Positions 1 through 64,000 of a DNA stretch of 64,000 nucleotides are shown here, in pieces. The notes beneath the pieces were generated by a model. The model worked only from the letters and a program-made list of their open reading frames with translations, was not told where the DNA came from and ran no database searches. A program made the translations under genes and the position numbers. Origin of the DNA: an uncultured Chloroflexia bacterium (GTDB lineage: Bacteria > Chloroflexota > Chloroflexia > QHBQ01 > JADMIH01); contig CAWCNY010000003.1 in NCBI GenBank assembly GCA_963797095.1, forward strand, positions 64,001-128,000, written 5' to 3'. How positions within the stretch are numbered: position 1 is the stretch's first letter; every line of letters starts with the position of its first letter.

Positions 1-3000
1 GTTGAAATGGCATAACTCAAGCGCCTTGCGGGCCATCTCGGCAAAGGCATCCGGGTCGTCCAGGAGCCGCTTGAGCACTCCAGCTCCACCCTCAGCCGAT
101 TTATAGATCAGGATGATACGTCGATCGTCAGAGCTGGGAAGGGGCTCAGTTGCCAGCTCGTTATCTTCGAGCTGGTAGAGCACCTGTATCGCGCTCTTGA
201 CGGCCGCTTGCAAAGAAGCCATCAAAGCCGCATCGACGTCCCCTGTTGGCTGTATTAGAAGACAGTTGCGGCGATCTTCAACATATGGGATAACGCGAGC
301 CTTGGACGGCGACATCGGGTCAGACTGGTCGGCTTCCTCAAGGGCCTCGTTTCGTGCCCAGTAGCCTCTCTCCAAATCCAGTTGGAAACCATACTGCCCC
401 CGATCACGCCGTCGGGCCCACCCAAGGTTGATGCGCCAGATGGTAGCGGTATGGCCATAGGTGAGAAGCGCCAGCGGATCGCTGCCACCGCTGCCGCCAC
501 TTCCGCTCTTGTTGTCGGCGCTTCCAACGTCCGTACCAGCCTGAAGGTCGACAGAGGCCGTTTGCATAGAAGGCTGCCCCTCGTGCTCGCCGAAGCGCAC
601 ACCCGAGATGATTTCGTAGCCCATGCGTTGGCGTTCTTCCTCGTCGGAGCTAATCTTGTCACGCCGCTTTGTAGACACGTTTTGCAGACGGAATAGCTTG
701 CGTAACGGGTCGCCCAATGGTGCATGACAGTTTTCGCACAGATCAGGCCCGACCCCGTCGGTGATCGGATGCAGATAGCCGCATCGTTCGCAGCGCTTGG
801 CCTCCAGCATGGCCACATTATTCTGCTCGAGGGCGCCGTCCTCATTGCTGTCACCAACCGGTAAGATCACTTTGTTGATCAGGTAGCGCGAGCCCTCGTG
901 GTAGATGATGGCCCGCGGCCCGAACTCGGAGACGGCCAGGAAGCGGGGTCGGGACAGGAACTCATCTCGTTGCTTTACCCGGCGCGCCGGAATGAAGGCT
1001 GATATAGGCAGACGGGGGAAGCTGTAGCCTGGCAGGAAACCCTCTGAAGCGAAATACCGGTATGAGTAGAAGTCGGACTGCACCACGTTATCAACTTCGG
1101 TAAGGAGATCGATCTGCGATTCCGCTTCGCGGCGCAACCTCTTCGCCTGGTTCTTATCCTCCGAGCTGCGCGAGGCATCCAGTACGATACGCTGCTGCAT
1201 CTGAGATTGCTTGAGGGCCGCCCGATAGAGGCTGCGCCAGCGCTCAATCGTCTGGTCAAACTGCCGGGCCACCTGGGCGAGCACCTTGTCGAGCCAACCT
1301 TCGCTATACCACTCAGCCGAGAGGAGATCTTCGCCCAGGGAGGTGAGCACCCGTTCGGCACGGGCACGTGCCTGGCGGCGGAACTGCTCGTTGTTGATCG
1401 TATCTTGCACCTCAGGCTGCAGTTCAAGGGTCGGTTGGTCTCCAGAGATGTCGAGGATATCTTTGAGCGACTTCCCAAGGCTCTGGCGGCTCTCGGCGAG
1501 CCAGATTGCATGTATGTGAGAGCGTACCAAGTCCTCATTGGCTAGGTCCAGTCTGGGCGGGGTGACAGCCCCGGCTACCATCTGCTCCGGGCGCTTGAAG
1601 AAATACTGGTCGTGCGGGCTGCCGGTAGTGCAATATGAAAAGACGAGAGCTGGCTGGCCGCTTCTACCTGCACGCCCCGAGCGCTGAGCGTAGTTAGCCG
1701 GCGTTGGCGGCACGTTTCGCATGTTCACCATGTTGAGCTCGGAAATATCTACTCCCAACTCCATCGTAGGCGAGCAATAGAGCACCGGCAGCTTGCCCTC
1801 ACGAAACTCCTCTTCCCTCTCCTCACGCAGTTCGTAGGGCACCTGGGCAGTGTGCTCGCGTGCTCGAAAGCCCTGTAGCTCATCGGCCGCTTGCTTGTAG
1901 AAGTCGACGAAGAACTGGTTTGTTCGACCTCCTCGTATGGTGCTGTTCGCTCCCCGACTTCGGCCTGAACTACCTGAAGCACTGGGCACTCGGATCGGGT
2001 CGTGGAAGGCCCTCGTGCCATCGCCTGCTTGCCACAGCATGGCGGAGGCAGGCACCTGGTAGCCTGGCACATCCTTGCCTGTGCCGTTGCCGTTGCCGTT
2101 GCTTTTGGCGTGGCTCTTACCTTTGCCGCTCTGAGCTTCGCGCACTACTTCCACGAGGCCTGCCACCCGGAGGCCCTCGAGCAGGTCGCAAATCACTTGC
2201 TGGCTATCCTCAACGCTCAGTCTTTCGCCGCCTGGGAAGGTGGTGCGCCGCCGCAGATACTGACCGTATCCGCCTCTGGCCGACAAATACACGTCGCCGC
2301 CGAAATCGCCGGGACGGCTCGGCCGCGGGTAGAGCACGCTTGAGTGTTCCATCTTCTCATTCTCGTCGATGGCCCAGGGGTCTATGAGGCGCTGGCTGCT
2401 CTGCTGCTGGATCCGTTCCTGTGCGTCCTGGTCCAGGTAATCTACTTTGATCGCAAGCTCGCGCCTCATGAAATCAAGCAAGACCCGAGATATCCTGGCC
2501 CGGGTCTCTGGAGCAGCGGAAGCAAGCGCCGGATGGCGCTCACCCCACACATCCTCCGCCCCGCATACATCATCGAGGGATAGATAGTCGATGCGAAGGA
2601 GCCCGCATTGCTCAAGGTTCGGAGAGGTGATGCGCCAGCCGCGCTTGAGGTCACGGTACAAGCGATAACCCAGCACCTCACGTAGCGCACGCTCGGTCTC
2701 TTTGAGGAGTTGGAAGCGCACGTCCGGGTCGCTAGCGTATAGCTCGATGGGCAGGTTTATAGCAGAGAATACTCTTTGTGTGAGCGACGCATGGTCGAGG
2801 CCTTCGCTGCCGAAGTCACGGACGGCGCGATATAAAGCAGAACGCAACAACCCGATCTCAACGAAGTCATTGAAGTGGCCTGCCTGCAGCGACGCATCCT
2901 GGCGGTTGTCGGTGAAGCTGAGCAGTTTGCGGGCGCGGCGGGGAAGGTCTGACCTCCGCAGCTCGCGTACTGCCGACATGCTGAGGATGGTGGTGGCAGT

Positions 3001-4875
3001 GCTCCTCCCTTCAGAGCTGAGAAGAGCCAACTTTGCAAAGTCGTTTTGCTGGCGGAAGTCATACGATACGCCACAATTGAGGCAGAATCGGAATGGGGCT
3101 CCTATGTAATGACACAGGAGGCTATCTTCATCATTAGTTGCCCCATTGTTCTCTCCCCTCTCCTCCTTGCCTTCCCCTCCCCTCTCTCGTCCGTCGGGAG
3201 CTACGCTTACTGTCGTGGGCAAGTCTTTGCGTCGGGAGCCTACCACTCGGCGCACGCCGTTCTGGTCTTCTACCCAATCTTCTGGGAGCCGGTCGAGCAT
3301 TTCGTCGTAATCGGACGGCCACGGCTCATCCGAGCTAAAGTGGAGGAACCCTGCTTCGCTGGCACCGATATCGGCCTGGTCTCCCAGGTCGCGCGGTATG
3401 TAGGTGTAACCGCCACTATCGTTGTCGTACATGCGCCGGATTACGAAGTATTCTTCACCACATTCTCGGCAGAAGACCACGGGCAGCAGCACATGATCCC
3501 GGCTGCCAGGTTTGTATTTCTGGCCATGGACGGTAATATACCTGCTGCTTTCCGGCTCTAACGAGGCGTACACAGCATCACCCTTCGAGATGAACTGGTG
3601 CAGGCGAAAGGCGAATGCCGGAAAGCCGGTTTCGGGGTTGCGCTCACAGGTGTAGCCGGCGAGGAAACCCTCGCGTATGGCGGCAGCGCAGCGTTCCTCT
3701 TCAACCCCCGTGAGCGTGCTCAGTTTGCGAGCCGCACCATCCGGTCCTTCTATGCTCTGGGGTGTGGATCGCACAAGACGTCCGCTTGGGTCGGCCGTCA
3801 CCCCGAAAGTGCTCTCGATCCAGATGGAGAGTGGATCCTTGATGAACTCGGCGAAAGCGCTGGGCGGGTGCATCTCTGGATTGGCTATTCTACGGGTAAG
3901 CAGGGTTACAAACTCGGGGTCGCTCAGGTCGCGCTCGTGTGTGGCACGACGCAATGTCTCACCTATCACGCTATCGGGGCGCACTTCAGAACCGAAGAGG
4001 CGAGTAGCAACCGCGGCCACTTGGGAGCGCTGTTCGTCATAGCTTCCAACTCCTGCCAACGTGGCCGACGTGCCAACGCACTGTAGAGGCGGCTGGGTTT
4101 CATGGCTTTGCAGCCGGTCGCGGACCCTACGTACAAGCAAAGCCACATCCGCGCCTTGCCTACCTCGGTAGGTATGCAACTCGTCGAGCACCAGGAAGCG
4201 CATGCCTTTAGCAGCCTCGATGAGTGGCCGCTCAATAGGGCGGGTGAGGATCAGCTCCAACATGACGTAGTTTGTGAGCAGGATATCGGGTGGGTTGGCC
4301 ATGATGGCCTGACGGTCAACGTCAGACTCCTGGCCAGTGTAGCGAGCAAAGGTGACAGGACCCTTGCCGTCCGGGTAGCCGTAATTGAGGAACTTCTCAA
4401 GCTCCCCGTACTGGCTGTTTGCCAGCGCGTTCATGGGGTAGACCACGATAGCCTGGATACCCTTACCCCGCCCCCGGCGCAGTACATGGTCCACGATGGG
4501 CACTATGTAGGCTAAACTCTTGCCCGAGCCGGTGCCGGTCGTGAGCACATAGTTGGCGCCGCTTCGGGCTGTGCGTGCTGCTTCAGATTGGTGCCTGTGC
4601 AGACGCAGGGGTTGGCCTGGGTCCTGACGGTCGCGTTTTATACGGAAGACCCGAGCGCACTCAGGATGAAGCACGCCTTCGCCAACCAGGTCCTCGATCC
4701 ATTCGCCTGGCTCAAAGGAGGGGTTTAGCTGTGTAAGAGGATCGGGCCAAAGAGCCCCACTATCCAGGCTCTCGCGTACACGATTGCTGATTTCCTCGTC
4801 TCGAATATTTATGAAGCTTGAGACGTAGGTTTTGTAGCCAGAAATGAGTTGATCACGGATATCAAAGACGTTCAT
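1..4875 (-). CDS. Large SF2 DEAD/DEAH-box helicase, probably with C-terminal DUF1998 (3' end beyond the window edge)
   Basis: Absent from the ORF track because there is no stop in the window. Manual translation from ATG 4875: MNVFDIRDQLISGYKTYVSSFINIRD..., Walker A TGTGSGKS, motif II LVLDELHTYRG (~4170-4195), motif VI NYAQRSGRAGR (~1665-1695), and RKALELCHFN at position 1, all in one frame. Confidence 0.9.
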   Translation of the reverse strand, partial: MNVFDIRDQLISGYKTYVSSFINIRDEEISNRVRESLDSGALWPDPLTQLNPSFEPGEWIEDLVGEGVLHPECARVFRIKRDRQDPGQPLRLHRHQSEAARTARSGANYVLTTGTGSGKSLAYIVPIVDHVLRRGRGKGIQAIVVYPMNALANSQYGELEKFLNYGYPDGKGPVTFARYTGQESDVDRQAIMANPPDILLTNYVMLELILTRPIERPLIEAAKGMRFLVLDELHTYRGRQGADVALLVRRVRDRLQSHETQPPLQCVGTSATLAGVGSYDEQRSQVAAVATRLFGSEVRPDSVIGETLRRATHERDLSDPEFVTLLTRRIANPEMHPPSAFAEFIKDPLSIWIESTFGVTADPSGRLVRSTPQSIEGPDGAARKLSTLTGVEEERCAAAIREGFLAGYTCERNPETGFPAFAFRLHQFISKGDAVYASLEPESSRYITVHGQKYKPGSRDHVLLPVVFCRECGEEYFVIRRMYDNDSGGYTYIPRDLGDQADIGASEAGFLHFSSDEPWPSDYDEMLDRLPEDWVEDQNGVRRVVGSRRKDLPTTVSVAPDGRERGGEGKEERGENNGATNDEDSLLCHYIGAPFRFCLNCGVSYDFRQQNDFAKLALLSSEGRSTATTILSMSAVRELRRSDLPRRARKLLSFTDNRQDASLQAGHFNDFVEIGLLRSALYRAVRDFGSEGLDHASLTQRVFSAINLPIELYASDPDVRFQLLKETERALREVLGYRLYRDLKRGWRITSPNLEQCGLLRIDYLSLDDVCGAEDVWGERHPALASAAPETRARISRVLLDFMRRELAIKVDYLDQDAQERIQQQSSQRLIDPWAIDENEKMEHSSVLYPRPSRPGDFGGDVYLSARGGYGQYLRRRTTFPGGERLSVEDSQQVICDLLEGLRVAGLVEVVREAQSGKGKSHAKSNGNGNGTGKDVPGYQVPASAMLWQAGDGTRAFHDPIRVPSASGSSGRSRGANSTIRGGRTNQFFVDFYKQAADELQGFRAREHTAQVPYELREEREEEFREGKLPVLYCSPTMELGVDISELNMVNMRNVPPTPANYAQRSGRAGRSGQPALVFSYCTTGSPHDQYFFKRPEQMVAGAVTPPRLDLANEDLVRSHIHAIWLAESRQSLGKSLKDILDISGDQPTLELQPEVQDTINNEQFRRQARARAERVLTSLGEDLLSAEWYSEGWLDKVLAQVARQFDQTIERWRSLYRAALKQSQMQQRIVLDASRSSEDKNQAKRLRREAESQIDLLTEVDNVVQSDFYSYRYFASEGFLPGYSFPRLPISAFIPARRVKQRDEFLSRPRFLAVSEFGPRAIIYHEGSRYLINKVILPVGDSNEDGALEQNNVAMLEAKRCERCGYLHPITDGVGPDLCENCHAPLGDPLRKLFRLQNVSTKRRDKISSDEEERQRMGYEIISGVRFGEHEGQPSMQTASVDLQAGTDVGSADNKSGSGGSGGSDPLALLTYGHTATIWRINLGWARRRDRGQYGFQLDLERGYWARNEALEEADQSDPMSPSKARVIPYVEDRRNCLLIQPTGDVDAALMASLQAAVKSAIQVLYQLEDNELATEPLPSSDDRRIILIYKSAEGGAGVLKRLLDDPDAFAEMARKALELCHFN

Positions 4876-4959
4876 CAAGTCGCCTCATCGTACTTCTTTG
4901 TAGTTTGAGCATCTACTACGATCAAATCCAAGTAGGCCGTACACGTCGGCTCGAAATGT

Positions 4960-5250
4960 CTACCTGCCATCGTGGGTCTTGCGAGGCCTCCCCTTTGGGT
5001 AGCCGTTTGGTCGATCGGCAACAGCTTCAAGGTCTAAAGCGTAAATGAGCAACAAGCCTGCAGCGGGTACAGACTTGATCCGGCAGGCCTCCAAAAGAAA
5101 GGCAAGTTCAGCGGGTTCTCCACGGTGGGCTTTTAGACGGCCGCTCTGGATAAGGGCTTGCACTCGCCTTCGACTAACGCCCAGGCGTATTGCAACCTCG
5201 CCAGTCGTGAGCACTCCGGTTTCTTCGTACACTGCAATACCTCGTGGCAA
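4960..5250 (-). CDS. Small excisionase/HTH_17-like DNA-binding protein
   Basis: LTTGEVAIRLGVSRRRVQALIQSGRLKA fits the HTH_17 pattern; basic GRPRK tail. Confidence 0.7.
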   Translation of the reverse strand: MPRGIAVYEETGVLTTGEVAIRLGVSRRRVQALIQSGRLKAHRGEPAELAFLLEACRIKSVPAAGLLLIYALDLEAVADRPNGYPKGRPRKTHDGR

Positions 5251-5687
5251 AACACAACAACATGCACGCTCGTCCGAATATTAGGTCGAGCAAGTACTCG
5301 GATGCTGTTACAAGTCTACATAGTATGCACTTCAGCGAACAGTTTGTCAATAAGACTGGAATGCCGGAACCAGAATGCAGCCTGCAGATGATTGTGGCCG
5401 TAGTGTCGGCTAATGAGGGTGTGGTAAGTCGCGATGTCAGCTCCGCTGACTTGGCGACTCGACTTGGCGAGTGAGGTCTCGAAAAGGAAGCAGTCTCTGC
5501 GGGCGAAGCTTGCGTAGCCTGCTGTGACTGCCTTTAAAGCCTCTTCTCAGAACTTCTCCAATCCAGTCAAATGTACACTGTGCGTATAGGACTCTTGGTT
5601 GTATGTTGCACGCCCGATTTACGCTCATTTGGTGTTCGCACGCTAGGGGTCACGTGATAGGAGGTCTACTTACCTAGCGTGCGAACA

Positions 5688-7319
5688 TTATGAGTGCTCA
5701 TTCTGGTCCTCGACGTCGTGCCCAAGCAGGTTCCTCAATGTGACGAAATAGTAAGACATTTTGTTAGTCATGGGATCCCAGGTGGGCCTGCTCTGGTACT
5801 TGCGAGTGAGCTTTCTTGCCTCATGCATGAACTCGACAAACCGTTGCTCAGAGAGGCCGGAAGCTTGCCACAGGTTCAGAGCTTGTTTCATGTTGGATGC
5901 TTCGTGAACGGTGTCACCTAATTCATTTGAGAAATCAGAAGTAACCGAAGCTATGTAATGTGAATAGCCTGGTATACCCGTTTTCGTTTCTCCCGTCACA
6001 ACTTTGTTTTTTCGAGGGTGCCGATTCGAATCAGATTCTTTATGTATTTCTTCTGTTTTTAATGGTTCTATTTCGGGTAAATTGCCCTTCCATCCCCTCG
6101 GTAAACTCGTGTTCGTAGGGGCCATAGAAGGCATGTTTACCATCCCGGTCAATCTCTGTTCTAGCTCCCATGTAAAGCCTTGTTCTACCCCCTCTGTAAA
6201 TGAATGTTCTATCCCCCCTGTAAAGCCTTGTTCTATCCCTCTTGATCGATTGAGTGGAGTACCGTCTTTGCCGGTAGATGGAGACGCTTTTGCGTGTTCT
6301 GTAATAGATTGCGATACTGAAAATCTGGAGTGCCTCAACTGGCGCTGGCGACTGCTAACGTGTTCATGCGATGCCTGCTCGGAACCTATGCCTTCCCGGT
6401 CACCTCCATCCGTTGACATTATCTCCTCTTCGGTAGGCTGGTCAGGTTCTAATTGCTTACGTATCGCCTCTAGTAACCCGCTGAAGTCATAAGCGTTCGT
6501 ATCCTGACCATTCTCGTTGGACCGATGTACCAGGCGCAGGTAACCTGTCTTTACCAGGGTGGACTTGATATTTATGATCTGCTGCCGGCTATAGCCTGTT
6601 CGTTCAGCCATCTTCCTTAAGCTGGGGTATGGGAGGGCAGTATCCCACTGGAACGAAAAAATGTAGCATACGAACCATACCTGCTGCGGCGAGAGCCCCA
6701 ACTCCCTCTGATAAGTGAACAGTGCGCGAGGTATGGCTGCAACGCCATGCTTGCATATGACCCGGCCATAGCGAGCTACAAAGCTCGGATCGTACTCGGC
6801 GTAGTCCTCCTCCCCCGGAGACCTTCCTTCACCTCGAACAGGATTCTCGGCTTGCCCATCTTCCGATAACAGTTCTTCCATACGGCGGAATAACTCGGAA
6901 AAATCGTAGGCGTTGGTATCCTGGTCGTTCTTCTCTCCGCGTCGCGGATATATCTGAAGGTAGCCGCAATTATGAAGTTCATTGCATCGATACTGCAAAA
7001 CGCGCCGTGTCACGCCGGCGCACCGTGCCATTTTGTTCATACTGGGGTAAGGGAGTTCGCTGCTCCACTTATGGGCCAAAATGTAGGAGATGAACCAGAC
7101 CTGCTGGGCTGTCAGTTCGAGCTTCCGCTGGTAGTGATATAAGGCTGACGGTATGGCAGCGATCCCATCACTCAGGATCAGCCTCCCGAATCTTGCGGCG
7201 AAACTGGTGCCTGGTACTGGTGCGGGCCCTGCCCTGCTACTATCTCCTGGGGCACGGGAGGATGCCCTTCCAGCGGGCGGTGTCCCGGATCTTGAATATT
7301 CCCTGTCGTTTTTCGGCAT
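5688..7319 (-). CDS. Putative replication initiator with two tandem DnaD-N/HTH_36-like winged-helix domains
   Basis: Internal duplication GIAAIPSALYHYQ...LPYPSMNKMA...QDTNAYDFS / GVAAIPRALFTYQ...LPYPSLRKMA...QDTNAYDFS; GGAGG RBS before ATG 7319; iteron-like repeats inside the gene. Confidence 0.7.
   Translation of the reverse strand: MPKNDREYSRSGTPPAGRASSRAPGDSSRAGPAPVPGTSFAARFGRLILSDGIAAIPSALYHYQRKLELTAQQVWFISYILAHKWSSELPYPSMNKMARCAGVTRRVLQYRCNELHNCGYLQIYPRRGEKNDQDTNAYDFSELFRRMEELLSEDGQAENPVRGEGRSPGEEDYAEYDPSFVARYGRVICKHGVAAIPRALFTYQRELGLSPQQVWFVCYIFSFQWDTALPYPSLRKMAERTGYSRQQIINIKSTLVKTGYLRLVHRSNENGQDTNAYDFSGLLEAIRKQLEPDQPTEEEIMSTDGGDREGIGSEQASHEHVSSRQRQLRHSRFSVSQSITEHAKASPSTGKDGTPLNRSRGIEQGFTGGIEHSFTEGVEQGFTWELEQRLTGMVNMPSMAPTNTSLPRGWKGNLPEIEPLKTEEIHKESDSNRHPRKNKVVTGETKTGIPGYSHYIASVTSDFSNELGDTVHEASNMKQALNLWQASGLSEQRFVEFMHEARKLTRKYQSRPTWDPMTNKMSYYFVTLRNLLGHDVEDQNEHS
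6147..6242. repeat. Four 24-bp direct repeats (candidate iterons) inside the rep gene
   Basis: Units at 6147, 6171, 6195 and 6219, consensus TGTAAAGCCTTGTTCTA(T/C)CCCC, shared TGTTCTA core. Confidence 0.7.
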
Positions 7320-7337
7320 TAAAATACCCTCCACCTC

Positions 7338-7366
7338 TTGACTTTCGTGGAGGGCCGTGCTACAAT
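7338..7366 (+). promoter_or_regulatory. Sigma70-type promoter antisense to the rep leader
   Basis: TTGACT (7338-43), 17-bp spacer, TG-extended TACAAT (7361-66). Confidence 0.7.
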
Positions 7367-7372
7367 GTGCCT

Positions 7373-7465
7373 GCGAAGCAAATTTAGCAGATGCCCCTCC
7401 CGCCAAGAGGTTCATCAGCAGTCTAGAATTCCGAAACCTGATTGTTCCACCAATCGGGTTTTTTG
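7373..7465 (+). ncRNA. Predicted ~90-nt counter-transcribed (ctRNA-like) antisense RNA
   Basis: Lies between the promoter above and a + strand intrinsic terminator; has an internal hairpin GATGCCCCTC...GAGGTTCATC; complementary to the rep 5' leader. Confidence 0.55.
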
Positions 7466-7468
7466 TTT
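7434..7468 (+). terminator. Intrinsic terminator
   Basis: Stem AAACCTGATTG / CAATCGGGTTT, loop TTCCAC, followed by a T-run. Confidence 0.65.
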
Positions 7469-7630
7469 GTCTCAGACTGCCATATTTTTCTGTGTTATGA
7501 ATGCACTCTGGTGCTATGCTTCTTGCCTAAGGCGGCTCCTGTTGTAAGGTGGCCTGGTTGCGAGGTGCCACCCCCGTTTCCAGGCATGCGCCATATGACC
7601 ATCCCTGCCGAGGATGGTCGGTGCATCCAC

Positions 7631-7680
7631 CTTATAGCACATCCTTTCGGGGTAATACAATACTTTTGTGCACATCCTTT
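7631..7680 (-). promoter_or_regulatory. Candidate rep promoter overlapped by two 11-bp direct repeats
   Basis: Minus strand TTGTAT-18 bp-TATAAG; GCACATCCTTT (plus strand) at 7637 and 7670. Confidence 0.4.
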
Positions 7681-7824
7681 GATTATGTCGAGCTCGATTC
7701 GCGCGTGGCGATAGTTGTTCCTCGCGTCCATCTGCGCGATCGTTATTGTAGCAAGGCATGCTGTGGCGTCCATACAGGGGTGCCTGTGACTTAGCAGGAA
7801 AACAGCTTTTGTAGTGTTGTATGG

Positions 7825-8984
7825 TTACCCAGGACATGCTGAACCTGCTTCCGTTTTGGAGGCCAGATCTACCAGCTTATCTCCCACGCTTCCGAAAAGT
7901 GTCCAGGCAAACCCTGCCGTAGTTAGCAGGTCGGCGTATTGCCGGCCCACTCCTTCTGATCCGAAAAGCGCGATTACTGGTACAATCTGTGCGAGGCGGG
8001 AGTATTTCTTAATTCTCGACCCGGAGCTATCCTGCCGTTTAGTATTCCCAATTCTCGACCCCGTTCTGTGTGTCCAGAATGTGCGGCCAGCGCTCGGAGG
8101 ATGTGGTATAAGCACGGCAGTTTGCTCCGCGCACCCAGGTACATATGCTATGTAATCATTGACACTTGTAGGCACGAGCGCCCCAACCTGGCCCGCATGA
8201 AGACGGCTGATCCGATCCTGGAGCCTGGTGACCGGATATCCTTGCTGCAGGAGTTCTCTATGGCCAATTCCTCCTTTTTCAATACAGCTTCCACAAGCTG
8301 GCGTCGTTGTGGCGTTTCCTGGGGTCTCAGTCTAAGCGAACTGTACCGAACGGGCCTGATCAATGACCAGCCAGCCTCTTTGGTCTGGCGGGTGAGCTCA
8401 AGTAGCAGGCCACGCTGCTCGATGGTCTGTCGGCTAGGATGGCGACCATACCGCCAGTGGTACACGACGCCTATTGCCTCCGCTCCTTTCGCACGGATTG
8501 CCCAGTAGCATTGTGATGCGGCCCCTCTCTCTGGGTCGAGTTTGTTACCTCGAATGTAACCGTGATCCCGCAATAGACGGAGCAATCTCCATGTGTACGA
8601 CCGTCGTTTCCCAACGTGCAAAGACTCTCGAATCTGCGCTGTAGTAAGTTGGTTCATCGCCGCAAGAAGTTCGAGGACGGCCCGCTCGCGTGGGGTTACG
8701 GACCGGTCATAGGACACTACACGCCGTTCGTGCGGCACACCTAAGGCGTCTGATCCCTTCTCCAGTAGCGTCCAACACCGCTCAGAAGCAGCGCCGCGCT
8801 CGGGATGTAGCAGACCTGCCTCTACAAAGCCGGCTTGCTTAAGGCATTTTAGCTTCCGCTCGGTTGCTCTCGTCGTCGTAGCAGCCCCCAGGTACTCGTC
8901 TACCTGGCGTGTGGTCAGGTAGTCAAACGCGCCGAGTAACTTCAGAATGTCAGCTTGAGCTGGTGTAGGGATGGTCCGGGACAT
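7825..8984 (-). pseudogene. Replic_Relax-like protein with tandem wHTH domains, frameshifted near 8255 (pseudogene or sequencing indel)
   Basis: Duplicated domain ILKLLGAFDYLTTRQV...HPERGAASERCW / VLELLAAMNQLTTAQI...DPERGAASQCYW; one extra base at ATAGAG^AACTC would join the frame to the 7825-8175 ORF. Confidence 0.55.
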
Positions 8985-8991
8985 ACAGGCT

Positions 8992-9546
8992 CTATGCCTC
9001 GTTGTACAGATAAGAGTCCAGGTCATGGATAGGCATCGGTACATTGCGGCCAGGATCGAAAACGATGTCATCGCGAGCGCAGTAATAGAGTTGGGTCCAT
9101 TTTACGCGTGCTCGATTTAGCGCTGCGTCGTACCTTTCTTGCTTCCTTATGGCCTGTGGAATGCCAAGTAGTGGCAGCACCGTGAATACGGCAGTGACGG
9201 CCAGAATACCCACGACCCAATTTCCGCACGCAAACAGGCCGAATTCTGGTGTGACCGCGAATAAAGACAGTCCGATAGCAAGAACTCCTCCGGCTAGTAA
9301 AGACAGGAGAGCCAGTGCTATTCTCAAGCCCACCGCGCCTGGCCGCCTGCCCTGCGGGGAAAGGCGCATTGCAAGATCAGTGGTTGAAGTGCCCTGCGTA
9401 CCGATTAGGTAGAAGCTCCTACCGGTGAGGTTCGGCGCCAGACCAAATTGCTGCGTCGTCGTGTTGCCCTCGCTGACGACGGAACTCACCTTTCGTACAG
9501 CATCTATTTGCCCGCACTGTGGGCATACAGCACCCTGAAAGCTCAT
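8992..9546 (-). CDS. Hypothetical two-TM membrane protein with Cys motifs
   Basis: CPQCG near the N-terminus, two hydrophobic segments, YYCARDD near the C-terminus; AAAGGAG RBS before ATG 9546 (the ORF can extend to 9600). Confidence 0.6.
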   Translation of the reverse strand: MSFQGAVCPQCGQIDAVRKVSSVVSEGNTTTQQFGLAPNLTGRSFYLIGTQGTSTTDLAMRLSPQGRRPGAVGLRIALALLSLLAGGVLAIGLSLFAVTPEFGLFACGNWVVGILAVTAVFTVLPLLGIPQAIRKQERYDAALNRARVKWTQLYYCARDDIVFDPGRNVPMPIHDLDSYLYNEA

Positions 9547-9626
9547 ATTCGATCTCCTTTCGACTCCATCTCCGAAACTCACCTGCTCTTGAAGTCTCAT
9601 TTAGCTTTTGCCTATCTGTTTACTAT

Positions 9627-10247
9627 CTACGCATCTGCCACGTCTGGCGATTCAAACCCGGCCAACTTACCTGCTCCTAGCATTTCTCCGATCGCTGTGT
9701 TCAATCGCCGCCATGGCGCGGCATCCGAGTGCTTCACTTTAATGCTATTCACTTCACTTCCTACCACGAACGCAGACCCTGTGTCTAGATCCTCTACCAG
9801 GGCCAGGTAACGCTTCCGAACCGGGAAGTAAAGGCCTTCCAAAATCTGCACGCGTTTAGCCCTCCCCAGCGCACGAAGTGCGATCTCCTCGATAGATCTT
9901 TGCCGCTCGGCGATCAAAGGTATGACCCTATCGCTAGCTCTTGCTGTGTCCAGGTCAATCGCATTGTGCCTTTCTACCCACATCTCACCGAGCACCTGAA
10001 GACGTATATCCGCAACGGTCGTCCCGCCCGCCAGCCAAAACGAAAGGGATTTTCCAGCCTCCGCTAAATATGTTTCGTGAGCAAAGTTGAACTCGAACAG
10101 CCTTACATCTGGCTGTTCAGCAACTACATCGCAAATCTCTTGCAATCTAAATGGCCAGATCATGCTCACGCTATGCTCGTCTCCCTCAATATCCAATTCA
10201 TGGAAAAGATATCTATTGACCGCGATCCTTATGTCCACTTCGTTCAT
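9627..10247 (-). CDS. Hypothetical protein
   Basis: Co-oriented ORF in the operon; start trimmed to MNEVDI to avoid overlapping the upstream gene. Confidence 0.5.
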   Translation of the reverse strand: MNEVDIRIAVNRYLFHELDIEGDEHSVSMIWPFRLQEICDVVAEQPDVRLFEFNFAHETYLAEAGKSLSFWLAGGTTVADIRLQVLGEMWVERHNAIDLDTARASDRVIPLIAERQRSIEEIALRALGRAKRVQILEGLYFPVRKRYLALVEDLDTGSAFVVGSEVNSIKVKHSDAAPWRRLNTAIGEMLGAGKLAGFESPDVADA

Positions 10248-10266
10248 AGGGTATGAAGAGTGAGAC

Positions 10267-10953
10267 TTAGATGCTGAGGACCTGGATATTCCGGAAACCA
10301 GCGACTGCCTGCCTGATGCGCTCTGTGCGGGCCTGGGTGCAAACCCAGACCACCTGGTGCCCACTCTTCGAGAGCCCACTTGCCTTTTGCCACAACATCT
10401 TTCCATAATAAGCTCCATCTATCTCTACATATAGTATTTCCACTTCGCCATGAGTGTTAACTATCACCGCTTCTGCGTCTGGGATCTCCACAGGAAACCG
10501 TGCTTCTTCCCGGCGCATGTCTGTGGGCCCCCGACGTTTTAGACGCGCTCGGAGCTCGCGCTCGGTCCACCAGTCCACCAGCTTCCTGCCCTCTCCGATG
10601 ATCCGTGCTTGGAGCGCAAGGTAGGCATCCTGAGCCATGAGTTGTTGCCTCATTTCGGGCAAAGCTGGCAGACCAACCTGGAGGCGCTCCCTTTGGGCGG
10701 AGCCAAAGTGCATATATCCTTGCTCGGAGAGGGCAAATACCCGTTCGCCCGGTGTTCGCATGTTGCAGCTGTGCATCTCCAGGTAGCCGGCCTTCACCAG
10801 GCGACGCATCCGCTCCATTGCCGTCATCTCGCTTCTCCCTGCCCAAAAGTGCCGCGCTACCTGGTCCAGGCTGGCGACCCCTGCCCTGCCGATCCACAGG
10901 AGGATTTCTATGTCCCGCGCTGTAAGCTGTTTAGCCGTCGCCTGGTGTCTCAT
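10267..10953 (-). CDS. Replication-relaxation (Replic_Relax, PF13814-like) protein, candidate relaxase
   Basis: N-terminal wHTH LTARDIEILLWIGR..., PD-(D/E)xK-like IPDAEAV...YVEID; directly downstream of VirD4. Confidence 0.7.
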   Translation of the reverse strand: MRHQATAKQLTARDIEILLWIGRAGVASLDQVARHFWAGRSEMTAMERMRRLVKAGYLEMHSCNMRTPGERVFALSEQGYMHFGSAQRERLQVGLPALPEMRQQLMAQDAYLALQARIIGEGRKLVDWWTERELRARLKRRGPTDMRREEARFPVEIPDAEAVIVNTHGEVEILYVEIDGAYYGKMLWQKASGLSKSGHQVVWVCTQARTERIRQAVAGFRNIQVLSI

Positions 10954-10964
10954 ATACTTTCCCT

Positions 10965-13199
10965 TCAATGTGCAACATCGCGTTCCGTAGGTTTGCCGCT
11001 ACTGGCAGGTGCGGCTGCCGTTGTAGGCGGGCGCCGATGCTGGTTGCGTGTGACCAAGAATCGGAACAAATCAGCCGGGTTCTTCACATTCGGCGCCTCT
11101 GAAACATGCCCGAGGTTGTCCAAGATATACGCACTGTCTCTGCCGTTCTTGCACACGGTAACCGCTAGTTCAGTGGCTTCTGGTATAGTGACCCCAAGCC
11201 TGCTGGCTATCACGCTTGCAGCATCCTGAACCCACCCAGGCACCTGCGTGGAAGGCGGAACTGGTAAGTTGGGCTCCATGGCTTGATAGGTGGAAGCACA
11301 ATCATTCGGGACATGCGCGTCGGCCTCCAAAGTGCTCGGATGGCTCTCCTTCGGCGCGATAATTTCGGTAATCTGGTGTCTCGACCGGTTCGCGATAGGT
11401 GAACCTCCCACGGCCGGTAAGACGGGTAATCGTGGTGCTGCTTCAAGACGACCTGTCTCGTTATAGAGGCGCAGAGCCTGGGCATTGGAGGCGTCCTGGA
11501 TAAGCTCACTGTCGAGTTGCACGACTGTCGGAGGCGTGACCTCGCCTCGGCTATCCCTCATCTCAATGAGCACATGGAATTGAGGTAGTGCGCGGATCTC
11601 TGATGGAAGAAAGTCCGGGCGCTCGCGCACCTGTACGCTGCTCCCGTTTGATTGCTGAAGGCTTGAGCTTGAGGCTCTTGAAGATTGCTGCCTTAGTCCG
11701 CTTACGGACGGGCTCAATAAATCTCCGGTCCCGTGACCGCTACCCCTGCTTTGACTGCTGTTGCGTCCCAGGTTCGTGCTCTGGTTGTGCACGGTGTAGG
11801 GACGCTCCTGGCTGCCGAACAACTTACTGAATTTGTCTGCGTCGAAGTTGCCCACTCCCGCCATAACAAGTTTGTTTCCTGCGACAGAGAGGATGTCTTC
11901 TCGCAAGGCGGGCTCGGTGATCTGGCTGAGGTTCTGAAATGCCAGCATGTAACAGCCGCGGTTCTCTCGTGCCATCGCCATTCCTTTTGCGATCGTGGGG
12001 GTAACAAAGTTATGGGCTTCGTCTATTACAGCGGCTTTCAGGATAGCTTTGTTGCAGTCGGGCGAGATCACGGCATAGGTAAACTGCGCGAGCACCAGCC
12101 TGCCCACTATGGGGGCAACCCTGGGGTGGCGACCTACGGGCAAAACGAAGCGTACGCGGACGGGCTGTCGTATCAGTTGCTCGATGCTGTAGCCGCTACT
12201 TGAGGTAGTCAGTAGATCGGCTATCTCCCCTCTGGCGAGAGGGGCAAGGGCTGTGTCCAGGCTACCCAGAGCATCATTTTTCTGAGCTGATAACTGGTTT
12301 ATGCGCTGCAGGTCGAGGAGCTCCTCACAATCCTCTGAGAGCCCGGCGTTCAGTAGCTCCTGCGCCAGGTCTTCGCGCGCTTGCGGATCGCGTAAGTATG
12401 CGAGCAGTCGCTTCAGACCAGGCATCTCGTCGTATGCCTGGTGATGCGCAGCAACGAGACTGGCCATCGTGTCTTTGGCGTTGTTGGCAAAATATGCCTT
12501 GTTCATGCCCATGTCGGGCACCAGCGCTTCGCCCAGCCTCTCTCCCATCTCGCGCGGTGTACGGCCGCTCCAGACGTTGAGGCGCATGCTTGTGTGTGGA
12601 TCGTCGAGGTCGAAGTTGAGGTGGAAGTGCCTGGGGTGGAAGTCATCTCCTTTGGCATCGAAATAGAGGGCTGCCGCCCCGGTTCTCTTGAACAGATAAA
12701 GGGCCGGCTCTAGCACGCTACGAGTCTTGCCGCTGCCGGTGGGTGCCACTACTATGAGATGAGTTCGCAGGTGCTCTGCTGTGAGCTTACACAGATCGCT
12801 AGTGGGTTCTAGCTGGAACTCACCTGGATCGGGGCTCCATGTACGACTATATACCCGCCCCAGCACCCATTCATTGATATTGGGGGGAGCTACTTCATTG
12901 CCGGCTTGTGGATGCTTGGTTGTAGCATGGCCAGCTGCCCAGCGGTCAAACACAACAACAGATGCAATTGCAAAGATGAGGAGCGCGCTTCCCACGGGCG
13001 GAATAGGGTTGGATAGTGGCCACACAGGACCTGGCCGAGTAAAGGGCGGCGCCGTTGCGCCCGCCCAAATAAGTCGCAAGTTTTGGACGATCAGGAAGAG
13101 CGCAGGGCCTGCAATTATGAAATACATAACGCCCACGAATGGCTGTTCCCTGGACCTGGCTAACAGATATCCAAGCAGTTTCCGGGCGAGCTCCAGCAC
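10965..13199 (-). CDS. virD4: Type IV secretion coupling protein (VirD4/TraG-TraD family)
   Basis: Two N-terminal TM segments, Walker A HLIVVAPTGSGKT, Walker B VIDEAHNF, AFQNLSQI, and a Ser-rich 'S..S.QVRERP...PSEI' motif. Confidence 0.88.
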   Translation of the reverse strand: MLELARKLLGYLLARSREQPFVGVMYFIIAGPALFLIVQNLRLIWAGATAPPFTRPGPVWPLSNPIPPVGSALLIFAIASVVVFDRWAAGHATTKHPQAGNEVAPPNINEWVLGRVYSRTWSPDPGEFQLEPTSDLCKLTAEHLRTHLIVVAPTGSGKTRSVLEPALYLFKRTGAAALYFDAKGDDFHPRHFHLNFDLDDPHTSMRLNVWSGRTPREMGERLGEALVPDMGMNKAYFANNAKDTMASLVAAHHQAYDEMPGLKRLLAYLRDPQAREDLAQELLNAGLSEDCEELLDLQRINQLSAQKNDALGSLDTALAPLARGEIADLLTTSSSGYSIEQLIRQPVRVRFVLPVGRHPRVAPIVGRLVLAQFTYAVISPDCNKAILKAAVIDEAHNFVTPTIAKGMAMARENRGCYMLAFQNLSQITEPALREDILSVAGNKLVMAGVGNFDADKFSKLFGSQERPYTVHNQSTNLGRNSSQSRGSGHGTGDLLSPSVSGLRQQSSRASSSSLQQSNGSSVQVRERPDFLPSEIRALPQFHVLIEMRDSRGEVTPPTVVQLDSELIQDASNAQALRLYNETGRLEAAPRLPVLPAVGGSPIANRSRHQITEIIAPKESHPSTLEADAHVPNDCASTYQAMEPNLPVPPSTQVPGWVQDAASVIASRLGVTIPEATELAVTVCKNGRDSAYILDNLGHVSEAPNVKNPADLFRFLVTRNQHRRPPTTAAAPASSGKPTERDVAH

Positions 13200-13424
13200 G
13201 AGATTTATCGTCCTCAGAAACGCGTCTTCTTCTACTGGCGGGATGCGATGTTTGGGGCCTCATACCTCGCGCTCCTCCTTTTGGTTGGCGCTACCCTTCT
13301 CGATGCCCTCACTCTCAAAATCCCTCACCCCACAGGATTGCTGGTCTCCTGTGCCATCCTGGGGTAAACCCAACATTACTGCATTTTGACGCAATGTAGT
13401 GGGCCTGTCATTTTAGCGCCGTAG

Positions 13425-13535
13425 TGTCACGTTAGTCCTTAATCGTCCCCGCGCGAGCCTTTGGGCGTTACTGAGTGCAACTCTAGCTGTCCCCGGTTTG
13501 TGACTTTCATTGTCACTGCTTCACATCTGAACCGT
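13425..13535 (+). repeat. TGT-starting transposon end with transposase-binding array (candidate left end of element A)
   Basis: TGTCACGTTAG... aligns without gaps to the reverse complement of element B's right end; 13471-13535 closely matches the reverse complement of 31199-31263. Confidence 0.75.
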
Positions 13536-13806
13536 TTCCTGCTCTGTACAGATAATTAGCATCCGTGGAGTTATTAACCCATTGATCTTATGATGCAACT
13601 CCACTCGTTGGAAGAATTAGATACTAGTACTGGTCCTAATACTTGTCCAAATGGTATTCTAAGTAATTGATGAGTAAACCGCGGTTTGGTATCTATTGCC
13701 TTTGCGGCCATTTTGAAGTACAATGGACATGAACGACGATCCGATATTGGCGATCAATCATAGTGTTCAGGGCCATTTATGCTCACTATGAGATCTCCCT
13801 CCAGAG

Positions 13807-16800
13807 GTGCCCTCTATGTCTCGCTTGCTCTCGCCTTCCACACATACACATGTAGGCACATTGAAGTCTGGCACCGCCAGTTGTGATGGTATTCCGAATA
13901 CATCTTCCAAAATACAGACCCCACTTAGTCAGAGTCCTTTCACGACCCCATTGCGCCTTCATTTTCAACGATGGTCTATTTTCGTGCTTTTGTTAGGAGT
14001 TGCGATAATCGGCGTCTTATTACGCTACTATCCTGCTGCTAGTTCCGCAAGCGCCTTCCGCCGAGTCAGCCCGTTGTCTACATGGGTAACGGGAGATGTC
14101 TTCGTAGCCATAAGTGCTGGAACTTACGCCGTCTACGATCACTCAGGAGCTCTCAAGGATTCAGTTTTTTTGCCAACGGGTGGCGAAACTACTGGTTGTG
14201 CCTTCGATGTACAAGCGAACCTATATACAACAGCATGGGAGAACAGCATCGTCTTCAAAGTGGATGGCGCCGATCCCCACGATGTTCTCCAGACTATGGA
14301 TCCAACCCTTCATGGCGGTTCCCACCCCGAATCGATTGCCTTCGCTCGTAATGGCGATTTCTATGTGGGAGTTACGTTCGGCAACGCAGACATACAGAAA
14401 TATAACGCGGCTGGAGTTTGGCAACAGAATTATGATGTAGCTGGCGAAGGTGCTGGCTCAGATTGGATTGACCTGTCCAGCGACCAGCATACAATGTTCT
14501 ATACGTCTGAAGGCAGGCATATCAAACGTTATGACTTGGCTACAAACCAGCAATTATCGGACTTTGCTACACTTCCCGGCACTGGTACTGCTTTTGCGTT
14601 CCGCCTATTGCCTCCAGGCGATGGAACAGGCGGTCTACTTGTCGCTGATGGAGATGACATCTTACGTCTGAACGGTAGCGGCCAAGTCGTGCAAACATAC
14701 GATGTAAGCGGTGCGAACTTTTGGTTTGGCTTGAACATTGATCCTGTTAATAATGGTGCCTCGTTTTGGACAGGTGATTCTGAAAGCCGAAGTCTTTATC
14801 GGTTCAACATCGCAACTGGTGCTGTGGAGGTCAATGTCCCTGGTATTACGACTCTTATCATGGCGGGAATTTGTGTCAAGGGTGAGGTCACTGCCGGGCA
14901 ACCCACAGCTACTCCCACACCTATCGCCACTCCCACCACAACCCCCGTACCGACTATCACATGTGTAGCAGGGTCGGCTTGGTGTACTCAGCTTGGTGTG
15001 AACGTTGGCACCGGCTCAAACGAATTAAGGGGTATCGTTGCCACAAGCAATGACGATGTGTGGGCCGTTGGAGGGTATGATATAACAGTTCAAGGTGGTC
15101 AACCGCTTGTGGAGCGTTGGAACGGCACTATGTGGTCCACATCGAGTCCTGTCCCCACTATCGGCATCTTGAATGGTGTGGCAGCGCTCGCCAGCAATGA
15201 TGTGTGGGCTGTGAGTGATAATGGTGTTATCCATTGGAAGGGCACTAGCTGGGCGACGTCCCCAGCCCCCAACGGAGCTAAGGCAGTTGCTGTTTATGCA
15301 ACAGTCTCACCTGCAGCATATGACGTCTGGGCCGTTGGCGCAACTAATGTAGAGCACTATGATGGCGTATCATGGTCCATAAGTACCCCCGTTCCAAGTG
15401 GAGGTGTACTTAACGGAGTAGCAGCCATAGATCATAACAATGTTTGGGCTGTTGGTAATATGGGAACAAACCCATTAGCCATGCACTACACTGGTAGTTG
15501 GACCACAGTAGCTATCCCAACCCCTACAGCTGCATCCGTCGTTACATTGAATAGCGTTGATGCTTACAGTTCGGACAGCGTGTGGGTTGTCGGTTCTTAC
15601 TATGCCAATGATTACTATCACACTCTAGTCGAATACTGGGACGGCGCTACCTGGCGCATTGTCCCTAGCCCCAACCCAAGCCAAGAGGGGAATTACTTGT
15701 ACAAGGTGTATGTAACGTTTCCGGGAGATGTATGGGCTGTGGGCGCTTATGATAATAGCCCATTGAAGGCACCGCAGGATTCGGTCACCCTGGGCCAGAA
15801 GACGCTTATCTTGCACTGGAATGGTCAATCGTGGGACCAGATAGACAGCATATCGCCTGGTGTGGGTAGCCAGCTTCTGGCGATTACGGGAGCAACGTCA
15901 CTATCGAGTGCTGGCAAAATAATCAGCAGCAATTGGGCGGTGGGTAGCTACATAAATAGCGGTCTTAGCCCATCGCAAACCCTGATAGAGCACATCACGC
16001 CTCCTACAGCACCTGTCCGCACAAGGAGTTATTACGAGCAAACAACAAACAAGGCCATACATCACCAACAAGGGTGCGCAGCCGCCAATCAGGATCCTAG
16101 CAACAACCCCAACGGTTTGGTGATACTAGATTACGGTCAACCAAAGGATTGGCCAGCACCGACCTCACATGACTGGGGTACGTTTCTGATAACTGATCTC
16201 TGTCATCCACTACCTGTCTCAGCGCGTAAGGCCCGCATAACTGACATAATGGCGGCAGTAGAGAGCTTTATGGATGGATATGTTGAGTGCGAACTAACAG
16301 GTCTTACTCAACTTCACATAGCGGTCTCTATTAACAATGATAATATGGCTAATGTTAGCGGAAGTCCGGCACTCAATGCCGGCCACGCCGCTGCTTGGGC
16401 ACAGATGGTGAGCAATCTCCAAGACTATGCAAAGGGTTATCCAGAAATATTTGTTTCAGCAGGAATCGATGCGGAACCTAACTTCGACCCAGGCAATTTT
16501 GGAACAGGATTATCGGACACAGAAATATGGATGCAAGCTTACAGTGACGCTAGCGTTAGTCCTGTATTCAATTTTGGCAGTCTTGATGGCTATCCTTGCA
16601 GACCTTCGGGTTATCCCGGTTTCCCACCGCCCCGTCCATGCCGCGGTGACTCTTGGGATCAAGATAGAGATTATAACGTTACGTGGGGTATAGAAGCAGC
16701 CCGACCCGCTCCTGAGATATATAACTCAGGCTGGGCTAGGGATTGGTATATCGTGAAACGTTGGGGTATGGAACGTTACCCAGACAAAGCACCTATGCAA

Positions 16801-16986
16801 TTTAAAGGCGTGATGAGCGAATGTAACGCTGGTTTCCCCATCTGCCAATCTAATTTCCCTGATGGTGGTCGTGGACTAGAATATCGCCAAGCATGGTCTA
16901 TTCTTTGGTTGGAACTCAATTCCGATCCCGTAACTGGCCTGTATCCTGATTGGGCAACCTATATCGACCTCAGTGCTCAACAATGA
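13807..16986 (+). CDS. Secreted multi-domain protein: beta-propeller, PT linker, WAVG-repeat propeller, unknown C-terminal domain
   Basis: Hydrophobic N-terminal segment, NHL/SMP-30-like repeats, PTATPTP linker, repeated DVWAVG motifs; start uncertain. Confidence 0.75.
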   Translation: MPSMSRLLSPSTHTHVGTLKSGTASCDGIPNTSSKIQTPLSQSPFTTPLRLHFQRWSIFVLLLGVAIIGVLLRYYPAASSASAFRRVSPLSTWVTGDVFVAISAGTYAVYDHSGALKDSVFLPTGGETTGCAFDVQANLYTTAWENSIVFKVDGADPHDVLQTMDPTLHGGSHPESIAFARNGDFYVGVTFGNADIQKYNAAGVWQQNYDVAGEGAGSDWIDLSSDQHTMFYTSEGRHIKRYDLATNQQLSDFATLPGTGTAFAFRLLPPGDGTGGLLVADGDDILRLNGSGQVVQTYDVSGANFWFGLNIDPVNNGASFWTGDSESRSLYRFNIATGAVEVNVPGITTLIMAGICVKGEVTAGQPTATPTPIATPTTTPVPTITCVAGSAWCTQLGVNVGTGSNELRGIVATSNDDVWAVGGYDITVQGGQPLVERWNGTMWSTSSPVPTIGILNGVAALASNDVWAVSDNGVIHWKGTSWATSPAPNGAKAVAVYATVSPAAYDVWAVGATNVEHYDGVSWSISTPVPSGGVLNGVAAIDHNNVWAVGNMGTNPLAMHYTGSWTTVAIPTPTAASVVTLNSVDAYSSDSVWVVGSYYANDYYHTLVEYWDGATWRIVPSPNPSQEGNYLYKVYVTFPGDVWAVGAYDNSPLKAPQDSVTLGQKTLILHWNGQSWDQIDSISPGVGSQLLAITGATSLSSAGKIISSNWAVGSYINSGLSPSQTLIEHITPPTAPVRTRSYYEQTTNKAIHHQQGCAAANQDPSNNPNGLVILDYGQPKDWPAPTSHDWGTFLITDLCHPLPVSARKARITDIMAAVESFMDGYVECELTGLTQLHIAVSINNDNMANVSGSPALNAGHAAAWAQMVSNLQDYAKGYPEIFVSAGIDAEPNFDPGNFGTGLSDTEIWMQAYSDASVSPVFNFGSLDGYPCRPSGYPGFPPPRPCRGDSWDQDRDYNVTWGIEAARPAPEIYNSGWARDWYIVKRWGMERYPDKAPMQFKGVMSECNAGFPICQSNFPDGGRGLEYRQAWSILWLELNSDPVTGLYPDWATYIDLSAQQ

Positions 16987-17043
16987 CTTAGAATTTGATA
17001 CTCTATAACCAATCGCCATGTTCATGAATAAGAGGATCACTAT

Positions 17044-17880
17044 ATGAGCCAGCACCAAAAGCAGCAAAGCAAATCTCGTGCATTTGTTCAAGTTCTTGCA
17101 ACATCGTCCCTGATTATGCTCGGCCTCCTATTAGTGGCCTGCGGGACTATTAAGTCCACTGATGAAGGTTCAGTACCTCAGGTTGCGACTGCTATTGCTA
17201 CTGTGACCACTATCGCCAGTTCGACAGCAGGTTCTTCAGCAACTGCCCAGCTAACGCCGCAAGTAACGGAAACAAGCCCGCCTGTGGCTACAATGGAACG
17301 TACTCTAATACCCGGAACTCAAGCTCCCACCTGGGTGCCAAGAACAAGAACCTTCGTACCTAAACCTACATATGTTCCCGGAGATAGCAAGTCTGCGTTT
17401 GATACACGTGTGGCACAGAACCAAGCTACCAGATGGGCTATTCTCGATTTGACACCTTCCAACACTCCCGGCTCTCCCACAGCAACTTCCACCCCAGCAC
17501 CCACTGCTACAGAGATCATTGGCTGGACGCCATTTTGTGGTGGCGCGGCAAACTCATATGAAAACCAGTATGCAAGTTGCTGGCAATTGATAATGAACGG
17601 GCATCTTTACAGTATTTGGGCAGGACGATTTGGGTATCTATCTGATGAGGGACAAGGGTTGATTACAGTTTATGAAATGGGCACTGACAACAGGTTTGAC
17701 TTGATCGGAACTTACCTGACACCATCAAGACAGGGGAGCGTGGAGATAGCCGCAGTTGATGGCACCAGAGTTTACCTAGTGCAATCCCAATCAGTTCAAC
17801 CACCCGATATTGATGTAACCCCTATTCCCAACTTTGTGTTTGTGTTTGATCTAGCTACTCTACAATGGGTCTCGCCATAG
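17044..17880 (+). CDS. Putative lipoprotein with Thr/Pro-rich linker
   Basis: Signal peptide with lipobox LVAC. Confidence 0.7.
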   Translation: MSQHQKQQSKSRAFVQVLATSSLIMLGLLLVACGTIKSTDEGSVPQVATAIATVTTIASSTAGSSATAQLTPQVTETSPPVATMERTLIPGTQAPTWVPRTRTFVPKPTYVPGDSKSAFDTRVAQNQATRWAILDLTPSNTPGSPTATSTPAPTATEIIGWTPFCGGAANSYENQYASCWQLIMNGHLYSIWAGRFGYLSDEGQGLITVYEMGTDNRFDLIGTYLTPSRQGSVEIAAVDGTRVYLVQSQSVQPPDIDVTPIPNFVFVFDLATLQWVSP

Positions 17881-18034
17881 CACTCAGAGCGGATAACTTC
17901 TAGTAGGTAACAAGGCTATTGACGTGGGGGAAAATCACACAACAGACTAGCAGGCTATACGGGTGAGTTTATAGTGCGGCGAGGAACCCTGTGCCTTTAC
18001 AGGCCTCAAAATAACCAGTCAGCGCTAAGAATTA

Positions 18035-18820
18035 TCAGATCGGAAATCTCCCGATCACCTCATTGTATTCCCGCTGTGCATCGCTCATTGCCAGTCGAGA
18101 ATAGATTTCTAGTGACTGGCGGCTCGCATGCCCGGAGTATGGCTGGATTGCAGCATCATCGATCCCTTGTTTCTTCAACCAGGTCAGTAGGAAGTGGCGC
18201 AATTTGTGGGGTGATATCGCCTGGGCGAACCCTGCCGCCTGGCTGTAGCGTGCCAGGATCTTACGCACACCACGCTCACTGTAAGGCTTCTTCCAACTCG
18301 ACTCAAAGAGGTAACTGGCATCTTTGTGGCGCATCGTCTGTATGTGCAACCCCAACGCCTCTTTGAACGTCGCCGGGAATGGCACCCGCCGGTCTTTGCC
18401 CCCCTTGCCACCGTTGATGCTGATTTGGCACTGCCCAAGGTCTATATCGGCAAGCTGAATCTTCACCAACTCGCCGACACGTACTCCTGTGACCAATAAC
18501 AGCTTGATCAATATTACGTCCTGCAGATTCTTGCTCTCCCACACCACTCGGTAGTAGCGCTGTATTTCCTCCTCTGTTGGTACGTAGGGCAGTTTCTGCT
18601 GCTGACGAGGAACCTTAATCTCCAGTTCCGTTCGCAGATGTCGGAACAACTCCTTCATATATATGTAGTCAGGCCGCTCTCCCCGCAGATACTTTGCTAA
18701 CTCCTTTGCCTTCTTGCGCGCCGGTGTTCGGGAGGTTCGTACCGATGTCTTCGTTGCTGTTCCTTCGGTTTCTTTGCTTGCTGTAAGTTCTTTGTTTACG
18801 TCATTCTCCAATCTGCTCAT
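18035..18820 (-). CDS. Tyrosine recombinase (TnpI-like resolvase)
   Basis: TGVRVGE, GKGGK, HKLRH, SGH, LEIY catalytic motifs; ATGA overlap with tnpA. Confidence 0.9.
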
Positions 18821-21800
18821 ACAACAGCCTCCATCAAGGGCAATCGCTCCTCCATGTTCAAGCGGAACAGACCATATGGGTTGATATGGCTGTAGATCAG
18901 AGGAGTGAGTGCTCGCAGGTCTTCCGGCTTCATTCGCTCAAGCCAACCCTCCTCGCCAAGCACCTCCTGCAACATCAGTGTGTTAACGTAGACCAGGCAA
19001 TTCTGCACCAGGTGCAGTGCAAGCAGACCGAGTTCCTGGTCGTCCCGGCTGTTGCTGGCTAACTCTCCACCTCGCCCATAAAAGATGAAGCCGTTTGCTG
19101 AATTCCAATTCTCGATAACGTTCAATCCCTCGTGGATTTCCCGCCGCAGTGCTTCTGAACGTAGGTAGCGACAAAGGAAGATAGTCTTTATGGCCTTTCC
19201 CAGTTCGGCTAGTGCTTGATAGGTCGGGTGTTGCAGGTTGTTGCGAGTGAAGCGTCGCAGAATTGCCTCCGTTTCGGCGGTTCCCAGACGCAAAGCAGTT
19301 GCGTACTTCATCATTTGATCGTACTGCTGACGGATCAGGTCCCACTGAATAGGTCTGGTGAGGATCAACTGCAGATTTGGGTATGCGTCAGGTTTTCCGA
19401 TGTCTGGGCGGTAGAGTTTCTGCGCGTGAATAGCCTTGAGCCTGGGCAACAGGTCGAAATTCAAGAGCTTGCAGAAGGCAAACGCTACCTCCGACTGGCC
19501 ATGGGAGTCGACGAAGTTGCGCTCAACCTCCATCGTGGTGCAATGCCGAAGCAAGCCTTCCAGCATGGCGGCCACCTCAGAGGACGAACAACTCTTGAGT
19601 TGCGAGTAGATACAAACCGTACTCTTCTCCACTGACCAATACACCATAACCCCGGGGCCGCGGTAGCGGATATGCCACTCGGTCAACAGGTTCTGGTCCC
19701 ATGCTCCGAATTTCTTGGAGTCAGACACGCATGTCGTCGTGCCCTCGCCCCATATCTGGGGTAGACGCTGAGCGAAAATCGCGTTGGCCACTGTGGCATT
19801 GGCAGCGCGTAACTGCTCACGATCCAGGAAGCGGCGCCGCACATATTGTAGATCCTTGTACGCTTCTCCATGGTCACCGGCGCAGACCCGCTTGAGACCG
19901 GTATTGGTGCCCAGCGCATACAAGCACAAGAGCAAGCGCTTTTGCAGCGTTGAGCGGTCGAGCACTTCCCATGCGGTCGCGCTCTTGAAGTGATTGGTGA
20001 ACCCAACACGTAGGTCCGTTTCCTTCAGGATATCCAACAGAGAGGTCATAGGCCAACGGGCGAAGACGGCAGCTTTTAGCTGGTTCAGGTTACGAGGCTC
20101 CGGCTGCGCATCGAGCGGGGTTAGAGATATCCAACCGCCACCACGGTTCAAAAGGCGCACCTTCTGATTCTTGGGTAACGTTCGGTCCAGTTCCCCTAAC
20201 TCATGGGTCAATTGTTGCTGTAGGTCATGGATGAAGCTCTCCACATCTAATGGCTTCTCTAACGCTTCGTAGTAGGCAGCACGGTGTATATCGAAGTCGG
20301 GCGGCAAGTCCTCTTCAGGATTACGGTAGTGATCGGCGCCCAGCACCCATATTTCTTTACAACGCAGCCTCTCGCGTAACGTTTCCAGCACGCATAGCTC
20401 ATAGTTGATGCGGTTCAGGCGAGGCTGACCGTACTTGTCTTCACCGATAACTATTGGCCTCCAGGGTGACCGGATGACCCCTTCAATCGGCACGGTTTCT
20501 CCTGGTGGATAGTATTGGATGCTGCTCTCAGCGTATTTCTTCAGCAATGCGAGGGCGGAGACCAGCGGTCGATGCACATTGTTATTGGAGTGGAACTCTA
20601 GCACCTCCAGGATACGAGGCACCATACGGCGGTAGTGGTGGCTGTATGAGGAGCGCATACGCAGATGGACCTCCTGTTGATAGGTGCGGCTCGCTTTGTA
20701 CTCCTCAGATACATGGCGCAGGGTTTCCTCACTTACTACAGGGAAGGCGACTTCTTTGACCAAGCCGTCTGGATTGGCAACCAATGCACCGGCCAATTGG
20801 CCGAACATGGCGTTCTTACCCTCGACCTTACGCAACTCGGCCACAAACTGCTGGGTAACCTTCTTCTCAGCCCGCGCTCCAATAGCATGTACAATATCTA
20901 TGAGCAGTTCCACCAGGTTGTCTGTGATCTCCTGTCGGCGCAGATAGCAGTAGGCGGCAACCAGCGTGTAGCGAATGTTGTCGGGGTGGCGGCGTAGTTC
21001 GTACAGTTCTTCGGCGACAGCACGCTGGCGATAGCCGGTCAGTACTTTCGGAGAAAGCCCGGCAAACAGGCTGGCCGGTAAATCCAATTCACGTAGTCGA
21101 GCTAGCTTACCTATCTCGGTCAGTGCGCTTTCGAGGCTTGGTCGGCCAGGGTCATGCCGCAACTCCAGCCAGAAGGGGCGGTCGTCAAGCTCGTTGTAAT
21201 TGGAACTGTTTACGCTGTTTGCTGCTTCAACACTCACACTACTCATACTTGCTGACATAGACCTAGAGGTGGTCACATGCAACAACTTCTGGAGACTCTG
21301 CTTGGTAGTTACGGACAAGCGCCCGGAGATGTCTACGAACAGGCGCTCCTCATAGGTGTGGAAAGCCGAGCGGATTAGGCGCATAATGGGATCAGGCGCA
21401 GGAGGCTCGATGTGCAACTGCCGGAAGCGAGCATAGACCAGTTCCTTGAGGTGTTCAATATCCTGGTCCTGAGCGAGTACATAATTGCAAAGCCAATCAC
21501 TCACCTCCTCTGTATCCGCTCGCAAGGCCTCACGAAAGCCAAAGAAGTCGCGGATTTGCACGCGGTGATTGCTAATCATGCGGCCACGCCAGTCGTAGCG
21601 CAGGTATTCGTCGGCTTCCACGCTCACCTGTTTGGCAACATAGCTAACGACCAGGCGAGGGATTTCGTTCTTGGCTTGGGGAAAGCGAGCTTCTAATTGG
21701 AAGAACTTGAGCAGAACGGCGAAGCCGAGGCGTGTGGGGCCGGTTTTGTTACCCATCAACTCCAGTTCCTTGGGCAACAGGGTCCAGTGCTCGACCAGTT

Positions 21801-21825
21801 CTTCGGTAGTCCAGTTGCGCTTCAT
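18817..21825 (-). CDS. tnpA: Tn3-family transposase
   Basis: 1002 aa; DUF4158-like N-terminus ([11 protein letters not shown]); DDE motifs VSDS, VDSHGQ, NVIENWN. Confidence 0.95.
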
Positions 21826-22274
21826 CAGGTTTCACTCTCAGACTTGAGGTGCGGCAAGCAGTTTGCAGAGAAGTTCCCATAAGACATGGTGACGGCACTT
21901 CCTGTTCGCTTCGCCGGTACCGCCGAGTATATCTTCTTGAGCGAGTGAGCACAAATCAGGCGTGAGCCAGCCGTTCCTCAGGCACGGGCACAGACTCGAC
22001 AAAGTGAAAATGTGCATAAGTTCCAACTCCAAAACGGAGAAGGGAACCGAATACCTCTTTGGACATACCCGCTTTCGACCCGTTACATTGCGTCAAAATG
22101 CAGCATTGTTGGGTTTACCCCATATAAGCGCCACGCTCATTCTCCGATGAGTACGGCTTAGTTTCTGGTTCATGGTTTCGTCGCTCCTCTTTTGCTCTGC
22201 AAAATCGCATGACATACGATCGAGCAAATACTTCGAAGTGTGTTTGAGAATAGAGTTTACAGCCACGACTGAGG

Positions 22275-23621
22275 TCAATTGGTTGGCGCGTTCATCATGA
22301 AGTATGCTGGCGCAAGCCCTGTACATGGGCAATTCGGCTCACAGTCGGGGTTGAAGGATAGCAAAGCTAACAGAGAGCCATCAGGAGACCATTTGGGCCG
22401 CATCATCTCTGCACCGCTACTCATAAAAGGGCCGGGCCCGGTACCAATTGACGTCTTCTTGCGCTCTGGGACGTTGACCACATATACTTGGCTCTCCCGT
22501 GGAGGGCAAGGACTCGTGTCACCGTCGCATCCACCGTCTATGACAGAGAAGGCAAGCAGACTGCTGTTAGGGCTCCAAACAGCATCGTAACCACTGTGAC
22601 CAGGCGGCGTAACGACCACCCATTGAAGTCCATCCGCACTGATCATCACACCATACAAATCGCCGTTAACGATCGCACTGGCATATATCCAGTTTGCATC
22701 AGGGGACCAGCTAAAGACTTCCCATCCCATCCCAGGTTGGGTGAGTTGAAGGCGGTCACCGGTCAACAGGTTCAGCAAATAAATGGTTTGAGGTGTCGAT
22801 CCAACAAATGGCGTATCGGTAGTTTGTTGGCTGGTGGCATATGCCAACCATTGACCTCCTGGTTTCACAGCACCAGTTTCCATATAGGGCACATTGAGGG
22901 TGGATACGACTCCCCCGCTAGCTTCCAGGGTAACCAGTTGCTCACCACCTACATAGCCGTCGCGCAATGGACCACCTGTGACCCCGCTTGCTCTGATTGC
23001 GCTCCACCAACGAATCTGAGATAGTCCCAACGTAGCAGGCGCAGCGGTTATTTGGGGTGCTTGGCCGGGAGTGAATTGCATTGCATAGCCCGGTACAAAC
23101 AGGGTATTGCCCTTTGGCATCTGATCATCAAGGATACTGTAATTCGCAGCTGGGTCATAGGTATCGATTAATGTAGCATTAGAACCATCAATATCTGACC
23201 AGTACAAGTTCCCCGATATCGTCATGTATACGAGTTTGTCGCCCGTCGGAGCAAAAGCAAGGGAATGTACTGGTTCTGGACGATCAACCGAGATCTTTTC
23301 GCCGAGGTTTAGGTTCGCGTTGACGAGCAGAGTTGACGTTGTAGGCGTGACAATAGTTGCGGCCCCCAAAGATGCAGGAAGAGGTGTGTTGGAGGGGACG
23401 GGTCGCGATGGCGTCACTTCAGGAATAATAGTAGGCTCCTGAGTGCCTGGTGGAAGCGGTACCTGCGCCACATTGCCACCCTGAGATGACTGATCCTTGC
23501 TCCCAGCGGATTGACCAGTCCCACGCGACAAAATGCCTGCAAGCGCTATCGCCATGGCCAACCCAAGCAGCAGAGTAAAAAGCAAGCCTCTGGTGAAATC
23601 CTTGTAACTTTCGCTTCGCAT
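22275..23621 (-). CDS. Secreted TolB/PD40-like beta-propeller protein
   Basis: N-terminal TM/signal segment, Pro/Thr linker, repeats FAPTGD, WSPDAN, WSPNS, WSPDGS; AGGAGG RBS. Confidence 0.8.
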   Translation of the reverse strand: MRSESYKDFTRGLLFTLLLGLAMAIALAGILSRGTGQSAGSKDQSSQGGNVAQVPLPPGTQEPTIIPEVTPSRPVPSNTPLPASLGAATIVTPTTSTLLVNANLNLGEKISVDRPEPVHSLAFAPTGDKLVYMTISGNLYWSDIDGSNATLIDTYDPAANYSILDDQMPKGNTLFVPGYAMQFTPGQAPQITAAPATLGLSQIRWWSAIRASGVTGGPLRDGYVGGEQLVTLEASGGVVSTLNVPYMETGAVKPGGQWLAYATSQQTTDTPFVGSTPQTIYLLNLLTGDRLQLTQPGMGWEVFSWSPDANWIYASAIVNGDLYGVMISADGLQWVVVTPPGHSGYDAVWSPNSSLLAFSVIDGGCDGDTSPCPPRESQVYVVNVPERKKTSIGTGPGPFMSSGAEMMRPKWSPDGSLLALLSFNPDCEPNCPCTGLAPAYFMMNAPTN

Positions 23622-24105
23622 AGTAGCCTCCTGTTTTACCCGTGTAGAACAGTTGAGGGCGCCGCAAGGTACTCAGCAAACCGATAGCTCAGAGCGTCAT
23701 TAGCTAATACCCAATCACCAACTGTCCGCCATTAGTAAGTTACATATCAATGCTCCGAACTGCATGGTTGGTTTACTGTAGCTTAACGAGCATTAGTAAT
23801 AATACGGGTAACAGAATGGTGAAGGATTGGTGAAAATCGATACGTGAGTAATCACTATTCTTGATGCCAATCAATAACCAAGGCCAAGGTGTACTTTATA
23901 AGTGATTGGGGAATGCACTAAAAAGCCGTGGATATCACGAGAGTAGTCCATAACGGGGCCTATACAACAGCGGCATTTGCCACAACGGTTATAGGCCAGA
24001 ACCCCCATCCGCGTCAAGTTAAGCAATTCACAAACTGAATAAAGGAACCCTTTTTGGCATGATAGGAGGTAGCAAACCCAATCCTACAGCCGAAAGGAGT
24101 TCCTG

Positions 24106-24747
24106 ATGCCTGAACTTACCCCAAGTACTGCTGTCTTACAAACCCTCGCCTCCCAAGAAGGGGGAGCAGTGAAAAGTCGGGGGCATACCTCCCATGATTT
24201 GTGGTATGCTGAAGCGCCAGTAGGCTCATGTGTGGCACTCATGTGGCTACATCGGCTATCCGCCTGTATCAGGACCGGAAAACGTTCGTTTCTTAGAGCG
24301 CCGCCATCCGCCCTGTTTCAGTTCATCGAAGCCATAGTGCGAGTTGCATACAGCACGGGAGTCGAACGTGAGCAACTTAAGCAACGATCCGATGCACTGC
24401 GGCAATGTATTGGTTGGCTTGAACAACTGGAGCAAGGAAAGCAGGTAGCAGTAAATCTGCGACTGGAGACAGACCCCAAACCGAATATGTGCCATTCGAT
24501 GGGGAAACGGATACGCAGGATCTTGGGTCGGATCGCCTCAGATGTGGATGAGTTGGCCGGCACATGGGAAGGAAGGGTGGAAGCTCAATCCGGACCTTCC
24601 GGGCCTTTGGGGCCTGAAGAAACTGAAGAAGCAAGACATCGACGTAGGTTAGCGGAACCATCGGAACCGCCAGAGCAGAAACGACGACTGAGTCTACGCG
24701 AAGAACGGATGCTGCTCCGGACTGAGGCAGGTTTACCACCCGAGTAA
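24106..24747 (+). CDS. Hypothetical protein
   Basis: 213-aa ORF with strong AAAGGAG RBS; no recognised motif. Confidence 0.45.
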   Translation: MPELTPSTAVLQTLASQEGGAVKSRGHTSHDLWYAEAPVGSCVALMWLHRLSACIRTGKRSFLRAPPSALFQFIEAIVRVAYSTGVEREQLKQRSDALRQCIGWLEQLEQGKQVAVNLRLETDPKPNMCHSMGKRIRRILGRIASDVDELAGTWEGRVEAQSGPSGPLGPEETEEARHRRRLAEPSEPPEQKRRLSLREERMLLRTEAGLPPE

Positions 24748-25014
24748 GCTCCGCTAACCAGGCACTATGTTCACCAAACTGAACAGCTAAACGTACTTCT
24801 CTGCTCCGTTGCTACTCATACCCCGGCTAACACTAGGCGTTATGCTGATAGCTGGCGATGCTGTTAGTTCAGTCACTAACGCTACTTCTGTCGGCCGCTT
24901 ATGATCGGAGTTTGCTGAGAACACGATTACAGCCGCTATTATAGCCAGAAATATCAACAAAAGCCCCATAAATGGGCTGATGCCATGAGTATTCACACCT
25001 GACCTCCTAAGCGA

Positions 25015-25359
25015 GTGAGAAAGGCTCTTTACTCAGATAACAGAAAGGCCAGTCAGACAAGCCCGTTCGTCATTTGCTGGCTTAACTATAACAGAGTTTA
25101 TGTTTGGACTGCACCCCTATATAAGCTGCATGAATTGAAGGGGGAATACTTCACCGAAGCGACAGTGCAAGCCAGGCAACTCCCCACAATAGCCGCAGAC
25201 TGGCTCATTTTCCTCGCCGATATTAGCTATGAGTGGGCTGTTTATGAGATAGGAGCCACCAAAGGGGCGGATACATACTATATTTTCGGCGGGCAACCCG
25301 AACCAGAAAATGTCTTCCTACCCATGGAGCAATTCGGCCTGGACAACTTCGCCAAATAG
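25015..25359 (+). CDS. Hypothetical protein or gene remnant
   Basis: 114-aa ORF with protein-like composition only. Confidence 0.3.
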   Translation: MRKALYSDNRKASQTSPFVICWLNYNRVYVWTAPLYKLHELKGEYFTEATVQARQLPTIAADWLIFLADISYEWAVYEIGATKGADTYYIFGGQPEPENVFLPMEQFGLDNFAK

Positions 25360-25427
25360 CAGAGGAGCGCCAAATATCTCTGAAAGGGAAGTGCACCGTT
25401 TTGGGGGGATATGCAAAAACCCCCATC

Positions 25428-26543
25428 TTACCCCGAATAGGCGTTGAGGGGGAGCCTTTCCACACGAGCAGCCAGTTGTGACACAGCAGGTTGGCTGTAA
25501 AGGCGGGTGGTATTGAGCGAACTGTGCCCCAGCAGCGTTGCCAACCCAACCACGTCTCCGGGGTATATAGATAGGTAGCTTCGTGCAAATGTGTGGCGCA
25601 GGGAATGAACGCTCGTCTCTTGCGGGACCAGCGTGCCCGCTGCCTTCACAAGCTCGGCCATCATCTGACCTATGGCCGAGCTTGTGAGCGCTCCGCCTTT
25701 ACGGCTCAACCACAACGGCTCAAGAGCCTGCGCAGTTCCTGGCTTGGGCCACTTTGCGGCCAGTGTCTTGAGGAGCACCTTCAGTGATACCTTCTCTTTC
25801 TTCTCCCACATCTCCCCACCCTCAGTACCTTCCAGATCAAGTCGAGGCGCAACGTAGACAGCCAGCGCCTCACGAGCTGAAGCATTGAGCGGCACAGAGC
25901 GAGCTTTGTTACCCTTGCCTGCTCGGATCAAGAGCATGCCACTGCGCTCCCCGAAAGTGACGTCTCCGAAGTGCAGGCCGCTGCACTCGCTCAAGCGGAT
26001 ACCTGTCTGCAGCAGCACCTGGACAATGGCATAGTTGCGCTCCGTCTCATTGGAGGCTTGAGCCTGCCGAAGAAGAGCATTGACCTGAGAGCTGTTCAGC
26101 CCTTCTCGCTTAGGACTGCTCCCAGTAGCATCTTTACCCCTACTCACCAGTTTCACCCGAGAGGATGGGTCGGACGTCAGATAGCCCTGATCAACCAGCC
26201 AGCTGCACCAGGCGCGTAGAGCGCTGACGCGCAGGTTGATGGTGCTGACCGACTTCTGTTGTTCGTGCTGCAGATGGTTGCGGTAACCGATTAGCGCGAT
26301 AGGCGTTAGTGCCTCCAGTTGCAATGGCGCACCCTCCACTTCCCCTCCGCCTTCTTCCTGCTCGTACCAGTCGAGGAAGCGTAGCACTGCCTCCGCATAC
26401 TTCTCGACGGTGCCGGGTGAACGATCCTGCTCTTGCAAGTACCGTCGCCACTCCTCCAGTTGCCCCAATAGCCGCTCTTGAGTCCACTCCAGACGACCCT
26501 TCCTGATTGGGATTGCCTGTTTTACTGGTTTCACTGGTTCCAT
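25428..26543 (-). CDS. Tyrosine recombinase, element A
   Basis: SAM-like N-domain; TGIRLSE, GKGNK, HSLRH, LLGH, TRLY. Confidence 0.92.
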   Translation of the reverse strand: MEPVKPVKQAIPIRKGRLEWTQERLLGQLEEWRRYLQEQDRSPGTVEKYAEAVLRFLDWYEQEEGGGEVEGAPLQLEALTPIALIGYRNHLQHEQQKSVSTINLRVSALRAWCSWLVDQGYLTSDPSSRVKLVSRGKDATGSSPKREGLNSSQVNALLRQAQASNETERNYAIVQVLLQTGIRLSECSGLHFGDVTFGERSGMLLIRAGKGNKARSVPLNASAREALAVYVAPRLDLEGTEGGEMWEKKEKVSLKVLLKTLAAKWPKPGTAQALEPLWLSRKGGALTSSAIGQMMAELVKAAGTLVPQETSVHSLRHTFARSYLSIYPGDVVGLATLLGHSSLNTTRLYSQPAVSQLAARVERLPLNAYSG

Positions 26544-26787
26544 TTCCGCTATCCTTTCCCTCTCAATCTACCGCCGATGCCCCGCCGATACCATCGGAAG
26601 ATATTTCCCGCTGTTATTCTTGCTTCTTAACAGAGCTTAGCAGCCCTCGAAGTTGCGGTTGCCAGGCATGGACAACATCTCTCAAGGAGTATACAACAGA
26701 GGGTAAACAGAAAGAAATGGTAATTTCACGGTAACACATCGGCTTATCAGAAATCGGGCAAGAGCAACAAGAAAGGAGTTTGCAGCA

Positions 26788-28521
26788 ATGAAACAACAAC
26801 CAGAACCAGCACCAAAGCCAGCACCACAAGGACCATCCGACCGAGTGGCCCGAAAGGACCCGCCGAACCCGGATGTCGGAGCTCTCTCCGAGCAAATACG
26901 AGACGAGCTTTTCCGGCGTCTTGCTCTGCTCGGGGATCTGGCAGATCGGGAACGATTGAGCAATCCCAGTTTGAAGGAGCGTGCTCAAGAGGTAGGGGTG
27001 TCATATCGCACTCTACGACGCTACCACACCCGCTACCGGCGCTACGGCCTGGTAGGTCTCGCTCCTCGTGCTCGCACCGACAAGGGTAAGCGCTACACAA
27101 TCAGCCCCCAAATGGCCCAAATCGTTGAGAGCCTGAGACTGACCCACCGCGATGCACCGGTTCGCCATGTGTATGAGCTGGCCTGCCAGTATGCCGCAAC
27201 CGCTGGAGAAGCAGTGCCCAGCCCCTACCAGGTTCGCTCCATTTGCGCACAGATTCCGGAGCCGATTCGATTGCTCGCCGACGGGCGAGAAGGGGAGTTT
27301 CGCAACCGCTACCGCCTGACCTACCCCTTACGTCATGACCCTCATCGCATCGTCTGGCAGATTGACCACAAGGATCCTCTGCACGTGATGGTACGTGACC
27401 TCAGAGCACCCTCTCACCGGCGTCCTTCAGGAGAAGTGCGACCATTCCTAACGATGGTGGTTGACAGCGCTTCTCGCTTGGTGATGGCCGGACTGTTTAG
27501 CTATGACGAACCCAATCGCTTTACGGTGGCCGCTGCCATTCGCGATGCCATGCTAGGAGGGCTCACCAATGAGCACAAGCTGTTTGGAGGCGTGCCCGAC
27601 GAGATATGGATCGACAACGGCAAAGACTTGGTCGCTCACCACGTTTACCAACTGGTCGAGGGGTTGGGTATCAAGCTGATTGCAGGACCTCCCCATGCGC
27701 CGGAGATACGTGGCGTAGTCGAGCGGCTGCACCAAACGCTAGATACAAGGCTTTGGTCTACGCTCCCCGGCTATGTGGGCTCCAATGTCGTGGCGCGCAA
27801 CCCCAGGGCTAAAGCCGAGCTTACCATTTCCCAGCTCAACGAGCACTTCCGAGCGTTCATCGACCGCTACCACAACGAGGTCCACAGCGAGACTGGACAA
27901 ACACCTCTGGAGTTCTGGCAGCAACACGCCACCCCAATCCCTGTGGATGAACAACTCCTGCGCTTGCTCGACATGTTGCTCAAGGAGCCTGCCACCAGGC
28001 GAGTGCATAAGGATGGGATCAAGTATGCCGCGGAGCGTTATTGGCACCCGGAGTTGTCAGTGCTCGTTGGCGAGGATGTGTTGGTGCGGGCTGCTCCCCA
28101 TTACACGGCTCCAGACGAGATCGAGGTGTTCTTCGAGGGGAAGTGGCGCTGCACGGCTTTCGCACTCAGTTCCCCACAAGGTCAGACGCTTGAGCGCCAG
28201 GTGATCGTTGAAGCACAGCGCCGACAGCGCGCGCATGCTCGTAGCCGCATTAAGGCTGCCCGCGAGACCGCCATTGATGTCTACCAAACGCTCGAGTCAG
28301 CTTCGCCTTCTTCACCTGTCCCATCTGCCTCCTCCGCTCCCGCCTCTAAACAACAGAGCAGGCGACAACCAGCCTACACCCTCGACACACTCGACGCTCC
28401 AAGTGTTCTTCCAACAACCCGTCAGCCTGACCTGTTTGATTTCCTCATCGCCCAGCAAACCCAGCAGACCCAGCAGACTGGCCAGAACAATCCCAAAGGA
28501 GAACTCGGATGGAATCCATGA
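26788..28521 (+). CDS. Mu/TnsB/Tn552-like DDE transposase, element A
   Basis: HTH (GVSYRTLRRY), DDE triad WQID / IDNG / VER, C-terminal Mu-transposase domain; AGAAAGGAG RBS. Confidence 0.92.
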   Translation: MKQQPEPAPKPAPQGPSDRVARKDPPNPDVGALSEQIRDELFRRLALLGDLADRERLSNPSLKERAQEVGVSYRTLRRYHTRYRRYGLVGLAPRARTDKGKRYTISPQMAQIVESLRLTHRDAPVRHVYELACQYAATAGEAVPSPYQVRSICAQIPEPIRLLADGREGEFRNRYRLTYPLRHDPHRIVWQIDHKDPLHVMVRDLRAPSHRRPSGEVRPFLTMVVDSASRLVMAGLFSYDEPNRFTVAAAIRDAMLGGLTNEHKLFGGVPDEIWIDNGKDLVAHHVYQLVEGLGIKLIAGPPHAPEIRGVVERLHQTLDTRLWSTLPGYVGSNVVARNPRAKAELTISQLNEHFRAFIDRYHNEVHSETGQTPLEFWQQHATPIPVDEQLLRLLDMLLKEPATRRVHKDGIKYAAERYWHPELSVLVGEDVLVRAAPHYTAPDEIEVFFEGKWRCTAFALSSPQGQTLERQVIVEAQRRQRAHARSRIKAARETAIDVYQTLESASPSSPVPSASSAPASKQQSRRQPAYTLDTLDAPSVLPTTRQPDLFDFLIAQQTQQTQQTGQNNPKGELGWNP

Positions 28522-29522
28522 CCTCGATGATCCCAGAATATGCCGACGACCTCGACTTCGAGAACCGCCTGCCGTTCGGCCAGGCACCCATCATGACCAA
28601 CAGCGTCCAGCGCTTCCACGCCTGCATGCAGTTTATCATGCAATCCCGTGAGCAGACCGGTTATGCCACCATGGGCCTCGTCACCGGCGATGCAGGCCTT
28701 GGCAAGACCATCGCTATTCAGACGTATCTGCAGGATCTCAAGCCAAGAGCTTACAGCGGCTTTCCTGCCTGCGTCAGCATCAAAGTCAGCCCACGCTCCA
28801 CCGCTAAGGCCCTCGCCAAAACGCTGATCACGACCCTCAACGGCGAACGCGGCGGGTACAACGTCTATGACATGGAAGGTATGGTCGCACAAGCCATCCG
28901 GCGTAATGACCTGGACCTGGTGTTGGTTGATGAGGGAGACTGGCTGAACGTAGAGAGCTTTGAGATGCTGCGTCACATCTTCGACCGCACCGGCTGCCCC
29001 ATCGTGGTTGTGGGGCTGCCTCGTATCCTGAGGGTGATCAACCGCCATGAGAAGTTCGTGAGCCGCATAGGGTTGCACATGGAGTTCCTGCCCCTCACCC
29101 AGGAAGAGGTGCTGACCACTGTGCTGCCTAGCATGACCCTGCCGCTATGGCAATACGATGTCGACAACCCTGCGGACCAGCAAATGGGTGTCCAGTTGTG
29201 GCAGCGAGTATGCCCTTCATTCCGGAAGTTGCGTGTGGTGCTGCAATATGCCAGTCAAATCGCATGTGCACGAGAGGCGGAGAGGATCACGCCTGAAATC
29301 CTGGCCGAGACACTCCGCCTCATACTGATCCCACAATTACCATCATTGCGACAAGGACCACGCGAGCCTGGAAGATCGCAAGGTTCGCAAAGCCCACAAG
29401 ACGGAGTTTGTGCGGTCGGAGCGACCGGACCTTACGAGGCGGCGTCGGAGCAACGGCCATCCAAACGACAAGCTAAACGACCACCCAGGCGAGTATCACA
29501 CAATGAGGCCCTAACCCAATGA
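28509..29522 (+). CDS. TnsC/TniB/MuB-like AAA+ ATPase, element A
   Basis: Walker A GDAGLGKT, Walker B LVLVDE, arginine finger FVSRIG; overlaps the transposase stop. Confidence 0.9.
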   Translation: MESMTSMIPEYADDLDFENRLPFGQAPIMTNSVQRFHACMQFIMQSREQTGYATMGLVTGDAGLGKTIAIQTYLQDLKPRAYSGFPACVSIKVSPRSTAKALAKTLITTLNGERGGYNVYDMEGMVAQAIRRNDLDLVLVDEGDWLNVESFEMLRHIFDRTGCPIVVVGLPRILRVINRHEKFVSRIGLHMEFLPLTQEEVLTTVLPSMTLPLWQYDVDNPADQQMGVQLWQRVCPSFRKLRVVLQYASQIACAREAERITPEILAETLRLILIPQLPSLRQGPREPGRSQGSQSPQDGVCAVGATGPYEAASEQRPSKRQAKRPPRRVSHNEALTQ

Positions 29523-31063
29523 GAACGAACCCGTTTAGCATCGCAGATGCTCCCCCCTGGCTCTCAGATCTGGAAGGTTCGGAGCAGCCTGCCAAACTAC
29601 CGAGACAACTAAGGCAACTGGGAATGGTCCCGCACATCCTGGGGCGATTACTTGAAGTGGCCGAGGCTATCCCGCGACTGTACGATGCGCTTCCCTGGCT
29701 CAGAGACATGAGTGTGGAGGCACTAATCACGGAGCGCTATTCGAGGGCACTGTTCTCAAACTCCTTGGGCTTCTCAGACCGAGATCAGTTGTCTTCAGAG
29801 CCAGAGCCAGAGCCAGAACCAGAGCTGGAGCAGGAGGCGACCCTGACCACCTTCTTCCGGGAGGTAACTGAGCCGGTAGCTGGGATGATCGAAGCCCTCT
29901 ACGTTTCGCCTTTGCTTCGTGAGAGACATACGGTCTGGGAGATCGTTGGTCGGATGGCGCGATCTGCGCGTGAGAATGCATTACCTGAAGACGTAGTGAC
30001 AGGTGTCTGTGCCAGCGTCCTTCGCGAGCGCGCTGCGGTGCTGAGAAAAGGGATACAACCACGACCAGCAAACTGGAAGGTCACCTGGCGTCCAACATCG
30101 GTGTGCATACGGTGGCCGACACGGTGGCCACGTCGGCCACTTCCGCTCGATCCTCCTGTGAACTCGTTTGTGGTTGTGGTGACGGAGGAAACGACCGGCG
30201 AAGGAGGCAGAGCCCCAAGGGGAGGTAGAGTTGGGGCAGAAGGCAATGGGAGAGAGGGAGAAGTGCGAGAAAGGGTGCTGGCCTTTCGTTGCACACCTGG
30301 TGTACCTGGTACTGGTATCTGTGGTGCCCGTGATACCTGCGGCGTCATTGACATTGAGGCCCTCGAAACTGCCATGGAGCTGGCTCTTTACGACGCGTTG
30401 GCGTTCCCCCTCTCGGCTGAGGGCCGGTTCGTATGGTCTCCCTGGCACATTTCTCCGCCAACGCATCTTTATGTGCAGGCTCCTATGCCTAAAGCAATTC
30501 GACAAGCAGCGAGTGTGTGGCGCATCAAGGCGGAAGAAATCATCCAACCAGGGTCGCAACGAGATTCAGAGCGTAAGAAGGATCGGGAGTGCGAGTGGGA
30601 ATGGGGGTGGGAATGGGAATGGGAGAGGGACCTGACTGGCAGGGTGCTCGATCCTCTTCAGTATCTACGTATCCTGGACCGAGTATGTGAACGAGCATGC
30701 GGCAATGCACCCTTCCTGGCAAAGCAACAGGTAACCCGTAACCTGGGCTGGCACATGCTTCCTGAGCACGATCCTCTTATGCACTGCCCAGGCCTCGGAG
30801 AGTTACTTCCCTCATATCCTGCGGTGGTGGGAGGGGACGGAAGCGTGGAATGGAACGAGTGGCACTACCGTGACTACGACGAGAACGTACTGCGCTACTT
30901 CCCAGGGTCACGCGTCACGATCCGTCCATCTCCACTCGCTGAGGCGGCGGTGTTGGTGTACTGGCGCGGCTCGGTTCTTTGTTACGCGGTGGCCGAGGAA
31001 CTACGTCACGAAGATGGTAGCTACCGCCCTTACTGGTTTCCGTACCCACGCCTCGGCGAGTGA
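29519..31063 (+). CDS. Catalytically inactive TnsB paralogue, element A
   Basis: Collinear with the transposase by eye but lacks the DDE residues (NWKVTWR for VWQIDHK, THLYVQAP for EIWIDNG); keeps a Mu-transposase C-terminal-like domain; ATGA-coupled to the ATPase. Confidence 0.7.
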   Translation: MRTNPFSIADAPPWLSDLEGSEQPAKLPRQLRQLGMVPHILGRLLEVAEAIPRLYDALPWLRDMSVEALITERYSRALFSNSLGFSDRDQLSSEPEPEPEPELEQEATLTTFFREVTEPVAGMIEALYVSPLLRERHTVWEIVGRMARSARENALPEDVVTGVCASVLRERAAVLRKGIQPRPANWKVTWRPTSVCIRWPTRWPRRPLPLDPPVNSFVVVVTEETTGEGGRAPRGGRVGAEGNGREGEVRERVLAFRCTPGVPGTGICGARDTCGVIDIEALETAMELALYDALAFPLSAEGRFVWSPWHISPPTHLYVQAPMPKAIRQAASVWRIKAEEIIQPGSQRDSERKKDRECEWEWGWEWEWERDLTGRVLDPLQYLRILDRVCERACGNAPFLAKQQVTRNLGWHMLPEHDPLMHCPGLGELLPSYPAVVGGDGSVEWNEWHYRDYDENVLRYFPGSRVTIRPSPLAEAAVLVYWRGSVLCYAVAEELRHEDGSYRPYWFPYPRLGE

Positions 31064-31198
31064 TATCTATCATCTCACTCTAGCTCACTAGCTCACTTAC
31101 TCACTTTTCCAAAGTGGAAAAGCATACCAAACTACCTGGCACGATGGTAGGCTATTTCGCGCGTCTGTATTACCAGCAAACCCGTACACAGGCGGAGA

Positions 31199-31264
31199 AT
31201 GGTTCACATATGAACCAGGGACAACGAAAGCCGCAAATCGGGGACACTCAAAATTGCACTCAGG
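31199..31264 (-). repeat. Truncated right end of element A
   Basis: GGTTCA-CATA-TGAACC palindrome, sites AGGGACAACGAAAG (31217) and GGGGACACTCAAAA (31240); third site starting at 31262 is cut by element B. Confidence 0.7.
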
Positions 31265-31391
31265 TGTAACGTTAGCCTTTGAGTTGCACTGATTTGTGGC
31301 TTTGAGTTGCACTGGTTCAGTGCTAAACAATTGGCTGGGCCTGGCTCGCCGCTGATGAAGGTAGGACAGGACGGTCGCTGGTCATTCCTGA

Positions 31392-33212
31392 TCATTCACC
31401 CAACCGAGGGTAGGGGAACCAGTATGAGCGGCATGTGCCGTCCTCGTGGCGTAATTCCTCGGCAACCGCATAACACAGGATCAATCCTCGCCAGTAGACC
31501 ACAATAACAGCCTCATTTAGCGGGGAGCATCTGACCCTGACGTGGGCGTGCTGGAAATAGCGCAACACGTCCGCCTGGTAGTCTCGATAGTGCCAACCAT
31601 GCCCGCCACGCGGCCATTCAATGCTTCCATCATCGCCCACCTCTGCGGGATAAGACGGGAGCAGTTCTTGGAGGCCTATGTAGTTCAGCAGCGGGTCATG
31701 GTCGGGGTGCATGCTCCAAAGCCAACCCTGACGGTGTATGACCCGCTGTTTGGCGAGGAAGGGTGCATAGCCATAGGTCCTCTCCAGTGCGCGGTCCAAA
31801 ATACGCATGTAGTGGAGAGGATCGAGCACTCGGCCGACTAACTCCTTCTCCCACTTCTCCCATTCTTCTTCTCGTTCGCCGACCCAGTCTGTTGCCTCTC
31901 TTTCCGGTGGGCTACCAACTTCTTCAATCTGTTCTACCTGCTCTACCTGCTCTACCTGCATACCCCACACACTGGCTGCCTCCCTGATCGCTCCGGGTAC
32001 CGGCATCTGCACGCGCAAAAGCGTCGGTGGACAGATGGGTCCGTTGTACTCCCCATCTCTGGAGCGTGAGAAGACCAGTGCGTCGTAGAGAGCCAAGGTC
32101 TTCGCAGTTTGGAGGCATTCAGCAGTTTCACGGGGACCAGAACCGAGACCGGCGTCAGTATCGGCATCGGCATCGGCATCGGCATCGGCATCGGTATCGG
32201 TGTCCCAAAGATGAGTAGGATCAGGCAGACAACGGAACGCCAACACCTTGCCGGTTTGTTGGAGCCCAACACCTGCCTTGTGGGTGATTTCTTCCCGCAC
32301 CACAACCAGCAGTGAGTTTCCGGCTGCGTCAGTATCGTCAGTATCGTCAGTATCGTCAGTATCGTCAGTATCGTCAGTATCGTCAGTATCGTCAGTATCG
32401 TCAGTATCGTCAGTGTCACGGTCAGCTTCATGGTCACGATGCATAGGCTGCTGAATTGACTGTTGGAGTGGCTTCTGAACTGGCCATTGCAGTCGGATTG
32501 GTATACTCCGCCAGGTAATCGTCCAGATAGCCGGGTGTGGCCGAGGCCGGCATTCGCTCAGGGTAATGAGACGACTGCGAGTAAGGCTAGCGCAAAGAGC
32601 TATCACCACATCCATTGGCAACGGCTTTACCCCTGCGGCCCCAGCCATGCGGCGCAGGATCTCCCAGACAGTGCGAGTATCCAGCAGCAATGGGGAGGAG
32701 TAAAGGGCCTCGACCATCTCCGCTATGGACTGGGTTACCCTGGCGAAAAAGGCCAGCATAGCAACTGCTGTCTTGGGGGTCTTCGGAACTGCTGGACAGG
32801 ATACTCCCCCTGGCGTCACTTTGGTTCGCAAGTCCTTGGTTCGCAAGTCCAACAGGTCCAACAGGTCCGACGGGTCTGAAGAGCGGGAGGGGTTGAGAGA
32901 GGGCGAGGAGCAGGGGGAGCAGGGGGAGCAGGGAATGTACGGAAAGCGTGCTTCTGCCTTACGCTGCACGAGCAACTCCCACAAACTTACCTCCTTGAGC
33001 CAGGGTAGTACCTCATACAGATCAGGTTCATACTCGGCCACGTCGAGCAATCGACCAAGCAGGCGCGCAAGCTGCTGGACCTCTTGTTCTTGGAGTTGCT
33101 CGGTGCGCTCGATGCCGTCTTCTGAGCGTTGCAGCGGCCATGCAAGCGGCCGAGCAAGTGGCCAAGCAGGAGCACCCGTGACGTTGAACGGGTTCACCCT
33201 CATCGGGTCCAT
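31392..33212 (-). CDS. Catalytically inactive TnsB paralogue, element B
   Basis: Homologous to 29519-31063 (both end AVAEELRHEDG..R.YWFPYPRLGE); start at ATG 33212, TAATG-coupled to the ATPase stop. Confidence 0.7.
   Translation of the reverse strand: MDPMRVNPFNVTGAPAWPLARPLAWPLQRSEDGIERTEQLQEQEVQQLARLLGRLLDVAEYEPDLYEVLPWLKEVSLWELLVQRKAEARFPYIPCSPCSPCSSPSLNPSRSSDPSDLLDLLDLRTKDLRTKVTPGGVSCPAVPKTPKTAVAMLAFFARVTQSIAEMVEALYSSPLLLDTRTVWEILRRMAGAAGVKPLPMDVVIALCASLTRSRLITLSECRPRPHPAIWTITWRSIPIRLQWPVQKPLQQSIQQPMHRDHEADRDTDDTDDTDDTDDTDDTDDTDDTDDTDDTDAAGNSLLVVVREEITHKAGVGLQQTGKVLAFRCLPDPTHLWDTDTDADADADADADTDAGLGSGPRETAECLQTAKTLALYDALVFSRSRDGEYNGPICPPTLLRVQMPVPGAIREAASVWGMQVEQVEQVEQIEEVGSPPEREATDWVGEREEEWEKWEKELVGRVLDPLHYMRILDRALERTYGYAPFLAKQRVIHRQGWLWSMHPDHDPLLNYIGLQELLPSYPAEVGDDGSIEWPRGGHGWHYRDYQADVLRYFQHAHVRVRCSPLNEAVIVVYWRGLILCYAVAEELRHEDGTCRSYWFPYPRLGE
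32328..32408. repeat. Nine perfect 9-bp tandem repeats encoding (DTD)n
   Basis: (GTCAGTATC)x9; a nearby 6-bp (GGCATC)n array at ~32160-32198 encodes DADADA. Confidence 0.95.
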
Positions 33213-34234
33213 TAGGAAATCGCCTCTTGCCCAGGTTGCCCGGCTGTTGCCTTGGGTGTTGTCTTCGATGTCCGAGTTGCCCGGGATCCATGCGGTGGCC
33301 GTTGCTCGGACGCTGCCTCGTAAGGCCCTGTCTCGTGAGGCCCGCTCGTCGAAACCCCGCCTTGTGGTCCTTGCCGCAGCTTGGGCAAGTGCGGGATCAG
33401 TATCAAGTGCAGCGTTTCGGCCAGGCTCTCCTGGGTGATCCGCTCTGCCCCTCGTGCGCACGCTATCTGGCTGGCATATTGCAGCACCACCCTCAGCTTC
33501 CGAAACGACGGACATACCCTCTGCCACAACTGGATGCCCATCTGCCGGTCCTCGGGGTTATCGGCGTCATAATGCCATAGCGGAAGGGTCATGCTAGGTA
33601 GCACAGCGGTCAACACCTCTTCCTGGGTGAGAGGCAAGAACTCCATGTGCAGACCGATGCGGCTCACGAACTTCTCGTGGCGGTTGATCACCCGCAGAAT
33701 TCGGGGAAGCCCCACAATCACGATGGGGCAGCCGGTTCGGTCGAAGACATGGCGTAAGAACTCGAAGCTCTCCACGTTCAGCCAGTCTCCCTCATCAACC
33801 AGCACCAGATCCAGGTCGTTGCGCCTGATGGCTTCCGTGGCTACCTTTTCCATGTCGTAGACGTTGGAGTTGCATCGGTCCCCGCTCAGGGTGCTGACCA
33901 ATGTCCTGGCTAGAGCCTTGGCAGTGGAGCGCGGGCTGACCTTGATCCCCACACAAGAGGGGAAGCCGCTGTATGCACGGGGCTTGAGGTCTTGTAGGTA
34001 AGTCTGAATGGCAATCGTTTTGCCCAATCCTGCATCGCCTGTGACGATACCCATGGTGGCGTAGCCGGTCTGCTCGCGTGATTGCAAGATGAACTGCATG
34101 CAGGCGTGGAAGCGCTTGACGCTGTTGGTAATGATCGGTGCCTGGCCGAACGGCAGGCGGTTCTCAAAATCGAGGTCATCGGCATATTCGGGGATCATCG
34201 TGGTAGTTGGGGACATAGGGTTCATGGGGGTCAT
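33212..34234 (-). CDS. TnsC/TniB-like AAA+ ATPase, element B
   Basis: GDAGLGKT, LVLVDE; close paralogue of 28509-29522. Confidence 0.9.
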   Translation of the reverse strand: MTPMNPMSPTTTMIPEYADDLDFENRLPFGQAPIITNSVKRFHACMQFILQSREQTGYATMGIVTGDAGLGKTIAIQTYLQDLKPRAYSGFPSCVGIKVSPRSTAKALARTLVSTLSGDRCNSNVYDMEKVATEAIRRNDLDLVLVDEGDWLNVESFEFLRHVFDRTGCPIVIVGLPRILRVINRHEKFVSRIGLHMEFLPLTQEEVLTAVLPSMTLPLWHYDADNPEDRQMGIQLWQRVCPSFRKLRVVLQYASQIACARGAERITQESLAETLHLILIPHLPKLRQGPQGGVSTSGPHETGPYEAASEQRPPHGSRATRTSKTTPKATAGQPGQEAIS

Positions 34235-35964
34235 AGGAGTTCTCCTTTCGGATTGATCTGGTCAGTTTGTTCGGCCTGCTGGGTTTGCTGGGCCACGAGG
34301 AAATCGAATAGGTCTGGCTGGTGAGTTGCCAGGGCTGTTTGGGATGGTGGGCCTGTTTGAAGGTTTAGAGGCAGGTCTAGCGCATGTAGCGCATGAGTTG
34401 GTTTCTTCTTGCCTTGTTGGTTGGAGGGGGCAGCAGTCTGGAGCGGAGCCCGGAGCATCTTGTCTACCTCATGTGCGTCCTCGTGTGCAGCCTTGATGCG
34501 GCTACGAACATGTGCCCGCTGCCGGCGTTGTGCTTCGACAATTACCTGGCGCTCAAGCGTCTGCCCTTGTGGGGAACTGAGTGCGAAGGCCGTGCAGCGC
34601 CACTTTCCCTCGAAGAACACCTCAATCTCGTCTGGGGCCGTGTAATGGGGAGCAGCGCGCACCAACACGTCCTCGCCGACCAGGACCGACAACTCCAGGT
34701 GCCAGTAGCGCTCTGAGGCGTACTTGATCCCATCCTTGTGCACCCGCCTGGTCGCCGGCTCTTTCAGCAGCATATCCAGCAAGCGCAGGAGTTGATCATC
34801 TACAGGAATTGGAGTGGCGTTGCGCTCCCAAAACTCAAGAGGTGTCTGACTGGTCTCGCTGTGGGCCTCATGCACTTCGTGGTGGTAGCGATCGATGAAT
34901 GCCCGAAAGTGTTCATCGAGTTGGGAGATGGTAAGCTCGGCTTTGGCCTTCGGGTTGCGCTCTGCGACGTTTGAGCCCACATAGCCGGGGAGGGTGGACC
35001 AAAGCCGCGTGTCCAGCGTCCTGTGCAGCCGCTCGACGATACCCCGTATCTCCGGGTCGTGTGGAGGTCCGGGGACCAGCTTGATACCCAACCCTTCCGC
35101 CAGTTGATAGACGTGGCGAGCGACCAGGTCTTTGCCGTTGTCGATCCATATCTCGTCAGGCACGCCTCCAAAAGCCTTGTGTTCATTAGTGAGCATTGCC
35201 TCTCGGATAGCGGCGGCCACCGTGAAGCGGTTAGGCTCGTCGTAGCTGAATAACCCGGCCATCACCAGGCGGGACGCGCTGTCGACTACCATCGTCAGGA
35301 ATGGCCGCACTTCTCCTGAAGTTCGCCGGTGAGAAACTGCTCTTAGGTCGCGCACCATCACGTGGAGGGGATCCTTGTGGTCGATCTGCCAGACGACACG
35401 ATGAGGATCATGCCGTATGGGGTAGGTCAGGCGGTATCGATTGCGGAATTCCCCCTCTCGTCCATCAGCGAGCAGTCGCACCGGCTCCGGTATCTGAGCG
35501 CAGATGGAGCGGACCTGGTAGAGAGTAGGTGGCGCTTCCCCCGCTGCAGATGCATACTGGCAGGCTAGCTCATACACGTAGCGAACCGGGGCATCGCGAT
35601 GGGTCAGCCGCAGGCTCTCAACGACCTGGGTCATGTGAGGGCTGAGGCCATGAGGTTTGCCTCTGTCGGTACGAGCACGAGGAGCAAGGCCTGCTAAGCC
35701 GTAGCGCTGGTAGCGGGTGTGGTAGTATCGCAATATGCGAACAGACACTCCTACCTCTCGTGCCCGCTGGTCAAGGGTGGCATTGCTAACCCGTTCTCGT
35801 TCAGCCAGATCCCCGAGCAGAGTGCGCCGACGGAAAAGCTCCTGGAGGTCCTGCTCGGAGAGAGCGCCAATATCCGGGTTGGGAGCGTCCCTTGGGGCCA
35901 CCCGGTCGGACGGTCGTTGTGGTGCTGACTTTGGTTCTAGTCCTGGTTCCCGTTGTTGTTTCAT
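34231..35964 (-). CDS. Mu/TnsB-like DDE transposase, element B
   Basis: WQID / IDNG / VER triad; close paralogue of 26788-28521. Confidence 0.92.
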   Translation of the reverse strand: MKQQREPGLEPKSAPQRPSDRVAPRDAPNPDIGALSEQDLQELFRRRTLLGDLAERERVSNATLDQRAREVGVSVRILRYYHTRYQRYGLAGLAPRARTDRGKPHGLSPHMTQVVESLRLTHRDAPVRYVYELACQYASAAGEAPPTLYQVRSICAQIPEPVRLLADGREGEFRNRYRLTYPIRHDPHRVVWQIDHKDPLHVMVRDLRAVSHRRTSGEVRPFLTMVVDSASRLVMAGLFSYDEPNRFTVAAAIREAMLTNEHKAFGGVPDEIWIDNGKDLVARHVYQLAEGLGIKLVPGPPHDPEIRGIVERLHRTLDTRLWSTLPGYVGSNVAERNPKAKAELTISQLDEHFRAFIDRYHHEVHEAHSETSQTPLEFWERNATPIPVDDQLLRLLDMLLKEPATRRVHKDGIKYASERYWHLELSVLVGEDVLVRAAPHYTAPDEIEVFFEGKWRCTAFALSSPQGQTLERQVIVEAQRRQRAHVRSRIKAAHEDAHEVDKMLRAPLQTAAPSNQQGKKKPTHALHALDLPLNLQTGPPSQTALATHQPDLFDFLVAQQTQQAEQTDQINPKGELL

Positions 35965-36180
35965 CGTTCCAACCTCCTTTCAACCTCTTCCTTGGTGAAG
36001 AGGAAATCGATATTTCTTGCTGTCGCTCCCTGTTGTATACTCCTTTAGAGAATCCGTCCATGCCTAACAGTCCCCACTCAGCAGGGTGCTAGGCTCTACT
36101 AAGGAGTTGGAATAACAGCGGGAAATATGGACAGGCTGGTTGATGAGACAAGGAAGAGGGGAGGGGGAAGAGTGGAACGA

Positions 36181-37272
36181 ATGGATCGAGTAACCCCAAT
36201 CAAGAAGAATCGATCACAGCGGCCTGTGCCTCCTCAAGAGCGGTTGGCTGAACAACTTGAGGACTGGCGACGGTCACTGCAGGAACAGGATCGTTCGCCT
36301 GGCACAGTCGAGAAGTATGTCGAGGCGGTGCAGCGCTTTCTGACCTGGTTTGAGCACGAGGAAGGCGGCGGTGCGCCTTTACAAGTGGAGGCGCTCACAC
36401 CGATTGCCCTAATCGGCTATCGAAACTACCTGCAGCATGAACAACAGAAGTCGGTTAGCACTATCAACCTCCGTATCAGTGCCTTGCGCGCCTGGTGCGG
36501 TTGGCTGGTTGATCAGGGCTACCTGACTTCTGACCCTTCTGCCCGGGTAAAGCTGGTGAGGACGGCGAGCATGAACAAAGACGGCAGCGGGGCCAGTTCC
36601 AAACGAGAAGGGCTCACCGGTCCTCAAGTCAATGCTCTTCTTCGGCAGGCTCAAGCCTCCAGCGAGGCAGAGCGCAACTACGCCATTTTGCAAGTATTGC
36701 TGCAAACAGGCATTCGCTTGAGCGAGTGCAGCAGCTTGCGACTTGGCGATATCACACTTGGGGAGCGTAGCGGCATGCTGCTGGTGAGGGCGGGTAAAGG
36801 TAACAAAACTCGTTCGGTGCCTCTCAATGCTTCAGCCCGTGAGGCTCTGACCGTCTACGTCGCACCCCGCTTAGGTCCAGAAGAAGGAGAAGATGGAGCG
36901 GAAAAGAAGGCGTCGTTGAAGGTGCTTTTCAAGACCGTGGCTGCGAACTGGCCCAGGGCCGGAACGCCTCAGGCTCTTGAGCCATTGTGGCTTAGCCGCA
37001 AAGGAGGAGCGCTCACAAGTTCAGCTATCGGTCAGATGATGGCTGAACTTGTCAAGGCAGCAGGGAAGTTGGTCCCGCAAGAGACGAGCGTTCACTCTTT
37101 GCGCCATACGTTTGCTCGAAGCTACCTATCTTTATATCCCGGAGATGTGGTGGGCTTGGCAACGCTGCTGGGGCATAGTTCACTCGATACCACCCGCCTT
37201 TACAGCCAGCCTGGTGTGTCTCAGTTGGCTGCTCGTGTGGAAAGGCTCTCCCTCAACGCCTATTCGGGGTAA
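36181..37272 (+). CDS. Tyrosine recombinase, element B
   Basis: Paralogue of 25428-26543 with the same R-K-H-R-H-Y motifs; start chosen by alignment with copy A (the ORF extends to 36127). Confidence 0.92.
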   Translation: MDRVTPIKKNRSQRPVPPQERLAEQLEDWRRSLQEQDRSPGTVEKYVEAVQRFLTWFEHEEGGGAPLQVEALTPIALIGYRNYLQHEQQKSVSTINLRISALRAWCGWLVDQGYLTSDPSARVKLVRTASMNKDGSGASSKREGLTGPQVNALLRQAQASSEAERNYAILQVLLQTGIRLSECSSLRLGDITLGERSGMLLVRAGKGNKTRSVPLNASAREALTVYVAPRLGPEEGEDGAEKKASLKVLFKTVAANWPRAGTPQALEPLWLSRKGGALTSSAIGQMMAELVKAAGKLVPQETSVHSLRHTFARSYLSLYPGDVVGLATLLGHSSLDTTRLYSQPGVSQLAARVERLSLNAYSG

Positions 37273-37483
37273 CATAGCAAAGCGCGCCACTTGGCCCTGG
37301 ATACCATCATGCCCGGACCGGATGCGGAATGGTTCACTCATGAACCAGTGCAACTCAAAGCCGCAAATCAGTGCAACTCAAAGTCTCACTCAGTGCAATC
37401 CAAAGACGCGCGTAGTGCAACTCAAATCCTAAGGTTACAGCTGCGCATTTGAGCGGGATGCTTTTCGTACAGGTGCCTATGGA

Positions 37484-37522
37484 AATAGACCGTCATGCCA
37501 GGTGCTGGCATGACGGTCTATT
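37484..37522. terminator. Perfect 17-bp hairpin, probable bidirectional terminator
   Basis: AATAGACCGTCATGCCA-GGTGC-TGGCATGACGGTCTATT. Confidence 0.6.
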
Positions 37523-37669
37523 AGTAACGAGAATGGCGATTCTCGGAACTATTCGCTCATTTAGCCGCTTCCCATAGCCAATATAGCAATGGGGATAGCA
37601 TCATGCGCGAGGCCGGGAATAGCCAAGTTTGGCGATGTCAGGCCTTGCCCATGATGCTATCATGGGCTA

Positions 37670-39178
37670 ATGCTGCAGAAAGGTAACTGCGCGCAAGGAG
37701 TAGAAAACATGGTTTCTTCCCCACCGATCAAAGTTGGCCCGGATCAAATGGCCGTAGCCCTGGAGGTCTTCAGGCAAGCCTACCCAGCCTATGATCTGAC
37801 CTGGAAACTGGACCAATTGCGAGCCAGCGAATATGCGCGCCTGGACCGGCAAGGGCACGTTTATCTCGATTACACGGGTGGCGCTCTGTACGCCGAGTGC
37901 CAGTTGCGAGACCACATGGCGCTGCTCAACGAAGGGGTGTTCGGAAACCCCCACTCCAAGAACCTGACCTCGATGGCGATGACCAGGCTGGTGGAACAGG
38001 CCCGCGACTATGTCCTTCACTATTTCAACGCATCACCCGACGAGTACATGGTGATCTTCACCCAGAACGCCACCGGGGCGCTTAAGCTCGTGGGCGAGTC
38101 TTATCCTTTTGGACCTGAGGATACCTATTTATTGACCTTCGATAACCACAACTCTGTGAACGGCATTCGTGAGTTCGCCCGCACCAGGGGAGCAACGGTT
38201 ACATATATCCCGGTTGTGCTTCCGGACCTGCGCGCCGATGAAGTGCAACTGGCCCAGGCCCTGGAGAGTGGCCGCCCCGGAAAGAACAACCTGTTTGCCT
38301 ACCCGGCTCAGTCCAACTTCACCGGGGTGCAACACCCTCTTGAGTGGATTGCGCAAGCGCAATCGAAAGGTTGGGATGTGCTGCTGGACGCGGCCTCCTT
38401 CGCACCTGCCAACAGGCTGGACCTCAATCGTTGGCACCCCGACTTCGTTGACATCTCGTTCTACAAGATATTCGGCTATCCGACCGGCACGGGTTGTCTG
38501 CTGGTGCGCAACACCGCGGCGCGCAAGCTGCGACGCCCCTGGTACGCGGGAGGCACGATCACATTTTCTTCTGTGGTGGCAAGCGACCATTACCTGACGC
38601 CCGGCCCGGCGGGGTTCGAGGATGGAACGGTCAATTACCTCAGCTTGCCCGCGGTCGAGATCGGGCTTAAGTTCATCGAGTTGATCGGGATCGACCTGAT
38701 CCATACCAGGGTCATGTGCCTGACGGGCTGGCTCATCGACCGGCTGCTATCGCTCCGCCACAGCAACGGGAATCCGCTGATTCGTCTTTATGGGCCTGCG
38801 AACACCCATATGCGCGGCGGAACGATCCAGGTCAACTTCTTTGACCCCGATGGCACTTTGTGGGATTGCAACGACGTGGAGAGACTGGCGAACGACGAGC
38901 TAATTTCCCTGCGTGCCGGGTGCCACTGCAATCCGGGGGCGCGCGAGGTCGCGCTCGGATTTACAAAGGCTGATTTGCTGCCCTGTTTCCGGGACAAAGA
39001 TCGTCTCACATTCGAGCAGTTCTTGCATGTAATCGACGGCAAGACCACCGGAGCCCTCCGCGCCTCGATTGGCCTCGCAACTACCTTCGCTGATGTCCAT
39101 AAGTACGTGCAGTTTGCCCGGACCTTCATCGACAAACATGCCGGGTTGACGAATAGAAGGGGCGAGCACACCATATAG
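37670..39178 (+). CDS. Class V PLP-dependent enzyme resembling the N-terminal domain of molybdenum cofactor sulfurase
   Basis: YLDYTG, FGNPHS, DNHNSV, LLDAA, SFYKIFGYPTG (PLP lysine), RAGCHCNPG; start may be 37709. Confidence 0.85.
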   Translation: MLQKGNCAQGVENMVSSPPIKVGPDQMAVALEVFRQAYPAYDLTWKLDQLRASEYARLDRQGHVYLDYTGGALYAECQLRDHMALLNEGVFGNPHSKNLTSMAMTRLVEQARDYVLHYFNASPDEYMVIFTQNATGALKLVGESYPFGPEDTYLLTFDNHNSVNGIREFARTRGATVTYIPVVLPDLRADEVQLAQALESGRPGKNNLFAYPAQSNFTGVQHPLEWIAQAQSKGWDVLLDAASFAPANRLDLNRWHPDFVDISFYKIFGYPTGTGCLLVRNTAARKLRRPWYAGGTITFSSVVASDHYLTPGPAGFEDGTVNYLSLPAVEIGLKFIELIGIDLIHTRVMCLTGWLIDRLLSLRHSNGNPLIRLYGPANTHMRGGTIQVNFFDPDGTLWDCNDVERLANDELISLRAGCHCNPGAREVALGFTKADLLPCFRDKDRLTFEQFLHVIDGKTTGALRASIGLATTFADVHKYVQFARTFIDKHAGLTNRRGEHTI

Positions 39179-39220
39179 CGGTGACGGGCTCGCTGACGGC
39201 CTGGGTAGAACTTGAAGTTG

Positions 39221-39260
39221 CCTTAGAGGGCGTATGCTGTTCAGCGTACGCCCTCTAAGG
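39221..39260 (+). terminator. Long hairpin after the PLP-enzyme gene
   Basis: CCTTAGAGGGCGTATGCTG / CAGCGTACGCCCTCTAAGG. Confidence 0.55.
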
Positions 39261-39416
39261 TTCGGTCATGGAGTGGATGTGGCGGGGTTACAGTGGGTCA
39301 TACAGCAGTCGGAGCCATCCGAAAAGTACTATTGGTGCCGGTAATAGCGGGCCCTATACTTATGTATAGTAGATGGGCTTTCAGGCCACGGCACGATGTG
39401 TCAGAGGAGGCGAACG

Positions 39417-40196
39417 ATGAAGCAACTCTTGTATGTTATTGCGGCCTTAGCTTTACTTGCCACGGGCTACCTGATAGGAATTTCCGCAACGAGAACCGGC
39501 GAGGCAGGGCCTTTGTTGCAAGGCGGCTGCCAGGCGTTCCCCGAGACAAAACAGGCCGTCTGCGGTCAATTCCTGACATACTGGCAGGAACATGGAGGTC
39601 TCGCGCAGCAGGGCTATCCAATCAGCGGCGAGTTCCGGGAGCAGTCCGACCTTAACGGGCAGGTTTACACAGTACAATACTTCGAGCGCGCCGTGTTCGA
39701 GTACCACCCCGAGAACCCACCGCCCAACGATGTGCTGCTCTCTCAGCTTGGCACATTCAGGTACAAAGAAAAGTACGGGTCAGGCATACCGGGCGCTCAG
39801 CCCTCAGTCACCTCTGTGCCGCCTACTCCTCTGCCTGCCGCCGTTGTAAACCTGGGCGAGCCGGTCAGGCGCAACGGGCTGGTGTTCACTGTGATCAGAC
39901 TTGACCGCCTCCTCAAAAGGACCGACGTGATCTACACTGTGAAGAACGAGAGCGGAAGCCCTGTCACCTTCGTGCTCGCCAATAAAGACCAGCAGCTTCT
40001 CAACAGCGCGGGCCAGCCTCTGGAGCTTGCCAATCCGGATGCTGTCGCTACTATCACTCTGCAAGATGGGCAGGAGTACATGGGCGGCACTACCTTCAAT
40101 GGCGTTCTGGCGGCACGCACCGACCACGCTACGTACATCGCGGACAATATAACCGGAATCGGAAGCGTGCGAGTGACCATTCCGCTATCAGACTAA
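39417..40196 (+). CDS. Secreted protein with a Chloroflexota-type surface module and an Ig-like C-terminal domain
   Basis: Signal peptide MKQLLYVIAALALL; FPETKQAVCGQFLTYWQEHGG...YPIS...VQYFERAVFEYHPEN; GAGGAGG RBS. Confidence 0.75.
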   Translation: MKQLLYVIAALALLATGYLIGISATRTGEAGPLLQGGCQAFPETKQAVCGQFLTYWQEHGGLAQQGYPISGEFREQSDLNGQVYTVQYFERAVFEYHPENPPPNDVLLSQLGTFRYKEKYGSGIPGAQPSVTSVPPTPLPAAVVNLGEPVRRNGLVFTVIRLDRLLKRTDVIYTVKNESGSPVTFVLANKDQQLLNSAGQPLELANPDAVATITLQDGQEYMGGTTFNGVLAARTDHATYIADNITGIGSVRVTIPLSD

Positions 40197-40381
40197 CTGT
40201 ATTCCAGGGACTTCCAGCCAACCACCAACTATCTATATGCCTGGGTGTTCTTAATGGGTCTTTAATTGTAAAGTGCAACGCTTTCTCGGCTCTTCCCACT
40301 TTTTGGTGAACTCAACTAACCGGTAACTGGCGAGCCGCTCGATCCTAACTGCCCTAAGATACGCCGGGCTGGGCTGGTGCG

Positions 40382-42829
40382 TTACTCACCGTTTCTATTC
40401 GCGCCTGAAATGCCGAGCGCGAACCCAAGAGCCACGTCCATGCCCATTGGGCGACCGCTTTCCTGGGCGTCCTGCCATACCTGGGCGTCAAGGTCTGCTC
40501 GGACGGCCGCTTCGATCTCTTCCCTATCACGCTGATCGTTGGGGTCGAAAAGCGTGCCGCCGAAAGCCGCCAGGGCGTTGCCTGCTCCTATCAGCCGGGC
40601 TGCTTTTCGGGCGTTGCCCTCCGCCCGCTCGATCCCGGCCCAGACGAAGAGACCAGTAGCGAAAGGATAGGGCGACGCCAACTCGCGGAAAAGATGCAGA
40701 GCCTCGCTCAGCAGCTCTTTCGCGCGCTCATACTCCCTGCAATGGTAGAGTACAAAGGCCAGGCTCATCGCCTCCACCGCCACACCTCGTTTATTGCCTA
40801 CCTCGCGGTTCAAAGCCAAACATTTCTCAAAGAAATCGATAGCGCGGGGGTAGTCGCGTTCCGACCTGGCCGCCTCGCCCATGCTGCTCAGCGCTACCGT
40901 CATGCCCTCGTTGTCTCCTATTGCTCGAGAACGTTCGAGACTCTCATCGAGTAAGGCCCATGCTAGTTCTCTATCACCCGGCAGATTCATTTCGTGTATC
41001 AGATGCGCCACTACACGGAGCGCTCTGACGATCCCCTGCTCGTTGTTCAGCGCCCTGTAGACCCGCAAGCACTCCTCGGCCATTACCCTGCAAAGGGGGT
41101 ACTCCCTCGTTCGCCATAGCACCGAGAGCGCGGCGTGCAAAGCCCTGGCTCGGACAAGAGTAGGCTTCAGCGTGTCCCCCACCAGTGACCGCTCCGGGAT
41201 CCGACCGAGCCACCATCTACCCTCGCGCGGGTAGTGGTCGATCCAGAAGGGCCTGAGTGCGCCACCAAACCGGAGGGCGATATCCTCTTCGCCTCGCGCC
41301 AGCGACCACGCTAGCGCGGCCACGGTGTTGCTGTGCTCGCTCTCAAGACGCCCCACCCAGTCAGTTTGCTCCTGCCCCCTCAGGTGGGGTTCGGCGCGCT
41401 CGACCAGGCTCAGGAAGTAGGCCGCGTGCTTTCGCCTTATGTCTTCCGCCTCGTCACTCTCACCCAATCCTTCCAGCGCATATTCTCCTATCAACTCCAG
41501 CATCGTGAAACGGCGCTCCTGGCCCCTGGTCTCGTCACTGACGATGGTGCGCTTCAACAAACTCTTCCCCAGCAGCGATTCAATGCCATCGGTAGCATCT
41601 GGTCCGCACACTGCCTCGGCTGCCTCCAGCGTAAAGCCTCCCACAAACACGCTCAACTGGGATAGGAGCCGCCGCTCGTGAAGTTCCAGAAGTTCGTAGC
41701 TCCAGTCGATGGCCGCGCGCATCGTCTGTTGGCGCGCAGGAAGGTGCGCGAAATGCCTGTGGCGCGCGGGGTTGGCCAGCAAGCTCAACTGCTTATCCAG
41801 GCGAGCAGCCATATCGGCCACCGAAAAGAGCGATACACGGGCCGCTGCCAGCTCGATAGCCAGAGGCAGACCGTCCAGACGCGTGCAGACCGTGGTTATG
41901 TCAGAGGCATTTCGCTCGTTCAATGAGAAGGATGGGTCGACCGCACGCGCTCGTTCCAAGAACAGGGCAATGGCAGGGTAGCTCGGCAGGGTCGCCACAG
42001 CGGGCATGCGTACAGGATTGGGCAACTCGAGAGGAGCGAGCGGTAATTGCTGCTCTCCCATAACATGAAGGGCTTCGCGGCTGGTTACAAGGATTTTCAG
42101 ATGCGCAGACGCGTTGAGTATATCGACCACCAGCGGCGCGGCGTCCAACACCTGCTCGAAGTTGTCGAGCACCAGCAGTACCGTCTTACCGGCCAGGAAA
42201 TGCTTGAGCGAGTCTTGTACAGTCTGGCCACCGCTCTCTGCCAGTCCAATAGTGGCGGCGATTGCCGAGGCCACCGCAGCGGGATCGCTTATGGGGGCTA
42301 ACTCAGAAAAATAGACGCCGTCACTGAAATGCCCTACCAGATTTGCCGCTACTTGCAGGGCCAGGCTAGTCTTACCTATGCCGGGTGCCCCGGTCATAGT
42401 CAGCAGATGAACGTCATCCCTTAGCAGATAATCGCAAGCAGCAGCTACGTCCTTCTCGCGCCCAAACAGCGGTCTGAGGAGCGAAGGCAAATTGGAGGAA
42501 GGCAACCGAGGCATATGCTCGGAGGTCGATGGGAGCGATGTGCCGGTTTGCGACCCATGGCCATTGGCCGATTCGTCCGGCACGGGACCTAGCTCAGAAG
42601 ATTCACCGCGTGCAAAGCTGATAAATTCCTCGTGCTCTTCCGGAGGTATTTTGAGACACTCAGCAAGCCTTTGGGCTACCTGCTTGGAAGGCCGGCGCTG
42701 GCCCACCTCGATCTTATGGATCGTGATTGTGGAGCACCCAACGCGCTCAGCAAGGTCCTCTTGGGTCAGATCAAGGGCACGGCGACGCTGCTTGAGCCAT
42801 ACGTTGAAGGAGATATCCTCTATCCCCAT
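40382..42829 (-). CDS. XRE-HTH / STAND (NB-ARC-like) ATPase / TPR transcriptional regulator
   Basis: HTH LTQEDLAERVGCSTITIHKIE, Walker A GAPGIGKT, LLVLDNFE, GLPLAIELAA, C-terminal TPRs; the ORF can extend to 42883. Confidence 0.9.
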   Translation of the reverse strand: MGIEDISFNVWLKQRRRALDLTQEDLAERVGCSTITIHKIEVGQRRPSKQVAQRLAECLKIPPEEHEEFISFARGESSELGPVPDESANGHGSQTGTSLPSTSEHMPRLPSSNLPSLLRPLFGREKDVAAACDYLLRDDVHLLTMTGAPGIGKTSLALQVAANLVGHFSDGVYFSELAPISDPAAVASAIAATIGLAESGGQTVQDSLKHFLAGKTVLLVLDNFEQVLDAAPLVVDILNASAHLKILVTSREALHVMGEQQLPLAPLELPNPVRMPAVATLPSYPAIALFLERARAVDPSFSLNERNASDITTVCTRLDGLPLAIELAAARVSLFSVADMAARLDKQLSLLANPARHRHFAHLPARQQTMRAAIDWSYELLELHERRLLSQLSVFVGGFTLEAAEAVCGPDATDGIESLLGKSLLKRTIVSDETRGQERRFTMLELIGEYALEGLGESDEAEDIRRKHAAYFLSLVERAEPHLRGQEQTDWVGRLESEHSNTVAALAWSLARGEEDIALRFGGALRPFWIDHYPREGRWWLGRIPERSLVGDTLKPTLVRARALHAALSVLWRTREYPLCRVMAEECLRVYRALNNEQGIVRALRVVAHLIHEMNLPGDRELAWALLDESLERSRAIGDNEGMTVALSSMGEAARSERDYPRAIDFFEKCLALNREVGNKRGVAVEAMSLAFVLYHCREYERAKELLSEALHLFRELASPYPFATGLFVWAGIERAEGNARKAARLIGAGNALAAFGGTLFDPNDQRDREEIEAAVRADLDAQVWQDAQESGRPMGMDVALGFALGISGANRNGE

Positions 42830-42906
42830 CTTCCTTCTACCTCTCACATCGCGCATTGCAGAATGCAGCTTACCAATCGGCAAGCAGTAGGACGTTCAGG
42901 CCCACC

Positions 42907-42976
42907 TGTATGAGCGTTTGTACCAGTGATGTATGGGCAGCAGTATGAACAATTATATCCGATTGCGTGCAACAAT
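42907..42976 (+). promoter_or_regulatory. Operator 1: four direct repeats plus a -10-like hexamer upstream of the peptide gene
   Basis: TGTATGAGC (42907), TGTACCAGT (42919), TGTATGGGC (42930), AGTATGAAC (42942); AACAAT at 42971. Confidence 0.7.
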
Positions 42977-43055
42977 ATGCGCGAGGTAAGCAGGCTTCAA
43001 CGGTATTGAACTATCCGCTGAAGCCCCACAGGGTTCCAAAGGGAGGTGAACAACA

Positions 43056-43133
43056 ATGAAGGCCATTATCAAATACGCCCGCTACGCTCTCGCATCGCTG
43101 GCGACAATTGGCTTCAAACTCTCTTCCAACTGA
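43056..43133 (+). CDS. 25-aa candidate precursor/signal peptide MKAIIKYARYALASLATIGFKLSSN
   Basis: Below the ORF-track cutoff; near-perfect RBS AAAGGGAGGTGA just upstream; basic n-region, hydrophobic core, polar tail; hairpin at 43204-43239 downstream. Confidence 0.75.
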   Translation: MKAIIKYARYALASLATIGFKLSSN

Positions 43134-43365
43134 GCGTCAGTAAGTGCCACGGAGTAATCCATCCTGCACCTTGGCATGGACATGGATCGTACACGATCGA
43201 AGTGGGCACTGCCATGTGATATGGGGTGCCCCTTTCTCTATGCAACCATCGACCTTGTTCCCATCTGCAAATGCGCTGCCTGCAGCTATTCAACGTACAT
43301 TGCCAGGACTTCCGTCCCATGATGATCTGTGCGAGTACACTCGTCACTCAATCCAGGAGCACTCA

Positions 43366-44919
43366 GTGATTGAGACTGCTTTCGCGCAACTTCGTTTCGC
43401 AGCCTCACTGCTCTTTGGTATTCGCTTCAGCCAGCGCGCGCTCGACAAAATGATAGACGCCATGCTCGCCACTCGTCAGGAGTTCGGCGCTCTAGGGGAG
43501 GAAGCGCGTGAACTCACTACCGGCCCCACACTGGACGAGGAGACCCGCCGCGACATGCAGCTTCGTCGCTTCCGTAAGCAGGCGACCCGCGCAGCTAACC
43601 AGACGCCTTACTACGGGGAGTTATTCAAGCAGCTAGAGCTGGAGCCGGCAAGATTGAGTTGGAAAGAGGTGCTGCGCATACCTCTCACTCCCAAAGAGCA
43701 CATGCGCGACCGCCCAGGCGACTTCGTCTGTCGGGATGCTCGCCCCGTCTTCCGGACTACCACCACCGGCACGACAGGCTGGCCCACCAGTGTCTCCTTC
43801 TCTGCCTATGAGATGGGCACCTATATAGCCCTGGGAGCAATCGGTCTGCTCAATGAGGGCACTGTCACGGGCGAGGATATTGCCATCATCAGCACCAGCT
43901 CGCGGGCAACGCTGGGCAACCTCTGCGCGGCCGGGGCATTGGCTCGGATAGGAGCACTAGTGTTCAATGGCGGCCTGGTAGATCCCGCCTTAACATTGGC
44001 GCTCCTATCCGAACGACACCGAATCCCTGGGAAGCGAGAGCGAGTGAGCTTGATGGTCACTTATCCCTCGTACCTCGGCGACGTAGTGGAGTGCGGGCAG
44101 CGGTTGGGATACTCGCCGTCCGACTTCGGGGTGCGACGTATCAATGTGAGCGGGGAGATAGTCACCGCGGGGCTGCTGGCCCGCGCGCGCAAGCTCTTTG
44201 GGGATGGCATAGAGTTCGAGAGCGGCTACGGGATAACGGAACACTGGCCTCTAACCGGCATGCTCTGCGAGCAAGACCACCTGCACTTCGAGCCTTCTCA
44301 TGGCCTGATTGAGGTGTACAACCACGAAACTCAGGCGCTTGCCCAGCCGGGTGAGTATGGCACAATCGTGTCTACCCCTTTCTGGCCTCTCAGAGAAACC
44401 ACCCTTGTCATTCGCTATGACACTCAGGACTTAGTGCGCGTGTTCGATGGCCCATTTACATGCCATCTAGAGAACTTGCCCGCCGTATCGAACGTGCGCG
44501 GCAAGCTGAAGCTAGCGGTGAAGCACGAAAGCGGTTGGACATTTCCGCGTGACATCATGGAAGCGTTGGAGGGAGAAGATCTGGCGGACGAAGTGCCGTT
44601 GCCTGCTCGCTTCAGCTTCTGGGCGGTGCCTGGTGGGGTTGCCATAGACACTGTAGTCCGGCGGGGAGCGGACCCGAAGGCAACCAGCCGCCAGGTGACG
44701 AACGCCTTGCAAGAGCGGGGCGTACCCGTTCGGGAGTTGCATCTGATTACCGACAAGAGCCGGCTTCGCAATCCGCTCCCTCTGCGAGGCGACCTGAGGG
44801 AGACTTCGTTTAGCACGTCTAGTATGCCAAGTAAGACCTCCCAAGCGTTGGAAACCCTGCGTCGGGACTCTGAATCAGTAAACCACGTTCCGAGCGATCC
44901 GCTAGCAGTGGGCAAGTAA
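43366..44919 (+). CDS. Phenylacetate-CoA-ligase (PaaK)-like adenylate-forming enzyme
   Basis: P-loop TTTGTTGWP, YGITE, RYDTQD motifs; AGGAG RBS before GTG 43366. Confidence 0.85.
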   Translation: MIETAFAQLRFAASLLFGIRFSQRALDKMIDAMLATRQEFGALGEEARELTTGPTLDEETRRDMQLRRFRKQATRAANQTPYYGELFKQLELEPARLSWKEVLRIPLTPKEHMRDRPGDFVCRDARPVFRTTTTGTTGWPTSVSFSAYEMGTYIALGAIGLLNEGTVTGEDIAIISTSSRATLGNLCAAGALARIGALVFNGGLVDPALTLALLSERHRIPGKRERVSLMVTYPSYLGDVVECGQRLGYSPSDFGVRRINVSGEIVTAGLLARARKLFGDGIEFESGYGITEHWPLTGMLCEQDHLHFEPSHGLIEVYNHETQALAQPGEYGTIVSTPFWPLRETTLVIRYDTQDLVRVFDGPFTCHLENLPAVSNVRGKLKLAVKHESGWTFPRDIMEALEGEDLADEVPLPARFSFWAVPGGVAIDTVVRRGADPKATSRQVTNALQERGVPVRELHLITDKSRLRNPLPLRGDLRETSFSTSSMPSKTSQALETLRRDSESVNHVPSDPLAVGK

Positions 44920-44920
44920 G

Positions 44921-45781
44921 ATGGAGAGCCTAACCTCTTCACGGCTGGTAGTGTTAGCCTTCGCCTTCGCTGCTATCGCTCTGAGCTGGCTTTACTTTCG
45001 CCGCTTCCAGGTCACCCGACCGCCCATCGGCGTGTTCAACCTGACCGACATAGGCATCGTGGTAGGGGGCTTAATCCTGGTGCCGTACTTATATCTGCTC
45101 TTACCTCTCTGGCTGATTGCCGGGCTGCTGACTCTGGGTGCTTTGAGTGTGATCTACTTTCTTTGGGAGCCGGTGCTGCGAGGCCGTCTGTTGGTCTGGC
45201 TGGCAACTCTCGCTCTCTTATGCGCCGATATCTGGGCTGCGCTGCAATTCGGTACAAGCAGCAACGGCTTCTTCATTGTGAATAACATTGTCCTGCTTGC
45301 TATGGTAGTGGGCTTGTCCAACCTGTGGGCGCAAAGTGGTATGCGAGCTAGAGACGTGATGATCCTGGGCAGCTTTCTCATGTTTTACGACCTGACTGCC
45401 ACCTGGCTGCTTCCCGTCATGAGCGACATGATGCTGCGGCTGGCGGGTTTGCCGCTCTCACCCATGTTCGGGTGGGGCATTGGACGCAACAGCGACAGTG
45501 CGAGCGGGAGCGGCCCATTGGCAAGTGTGGGCCTGGGGGACCTGTTGCTGGCCTCAGTGTTCCCCCTGGTTATGTACAAGGCTTTTGGGCGCGCCGGGAG
45601 CTGGGTGGCGATGGTGATAGCACTGGGAGCTATCTCAGCTATCATGCTGGCGCATATAGCAGACACATTCCCCTTGATGATTGTGCTCGCCCCTCTCATG
45701 ATAGCTCAATACGTCTACTGGTCGCGTATGAAGGGCCGTGAGCGCACCACCAGGCAGTATCTGCAGGCTGAGCCGCTGTAG
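44921..45781 (+). CDS. Polytopic membrane GxGD aspartic protease (presenilin/signal-peptide-peptidase-like)
   Basis: About 9 TM segments; FLMFYD and VGLGDLL aspartate motifs; FPLM in the position of the PAL motif; starts 2 bp after the ligase stop. Confidence 0.72.
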   Translation: MESLTSSRLVVLAFAFAAIALSWLYFRRFQVTRPPIGVFNLTDIGIVVGGLILVPYLYLLLPLWLIAGLLTLGALSVIYFLWEPVLRGRLLVWLATLALLCADIWAALQFGTSSNGFFIVNNIVLLAMVVGLSNLWAQSGMRARDVMILGSFLMFYDLTATWLLPVMSDMMLRLAGLPLSPMFGWGIGRNSDSASGSGPLASVGLGDLLLASVFPLVMYKAFGRAGSWVAMVIALGAISAIMLAHIADTFPLMIVLAPLMIAQYVYWSRMKGRERTTRQYLQAEPL

Positions 45782-45818
45782 CGTGGGTGATAGTGGCCCC
45801 TATCCCCTCAGGCTCTGT

Positions 45819-45888
45819 TGTATGGGCTTTTGTATGGGTGGTGTATAGGTGAACGTATGCGCAAACTTGCCTAGGAATGCAGCACAAT
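45819..45888 (+). promoter_or_regulatory. Operator 2: four direct repeats plus a -10-like hexamer
   Basis: TGTATGGGC (45819), TGTATGGGT (45831), TGTATAGGT (45842), CGTATGCGC (45854); CACAAT at 45883. Confidence 0.72.
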
Positions 45889-45969
45889 GCAACCAGGTCG
45901 CAGCACTACCAGCAGGTCAACAATCCCAATCAACAGGACGCAACTATGGACGATGAGGAAAGAGGTCAA

Positions 45970-46200
45970 ATGAGCAGTATCCCCCATTACAGTTCATCCA
46001 GGCTTTTCCTCGTGCGGGTGTTGGTGGACGAGACCAGTGGGTGCAAAGGCCAGAGGAAGGCGGAGCGGAGCGGGCGAGTGCAGCATGTGGTCACGGGAGA
46101 GGCTCACGACTTTCGCGGTTGGGCCGAGCTACTGCAATACCTCGACACACTTCTGGACGACCCGCCGAACGCCTGCTCCGATAACGGCAGTAACGAGTAA
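45970..46200 (+). CDS. Small conserved-looking hypothetical protein
   Basis: FLVRV...GRVQHVVTGEAHDF..W.ELL.YL resembles small proteins I recall from Chloroflexota; start placed downstream of the promoter after GAGGAAAGAGG. Confidence 0.6.
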   Translation: MSSIPHYSSSRLFLVRVLVDETSGCKGQRKAERSGRVQHVVTGEAHDFRGWAELLQYLDTLLDDPPNACSDNGSNE

Positions 46201-46284
46201 CGAGTAACAAGTAACCAATCACGAAAAGTAACTACAATATACCGCTATTTCACCCTTGTTGGACGTTTGTTAGGGAGGATCAGG

Positions 46285-49200
46285 ATGGACAAGCACAGGA
46301 ACAGCCTCGACCCACGAACAACCCTGGCTCATTCGCTTTTGCTTCTGAAGGGCATCAGGAAGCATATTCGTGTTCGATTACAAAGCCTCCCGCTCCTGTT
46401 CCTGATCTTGTTTCTCTCAGTTACATCAGGATCGCTTGCTCGCACAGCAAGCGTCTCTGCCATGCGTGCGCCTGCTGGTATTATGCACAATATAGCTGGG
46501 GCAAAGACCGTCGAGTTTGCCTGGCTTGATGGCGGGGGCTTGTTTGAAGTGGCCGCGCAGCCCGTTTGCGCCACTTCCAGTTGCACGAACCCCAGCTTCG
46601 GAGCGGCCACCAATTACAATGTCGGAGCCTACCCCGGCTCAATAGCCAAAAGCGATTTCAATCGGGACGGCAAGATGGACCTTGTCGTTGCGAACTGGGG
46701 CTCAGCGAATATTCGAGAGTTAGTTGGTGATGGCAATGGCGGGTTCGCTTTGACCCTCACGATCGTCGTAGATACGGGAGGCAATTTTCTGAATGTGGAC
46801 GATGTTAACAGGGACGGTAATCCCGATGTCCTTATTGCTCTCTCGAACTCCGGACAGGTAGGGGTATTACTTGGCAACGGTACTGGAGGGTTTGGCCTTG
46901 GCACCTATTATGGTGTCGGCTCCGGTCCATCAGCTGTATCATCAGGCGATTTCAACAGGGACGGCAACCCCGACCTGGCCGTTGCGAACTACTCCTCCAA
47001 CAACATTTCTGTGTTGTTGGGCAACGGCTCCGGCGGGTTCAGCACTGCCGTTTATTTTCCGTCAGGGACTAATCCGGACTCGATTACCGTAGGCGACCTG
47101 AACAAAGACGGCAATCTTGACCTCCTCGCCGCCAACTACGGCTCCAACAGTGTATCCGTTTTGTTGGGTAATGGCTCAGGGGGGTTCAGTGCCGCTGTTA
47201 ACTTCGCTGTGGGCTCGTACCCCGTTTCCGTCACGGTCGGTGATTTCAACAAGGATGATAATCCTGACCTCGCTGCTGCCAATGGGGCAGCCAACACCGT
47301 ATCCATATTGTTGGGCAACGGCACGGGTGGTTTTGGCGCTGCCACCGATTTTTCTGTTGGAGTATCCCCAACCTCTGTGTCCATCGACGACTTCAATCGG
47401 GATGGACAAGCGGATCTGGTGGTTGCCAACGGTGGAGTGAATAATGTGTCGGTGCTCCTGGGCGATGGCGCCGGGAGTTTCGGCATTGCTGTTACCTTTA
47501 CGACAGGTTCGGGCCCCAAATCGCTGGTAACGGGCGACTTCAACAGAGACGGTAGCCCGGACCTGGCGGTTGTCGCCAGTACGTCCAACTCCCTTTCCGT
47601 GCTGCTGAACACCTGCAATCTCGTTTGCCCTTCGCCCACATTTGGCGGTCTCACCCCCTATGCAGCCGGGGTGGGCCCGTTTGAGGGAGCCGCAGGTGAC
47701 TTCAATAAGGACGGGATCCTCGACCTGGCGGTGGCCCGCCGGTATGCCAACAGCGTAGCTATACTCCCCGGCAACAGCAGCGGAGGATTCGGCGCGACCA
47801 CCAACTATGCTACAGGCGCGCAGCCACTAGCGGTGTCAACAGGCGATTTCAACAGAGACGGGAATCTTGATCTCGTAACACCTGATTTCGGGTCCAATAC
47901 CGTGTCGGTGTTGCTCGGCAACGGCTCAGGCGGCTTCGGCACGGCCACAGCTTATACGGTTGGGGCCGGTCCGGAAAGCGTGGTAGTGGGCGACTTCAAT
48001 AGAGACGGGAAGCTCGACCTGGCCGTGGCCTGCTCGGTGGACGGTCTCATCTACGTGTTGATAGGCAACGGCAGCGGAGGCTTCACTGCGGCATCGAGCA
48101 ACGGTGTAAGTTCTTTCCCCATCTTTGTGACAACCGGCGACTTCAATAGGGATGGCATCCTGGACTTGGCTACTGCCGCCTACTCAAGCAACTATGTGGC
48201 TGTGTTACTGGGCAACAGCTCCGGCGGCTTCGCAAGCGCCAGTTACTTCGCTGTTGGTACAAACCCCAGGTCTGTGGCGGTGAGCGACCTCAATCTGGAT
48301 GGCGTCCTCGACCTGACCGCAGCGAACTATGGCTCAAGCGATCTATCGGTCCTGCTCGGCAATGGCTCCGGCGGGTTCGGTGCCGCCACTAACTATATAA
48401 CTGGGTCAAATCCCGAGTCGACCGTAGTGGGCGACTTCAACCGCGATGGAGTTCCGGATGCTGCGGTAGCGGCTGTCTACAGCGATCAGGTTATGCTTGG
48501 CAACGGTAGCGGAGGTTTCGGCACTCCTTCAAGCTATGGTTCGGGTGCGGTTGGAGTGCTGGCAGGGGACTTCAACAGGGATGGCGGCCTCGACCTGGCT
48601 TTCAGTAACTACAACACCAATTCTGTAGATGTGCTGCTGAACGCTTGCGGCACCAACATCCCCACGCCCACCCCCACAGGCACTCCCACTAACACGCCCA
48701 CACGCACGAACACGGTGCCACCTACCACCACTCCCACACGCACCAGCACGGCTGCCAACACGCCAAGCCCGACAAATACACCCACCAACACGCCAACCCC
48801 GACGCCAACCCTGACCAATACAGCTTCGGCAACGCCCACGCGCACGCCTACGCGCATGCCGACATCTTTGCCCACCAACACGCCTACCCATACGAGCACG
48901 CCCCCGCCTACGCAGACTCAGGGCGGCCCATCGGCCACGCCCGTGCCGAGCAATACGCCTACCAGCACCTTTACGGCCATACCAACGCACACGCACACAG
49001 CCACACCGACAGGCACGAATACGCCCAGAATTACGCCCACAGTTACGCCCACTAACACACCTACCAGCACACCTCAGCCCACGCAGACTCAGGGCGGTCC
49101 ATCAGCCACTGCCGTACCGAGCAACACGGCCACAACTGTGCCTACCAATACCCCTGCCGGGACAGCTACCGGCACGCCCACCAGTACCCCCACTACCGTG

Positions 49201-49959
49201 CAGGGCACAACTAATACACCTCAGCCATCCGATACTCCTATCGCCACATCTACTTCCTGCCCGATCCAATTCACCGACGTGCCCCAGAATAGTCCGTTCT
49301 ACTCGTATATCAGGTGCATGGTTTGCCGCGGGCTGGTCAATGGCTACTCGTCGGGCTGCGAGAACGGCAACCCATGCTTCCGACCAGGCAATAACGTGAC
49401 GCGTGGTCAATTGGCTAAGATCGTGGCTAACGCTGCAGGCTTCAGCGACCACATCCCCTCCAGCCAGCAGAACTTTGACGACGTGCTCCCCAGCAACGCC
49501 TTCTGGCTCTACATCGAGAGGGTGTATGCCCACCATGTCATCGCCGGCTACGCAGGAGACGGTGTGACGGTCAACCCATGCACAGGACAGGTGGAACAAA
49601 GCGGGCATATATACTTCCGCCCATGCAACAATGCCACCAGAGGGCAGATAGCCAAGATCGACTCCGTGGCTGCCGGCTACTCTGATGTCATCCCTAGTAG
49701 CCAGCAAACCTTCGATGACGTATCCCTCTCCAACCCGTTCTGGCTCTACATTGAGAGGGTGCACCTGCACTCGGTAATCAGCGGCTACACAGGAGACGGT
49801 GTGACGGTCAACCCATGCACAGGACAGGTGGAACAAAGCGGGCATATATACTTCCGCCCATGCAACAACGCCACCAGAGGGCAAACCTCGAAGATAGTTG
49901 CCAACACGTCCCTCCCTAACTGTGAAACACTAGGTGCCATCGAACAGCCGCGTCGATAG
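46285..49959 (+). CDS. Large cell-surface protein: FG-GAP/VCBS beta-propellers, Pro/Thr stalk, C-terminal SLH-like domains
   Basis: Signal peptide; about 14 GDFNRDG..DLAVAN...[12 protein letters not shown] repeats; PT tract; FTDVP...FRP.NN.TRGQ.AKI repeats. Confidence 0.9.
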
Positions 49960-50978
49960 AGCTAGCCGGGCGCCCTACTGGACGATACACAAGGGCTAAT
50001 GACTTGGACGACGAAGCCTCTTGAAAGGGGAAGCGTCAGGACTCAGAGCGCACTGTCTCGTCTGACGACGTTTCAGTATCCGAATCGTGACTAAATAGTA
50101 CCCGTTGTGCGCTGTTAGGCTGCCATCAGCAGGTATTGCAGGGCACCAAGGCGCTCCTGAAACAGCCGCCGCTGTTCAGATAGAGGCACCTTCTCTTTTG
50201 CCTTTGTTCGGTATCGGAAGTACTGCCGTTGCTCATCGAACGCTCGGCAGAAACGAGAGGCAGAAGCCAAGTTACCGAATCCTCTAGCCCTCATAAGGCT
50301 TCCTTGGCGGTAGTGTCAGATCTGGGACTGCAATTCGTTCCATCGAAACCGATGACTAATAACCACTGGAGGATGATGGGCTAGAGAGGGAAGTATGTAG
50401 CAACCCAATCTAGACAACTGAATGTTCGATGTGGGGTGAGGAAGAACAACCCGATTCCCCACCGTTGAGGTGAACAACGAAATGCCCATCCCCCACGGTA
50501 GCGAACGGTCATCAATCCGTGAAGCGGGGGTGATAGCGTAGATACTCCAAGCCTCAAAGGGGTATCTCGCCTGGCGGGTGGCATATGGGTAGCTTGGCTT
50601 GTAAGAGCGCTGCACACCGAGAGGTGAGCAGTCGAACGTATGATATATCTGTCGTAACTGACAACAAGCTAAAGAGGCTGGCAAGCTTGGCCCAAAATGG
50701 GCAAGGCTAGAGGCTGGCGATATCTCAGTCGTCCAGCATTCACTCTCCCTAAACCCGGCAGACAGTACGACCCTAAGTGCCACGTAAAACGGACATTCGG
50801 AACGAAGTAACCGCCCCTCACTCTCGTGTACGATCAGTATGATCAGTACGATCACGGTCAACTATGCGAGCAGGTGCCAACCGTATGTGGGGGAGAGGTG
50901 GGATTGCCTGAGAAGCGAATGCCTGGGGTAATGCCCAGGATATGCTGACGCAGGCACGGTACTACGGCAGATAGGGTC

Positions 50979-51830
50979 ATGAGTAGGAGTAGATATGTCA
51001 TGAGCGCGGTCACGGGTCAGGTTATGGGTGCGGCCCAACAGCCAGCGTATGAATGGAAAGACTTGCCATGGAAGCAAATCGAGAGGCATGTCTTCAAGCT
51101 CCAAAAGAGAATCTATCGGGCTTCCGTCCGTGGCGATGTTAGGGCAGTCCACCGGCTACAGAGGTTATTGATGAAATCCTGGTCGGCAAAAGCACTGGCT
51201 GTTCGTAGGGTTACTCAAGACAACCGAGGCAAGAACACAGCCGGAGTGGACGGGGTGAAATCGCTCAACCCAAAACAACGACTACGACTTGTCACGATAC
51301 TGACTTTACCCAAGAGGGCACAACCCACAAGAAGAGTTTGGATACCCAAATCCGCCTCCAAAGAGAACGAAAAACGCCCTCTTGGAATACCAACCATACA
51401 CAATCGAGCAGAACAAGCACTCGCTAAGCTAGCCTTGGAAGGTGAGTGGGAAGCTCGATTTGAACCAAACAGCTACGGTTTTCGACCAGGACGAAGTGCC
51501 CATGATGCGATTGAAGCAATCTTCTTGGGTATTCGCCTCAAGCCAAGATATGTGCTTGATGCCGATATCGCGAAATGTTTTGATCGAATCAACCACACTG
51601 CACTATTGAACAAACTCCAAACCTACCCTCGAATGCGAAGAGCCATCAAAGCATGGCTCAAAGCAGGAGTGATAGAAGGGGAGGAATTGTTCCCGACCGA
51701 GGAAGGAACTCCTCAGGGTGGGGTTGCCTCGCCGCTACTCGCCAATATCGCCTTGCACGGCCTGGAAACATCTATCTGCAAAGCCTTTCCATCGAACCAA
51801 AGACCAATAGTATTAAGGTATGCCGATGAT
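50979..51830 (+). CDS. ltrA: Outer intron RT/maturase, 5' part (RVT_N through YADD)
   Basis: WKQIERHVFKLQKRIY, TAGVDG, RPLGIP, SYGFRPGR, GTPQGG, ending at RYADD. Confidence 0.9.
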
Positions 51831-54378
51831 GTGCGCCATATCACCAGGTGCTAGATACCTTTCGCAGAAAGGAGGGGTTCGGAAGAATAAACCCCTGGGT
51901 CAATGGCTTACCCGATGGCGAAAGCCAAAAGGAACAATAGCATGCCATTAAAGCAGGAGAGAAATGCCACGTCAGAAGATGCTTATGACCTTGTCCTGCA
52001 AGACCCGCGTAATACGGTGAAAGCCAAACTGCTTGAACTTCAGTCTCTAGCGATGCAAGCGTACATCCCCCGATTACAGCATCTAAGGCGGGGCCATCAC
52101 GATAGGGCGACAAAATCGTCGTCGCTCGAACCTTCCGCGTGATGGGCGGTGAGAAACGATCTCACTCAAAGGGGCAGACGAAGCACCTAAGTTACGCTCG
52201 ATACGTCTAGCATTTAGGGAATATGGGATTGCCCAACGGGCCGAGAGGCCCAGGGTAACGGAGCCTCCGTAGTACTCAGAGGACGGGAAAGCCGTCCACA
52301 TTGACCAGGGTACGTCCACGTGAAACCACGTGAGGATTTCATGTTGAACGTAACCAGGCGGGGAAGGGAGGCAGGTGCTTTGAAACCCAGCAAGAGAGGT
52401 ACTCGAGATGAGAAACGCCGAAACTGTACTGGGGATCATCCAGGATCGCGGCAGGAGAGGACTGCTGCTAGAAGATGTCTATCGACAACTGTTCAACCCG
52501 CAACTGTACCTGCTCGCCTATGGCAAGATTTACCGAAACAAAGGAGCGACGACACCGGGAACGACACCGGAAACTGTGGATGGAATGTCCATGATGAAAA
52601 TCGATGCCATCATCGAAGCCTTACGCTTCGAGAGATACAGATGAACACCGGTGAGGCGTATCTACATCGAGAAAAAGCACTCCAAAGGGAAGCCCCAGAG
52701 GAAGTCTCAAGGAAAAGCAATCTCGAAAAAGAAGCGCCCCCTCGGAATACCCGCATGGTCAGACAAACTGTTGGCGGAGGTAATACGCCTCATCCTTGAA
52801 GCATACTACGAACCGCAATTCAGCCCATCTTCCCACGGTTTTCGCCCTGACCGAGGTTGCCACACAGCGCTACGGGAAATCTACCATAAATGGGTGGGCA
52901 CAAAGTGGTTCGTGGAGGGCGACATTTCCGACTGTTTTGGCTCGCTGGATCACACCATCATGATGTCAATACTCAGGGAAAAGCTCCACGATAACCGCTT
53001 TCTGCGCTTGATTGAAGGTTTGCTCAAGGCCGGATATTTGGAAGGGTGGAGATACAACGCCACGCTCAGTGGTAGTGCACAAGGCTCGGTACTTAGCCCC
53101 ATCCTCGCCAATATCTACCTTGCCAAACTGGATAAGTATGTCGAGACGACGCTCTTGTCAACCTACAACCAAGGGAACCGACGCAAGATCAACCCGGAGT
53201 ATCTCCGGCTACGCGCCAGTGTCACGAGGCTAAAACGGATGGGGAAAAAAGAGCAAGCACACAAGTTGCGTCGTCAGATGCAGCAGCTACCCTCCCTTGA
53301 CCCCAACGACCCAGCCTACAGACGGTTGCGCTACATACGGTATGCAGACGATGTGCTTGTGGGTTTCAGCGGCCCACGTAAGGAAGCTGAAGAAATCAAG
53401 CAACTCCTCAAAGAGTTTTTGGGTGATGAACTCAAGCTGACCCTCTCAGAGGAGAAAACGTTGATCACCCATGCACGGAGCAAAGCTGCACGCTTTCTGG
53501 GTTATGAGGTCGTAGTGCTCAACAACGACCACAAACTGGACCGGCGTGGACATCGGAGCATCAACGGCCAGATCGGGCTGAAAGTACCCTCGGACGTAGT
53601 ACGTGCGAAATCTACTGGCTACCTGCACAACGGCAAACCGATACACCGAACGGAACTTATCCACGACAGCGTGTACAGCATCATGGCACAGTACCAGGCG
53701 GAGTACCGGGGCATTGTGGAGTACTATCGGCTGGCTTACAACCTGCACCAACTCAACCGGCTGAGGTGGGTGATGGAACGGTCGCTAACTCAAACACTGG
53801 CACACAAGCTACGCATCAGCGTGAGCAAAATCTACCACCGTTACCAAACCAACATTCAGACAGAAGCGGGTCCACGTGTTGGCCTGCAAGTGGCGGTTGA
53901 GCGCGGAGAGGGAAAGAAGCCACTGATAGCGAAGTGGGGCGGTATTACTCTCGCACGGAATATGAAAGCAGTCCTCAACGACCAACCTACACGTGTTTGG
54001 GGATCACACTCACACACAGAGCTAGAAAAACGGTTCCTGGCAGACACTTGTGAGCTATGCGGCTCACGTGAAGATGTCGAGGTACACCATATTCGAGCAC
54101 TAAAAGACCTCAAACGAAAGGGACGTGCTGATAGACCTGAATGGGTGAAAGTGATGGCGGCACGCCAACGCAAGACGCTGGTGGTCTGCCGAGCATGTCA
54201 CGATGAAATCCACAGAGGGAAACTAACACAGCATACACTACCACGAGTACAACACGAAGCCGCTAATGGAAATGGAGAAGCACTGGAGAGCCGGGTACTC
54301 CGAAAGGCGTAAGCCCGGTTTGGGGAGGGGCGGACAGAAAAGTATCGGTAACGACAACTCGCTGGCCGCCTACTCTAC
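51831..54378 (+). mobile_element. Inner group II intron (mitochondrial-like class, IIA)
   Basis: Starts GTGCG, ends CCTACTCTAC; DV GAGCCGGGTACTCCGAAAGGCGTAAGCCCGGTT; its removal restores YADD-FVVM in frame. Confidence 0.93.
52408..54312 (+). pseudogene. ltrA: Inner intron RT/maturase/HNH protein with an in-frame TGA at 52642
   Basis: ORFs 52408-52644 and 52651-54312 are in the same frame: ERYR*TPVRR, where W is expected; YADD and CELCG..EVHH..C..CH are present. Confidence 0.88.
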
Positions 54379-55353
54379 TTCGTGGTCATGCACGAGAAAT
54401 TGGAGGTTATTGAGCGATGTCAACAAATCGTGACAGAATGGCTCAAGGGCATGGGGTTGGAACTGAAACCCAGTAAAACCCGTATCACGCACACACTACA
54501 CACCTACCAGGGAAACACCGGGTTCGACTTTCTCGGTTTCTCGGTCCGACAATTTCCAGTGGGCAAGACCCACACAGGAAAGAACGGACAGGGCCGAAAG
54601 CTAGGGTTCAAGACCATCATCAGACCAAGCGAAGAAGCTCAGAAACGACACGCCAAAGCACTTGGTGATATCATCCGGAAGATGCGAGGGATCAGTCAGA
54701 TCGACCTGATAACTCTGCTAAATCCAAAGATACGAGGGTGGTGTAATTATCACTCCACCGTCATATCCGGGAAGGTATTCAGCAAGATGAGTGACGTGCT
54801 GTACCATCAGCTAAGACGCTGGGCACAACGCCGTCACCCCAAGAAATCCAAAAGATGGATTGCCAACTGCTACTGGCACCCAAATGAGGGCAAATGGGAT
54901 TTTGCATGCAAAGAAGGAAGGCTAATCCAACATAGGGAGATACCTATCAGAAGGCATGTGAAAGTACAGGGTGTCAAAAGCCCTTATGACGGAGATTGGG
55001 CCTACTGGGGCCGAAGGCTACAGCGCTACCCTGGATTGCACCCGATGGTAGCACAGCTACTAAAGAGGCAGGAAGGGAAATGCGCCTGGTGTGGATTGCA
55101 ATTGAGAAGTGAAGAAATCATGGAGCGTGACCATGACGTCCCAATCGTACTGGGAGGTGGACATGGTATCACAAACCGTAGACTACTTCACGGGTATTGT
55201 CACGACGCAAAGACAGCTCAGGATGGTTCTTCAACCTCTAGAGTTGTCAGAAGTTCCAAAGTTAGGGACCGTAGGACTGAGGAGCCGGATGAGGCGAACA
55301 GTCTCATGTCCGGTTTTGTAGGCGGGCGGGAGGCAGTGATGCCTCTCGCCTAG
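54379..55353 (+). CDS. ltrA: Outer intron RT/maturase, 3' part (RT6-7, domain X, HNH)
   Basis: FVVMHE...GLELKPSKT...FDFLGF...LNPKIRGWCNY...CAWCG...DH...HGYCH. Confidence 0.9.
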   Translation, partial: FVVMHEKLEVIERCQQIVTEWLKGMGLELKPSKTRITHTLHTYQGNTGFDFLGFSVRQFPVGKTHTGKNGQGRKLGFKTIIRPSEEAQKRHAKALGDIIRKMRGISQIDLITLLNPKIRGWCNYHSTVISGKVFSKMSDVLYHQLRRWAQRRHPKKSKRWIANCYWHPNEGKWDFACKEGRLIQHREIPIRRHVKVQGVKSPYDGDWAYWGRRLQRYPGLHPMVAQLLKRQEGKCAWCGLQLRSEEIMERDHDVPIVLGGGHGITNRRLLHGYCHDAKTAQDGSSTSRVVRSSKVRDRRTEEPDEANSLMSGFVGGREAVMPLA

Positions 55354-55609
55354 CCAGCACACGCAGCCCCCCCTGTGGCTGTTCGGGCCCTTGCAAGTCA
55401 CTGATGAACCGGGCTGTTATGCTGCCTGTCGTGGCTACATAGCTACATAGCGCATCCGTGCGTGGAACCACGAGTAATGTGGGCCCATACCCATAATCCT
55501 AATGAAACTGCAAGTTCGGCGCTTCTCCTGGTGCGATCTGACACCCAACGATTAGAATCAAAGCGTCCTCGTTCCCCTGGCATTCTTGTAAAAGGAGAAG
55601 CACTCCACT

Positions 55610-56821
55610 TTGATTGAGTTTCTCAGGTTCCTCGTCATGCGTGTCGTCCCTGCCTTCCAGCAGGGTCTTGCTAACCGGGTTTGGACCAGGCCGACCAGTA
55701 ATTTTCTTCCTACCGGGGCGGTGCCTGGAGCTATATTGGGCCTGTGCCGCAGTAAGCCGGAACTGATTGTAGAGAATGCCCTGCTTCGCCAGCAACTCAT
55801 AGTCCTGCGCCGTCAGGTCAGCCGACCACATCTAACCAATACCGACCGAGCCCTCCTGGTGCTGCTCGCTGGCAGGCTTCGAAGCTGGAAGAGCGCTCTG
55901 TTTATCATCAAGCCCGATACCCTGCTCCGTTGGCACAGGGCGGGCTTTCGCCTGTTCTGGAAGCGAAAATCCAGGACCAAATCGCGTGAACCGAAGTTGC
56001 CTACGGAGACCATCAAACTGATTAGGCAGATGGCTATCGAGAACCGGCTGTGGGGTGCCGAACGGATCAGGGGAGAGCTGCTCAAGTTGGATATTCGGGT
56101 ATGCAAGCGCACTATCCAGAAGTACATGCATCAGGCACACAGGCCTGGTCCCACAGAACGCAAGGCCAATCAAAACTGGTGTACTTTCGTGCGCAACCAT
56201 GCTCCCCAAGTATGGGCAGTCGACTTCCTACCTGTATACGACCTGTTCTTCCGACCGCTATTCCTTTTCGTCATCATGGAACTCGGGTCACGTCGAGTGG
56301 TGCACTTCGGAGTTACCCGCTCTCCGACAGATGAGTGGGTATCCCAGCAACTTCGGGAGGCAACGCCGTTTGGGGAGGCACCCAGGCTCCTGATCCGAGA
56401 TAACGACAGTAAGTATGCAGAGAAGTTCGCCCGTGTGGCGGAAGCCAGCTGGATAGAGGTGCTGTGCACTCCATACCAAGCGCCCCGGGCCAATGCTGTG
56501 TGCGAAAGGTTCCTGGGCAGCGCGAGACGGGAGTGCCTGGATCACTTGCTGCTCCTTGGGGAGAAGCACCTGCACCGAGTGATCAAGGAATTTGTGCGCT
56601 ACTACAACCGCTCTCGCCCGCATCAAGGGATTGGCCAACAGATCCCGGAAGTGGCACACCAGTCAGCGGCGGCGGTGCCAGCAGCGCCAGCAGTGCTGGC
56701 GGAGCAACAGGAGCAACAGGAGCAACAGTTACAGCAAAGGGCACCTGGTGGAACGGAGGCAAAGATAATCAGGGTGCCGGTACTTGGCGGGTTGCACCAC
56801 GATTACCGAAGGGCAGCATGA
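55610..56821 (+). CDS. Integrase-core (rve) DDE transposase of an IS3/IS481-like element
   Basis: WGAERIRGEL, AVDF, RDND, CERF..S.RRECLD, GGLHHDYRRAA; possible element ends TGT 55374 and ACA 56866 (weak). Confidence 0.85.
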   Translation: MIEFLRFLVMRVVPAFQQGLANRVWTRPTSNFLPTGAVPGAILGLCRSKPELIVENALLRQQLIVLRRQVSRPHLTNTDRALLVLLAGRLRSWKSALFIIKPDTLLRWHRAGFRLFWKRKSRTKSREPKLPTETIKLIRQMAIENRLWGAERIRGELLKLDIRVCKRTIQKYMHQAHRPGPTERKANQNWCTFVRNHAPQVWAVDFLPVYDLFFRPLFLFVIMELGSRRVVHFGVTRSPTDEWVSQQLREATPFGEAPRLLIRDNDSKYAEKFARVAEASWIEVLCTPYQAPRANAVCERFLGSARRECLDHLLLLGEKHLHRVIKEFVRYYNRSRPHQGIGQQIPEVAHQSAAAVPAAPAVLAEQQEQQEQQLQQRAPGGTEAKIIRVPVLGGLHHDYRRAA

Positions 56822-56990
56822 TCTATGAATTATGAAATGCTGATAGCCTGTTTGAGCATCGTCACAGCAGGGAAGCAGCCTGCACAATAGGGTGTGTCTA
56901 CTCAAACTGATCAACTGATCAACGCCCATGAACGTGATACGAGCGAAAATAGGACATAGGCCACATCCTGTAGCGTGTAACGGAAACGAG

Positions 56991-59975
56991 CTAGACAGGC
57001 AGCGGTAGGTCTTCTTCCAGCGGCGGTGGCAACTCATCCCACTCCAGCACATAGTCTCCGAACCGCTTGATGTGACTCGTCCAGTACGGGCTCAACAACG
57101 CCAGGTCCTCACGCTTCACCTCGTATCCACTTTCGGCCAACTCATGTACCGCCCTCGTCAAGTCAATCGTGTTTTGCAATATCACTGCATTGGCCAGCAG
57201 ATCGGTGTACTTGACCCGCTTCTCTTGCTCCACCGGGTCAGGTGTGCCGATCACCCCTTCCCCACCAAACGATAGCCACTTCGTGAAGCCGTTGTATGCC
57301 TCCAGCTTGTTCGTTGTCCCGGTGATCTCCTCCCTCAGTTCGGCGTCCGACAAGTACCTCAGCAAGAAGACTGTACGCACTACCCGTCCCAACTCGCGAA
57401 ACGCCTGGTACAGCCGGTTCTTGCGACTGTAGTTGCTCAGCTTGCGTAGCAGCGTCGAGGGCAACACCTTGCCTGCCTGGATCGAAATCGTCACCTGCAT
57501 CAAGTCCTGCCAGTGCGTCTCGATCAATCCCCAGTCGATTGTATCACTGAACAGCGCATCGATGTGCTGGTAGGTCGTCTTCCTGTCTGGGCGATAGAAT
57601 ACCAGGTCCTTCCAGTTGCGGATACGAGGCATCAGCTTTATGCCCAGCAGGTAGGCCATCCCGAATACCGGCGCCGATTGCCCTTGCGTGTCGGCGTGCA
57701 GTGTATCGGGCTGGATGTTGGACGTGTTGGTCTTCAGAATGTCCAGGATGTAGACTGCTTCCCACACGCCGCACACGATGAAGTGGCTGAACAACGCGAT
57801 GTACATGTCCGAGAGGTGGTGGTAAGCAATACCGCCGTAGCCCCCATATCGGATGTGGTATTCGCTCATCAGGCTCTCTTCGTACAGGGCGAACTGCGTG
57901 CCGTCAGCCGCTGCTACCTTCTCCTTGCCCCACAGCCGTGGCAGATGGCGATCGCTGTAGCTGTTGATGACATCGCGTATGGCGGCATCCAACTTCTTGG
58001 TCGTGATATGCCGGAAGTTCACCAGCCACAGTTGGTGCGGGCTGATGCGGCCACGAGCATGCCGCGCCATCTGCACAGGTCCCAGGTTGCAGCCATAGGT
58101 AAAAGCGGCGACAACGTAGCGTTCGCGGGGGTTGTCGATCTTGGGGTCGGAACCCGATAGCGGCCCGAAGTGCCGGCTCCAGTTCGTCCAATACTCCACG
58201 TTGCGCAATACGTCGATCAGGTTGCGTTGGGGCACCCGTTCCTGCAATGCGCTAACAAGCGGCTCCAGCGTCGGTGAGAGTGGCTTTGGCGCGGGTCGCT
58301 TCAGCACCGGCTCGCCTTGCGGACTAATCGTCAACTGCTTGTTCTCGGGGAAGGCGGCGTCCACCTGCTGAGTTGTAGTGCTCAGCCACTCCTTGAGGTC
58401 GGCCACGAACTTCCCCGGCGTGGCGGCAAACCCCAACTCTTGACAGTAGGCCTCCAACTGCCCCTCGCACTCTTCCCAGGGCAGCAGGTGAGTGCGGTAG
58501 TCGGCATACTGCTCCGAACCGGCCACGCTAATATCGCCTGTCTTGAGTTCATAGGCCAGGTAGACGAATACGCAGACCTCTAACTGCCGGCGTACCATAC
58601 GCGGCACTCGTCGACGCCGGTCGGTGATGAGCCGTTGCCATAAATCACTGGCGAAACTGAGATCCAACTCACCACGCACCCACTCGCTGCGCTTGTGCTG
58701 GTTGTCCAGTACGAACTGCACGGCCCCAAGCAGGCTCCCATCCTGGGTAGTGGAACTGAGTTCGAGGGTACGCAGGATACTGAACAGCACTCGACGATGC
58801 GAGCGGAAGAACCGCCACAAGAGTGGCAGGTGGTTGTTGCCGTTGTAGGAGATGACATTGGCGCATTCCTCCTGCAACATCTGCTGGCCGCCTCGCGCCC
58901 ATACCAGTGCCCGCACTTGTTGACCGAGCACAGCGTCCTCCGTGGTCTCGCCCACCGTTTCGAGGATCTCGCTCAGAGTGTCGGCCACGTTGATGGTAGT
59001 GGCGCGATAAGCCTCACGCAACAACTCCAACTCCACCTGAGCGGCGCGCTGGATAGAGCTGACGCGCTTGATCAACATGGTGACCAGTTCATCACGGGTG
59101 GTGACGCGCGCTTGCTGGACCAGGCACAACAGCAGGGTGTAGCGTTTGGCAGGCTCGACGTCGTTCATCGTCGCCGCGTCGAGCACCATAGCTTCGGCAG
59201 CGAAGTGCTTGAGCTTGGCCGGCGGCAGATCAACCAGTAGTTGGTCAAGTCGGTCAAACCGATCAGCATCGCCCAGGGACAGCAGCGAAAGCAGCCAGTT
59301 GAGCTTGGTCTGCCATTCCTTGAGATGCTTCAGCGTGGCGCTAGGGGGTGGGTCCTTGATAGCCTGGAAGGGGGTGCGGCGCGGGCCTAACTTGGTATCG
59401 AGTAGCGCCTGCAGTGCTGCTCGCTCCTGAGAAGTGAGCAGCGCTGTAACCTGGGCAAACAGGCTCAAGTTGACCTGGCTGCGTACATGAGCGACCAGAC
59501 GATCCAGAGTGGTGAAGCCCGGCAACTCAAACCGCAGGCGGACGAGTTCTTCGATGGCAACGTTAATGAGGTCGGCGGGGTTGTCCATGACCAGGGCAGA
59601 TTGGCGGACGATAGCAGCGATAGAGCGGCGGGCGCTCTCATCGAAGGGCTGGACCTGCAGGTAATCACGGACGGCCTGGTGGTGACGGTAAAGGGTACGG
59701 TCTTGCCCGTAGTCCGGTCGCAATTCATCATCGAGTTGCAGGTATGAGCGGACGTGCTCGACTACTGAAGTTGGTATGTCGGCGATGTTGGGGAAGTAGC
59801 CGAGACGTTGGAAGCTCTTGAGCCAGAGGAGCAGATGCAGGCGATGGACATCTTCACGGGCGTTGTCGTGCACCCAGGCAAGTTCGTTGGCAGTAGGCGA
59901 GTAGATCTCTTCGAGTTCGCGGCGGGTGGGATTGCGTTTGAAGCGCGGGTAAGCAGTGCGCTCGATAGCGGTCAT
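56991..59975 (-). CDS. tnpA: Tn3-family transposase
   Basis: 994 aa; MTAIERTAYPRF start; AADGT, HADTQGQ, NKLEAYN. Confidence 0.95.
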   Translation of the reverse strand: MTAIERTAYPRFKRNPTRRELEEIYSPTANELAWVHDNAREDVHRLHLLLWLKSFQRLGYFPNIADIPTSVVEHVRSYLQLDDELRPDYGQDRTLYRHHQAVRDYLQVQPFDESARRSIAAIVRQSALVMDNPADLINVAIEELVRLRFELPGFTTLDRLVAHVRSQVNLSLFAQVTALLTSQERAALQALLDTKLGPRRTPFQAIKDPPPSATLKHLKEWQTKLNWLLSLLSLGDADRFDRLDQLLVDLPPAKLKHFAAEAMVLDAATMNDVEPAKRYTLLLCLVQQARVTTRDELVTMLIKRVSSIQRAAQVELELLREAYRATTINVADTLSEILETVGETTEDAVLGQQVRALVWARGGQQMLQEECANVISYNGNNHLPLLWRFFRSHRRVLFSILRTLELSSTTQDGSLLGAVQFVLDNQHKRSEWVRGELDLSFASDLWQRLITDRRRRVPRMVRRQLEVCVFVYLAYELKTGDISVAGSEQYADYRTHLLPWEECEGQLEAYCQELGFAATPGKFVADLKEWLSTTTQQVDAAFPENKQLTISPQGEPVLKRPAPKPLSPTLEPLVSALQERVPQRNLIDVLRNVEYWTNWSRHFGPLSGSDPKIDNPRERYVVAAFTYGCNLGPVQMARHARGRISPHQLWLVNFRHITTKKLDAAIRDVINSYSDRHLPRLWGKEKVAAADGTQFALYEESLMSEYHIRYGGYGGIAYHHLSDMYIALFSHFIVCGVWEAVYILDILKTNTSNIQPDTLHADTQGQSAPVFGMAYLLGIKLMPRIRNWKDLVFYRPDRKTTYQHIDALFSDTIDWGLIETHWQDLMQVTISIQAGKVLPSTLLRKLSNYSRKNRLYQAFRELGRVVRTVFLLRYLSDAELREEITGTTNKLEAYNGFTKWLSFGGEGVIGTPDPVEQEKRVKYTDLLANAVILQNTIDLTRAVHELAESGYEVKREDLALLSPYWTSHIKRFGDYVLEWDELPPPLEEDLPLPV

Positions 59976-60113
59976 CGGCGGACGACCCTTCCTTTATTAA
60001 TAGTAGGTACAAGCGGATGATATAATGACGCGAGTAGACGCAGAGAAGTAGGGACGAAGGTAAGACGAGGGCGGAGACGAAGACGGAGACGGAAGGGGCA
60101 AAATCTCCGCTGG

Positions 60114-60214
60114 ATTTCTGCTAAGTGATAGTAGCAGATACCAGGCTCTTTTGTCCAGGCAGCGCCTATGTCTGGTAATGCCGCCAACACACCTGGTTTG
60201 CTATGTCTGCTAAT
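60114..60214. promoter_or_regulatory. Predicted tyrosine-recombinase resolution site (inverted core plus two accessory direct repeats)
   Basis: TCTGCTA-AGTGATAG-TAGCAGA core; CTATGTCTG(G/C)TAAT at 60166 and 60201. Confidence 0.65.
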
Positions 60215-60252
60215 CTTTAGGTAAACCTCGAAGATCGCGTGGAGCTTTCCTC

Positions 60253-61188
60253 ATGCCGAAAAGGAGTGCGCAACCTGAGCTTTCCCCCGCCGGTCAGCAG
60301 GCGCTGGAACGGTATGCCACCGCACTACATGAGGGCGAGGATATCCGCCTGGTCACGCTACGCAACTATCTCAGCGACCTGCGCCAGTTCGCTGCCTGGT
60401 ATGAAGAGGTAGCAGCGGCTGGACAGGAACTCCCGATCTCCTTCGGCCCACAGCAGATCACAACTCCTACCGTTACTCGCTATCGGGATTATCTACAGGC
60501 TACGTGTGAACTGAAGCCGGCCTCGGTTAATCGAGCACTGATGAGCATCAAACGCTACTGCTCCTGGGCGCTGATGGAAGGGGAGATAGGCCGCGACCCA
60601 ACACGAGGTGTTAAGATGGTCGGGCAGGAAGGAGGCGGCACAGGCACCCATCATGTAACGGATGACGATGAGGACGCACTGGTAAGGGCGGTTACCGCTA
60701 CAGGATCACTGCGGGACCGAACGATGATCGTACTGATGCTGCACACGGGATTGCGGGTCGGGGAAGTGTGCAGGCTGAAGCGCTCGGACCTGACACTAAA
60801 TAAGCGTAGCGGTAGCGTGCAGGTGCATGGCAAGGGGAACAAATATCGAGAGGTGCCACTGAACACCACGGCTCGTAATGCATTGCAGGAATACCTGGTG
60901 GTGCTTCCTAAAGAAAGCGGTTATGTGTTCCCCTCGGAGAAGACGGGGCAAGCACTGACGGAGCGAGCGGTGGGGTACATAGTGAAGAAGTATGCACGAG
61001 CAGCCAAGATACCACAGTTGAGAGCGCATGATCTACGGCACCGGTTCGGGTACCGCATGGCGGCGGTAGTGCCACTGCACCGGTTGGCGCAGATCATGGG
61101 TCACGACTCGCTGGACACGACGATGGTCTACATCAAGGCAACCAGGGCTGATCTGCAACAAGCGGTAGAGAAGATCTCCTGGACGTAG
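60253..61188 (+). CDS. Tyrosine recombinase (TnpI/TnpS-like resolvase)
   Basis: TGLRVGE, GKGNK, HDLRH, MGH, TMVY. Confidence 0.92.
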   Translation: MPKRSAQPELSPAGQQALERYATALHEGEDIRLVTLRNYLSDLRQFAAWYEEVAAAGQELPISFGPQQITTPTVTRYRDYLQATCELKPASVNRALMSIKRYCSWALMEGEIGRDPTRGVKMVGQEGGGTGTHHVTDDDEDALVRAVTATGSLRDRTMIVLMLHTGLRVGEVCRLKRSDLTLNKRSGSVQVHGKGNKYREVPLNTTARNALQEYLVVLPKESGYVFPSEKTGQALTERAVGYIVKKYARAAKIPQLRAHDLRHRFGYRMAAVVPLHRLAQIMGHDSLDTTMVYIKATRADLQQAVEKISWT

Positions 61189-61405
61189 CCTATGGACGCT
61201 ATGGACGTGGGTGGCATGGGCATGGATGGCCAACCGAGCACGGTGCAACGGTATCACGCATCGCCAACGCGAACGCTGGTCTGGCCCGTCCTATGTCCTA
61301 TTTTCGCTCGTATCACGTTCATGGGCGATCAACGGAAGGTGCGTATTTCTTCCACCAGCTACTTCCTTGTTGATTACCTTTACGGATTAGTCTATACTTT
61401 GCCCC

Positions 61406-62437
61406 GTGGATATTCAGAGGTCAGATGACTACAAGGGTCTTCTACAGGCGCTCAAGGAACGTGTAGCCCAGGCGCAACTCGCCGCCTTGAAAGCGGTAAA
61501 CCGCGAACTTGTCGCTTTATACTGGGACATTGGCCGCACAGTAGTTGAAAAGCAAGAGCAGTATGGATGGGGCGAGGGTATCATTGACCGGCTAGCTGGC
61601 GATCTCCAAAGTGAGTTCGCTGGTGTCCGAGGATTTTCGCCACGCAACCTGCGTAATATGCGCCGCTACTACCTGACCTACAAGGACGAACCAAATTTGC
61701 AGACAGTGTCTGCCAAATTACCCTGGTCTCACAACACCCTCATCATCGAGCAGTGCAAAGATAACAAGCAAAGGCTTTATTACCTGGACATTGCCGACAA
61801 ACTGCATTTGTCATATCGTGCTTTGGAAAGACAGGTGCACGGGGGTGAGTATGAGCGGTATTTGCTCAACCAAACTAACTTTCCGCAGACCCTATCGCCT
61901 ACGCAAGCCGAACAGGCGCTGCTGGCCGTCAAGGACGACTACAATCTCGATTTCTTGGGCCTTTCAGAGGAACATACCGAGCGCGAACTCGAAGAGGCGC
62001 TGGTACACAACATCACCAAGGTTTTGCAAGAAATGGGCGGGTACTTTGCCTTCGTGGGCCGCCAAGTGCGTTTAGAGGTGAATGGCCAGGAATATTTCGT
62101 GGATCTCCTCTTCTATCACCGCAAACTCAGATGCCTGGTAGCAGTGGAGTTGAAGGCTGGCCCTTTTCAGCCGGAGCACGCGGGCAAGATGCAGTTCTAC
62201 CTGTCGGCGCTCGACGACCAGGTCCGGCTCGAAGATGAAAACACCTCCATCGGCATCATTGTGGCGCGAAGCAAGGACAGAACGGTGGTTGAGTACACTT
62301 TGAGAGGCGAGAGCCAGCCGATAGGAGTTGCAAGCTATAATCAATACGAGAATTTGGATGGCATGCCAGAGCGCATATCCAAGTATCTGCCTTCCCCCTC
62401 CGAGATTGTCGAAAAGCTCGACGAGCTACCGCAATAG
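61406..62437 (+). CDS. yhcG: YhcG/DUF1016 PD-(D/E)xK nuclease-domain protein
   Basis: LYWDIG, GFSPRNL..MR, LPWSHN, KDDYNLDFL, FAFVGRQ, DLLFYHRKLRCLVAVELK. Confidence 0.9.
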   Translation: MDIQRSDDYKGLLQALKERVAQAQLAALKAVNRELVALYWDIGRTVVEKQEQYGWGEGIIDRLAGDLQSEFAGVRGFSPRNLRNMRRYYLTYKDEPNLQTVSAKLPWSHNTLIIEQCKDNKQRLYYLDIADKLHLSYRALERQVHGGEYERYLLNQTNFPQTLSPTQAEQALLAVKDDYNLDFLGLSEEHTERELEEALVHNITKVLQEMGGYFAFVGRQVRLEVNGQEYFVDLLFYHRKLRCLVAVELKAGPFQPEHAGKMQFYLSALDDQVRLEDENTSIGIIVARSKDRTVVEYTLRGESQPIGVASYNQYENLDGMPERISKYLPSPSEIVEKLDELPQ

Positions 62438-62543
62438 GCTGTGCTGTCCATCTAGGTATCCGAACTTGAAAACGCCCATGAAAAGCTGCGGATGACGTAT
62501 GTAGCCATGGCAGGCACCAAGCGGTGATGACTGGAGGTGGTTT

Positions 62544-62768
62544 GTGATGATTGAGGACGCTTCTCAATCTAATTACGAACGTGTGTATGCTATTGTACGT
62601 GTCGACTTATTTCACGGTACGGATACTTCACCCGAGAACAAGATTACGGTGAAGAAGATAGTGAGGACTCCAGAGCATGCTGCACAAGAAGTCGATCGTC
62701 TCAACAACCTAAAGAGTGCTAATAAGTCAATATACTTCTGGCAGGTTACGCGAATGGAGCGTGAGTAA
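62544..62768 (+). CDS. Small hypothetical protein
   Basis: 74-aa ORF with GGAGGTG RBS. Confidence 0.5.
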   Translation: MMIEDASQSNYERVYAIVRVDLFHGTDTSPENKITVKKIVRTPEHAAQEVDRLNNLKSANKSIYFWQVTRMERE

Positions 62769-62850
62769 AATATGAATTTAGGAAGCCCAACTTATATGCA
62801 AGTGTCAAGAGTTGGGATGCGCGAACTCCTTAAAGTACTCCCCATTGTCA

Positions 62851-63850
62851 GGTTCATCGTCACTTTAGGTGAAGGCGGGTAGCCAGATTAGGCCGCGTCC
62901 AGTACACGCCTCTGCAACAGGTCGAACTTTGCCCGCCCATACATTTCGCGCTTTTTCAGCTTCAGCCGGTTCACCTGTCCCTCCGTCTGTCCATTGCTCC
63001 ATTGCTCAGTCAGCCCTGCCACTACAGCAGCTTTGTCTCGCTCTATCCCTTGGGCGAAGTTGTGCAGGTCTATCAGCTTGCTTGATTTAGCTCGGCTCAA
63101 CCAGCCATCCAACTGCTCTTCGTTGCCCGTCCTCTCACGTACCATACTCAGGAATTCCTGCACCAATGGGTATGCGATGGCGATGTCCTGGCTCACCCGC
63201 TTCAACTGCATGAGTGCTGCCTGCTCCACCATGCTCAGGCTCTGCCCCTCTCTGATCAGAAAGTAGCTGAACTGCACCGAGGACGGGATGCGTTCCTCCT
63301 TCTCTTTGCCCTGCTTCTCCTTGCCCTGCTTCTCCTTGCCCTGCTGCCCTTGCTTCGCACGATCGCCCGCAGTGCTTGCCCCATTTGCGTCGTTTACCTG
63401 CGGCTGTAGAGCCTCTGAATACTCCGATGAATACTTCGAGTACTCGGAGTGCTTTCGGTATTTGCGCGGACCCGTCTTGGCCGGCTCCCGCCGCCGCTGT
63501 GCTACCCAGGTGGCCACCATCTTGCGTGAGCCACTATACCCTCGTTCTCGCAGTTCCCGCAAAAGCTGGGCTGCGTTCTCACACCCGTCCTGCCATCGCC
63601 GGTACAGGTATGGCAGGTAAGCATCGAGCATGCTGGGCTTGCTGCGTGGTTGACCCCTTATCGGAGCTTGGTCACTACGCAAGTAGTGGTAAACGGTGCC
63701 CCGGCTCATTCCTAGTTGCCTGGCGATGCCACGAATGCTCTCTCCACTGGCATACAAGGCATTCACTTTTGCATACCGCTCCTGCCGTTCGGCCCTGTGC
63801 AACTGCCGCCCGAGTGTTTCAGATTGGGAACGTCGTGCTGGCCGCCGCAT
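62851..63850 (-). pseudogene. ISL3-family transposase, 3' half, with its right end
   Basis: WSNGQTEGQVNRLK..KR.MYGRA.FDLL; ISL3-type end ...GATGAACC at 62851; N-terminal half missing. Confidence 0.85.
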
Positions 63851-64000
63851 GGGAGTGAAAGCGCAGCACCTGCAGCAGCAAAGGGACCATGCGGCGGTAG
63901 TGAGTGCCGTAGCTGCGGCGCATGACTGTGTGCACCTGTGCCTTGTACGGTCGACCGGTCGATTTGTGCTCCCGAACCAGGTCGCGCAGCTTCTGCTCGC
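63851..64000 (-). pseudogene. tnpA: Fragment of a third Tn3-family transposase
   Basis: Translates EQKLRDLVREHK...MRRSYGTHYRRMVPLLLQVLRFHS, homologous to [24 protein letters not shown] in 18817-21825; homology stops at the ISL3 junction. Confidence 0.8.

Follow-up and report, generated by a model that had tools for sequence, protein, structure and literature searches.

Short conserved peptides linked to a PaaK-type ligase and a putative presenilin/SPP-type protease: a candidate peptide-maturation cassette in Chloroflexota and Actinomycetota

Organization of the locus

The locus lies in the window, that is, the whole stretch of 64,000 nucleotides analysed here, which comes from an uncultured Chloroflexia bacterium. 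It comprises a regulator gene and, divergent from it, a short open reading frame (ORF) followed by the genes of a ligase and of a membrane protein. In the coordinates of the window, the features are:

40382..42829, minus strand: regulator with XRE-HTH, STAND (NB-ARC) NTPase and TPR domains, oriented divergently to the peptide gene; accompanies the cassette in some loci only
42830..43055, no strand: divergent intergenic region with presumed promoters and the Shine-Dalgarno site, as read from the sequence
43056..43133, plus strand: precursor peptide gene, 25 aa (sole genome-wide HMM match; alignment of homologues)
43199..43236, plus strand: GC-rich hairpin (arms 43199-43209 and 43226-43236) in the 232-nt gap between the peptide and ligase genes
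43366..44919, plus strand: PaaK-family ANL ligase, 517 aa from GTG 43366 (family profile, motifs, Atlas model of a homologue)
44921..45781, plus strand: putative GxGD intramembrane aspartyl protease, 286 aa, about nine TM segments (motifs, hydropathy, fold of a homologue)

All parts named in the preliminary description were found in the window sequence at the coordinates given there, and the observation of a locus with a short ORF, a ligase and a membrane protein is confirmed as real; its interpretation as a peptide-maturation and sensing circuit is partly supported. No paa catabolic genes were seen nearby either, in an inspection of ORFs with 100 aa or more from 30,000 to 56,000 (Pfam was run on seven of these), and no paa genes were conserved across 48 related loci in ORF clustering.

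A sigma-70 scan of the plus strand of the divergent intergenic region yielded no promoter-like site. This region contains two copies of TGTATGRG (at 42907 and 42930), which we considered as a possible conserved operator and rejected: the motif flanks the cassette of the window, but is missing from the related loci.

The precursor peptide and its family

The ORF 43056..43133 (plus strand, 25 codons) encodes MKAIIKYARYALASLATIGFKLSSN, with a conserved basic and aromatic N-terminal helix, an invariant Phe and a variable five-residue tail ending in Asn. The near-perfect ribosome-binding site ascribed to it is indeed present: the Shine-Dalgarno site GGGAGGTG (43041-43048) is situated 7 nt upstream of the ATG. 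The 6.0-Mb genome, translated in six frames (173,344 fragments, all searched), gave a single match to the peptide HMM, namely this ORF (E 9e-14; next best 0.26), which is far more than a chance reading frame. As the motif occurs on no larger protein in this genome, we rejected the possibility that it is a sorting signal found at the C-terminus of larger proteins. The hydrophobicity of the peptide is low (Kyte-Doolittle mean of 0.51, and 1.55 in the best window of 11 residues). It may fail to span the membrane, unlike classic presenilin/SPP substrates.

Absence of the short ORF from homologous loci, which the preliminary description named as grounds for refutation, was not borne out: the ORF is a real gene, conserved beside those of the ligase and the GxGD membrane protein, with homologues across two phyla. 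It was detected by HMM in 39 of the 48 loci (n = 66 peptide ORFs), in two more by eye, and in all 13 Streptomyces loci beyond the 48 (6 + 7 peptides); two Rubrobacter loci have two tandem copies each. The peptides are 22-30 aa long, and the genes are present in 1-7 tandem copies per locus, the tails differing between copies. The start codon is ATG in nearly all of them, and GGAGG or AAGGAG is found 6-10 nt upstream of it. Between four Acidimicrobiia genomes, the numbers of synonymous and non-synonymous codon changes are 6/0, 9/1, 5/0, 8/1, 6/0 and 8/1, and a Streptomyces pair differs by 8 synonymous and 1 non-synonymous changes. As judged from such comparisons, the precursor is shown to be a translated gene under purifying selection.

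The peptide is convincingly present in most, not all, of the 48 loci. No convincing peptide was found in L036 and L048, both of which have flanks; L048 contains a weak candidate only, and the same genome as L036 has an in-frame stop in the ligase frame. None was found in L033 within its approximately 570 bases of upstream sequence. Neither Pfam nor NCBIfam was found to have a model for this 22-30-aa family, and the peptide ORF is absent from the annotation in the one annotated record viewed. Six of 35 peptides weakly matched DUF4244 (best E 0.014), which we take to be a pilin-like family; a prepilin-peptidase/Flp-pilin system was nevertheless rejected, as ORF clustering revealed no such neighbours and the listed Atlas neighbours of a protease homologue are of the SPP/A22 type.

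The alignment of the window peptide with 34 homologues shows one invariant residue, the Phe, and near-invariance of R-Y and L. Among the 66 peptides, 45 have exactly five residues after the Phe. Since D and E are conserved at no column, the C-terminus is the only conserved carboxylate of the family. A Lys near the N-terminus is common, though not invariant, and many actinobacterial tails carry Cys.

The C-terminal Asn, expected earlier to be general, is not: the peptides end with N/Q, S/T or V/A depending on the ligase clade. Non-actinobacterial peptides end with N (31) or Q (20), 13 of 15 actinobacterial ones with S/T, and those of two Streptomyces clades with V/A or C-x-x-S, G and D endings being single cases. 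Thus, the microcin-C-type Asn chemistry invoked earlier cannot be the shared mechanism and, as the last residue varies by clade, no one side-chain chemistry fits all peptides; in particular, universal side-chain cyclisation of a C-terminal N/Q/S/T is weakened by the V/A-ending clade. The kind of residue that ends the peptide and the order of the genes both track the ligase clades, and one genus holds three co-existing cassette types.

Linkage and distribution of the cassette

The search for a GxGD protease next to ligase homologues, proposed in the preliminary description, was successful: a protease gene is adjacent and co-oriented in 41 of the 47 fetched loci, and four of the six remaining loci end at a contig end. 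The same adjacency was observed in all six relatives having the protease and in all 13 further Streptomyces loci, while two ligase relatives with about 39% identity (L061, L062) are without it. Clustering of all ORFs of at least 70 aa across the 48 loci placed the ligase in 48, the protease in 42 and the STAND regulator in 17. The remaining clusters covering 15-44 loci were judged from example coordinates to be overlapping-frame ORFs, and no further cluster exceeded five loci; the conserved clusters included neither a dedicated exporter nor a gene for small-acid biosynthesis. The peptide, the ligase and the protease are the sole conserved parts of the cassette, and these three parts are shown to be inherited together across Chloroflexota and Actinomycetota.

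Among 301 sampled Streptomyces species genomes, 14 carry the cassette. No description of it was found in the open PMC and bioRxiv literature (main texts), and no matching system in Pfam, NCBIfam or PADLOC. An anti-phage defence system was considered and rejected, as PADLOC models match neither the ligase nor the protease; the regulator gave generic HTH and TPR matches only.

The ligase

The ligase reading frame proposed earlier is correct, whereas its start is not: the start in agreement with the homologues, and with the gene model in the database (P0124, 517 aa), is the GTG at 43366 rather than 43144 or 43240, although the open frame reaches upstream to 43144. The family profile matches PaaK among the PDB sequences (4r1l, E 1e-29), and the P-loop as well as the YGxTE and RYxTxD motifs fall into line in this match. 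In the Atlas model of a homologue, the two-domain PaaK fold is complete and is preceded by about 45 additional N-terminal residues. Public annotation names the protein 'phenylacetate-CoA ligase'. However, it scores 45-86 bits with NCBIfam models whose cut-offs are 300-700, including 44.9 bits against a cut-off of 646 for the phenylacetate-CoA ligase equivalog TIGR02155 and 86 bits, below the cut-off of 300, for the best model, the DVU_1553 family. By profile and motifs, the protein is assigned as a divergent PaaK-type ANL enzyme with intact nucleotide motifs. An apparent ligase-protease fusion (P0388) was not counted as a true one, as its alignment is patchy and apparently frameshifted.

The membrane protein

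The membrane protein gene begins at 44921, one base past the ligase stop (44919), and is translationally coupled to the ligase gene. Y156-D157 in the sixth hydrophobic segment and G204-L-G206-D207 in the seventh are invariant in 38 sequences, as is P258-L259 in the ninth segment, the latter in the form (G/A)-P-L rather than the PAL-type P-A-L. The ESM Atlas model of a 54%-identical homologue (P0085) has TM scores of 0.72-0.81 with clusters of archaeal SPP (PF06550) and Peptidase_A22B (PF04258). At the level of sequence, the 38 family members have no match to PF01080, PF04258 or PF06550 at E up to 10, the family profile has none among the PDB sequences, ten longer relatives likewise have no A22 match, and a search of the genome with PF06550 returned nothing. 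The presenilin/SPP likeness suggested earlier is upheld by motifs, hydropathy and the homologue model, and we consider the protein a putative GxGD intramembrane aspartyl protease of the presenilin/SPP fold.

The regulator and the hairpin

The regulator (40382..42829, minus strand) matches HTH_3 (1.2e-13), NB-ARC (6.4e-08) and TPR_2 (4.3e-07) in Pfam. Its description as an XRE-STAND-TPR protein divergent from the peptide gene stands, but its tie to the cassette is looser than was proposed, with homologues adjacent within the fetched flanks in 17 of 48 loci. In these loci the DNA-binding domain is of the N-terminal XRE or the C-terminal LuxR type; the divergent arrangement is seen in the window and in three other loci (L027, L031, L048), and other loci carry an unrelated LuxR regulator. 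We also rejected a dedicated orthologous regulator, since in a tree built by a quick IQ-TREE method from 26 of 38 G000 matches the cassette-adjacent copies did not form one clade among the approximately 36 paralogues of this genome. RRNPP regulators combine an HTH with TPR-like repeats and have no NTPase; the NB-ARC/STAND NTPase sets the present protein apart from them.

The 121-nt stretch around the hairpin folds at -43.5 kcal/mol (z = -2.25; 2 of 200 shuffles were as good). The hairpin has no T-run, and for this reason it escaped a simple scan for terminators; a T-run does follow the hairpin in some related loci (L021, L058), and strong comparable hairpins are located 3' of the last peptide gene in many of them. 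Probably, the hairpin is an attenuator or a 3' stabiliser yielding surplus precursor transcript.

Possible mechanism and alternative explanations

In our best reading, the cassette is an undescribed RiPP- or pheromone-like maturation system. As in RiPP clusters, short precursor genes adjoin those of enzymes, and the precursors have conserved leader-like and variable core-like parts. We see about an even chance that the locus represents a hitherto undescribed type of peptide-maturation cassette with three parts, namely short precursors, a PaaK-type ligase and a presenilin/SPP-type protease. The precursor would be strongly translated and made in excess of the enzymes, as the hairpin is proposed to limit read-through into their genes. 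The conserved basic, aromatic and hydrophobic helix would serve as a leader, docking the peptide on the membrane and on the enzymes. The ligase, which we infer to act on the peptide tail, would activate the C-terminal carboxylate in an ATP-dependent manner, and the activated C-terminus would be coupled to a nucleophile either outside or inside the peptide, in the latter case by ring closure, for example, onto the Cys present in many of the actinobacterial tails or onto the new N-terminus formed by cleavage. The protease would release the peptide by a cut in or beside the conserved helix near the invariant Phe, giving a product of approximately 5-9 residues. We lean slightly towards a signal rather than an antimicrobial, possibly read by the neighbouring STAND-TPR regulator, which may sense the peptide.

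A more specific form of this reading, tentative and on the whole rather improbable, is a new class of ribosomal peptides with an ANL-activated C-terminus, where the tandem tails are strain-specific signals read by STAND-TPR proteins. The ring would be a thiolactone, lactone, imide or head-to-tail lactam, or else the C-terminus would be coupled to another nucleophile; the presenilin/SPP-type protease would be both leader peptidase and release device, hence no exporter would be needed.

If the short ORF had arisen by chance or were a non-coding element, with an ordinary phenylacetate-CoA ligase next to it, as the public name of the ligase and the unannotated state of the peptide would have it, one would not expect conservation at the protein level over two phyla, almost exclusively synonymous differences between close relatives, a Shine-Dalgarno site at nearly every copy or a single genome-wide HMM match; nor do the low NCBIfam scores and the lack of a paa operon nearby agree with such a ligase. 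We consider this explanation scarcely credible; within the reach of sequence analysis, it is already refuted. A more serious, albeit unlikely, alternative is that the peptide is a short hydrophobic pheromone of the SHP/Rgg kind, which undergoes no modification and is matured by the intramembrane protease alone. The ligase would then have another role, for example, activating a small acid and perhaps acylating the peptide N-terminus or another molecule, and indeed every solved relative of the ligase uses small acids. The layout resembles that of SHP, whose very short precursor starts with a basic stretch and carries the active peptide in its C-terminal part, and the regulator is divergent in the window and the three loci listed above. 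On the other hand, the ligase is linked to the peptide genes as tightly as the protease is, its clades track the class of the last peptide residue, no small-acid-making gene is conserved nearby, and the Lys in the N-terminal region, though common, is not invariant.

Small hydrophobic peptides are often subunits of membrane complexes, and the peptides could likewise associate with the membrane as subunits of a complex of ligase and protease, or as its adaptors or regulators. The true substrate of that complex would then be something else, for example, a lipid, a component of the envelope or a different membrane protein. The conservation in the helix rather than in the tail and the absence of a conserved exporter would agree with that. 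Stoichiometric subunits, however, would hardly be encoded in up to seven tandem copies with hypervariable tails, nor by a gene followed by a hairpin placed so as to favour the peptide transcript over that of the enzymes, and we regard this possibility as quite improbable.

Implications

If the maturation reading is true, the cassette would be a case of peptide maturation by two enzyme families untied to ribosomal peptides in the literature searched, acting on a family of 22-30-aa gene products without a Pfam or NCBIfam model. The genetically assigned candidate substrates would provide a simple model for GxGD intramembrane proteolysis and, in the new-class form, no presenilin-family protease of a prokaryote would have had its native substrates known before. 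On the most conservative reading, where an SHP-like pheromone merely has its own protease, signalling by peptides of the SHP type would still reach beyond Bacillota. The hosts include soil Chloroflexota and culturable Streptomyces, and the presence of the cassette in the latter makes these ideas testable.

Comparison with known systems

Microcin C (MccA/MccB) and lasso peptides (B protease and C cyclase) combine ATP-dependent carboxylate activation with leader proteolysis. Some of the precursors described here end in Asn, as MccA does, but Asn is only one of several classes (N, Q, S, T, V, A and G, by clade), and the activating enzyme is of the ANL type rather than E1/ThiF-like (MccB) or asparagine-synthetase-like; hence the cassette does not belong with microcin C. 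The ligase itself resembles PaaK and PaaK-like natural-product ligases (PDB 6siw, 6wuq, AjiA1) by its ANL subfamily profile (E 1e-29, 1e-14), and differs from PaaK by the N-terminal extension of about 45 aa, the absence of a paa context, and the peptide gene and membrane protease as constant partners.

The membrane protein is similar to archaeal PSH/MCMJR1 and eukaryotic SPP (MEROPS A22) in having nine hydrophobic segments with YD in the sixth and GxGD in the seventh. Unlike these, it has a bacterial host and no sequence-level match in Pfam or PDB. The physiological substrates of MCMJR1 were unknown in 2010 (PMC2947513), whereas the protease considered here is genetically coupled to its candidate substrates.

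In TMcin bacteriocins, similarly, processing of the precursor takes place at or in the membrane, where a cluster-encoded intramembrane protease removes the leader (PMC13712780, PMC13252029). That protease, TmcP, is an S2P-clan zinc metalloprotease (DUF3267), the product retains a transmembrane helix and disulfide bonds, and there is no ANL ligase; the leader alone has 45 residues, compared to 22-30 residues of the entire precursor here.

A similar layout is known from SHP/Rgg and the enterococcal sex pheromones, which belong to RRNPP quorum sensing (PMC3679016, PMC3150281, PMC7564271). There, the precursor is very short, begins with basic residues, includes a hydrophobic stretch and has its active part in the last few residues; a protease embedded in the membrane takes part, and the peptide gene and that of an HTH regulator, equipped with a helical-repeat sensor, often diverge. 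At the same time, Eep, which acts in RRNPP maturation, is a housekeeping site-2 metalloprotease encoded apart from the peptide, whereas here a dedicated GxGD aspartyl protease and an ANL ligase are co-encoded with it; the regulator, a STAND NTPase rather than an Rgg-type protein, occurs in only about a third of the loci; and the cassette is carried by Chloroflexota and Actinomycetota instead of Bacillota.

Layout of the window locus

The preliminary description had named four features, a short peptide ORF, a ligase, a membrane protein and a divergent regulator, and all four were found in the window, arranged as follows.

40382..42829, - strand: regulator with XRE-HTH, NB-ARC/STAND and TPR parts, divergent from the peptide gene
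43056..43133, + strand: peptide gene, encoding MKAIIKYARYALASLATIGFKLSSN
7 nt 5' of the peptide-gene ATG, + strand: Shine-Dalgarno site GGGAGGTG
Arms 43199-43209 and 43226-43236: GC-rich hairpin inside the 232-nt gap between the peptide gene and the ligase
GTG 43366 to 44919, + strand: ligase, 517 aa, its start agreeing with homologues and with the database gene model P0124
44921..45781, + strand: membrane-protein gene, beginning 1 base past the ligase stop

The 121 nt around the hairpin had a fold z of -2.25, and the hairpin was not flagged by a simple terminator scan. The neighbours of the cassette are a class-V aminotransferase, an FG-GAP/SLH surface protein, a tyrosine recombinase and Mu/TniB-type transposition genes; there are no paa genes among them, in agreement with the preliminary description, and the GC content at the locus is unremarkable.

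Several other features of the window were also observed. The octamer TGTATGRG occurs on the + strand just 5' of the peptide gene (42907, 42930) and just 3' of the protease gene (45819, 45831); the window contains 11 copies against 2.8 expected (at least 11 in 0 of 100 shuffles), and the octamer is absent from related loci. A mobile-element block (33212-37272) with a TniB-like AAA protein, a Mu-type transposase C-terminal domain and a tyrosine recombinase is situated a few kb upstream of the cassette. ORFs at 50979-55353, apparently nested or interrupted, resemble by eye the reverse transcriptase/maturase fragments of a group II intron, and two large paralogous ORFs (29519-31063, + strand; 31392-33527, - strand) have common C-terminal parts and low-complexity D-T-D and E-W repeat runs.

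Linkage of the ligase, the protease and the peptide

One or several translated mini-precursors, a carboxylate-activating enzyme that depends on ATP, and a presenilin/SPP-like protease are kept together. We took 47 loci from public genomes by the ligase profile (48 with the window) and extra loci from relatives. The ligase and protease genes are neighbouring and co-oriented in 41 of the 47 fetched loci; the six exceptions comprise four loci that stop where their contig ends and the two outgroup loci. The same adjacency was observed in all six relatives having the protease and in all 13 further Streptomyces loci. When the ORFs of the 48 loci were clustered, with a minimum length of 70 aa, the only conserved families were the ligase (n = 48), the protease (n = 42) and the STAND regulator (n = 17), the remaining frequent clusters being frames that overlap these genes, as judged by example coordinates; none of the conserved families is an exporter, an immunity gene or an additional tailoring enzyme. 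The proposed position of a GxGD protein beside the ligase holds in homologous loci, and the core trio of peptide, ligase and protease is supported.

The peptide gene

Peptides were searched for with a short-motif scan and then with an HMM built from motif-derived seeds, which yielded 66 peptide ORFs across 39 of the 48 loci, the window included. The two Rubrobacter loci (L030, L039) had no HMM match, yet each has two diverged tandem copies in frames read by eye, and L048, also without a match, has a weak candidate. In three other loci without a match (L033, L060, L065) the flank on the expected peptide side is short or absent, and two (L061, L062) are the outgroup, which lacks the protease. 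At L036 the peptide was not found, and the ligase frame of the same genome has an in-frame stop. The 13 further Streptomyces loci fall into two deeper clades of the ligase-protease pair, and in all 13 a peptide ORF lies just 5' of the ligase (six by HMM, seven by reading, one of the latter extending past the stretch read).

Nearly all copies start with ATG, 6-10 nt 3' of GGAGG or AAGGAG. Comparison of four Acidimicrobiia genomes showed 5-12 differing positions in the 81-nt gene, nearly all of them third-codon, with synonymous/non-synonymous codon counts of 6/0, 9/1, 5/0, 8/1, 6/0 and 8/1 for the pairs; a Streptomyces pair gave 8/1. The window ORF is the sole match to the peptide HMM in its own 6.0-Mb genome (173,344 six-frame fragments). 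None of the 35 peptides scanned had a credible match in Pfam or NCBIfam, and the ORF is unannotated in the one annotated record viewed. The small ORF is therefore a genuine gene with homologues that change mostly at synonymous sites, and the preliminary observation is borne out and reinforced.

At L066 the last ORF of a seven-copy array (3866 onward) continues in frame into the ligase N-terminus; the read-through may reflect a fusion, a frameshift or an error of the assembly, and the ligase match there is fragmentary.

The ligase and the membrane protein

The window ligase by itself has no Pfam match. Against PDB sequences, the family profile matched PaaK (4r1l, E 1e-29) and PaaK-like natural-product ligases (6siw and 6wuq, E about 1e-14), the P-loop, YGxTE and RYxTxD motifs aligning with the PaaK structures; NCBIfam equivalog scores were far under the cut-offs. 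In the Atlas model of a homologue the two-domain PaaK fold is complete, and about 45 additional residues at the N-terminus form an extension specific to the family. The window genome also encodes a second, distant PaaK-like protein (L002, C6:739732-740655; 27% identity), about 8 kb from a further STAND regulator paralogue (C6:748511-750835).

The membrane protein has no sequence match in Pfam, NCBIfam or PDB. It has about nine hydrophobic segments, with invariant YD in segment 6, GxGD in segment 7 and P-L in segment 9, and for a homologue at 54% identity the Atlas model gave TM 0.72-0.81 to archaeal SPP (PF06550) and eukaryotic Peptidase_A22B clusters. The motifs, the hydropathy and this model are best read as those of a presenilin/SPP-like protein. 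The family is modest (568 representatives at E <= 0.001 among 1.84 billion proteins) and sparse, being present in 8 of 401 sampled genomes of the window's phylum and 14 of 301 sampled Streptomyces species genomes. Culturable carriers are Streptomyces sp. NBC_00212 (NZ_CP108115.1, locus L056), Streptomyces sp. NBC_01324 (plasmid NZ_CP108387.1, L067) and Nakamurella silvestris DSM 102309 (L063). Five longer relatives (P0300, P0301, P0304, P0308, P0310; 357-388 aa) have a C-terminal DUF5678 (best E 3.5e-06).

Peptide anatomy and co-diversification with the ligase

In the alignment of 35 sequences, the N-terminus is basic, R-Y and L are near-invariant, F is invariant, mostly with G or A just before it, and the tail after the F varies. 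The peptide is only weakly hydrophobic, which would be compatible with more than one membrane topology. Exactly five residues follow the invariant F in 45 of the 66 peptides. Acidic residues are conserved at no alignment position, hence the C-terminus is the only conserved carboxylate. Some loci have one copy of the gene, others a tandem array with as many as seven copies and differing tails. The last residue is conserved within clades and not universally.

Endings of the peptides by group
Non-actinobacterial (n = 51): 31 N, 20 Q
Actinobacterial (n = 15): 9 S, 4 T, 1 N, 1 G
Rubrobacter: N
One Streptomyces clade: V or A
Another Streptomyces clade: C-x-x-S

The general C-terminal Asn of the preliminary description does not hold, and neither does an Asn-specific chemistry, as the endings are N/Q, S/T or V/A depending on the clade.

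In Chloroflexota the peptide genes are usually 5' of the ligase, and in most Actinomycetota one copy is 3' of the protease. In a FastTree phylogeny of 53 ligases (midpoint-rooted for drawing only), peptide classes and gene orders track the ligase clades, and the genus Streptomyces has three cassette types side by side; we conclude that the peptide and the enzymes diversify jointly, independently of host taxonomy. In this midpoint-rooted tree, the actinobacterial clade with downstream peptides and S/T endings is nested in Chloroflexota-type clades, which hints at a transfer between phyla; one member of this clade is located on a Streptomyces linear plasmid.

The regulator

A STAND-TPR regulator adjoins the cassette in 17 of the 48 loci. 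Its paralogues form a very large expansion in the window genome (about 36; 38 matches at E <= 1e-20), and hence we estimate chance adjacency within the fetched flanks at about 6%, applying the paralogue density of this one genome to all loci. An N-terminal XRE HTH is present in the regulators of the window, L027, L031, L048, L035 and L040, and a C-terminal LuxR HTH in those of L049, L050, L052 and L053. The orientation of the adjacent regulators varies, in a quick tree they are not a single clade among the paralogues, and elsewhere some loci carry a LuxR regulator of unrelated type. Such a pattern is consistent with repeated recruitment of a cluster-situated regulator, which may sense the peptide, as the preliminary description proposed. 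At L031 (387-3461, - strand) the adjacent regulator has an adenylate/guanylate cyclase domain between the XRE HTH and NB-ARC. L036 has an upstream ORF that resembles a SARP-like regulator by eye but had no match in a Pfam scan.

Proposed mechanism

Strong hairpins are situated 3' of the last peptide gene in many loci, some of them followed by a T-run, and hence the precursor may be produced in excess. The conserved helix would serve as a leader and as a docking element for the membrane or the enzymes. The ligase would then activate the C-terminal carboxylate and join it to a nucleophile, and the protease would cleave near the invariant Phe, releasing a short product. That the action takes place at the C-terminus is suggested by the last residue, which is specific to each clade, by the fixed five-residue spacing and by the co-diversification with the ligase. 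No one side-chain chemistry suits N/Q, S/T and V/A together. Possible couplings are a ring onto a tail Cys, a residue common in Actinomycetota peptides, a head-to-tail closure after cleavage, or a bond to an external nucleophile.

Comparison with known systems

We would place the cassette among the systems for maturation of, and signalling by, ribosomal peptides. The PADLOC defence models had no match for the ligase or the protease, and a description of the cassette was not found in the open full-text literature (main texts in PMC and bioRxiv). Presenilin/SPP homologues are described from eukaryotes and archaea in PMC2947513, according to which the substrates of the archaeal enzyme were unknown as of 2010. 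We consider its interest high, since it can be tested in Streptomyces that grow in culture and, if the proposal is true, would provide a bacterial presenilin-family protease with a native substrate.

Two known groups are close to the cassette in logic. In SHP/Rgg and enterococcal pheromone systems, the closest of all, the precursor is short and basic-hydrophobic, its C-terminal part is active and the membrane protease Eep is involved; the gene is often divergent from its regulator (PMC3679016). In TMcins, according to PMC13712780, the leader is removed in the membrane by a cluster-encoded S2P-type protease. Unlike both, the cassette has a protease of the GxGD aspartyl class and an added ANL ligase, and it differs in the type of regulator and in the host phyla.

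Follow-up and report, generated by a model that had tools for sequence, protein, structure and literature searches.

A clade of mitochondrial-like group II introns with a probable homing site in the reverse transcriptase active-site codons of other group II introns

A group II intron nested in the protein gene of another group II intron is a member of a clade for which the DNA encoding the reverse transcriptase (RT) active site, Y-A-D-D, of other group II intron proteins is very probably the natural homing site. The inner element, a mitochondrial-like (IIA-type), endonuclease-bearing intron, lies in the window, the 64,000-nucleotide stretch of a contig from an uncultured Chloroflexia bacterium that was analysed here. 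A reading made from the sequence alone had proposed that this intron is targeted to the YADD codons of RTs; the proposal is strongly supported, as all close homologues with a readable flank are inserted there and EBS and IBS co-vary.

Results

The inner and outer introns

The 5′ exon of the inner intron ends in ..GGTATGCCGATGAT, with its last base (51830) directly after the Y-A-D-D codons of the outer RT gene, and the 3′ exon begins with TTC at 54379 (Table 1). Joining 51830 to 54379 gives back ..RYADD/FVVMHEK... (the slash marks the insertion point). The element has the GUGYG-type 5′ end, 3′ domain V-VI and protein ORF of a group II intron, together with EBS1 and EBS2 pairing to the 5′ exon that is kept in relatives with compensatory changes. 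The Rfam search placed the end of the RF00029 match on the final base of the intron, while the Rfam models for domains I-IV gave no match at E <= 1.

The inner protein matches Pfam RVT_1, Intron_maturas2 (1.8e-14) and AI2M-like_HNH (1.4e-15). A type II intron maturase with an AI2M-like HNH domain is the protein signature of ML / IIA introns, the two Pfam families being taken by us as equal to the ML class, and delta has the position expected of these introns, immediately 5′ of EBS1 and paired with the first 3′ exon base. The premature stop in the protein translation lies in the context RYR-stop-TPVRR, where homologues have W. With its own protein lost to this nonsense codon, the window copy is probably non-autonomous or a fossil. 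Across the 5′ junction (X1, 51678-52061), contigs from four DNA runs matched the window exactly; among these contigs none joins 51830 to 54379, and no empty site was seen.

Table 1 Features of the nested introns, in window coordinates.
Feature	Position	Strand	Evidence and details
Outer intron protein gene, first part, up to YADD codons	50979..51830	+	ORF; RVT_N 1.4e-34, RVT_1 4.4e-26
IBS2 GTATGC	51818..51823	+	core TATGC 51819-51823 = Tyr codon and Ala positions 1-2; pairs with EBS2
Unpaired position -7, Ala third codon position	51824..51824	+	all four bases found in relatives
IBS1 GATGAT, Asp-Asp codons	51825..51830	+	pairs with EBS1 at 6/6 positions, one G-T wobble
Inner group II intron, mitochondrial-like / IIA type	51831..54378	+	2548 nt; GTGCG start, CTAC end; homologues
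Small hairpin, EBS2 core in loop	52052..52067	+	4-bp; EBS2 GCGTAC = 52059-52064; RNAalifold, 18 sequences
EBS1 hairpin GGGCGAC/GTCGCTC	52105..52127	+	7-bp stem; loop with delta A 52114 and EBS1 ATCGTC 52115-52120
Inner intron protein gene (RT, maturase, HNH endonuclease), pseudogene	52408..54312	+	in-frame TGA 52642-52644
Inner intron's own YADD codons TATGCAGACGAT	53341..53352	+	followed by G at 53353 (YADDV)
Inner intron domains V-VI, up to 3′ splice site	54286..54378	+	Rfam RF00029, 55.8 bits (gathering score 40), model 1-77 of 77
Outer intron protein gene, second part (rest of RVT_1, GIIM, HNH)	54379..55353	+	ORF; GIIM 8e-21, HNH 3.4e-6
Outer intron domains V-VI	55279..55358	+	Rfam RF00029 46.3 bits, RF04357 53.6 bits

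The outer domain V and the split outer protein gene identify the arrangement as a twintron, one intron nested in another. The Pfam RVT_1 match of the outer protein is broken between profile positions 155 and 157, and the TIGR04416 match of its 5′ piece ends at position 215. The only close copy of the outer intron elsewhere in its own genome is a truncated second copy of the twintron, whose similarity also stops near 55361. Among 40 relatives there was no close copy of the outer intron (best match 72% identity), hence no empty orthologous site. Alignment to four other hosts places its 5′ end only roughly, at about 50390-50440; no Rfam domain I-IV match was obtained there, nor a GTGCGAC start as in the other hosts.

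Pairing with the YADD codons

Delta A (52114) pairs with the +1 T that is the first base of the 3′ exon (54379, delta′), and the G-T wobbles of the EBS/IBS pairings fall at -4 and -10, the third positions of the first Asp codon and of the Tyr codon, respectively. Pairing at the outermost IBS2 position, -13, is inconsistent among relatives. Folding of the two hairpins in Table 1 placed EBS1 and the EBS2 core in the loops; the EBS1 stem shows compensatory double changes in five of its seven pairs (alignment of 18 relatives) and the EBS2 stem a both-side change in one pair. The coordinates and pairing of EBS1, EBS2 and delta given by the sequence-only reading all agree with the sequence, and its placing of the wobbles at Tyr and Asp third positions, with the gap at the Ala third position, was confirmed and holds across the clade. 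The pairing in the window is more than chance, because the relatives keep it through compensatory changes.

One clade, one insertion site

Relatives were taken from the same genome, a sister genome, cyanobacteria and soil metagenomes, and their intron ends were placed by profile alignment and the GTGYG motif. In all 20 with a readable flank, the 5′ flank ends in Y-A/C-D-D or FADD. The YADD site is occupied in 6/6 of the closest relatives in reference genomes, in the sister copy of genome G013 (86% identical to the window copy) and in 12/12 metagenome loci of at least 67% identity with a 5′ flank, although the metagenome contigs are possibly from related organisms, so that the clade members are not all independent. 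Two lineages in the window's own genome, 69% identical to each other, occupy YADD/F and FADD/F in two different host genes. Inner introns of the clade are 2405-2548 nt long.

In the tree of intron proteins, the YADD-site relatives form one clade (22/22 rows, FastTree support 98), which was recovered with IQ-TREE (20/20 rows, SH-aLRT 98). Homologues at unrelated sites, the case that the sequence-only reading had named as contrary to its proposal, were seen only outside this clade: an ORF-less relative in the same genome lies inside an IS3-type transposase gene, and relatives at 52-64% protein identity occupy other sites. No clade member was found in the plasmid collection (best match to the inner protein 60%). 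One locus, L123, whose 3′ flank by itself had suggested a YADD site, was dropped, since its EBS1 region is different and the tree places it outside the clade.

The hosts tested are all group II intron RT/maturases, split at a common profile position: in 13/13 of the 5′ host pieces that match RVT_1 the match stops at profile position 155, and the TIGR04416 break lies between 215 and 216. These host proteins carry RVT_N, GIIM and HNH instead of Intron_maturas2 and AI2M-like_HNH. Retron or defence RTs were considered as the hosts of L051 (YADD/CNIY) and L053 (YCDD) and rejected, both having their best match to the group II RT/maturase model.

Co-variation of EBS and target

IBS1 and EBS1 are paired at all six positions in 19/20 members, the IBS2 core at all five in 18/19, and delta with +1 in 16/17; the exceptions are an A:C at -1 (L085), an A:A in IBS2 (L052) and a U:U at delta (L009). 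The pair at -1 is A:T, G:C or G:T among members, with A:T in the window copy versus G:C in that of G013. A target reading TTTGC (Phe) corresponds to EBS2 GCGAA, the YCDD target of L053 to an EBS2 that is one base longer, and in L048, where +1 is C, delta is G (G:C for A:T). The EBS1 base opposite the third position of the first Asp codon is G in 19/19 members, their targets having T in 14 and C in five. At L091 the intron is antisense to the RT gene, and the antisense of the I-I-R-I codons there reads TATGCGGATGAT; because the intron sits at this antisense sequence mimic, recognition appears to occur at the nucleotide level. Unoccupied sites that match from -12 to +1 were also found in the window's own genome, some of them beyond RT genes and others within intron genes of the YADDW type, so base pairing is not sufficient for occupancy.

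Independent invasions of different hosts

The host and inner-intron trees disagree. AU tests, with groups chosen after the trees had been inspected, rejected the inner clade on the host data (p = 0.0007) and two host pairings on the inner data (p = 5e-7 and 7e-7). The introns of L061 and L062 share 99.9% identity over 2429 nt and lie in 5′ exons without a mutual blastn hit. As judged from these sequence comparisons, the introns have invaded different host genes independently.

Discussion

Probable homing into the RT active site

The intron RNA can pair with -12 to -8, -6 to -1 and +1, leaving the Ala third position in the gap between IBS2 and IBS1. Synonymous codons are tolerated, since G residues of the EBS lie opposite pyrimidine third positions. 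The intron is predicted to reverse-splice into the YADD DNA, its own RT making the copy and its protein touching positions in the flanks; the model for these steps is the retrohoming pathway worked out for Ll.LtrB. Insertion cuts the host RT at its catalytic motif, so that the host protein could presumably be made only after the inner intron had been spliced.

It is rather unlikely that the intron protein, by recognising the conserved flanks of host RT genes, mainly chooses the site and that EBS pairing is secondary. The full -12 to +1 matches left unoccupied in the window's own genome favour such a role, as does the periodic conservation of the host flanks (T at -20, -17, +2, +5 and +8; G at -14), and endonuclease-bearing IIA introns need protein contacts, as the Ll.LtrB work established. 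However, the compensatory changes in EBS follow the target bases, the antisense mimic at L091 lacks the coding context, and the hosts are very divergent RT genes. Protein recognition is more a complement of homing by pairing to the YADD codons than a replacement for it.

Between the YADD codons of the inner intron and its EBS1 and EBS2 the pairing is complete, and the only mismatch is the +1 G against delta; the sequence-only reading, which had described this motif as YADDV with a +1 G that matches both EBS elements, was correct on this point (53341-53353). Its further suggestion of possible self-avoidance, under which the +1 G would break the delta-delta′ pair and so shield the intron's own RT gene, is improbable. 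The window copy and the G013 sister (intact protein gene) do share YADDV, in which +1 G stands opposite delta A, and in the window's own genome the occupied host sites have +1 T in 4/4 cases and three unoccupied host-type sites have C, C and G, a comparison of few and non-independent copies. Self-avoidance by this means is nevertheless not a property of the clade: the own gene of 18/19 members reads YADDW (TGG, +1 T; 18/20 when G013 is counted), YADDV being confined to the window copy and its G013 sister. In most members the own YADDW with its +1 T pairs with the own EBS1, EBS2 and delta, yet none has been self-invaded. Host and own sites also differ consistently elsewhere, at -20 (T in 16/18 host sites versus A in 18/18 own sites), +2 (T in 15/16 versus G in 17/18) and +4 (G or A versus C), and these are positions at which the intron protein could discriminate host from own sites.

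That a single ancient twintron was passed down with its two introns diverging together, its shared YADD position reflecting common descent and not homing, is scarcely credible and already largely refuted: the two trees agree in part (L010 and L044 group together in both, and the L063/L065/L071 group lies next to the window copy in both), but their congruence is rejected by the AU tests, divergence is far greater in the host proteins (branch lengths of up to 4.8 versus <0.5 for the inner proteins), and neither the near-identical L061 and L062 introns in host genes without DNA similarity, nor the antisense insertion of L091 at a sequence mimic, nor the EBS bases that follow target differences even between close relatives, fit such a history.

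Relation to known introns

RYADD homing is not a new idea; it has already been published for a different intron class. RYADD-homing introns are reportedly also associated with work by Dai and Zimmerly in 2003. The sections on these introns in Tourasse and Kolsto 2008 (PMC2504315) describe B.th.I3, M.a.I5, UA.I3 and P.l.I2 as RYADD-homing introns of about 1.8 kb, of a B-like structural class, with proteins that lack an endonuclease domain and with sequence homology of 58-67% as a trait of the lineage; priming at the replication fork was proposed for them, and one sits in a non-intron RT gene. Like the B.th.I3 lineage, most of whose members form twintrons in intron protein genes according to those sections, the present clade is inserted in the RT catalytic motif with IBS1/IBS2 in the RYADD codons. 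Unlike it, the present introns are 2.4-2.5 kb long and encode Intron_maturas2 and an AI2M-like HNH endonuclease, their delta beside EBS1 pairs with +1, and the hosts tested are exclusively group II intron RT/maturases. Being mitochondrial-like and equipped with an endonuclease domain, the clade probably represents a second RYADD-homing lineage, as judged against the description in PMC2504315. In the literature searched, the curated group II intron database apart, no RYADD homing by an ML-class, endonuclease-bearing intron was found.

In Ll.LtrB-type IIA introns, IBS2 spans -12 to -8 and IBS1 spans -6 to -1, with -7 left unpaired between them, delta pairs with delta′ at +1, and the protein includes an endonuclease domain. 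The present clade has the same layout and, as a further likeness, T at +5 in 15/16 host sites, whereas Ll.LtrB homes into a relaxase gene.

Nested introns have been reported in other settings. In the TeI3-in-TeI4 twintrons of Thermosynechococcus elongatus, as treated in the relevant part of Mohr et al. 2010 (PMC2882425), the finding of identical inner copies within outer introns that had diverged was likewise taken to mean recent independent insertion; unlike the present introns, TeI3 is without an ORF and lies in the outer ORF between its first two ATG codons, away from the catalytic motif. The accounts of Methanosarcina in parts of PMC4424553 and PMC1712230 resemble ours in that introns have homed repeatedly to specific sites within RT genes belonging to other group II introns and have stayed away from host genes, but they concern archaeal introns of a different class, nested up to five levels. 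In the lycopod mitochondrial intron atp9i87g2 the inner intron also splits the outer maturase frame and serial splicing restores it; this case is organellar, its inner intron has no ORF, and the pertinent portion of PMC7049729 describes no clade-wide site specificity.

Implications

A tentative wider reading is that a radiation of endonuclease-bearing mitochondrial-like introns lives by hunting other group II introns, with a YADD-codon clade, a domain-V clade and a self/non-self step. The G residues of EBS1 and EBS2 would then cover every synonymous Tyr and Asp codon, with the four-fold Ala position left in the gap, and a neighbouring clade would home into ribozyme domain V. Every YADD-homing intron has a near-perfect target in its own RT gene and none was seen invaded, so a real discrimination step is possible; it may be read by the intron protein at -20 and +2 to +4.

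Of all the DNA that retroelements carry, the codons of the RT active site are probably the most conserved stretch, and an intron that homes at YADD would find a target wherever other retroelements live, at zero cost to the cell. That this strategy recurs in a second intron class with a different structure suggests convergent hyperparasitism among retroelements. The clade offers a natural example of an RNA guide arranged to tolerate codon degeneracy and a clean system in which to ask how a retroelement spares the target copy that it carries itself. In annotation the clade counsels caution, as a split RT gene in a cyanobacterium or soil bacterium may be a twintron and not a pseudogene.

Architecture of the twintron

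Window positions 50979-55358 contain a twintron, in which an inner group II intron lies within the reverse transcriptase (RT) gene of an outer one. The inner intron is inserted at the point where the codons for R-Y-A-D-D close the 5′ exon and that for F opens the 3′ exon. Accordingly placed interruptions are seen in the host profile matches: the Pfam RVT_1 match ends at profile position 155 and restarts at 157, and the TIGR04416 match of the 5′ piece runs to position 215. The inner intron protein, with RVT_1, Intron_maturas2 and AI2M-like HNH domains (Pfam), is by these domains of the mitochondrial-like (ML) type; the window copy is truncated by a TGA (52642-52644) where homologues have Trp. 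Just 5′ of the outer intron, positions 50111-50285 have repeats of 74-81% identity at no fewer than eight other places in the genome.

Coordinates of the twintron features in the window
Feature	Position	Remarks
Outer intron protein gene, 5′ and 3′ pieces	50979-51830 and 54379-55353	RVT_N, RVT_1, GIIM and HNH domains (ORFs, Pfam)
Inner group II intron	51831-54378	begins GTGCG, terminates CTAC
EBS2	52059-52064	
Delta	52114	
EBS1	52115-52120	
Inner intron domains V-VI	54286-54378	
Outer intron domains V-VI	55279-55358	

Pairing with the exons across the clade

The sequence-only reading had placed the guide elements EBS2, delta and EBS1 and paired them with the flanking exons; positions and pairings were borne out on checking. 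EBS1 lies in the loop of a hairpin, as proposed, with a 7-bp stem and a 9-nt loop. When the same stretch was aligned in 18 relatives, both-sided changes were found in five of the seven stem pairs; the EBS2 core lies in a loop closed by a 4-bp hairpin stem, in which one pair has changed on both sides. In the window, -13 is paired with the sixth base of EBS2, inconsistently so in relatives, and the working target of EBS2 (IBS2) was thus taken as TAYGC.

Pairing of EBS1 with its target IBS1 is complete over 6 positions in 19/20 members (exception L085, A:C at -1), that of the IBS2 core over 5 positions in 18/19 (L052 has one A:A), and delta pairs with exon position +1 in 16/17 (L009 has U:U). The pair at -1 varies among members between A:T, G:C and G:T, and it is at exactly this pair that the window copy (A:T) differs from its close sister in the same-genus genome G013 (G:C). 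Where the target has a Phe codon (TTT) in place of the Tyr codon EBS2 reads GCGAA, a YCDD target (L053) is met by one additional EBS2 base with the pairing shifted, and in L048, whose 3′ exon begins with C, delta is G. Opposite the third base of the first Asp codon EBS1 has G in all 19 members, where 14 targets carry T and 5 carry C. As these pairings and compensatory changes hold across members, the proposed layout, with wobbles at synonymous positions and the third base of Ala unpaired, is true of the whole clade.

Insertion sites of relatives

The reference-genome scan gave 39 loci; the nearest six, all from cyanobacteria and with 70-79% protein identity, are without exception at RYADD|F or RYADD|L. 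The metagenome scan gave 80; the 5′ flank ends in Y-A/C-D-D in 12/12 loci with at least 67% identity and a readable 5′ flank, one of them a duplicate of a reference locus. In five more the 3′ flank alone is readable and begins TTY. The G013 sister (86% identity, intact protein gene) is at VVRYADD|FVV. The insertion sites of close homologues, named by the sequence-only reading as a check, are thus RT active-site codons wherever the 5′ flank is readable.

The window's own genome holds a second inner-intron lineage (69% identity to the window copy) in two nearly identical copies, which encode an intact 620-aa protein and interrupt another host gene, at GYIRFADD|FII. At contig C3:567569-569040 the second copy of this FADD-type outer intron has an extra insertion of ~1.47 kb in its 5′ part relative to the copy on contig C2. 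The twintron itself recurs with 100% identity on contig C1 (C1:492589-495760), 5′-truncated at inner-intron position 360 and running on through the outer 3′ part; this copy may have arisen by incomplete reverse transcription or by rearrangement.

In G013 the host gene (contig C155; L141, L151) is 93% identical to the own-genome intron protein at C2:711868 in its 5′ half and only 46% in its 3′ half, a chimeric appearance that suggests either an assembly artefact joining two genes or recombination of twintrons via the inner intron they share. The C2:711868 gene itself is an unoccupied, degenerate host-type gene reading YADD|E (GAA); its relatives carry F or L at that residue, and GAA mismatches both delta′ and +2.

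On the minus strand of contig C6 in the own genome (~300490-302241), an IS3-type transposase orfB is split by a pair of group II introns that lack ORFs. One is a relative of the inner intron (73-78% identity in parts) whose EBS2-like loop fits its flank; its EBS1 pairing is not evident. Biocrust metagenome contigs (run X17) contain ORF-less derivatives of inner-intron relatives, with joints 51886>54322 and 52454>54281 in window coordinates.

Two further ML-type groups were noted. One (~52-60% protein identity; L021, L024, L026, L027, L034, L097, L101, L103, L107, L113-L115, L121, L127 and others) is inserted within the domain V of further group II introns: in 14/15 evaluated loci the exons, once joined, fold into one hairpin of 34 nt that is bulged on its 3′ side, with the insertion ~20 nt in. 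The other, mostly from Firmicutes (L020, L022, L025, L028-L030, L032, L035, L038), shares a homing site in a conserved gene, ..D-N-M-L-K-I|T...

Hosts and phylogeny

A FastTree phylogeny of 109 intron proteins unites all 17 YADD rows with the 5 that have a 3′ flank alone, a group of 22 with support 98; IQ-TREE on 56 rows recovered the same split with 20 rows (SH-aLRT 98). Every host tested is a group II RT/maturase. Host branch lengths reach 4.8 as against <0.5 for the inner proteins, and the two trees are discordant: in AU tests of groups named after the trees had been seen, the inner clade L010+L044+L011+L036 was rejected by the host data (p = 0.0007), and the host pairs L011+C2 and L036+L050 by the inner data (p = 5e-7 and 7e-7). 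Over 2429 nt the L061 intron shares 99.9% identity with that of L062, yet no blastn match was found between their 5′ exons. In L091 the intron is antisense to an RT gene, at a site where the antisense of I-I-R-I codons resembles Y-A-D-D codons, which shows that the recognised feature is the nucleotide sequence and not the protein context. The clade's sites, the co-change of EBS and IBS and the diversity of hosts together support the proposal that the inner intron is aimed at YADD codons of RTs.

Unoccupied matching sites and the proposed self-avoidance

The motif T[AT]YGCNGAYGAY has 70 matches in the own genome. Several fit through +1 T and are nevertheless unoccupied; these lie either away from RT genes or within intron genes of the YADDW type. 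Because such fully matching sites stand empty, site determinants besides base pairing must exist. Ll.LtrB provides an analogy for intron-protein contacts at the target site, and contacts of this kind are most likely the extra determinants.

It had also been suggested that the intron avoids itself through its own YADDV motif with +1 G. This does not hold as a general rule: the intron's own motif is RYADDW (TGG) in 18/19 members, and in most of those it pairs with the member's own EBS1, EBS2 and delta. Since YADDV with +1 G is confined to the window copy and G013, such avoidance could apply to no more than a single sub-lineage. Positions -20, +2 and +4 differ consistently between host sites and the introns' own sites and are candidates for discriminating the two. 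Overall, the observation is confirmed and the targeting supported, self-avoidance being the part that fails to generalise.

Comparison with published systems

The archaeal case of RYADD homing reportedly goes back to work by Dai and Zimmerly in 2003. Insertion into RT genes at their catalytic RYADD motif has been described for B.th.I3, M.a.I5, UA.I3 and P.l.I2, introns of ~1.8 kb with B-like structure and without an endonuclease domain (Tourasse and Kolsto 2008, PMC2504315). Homing into other introns' RT genes is summarised in PMC4424553 and PMC1712230, and PMC2882425 describes introns that enter an intron ORF at a different conserved site. The idea of RYADD homing is already published, because it, or homing into intron RT genes, is described in PMC2504315, PMC4424553 and PMC1712230. 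The present clade also targets RYADD codons, but is of a different class from those four introns and has an endonuclease domain. Literature searches returned no report of this endonuclease-bearing lineage, a point on which a curated intron database and the 2003 study could bear. What appears to be new is a second RYADD-homing lineage, of a different class and with an endonuclease domain, the evidence of delta-delta′ and wobble-tolerant pairing throughout the clade, and a clade that carries its own target.
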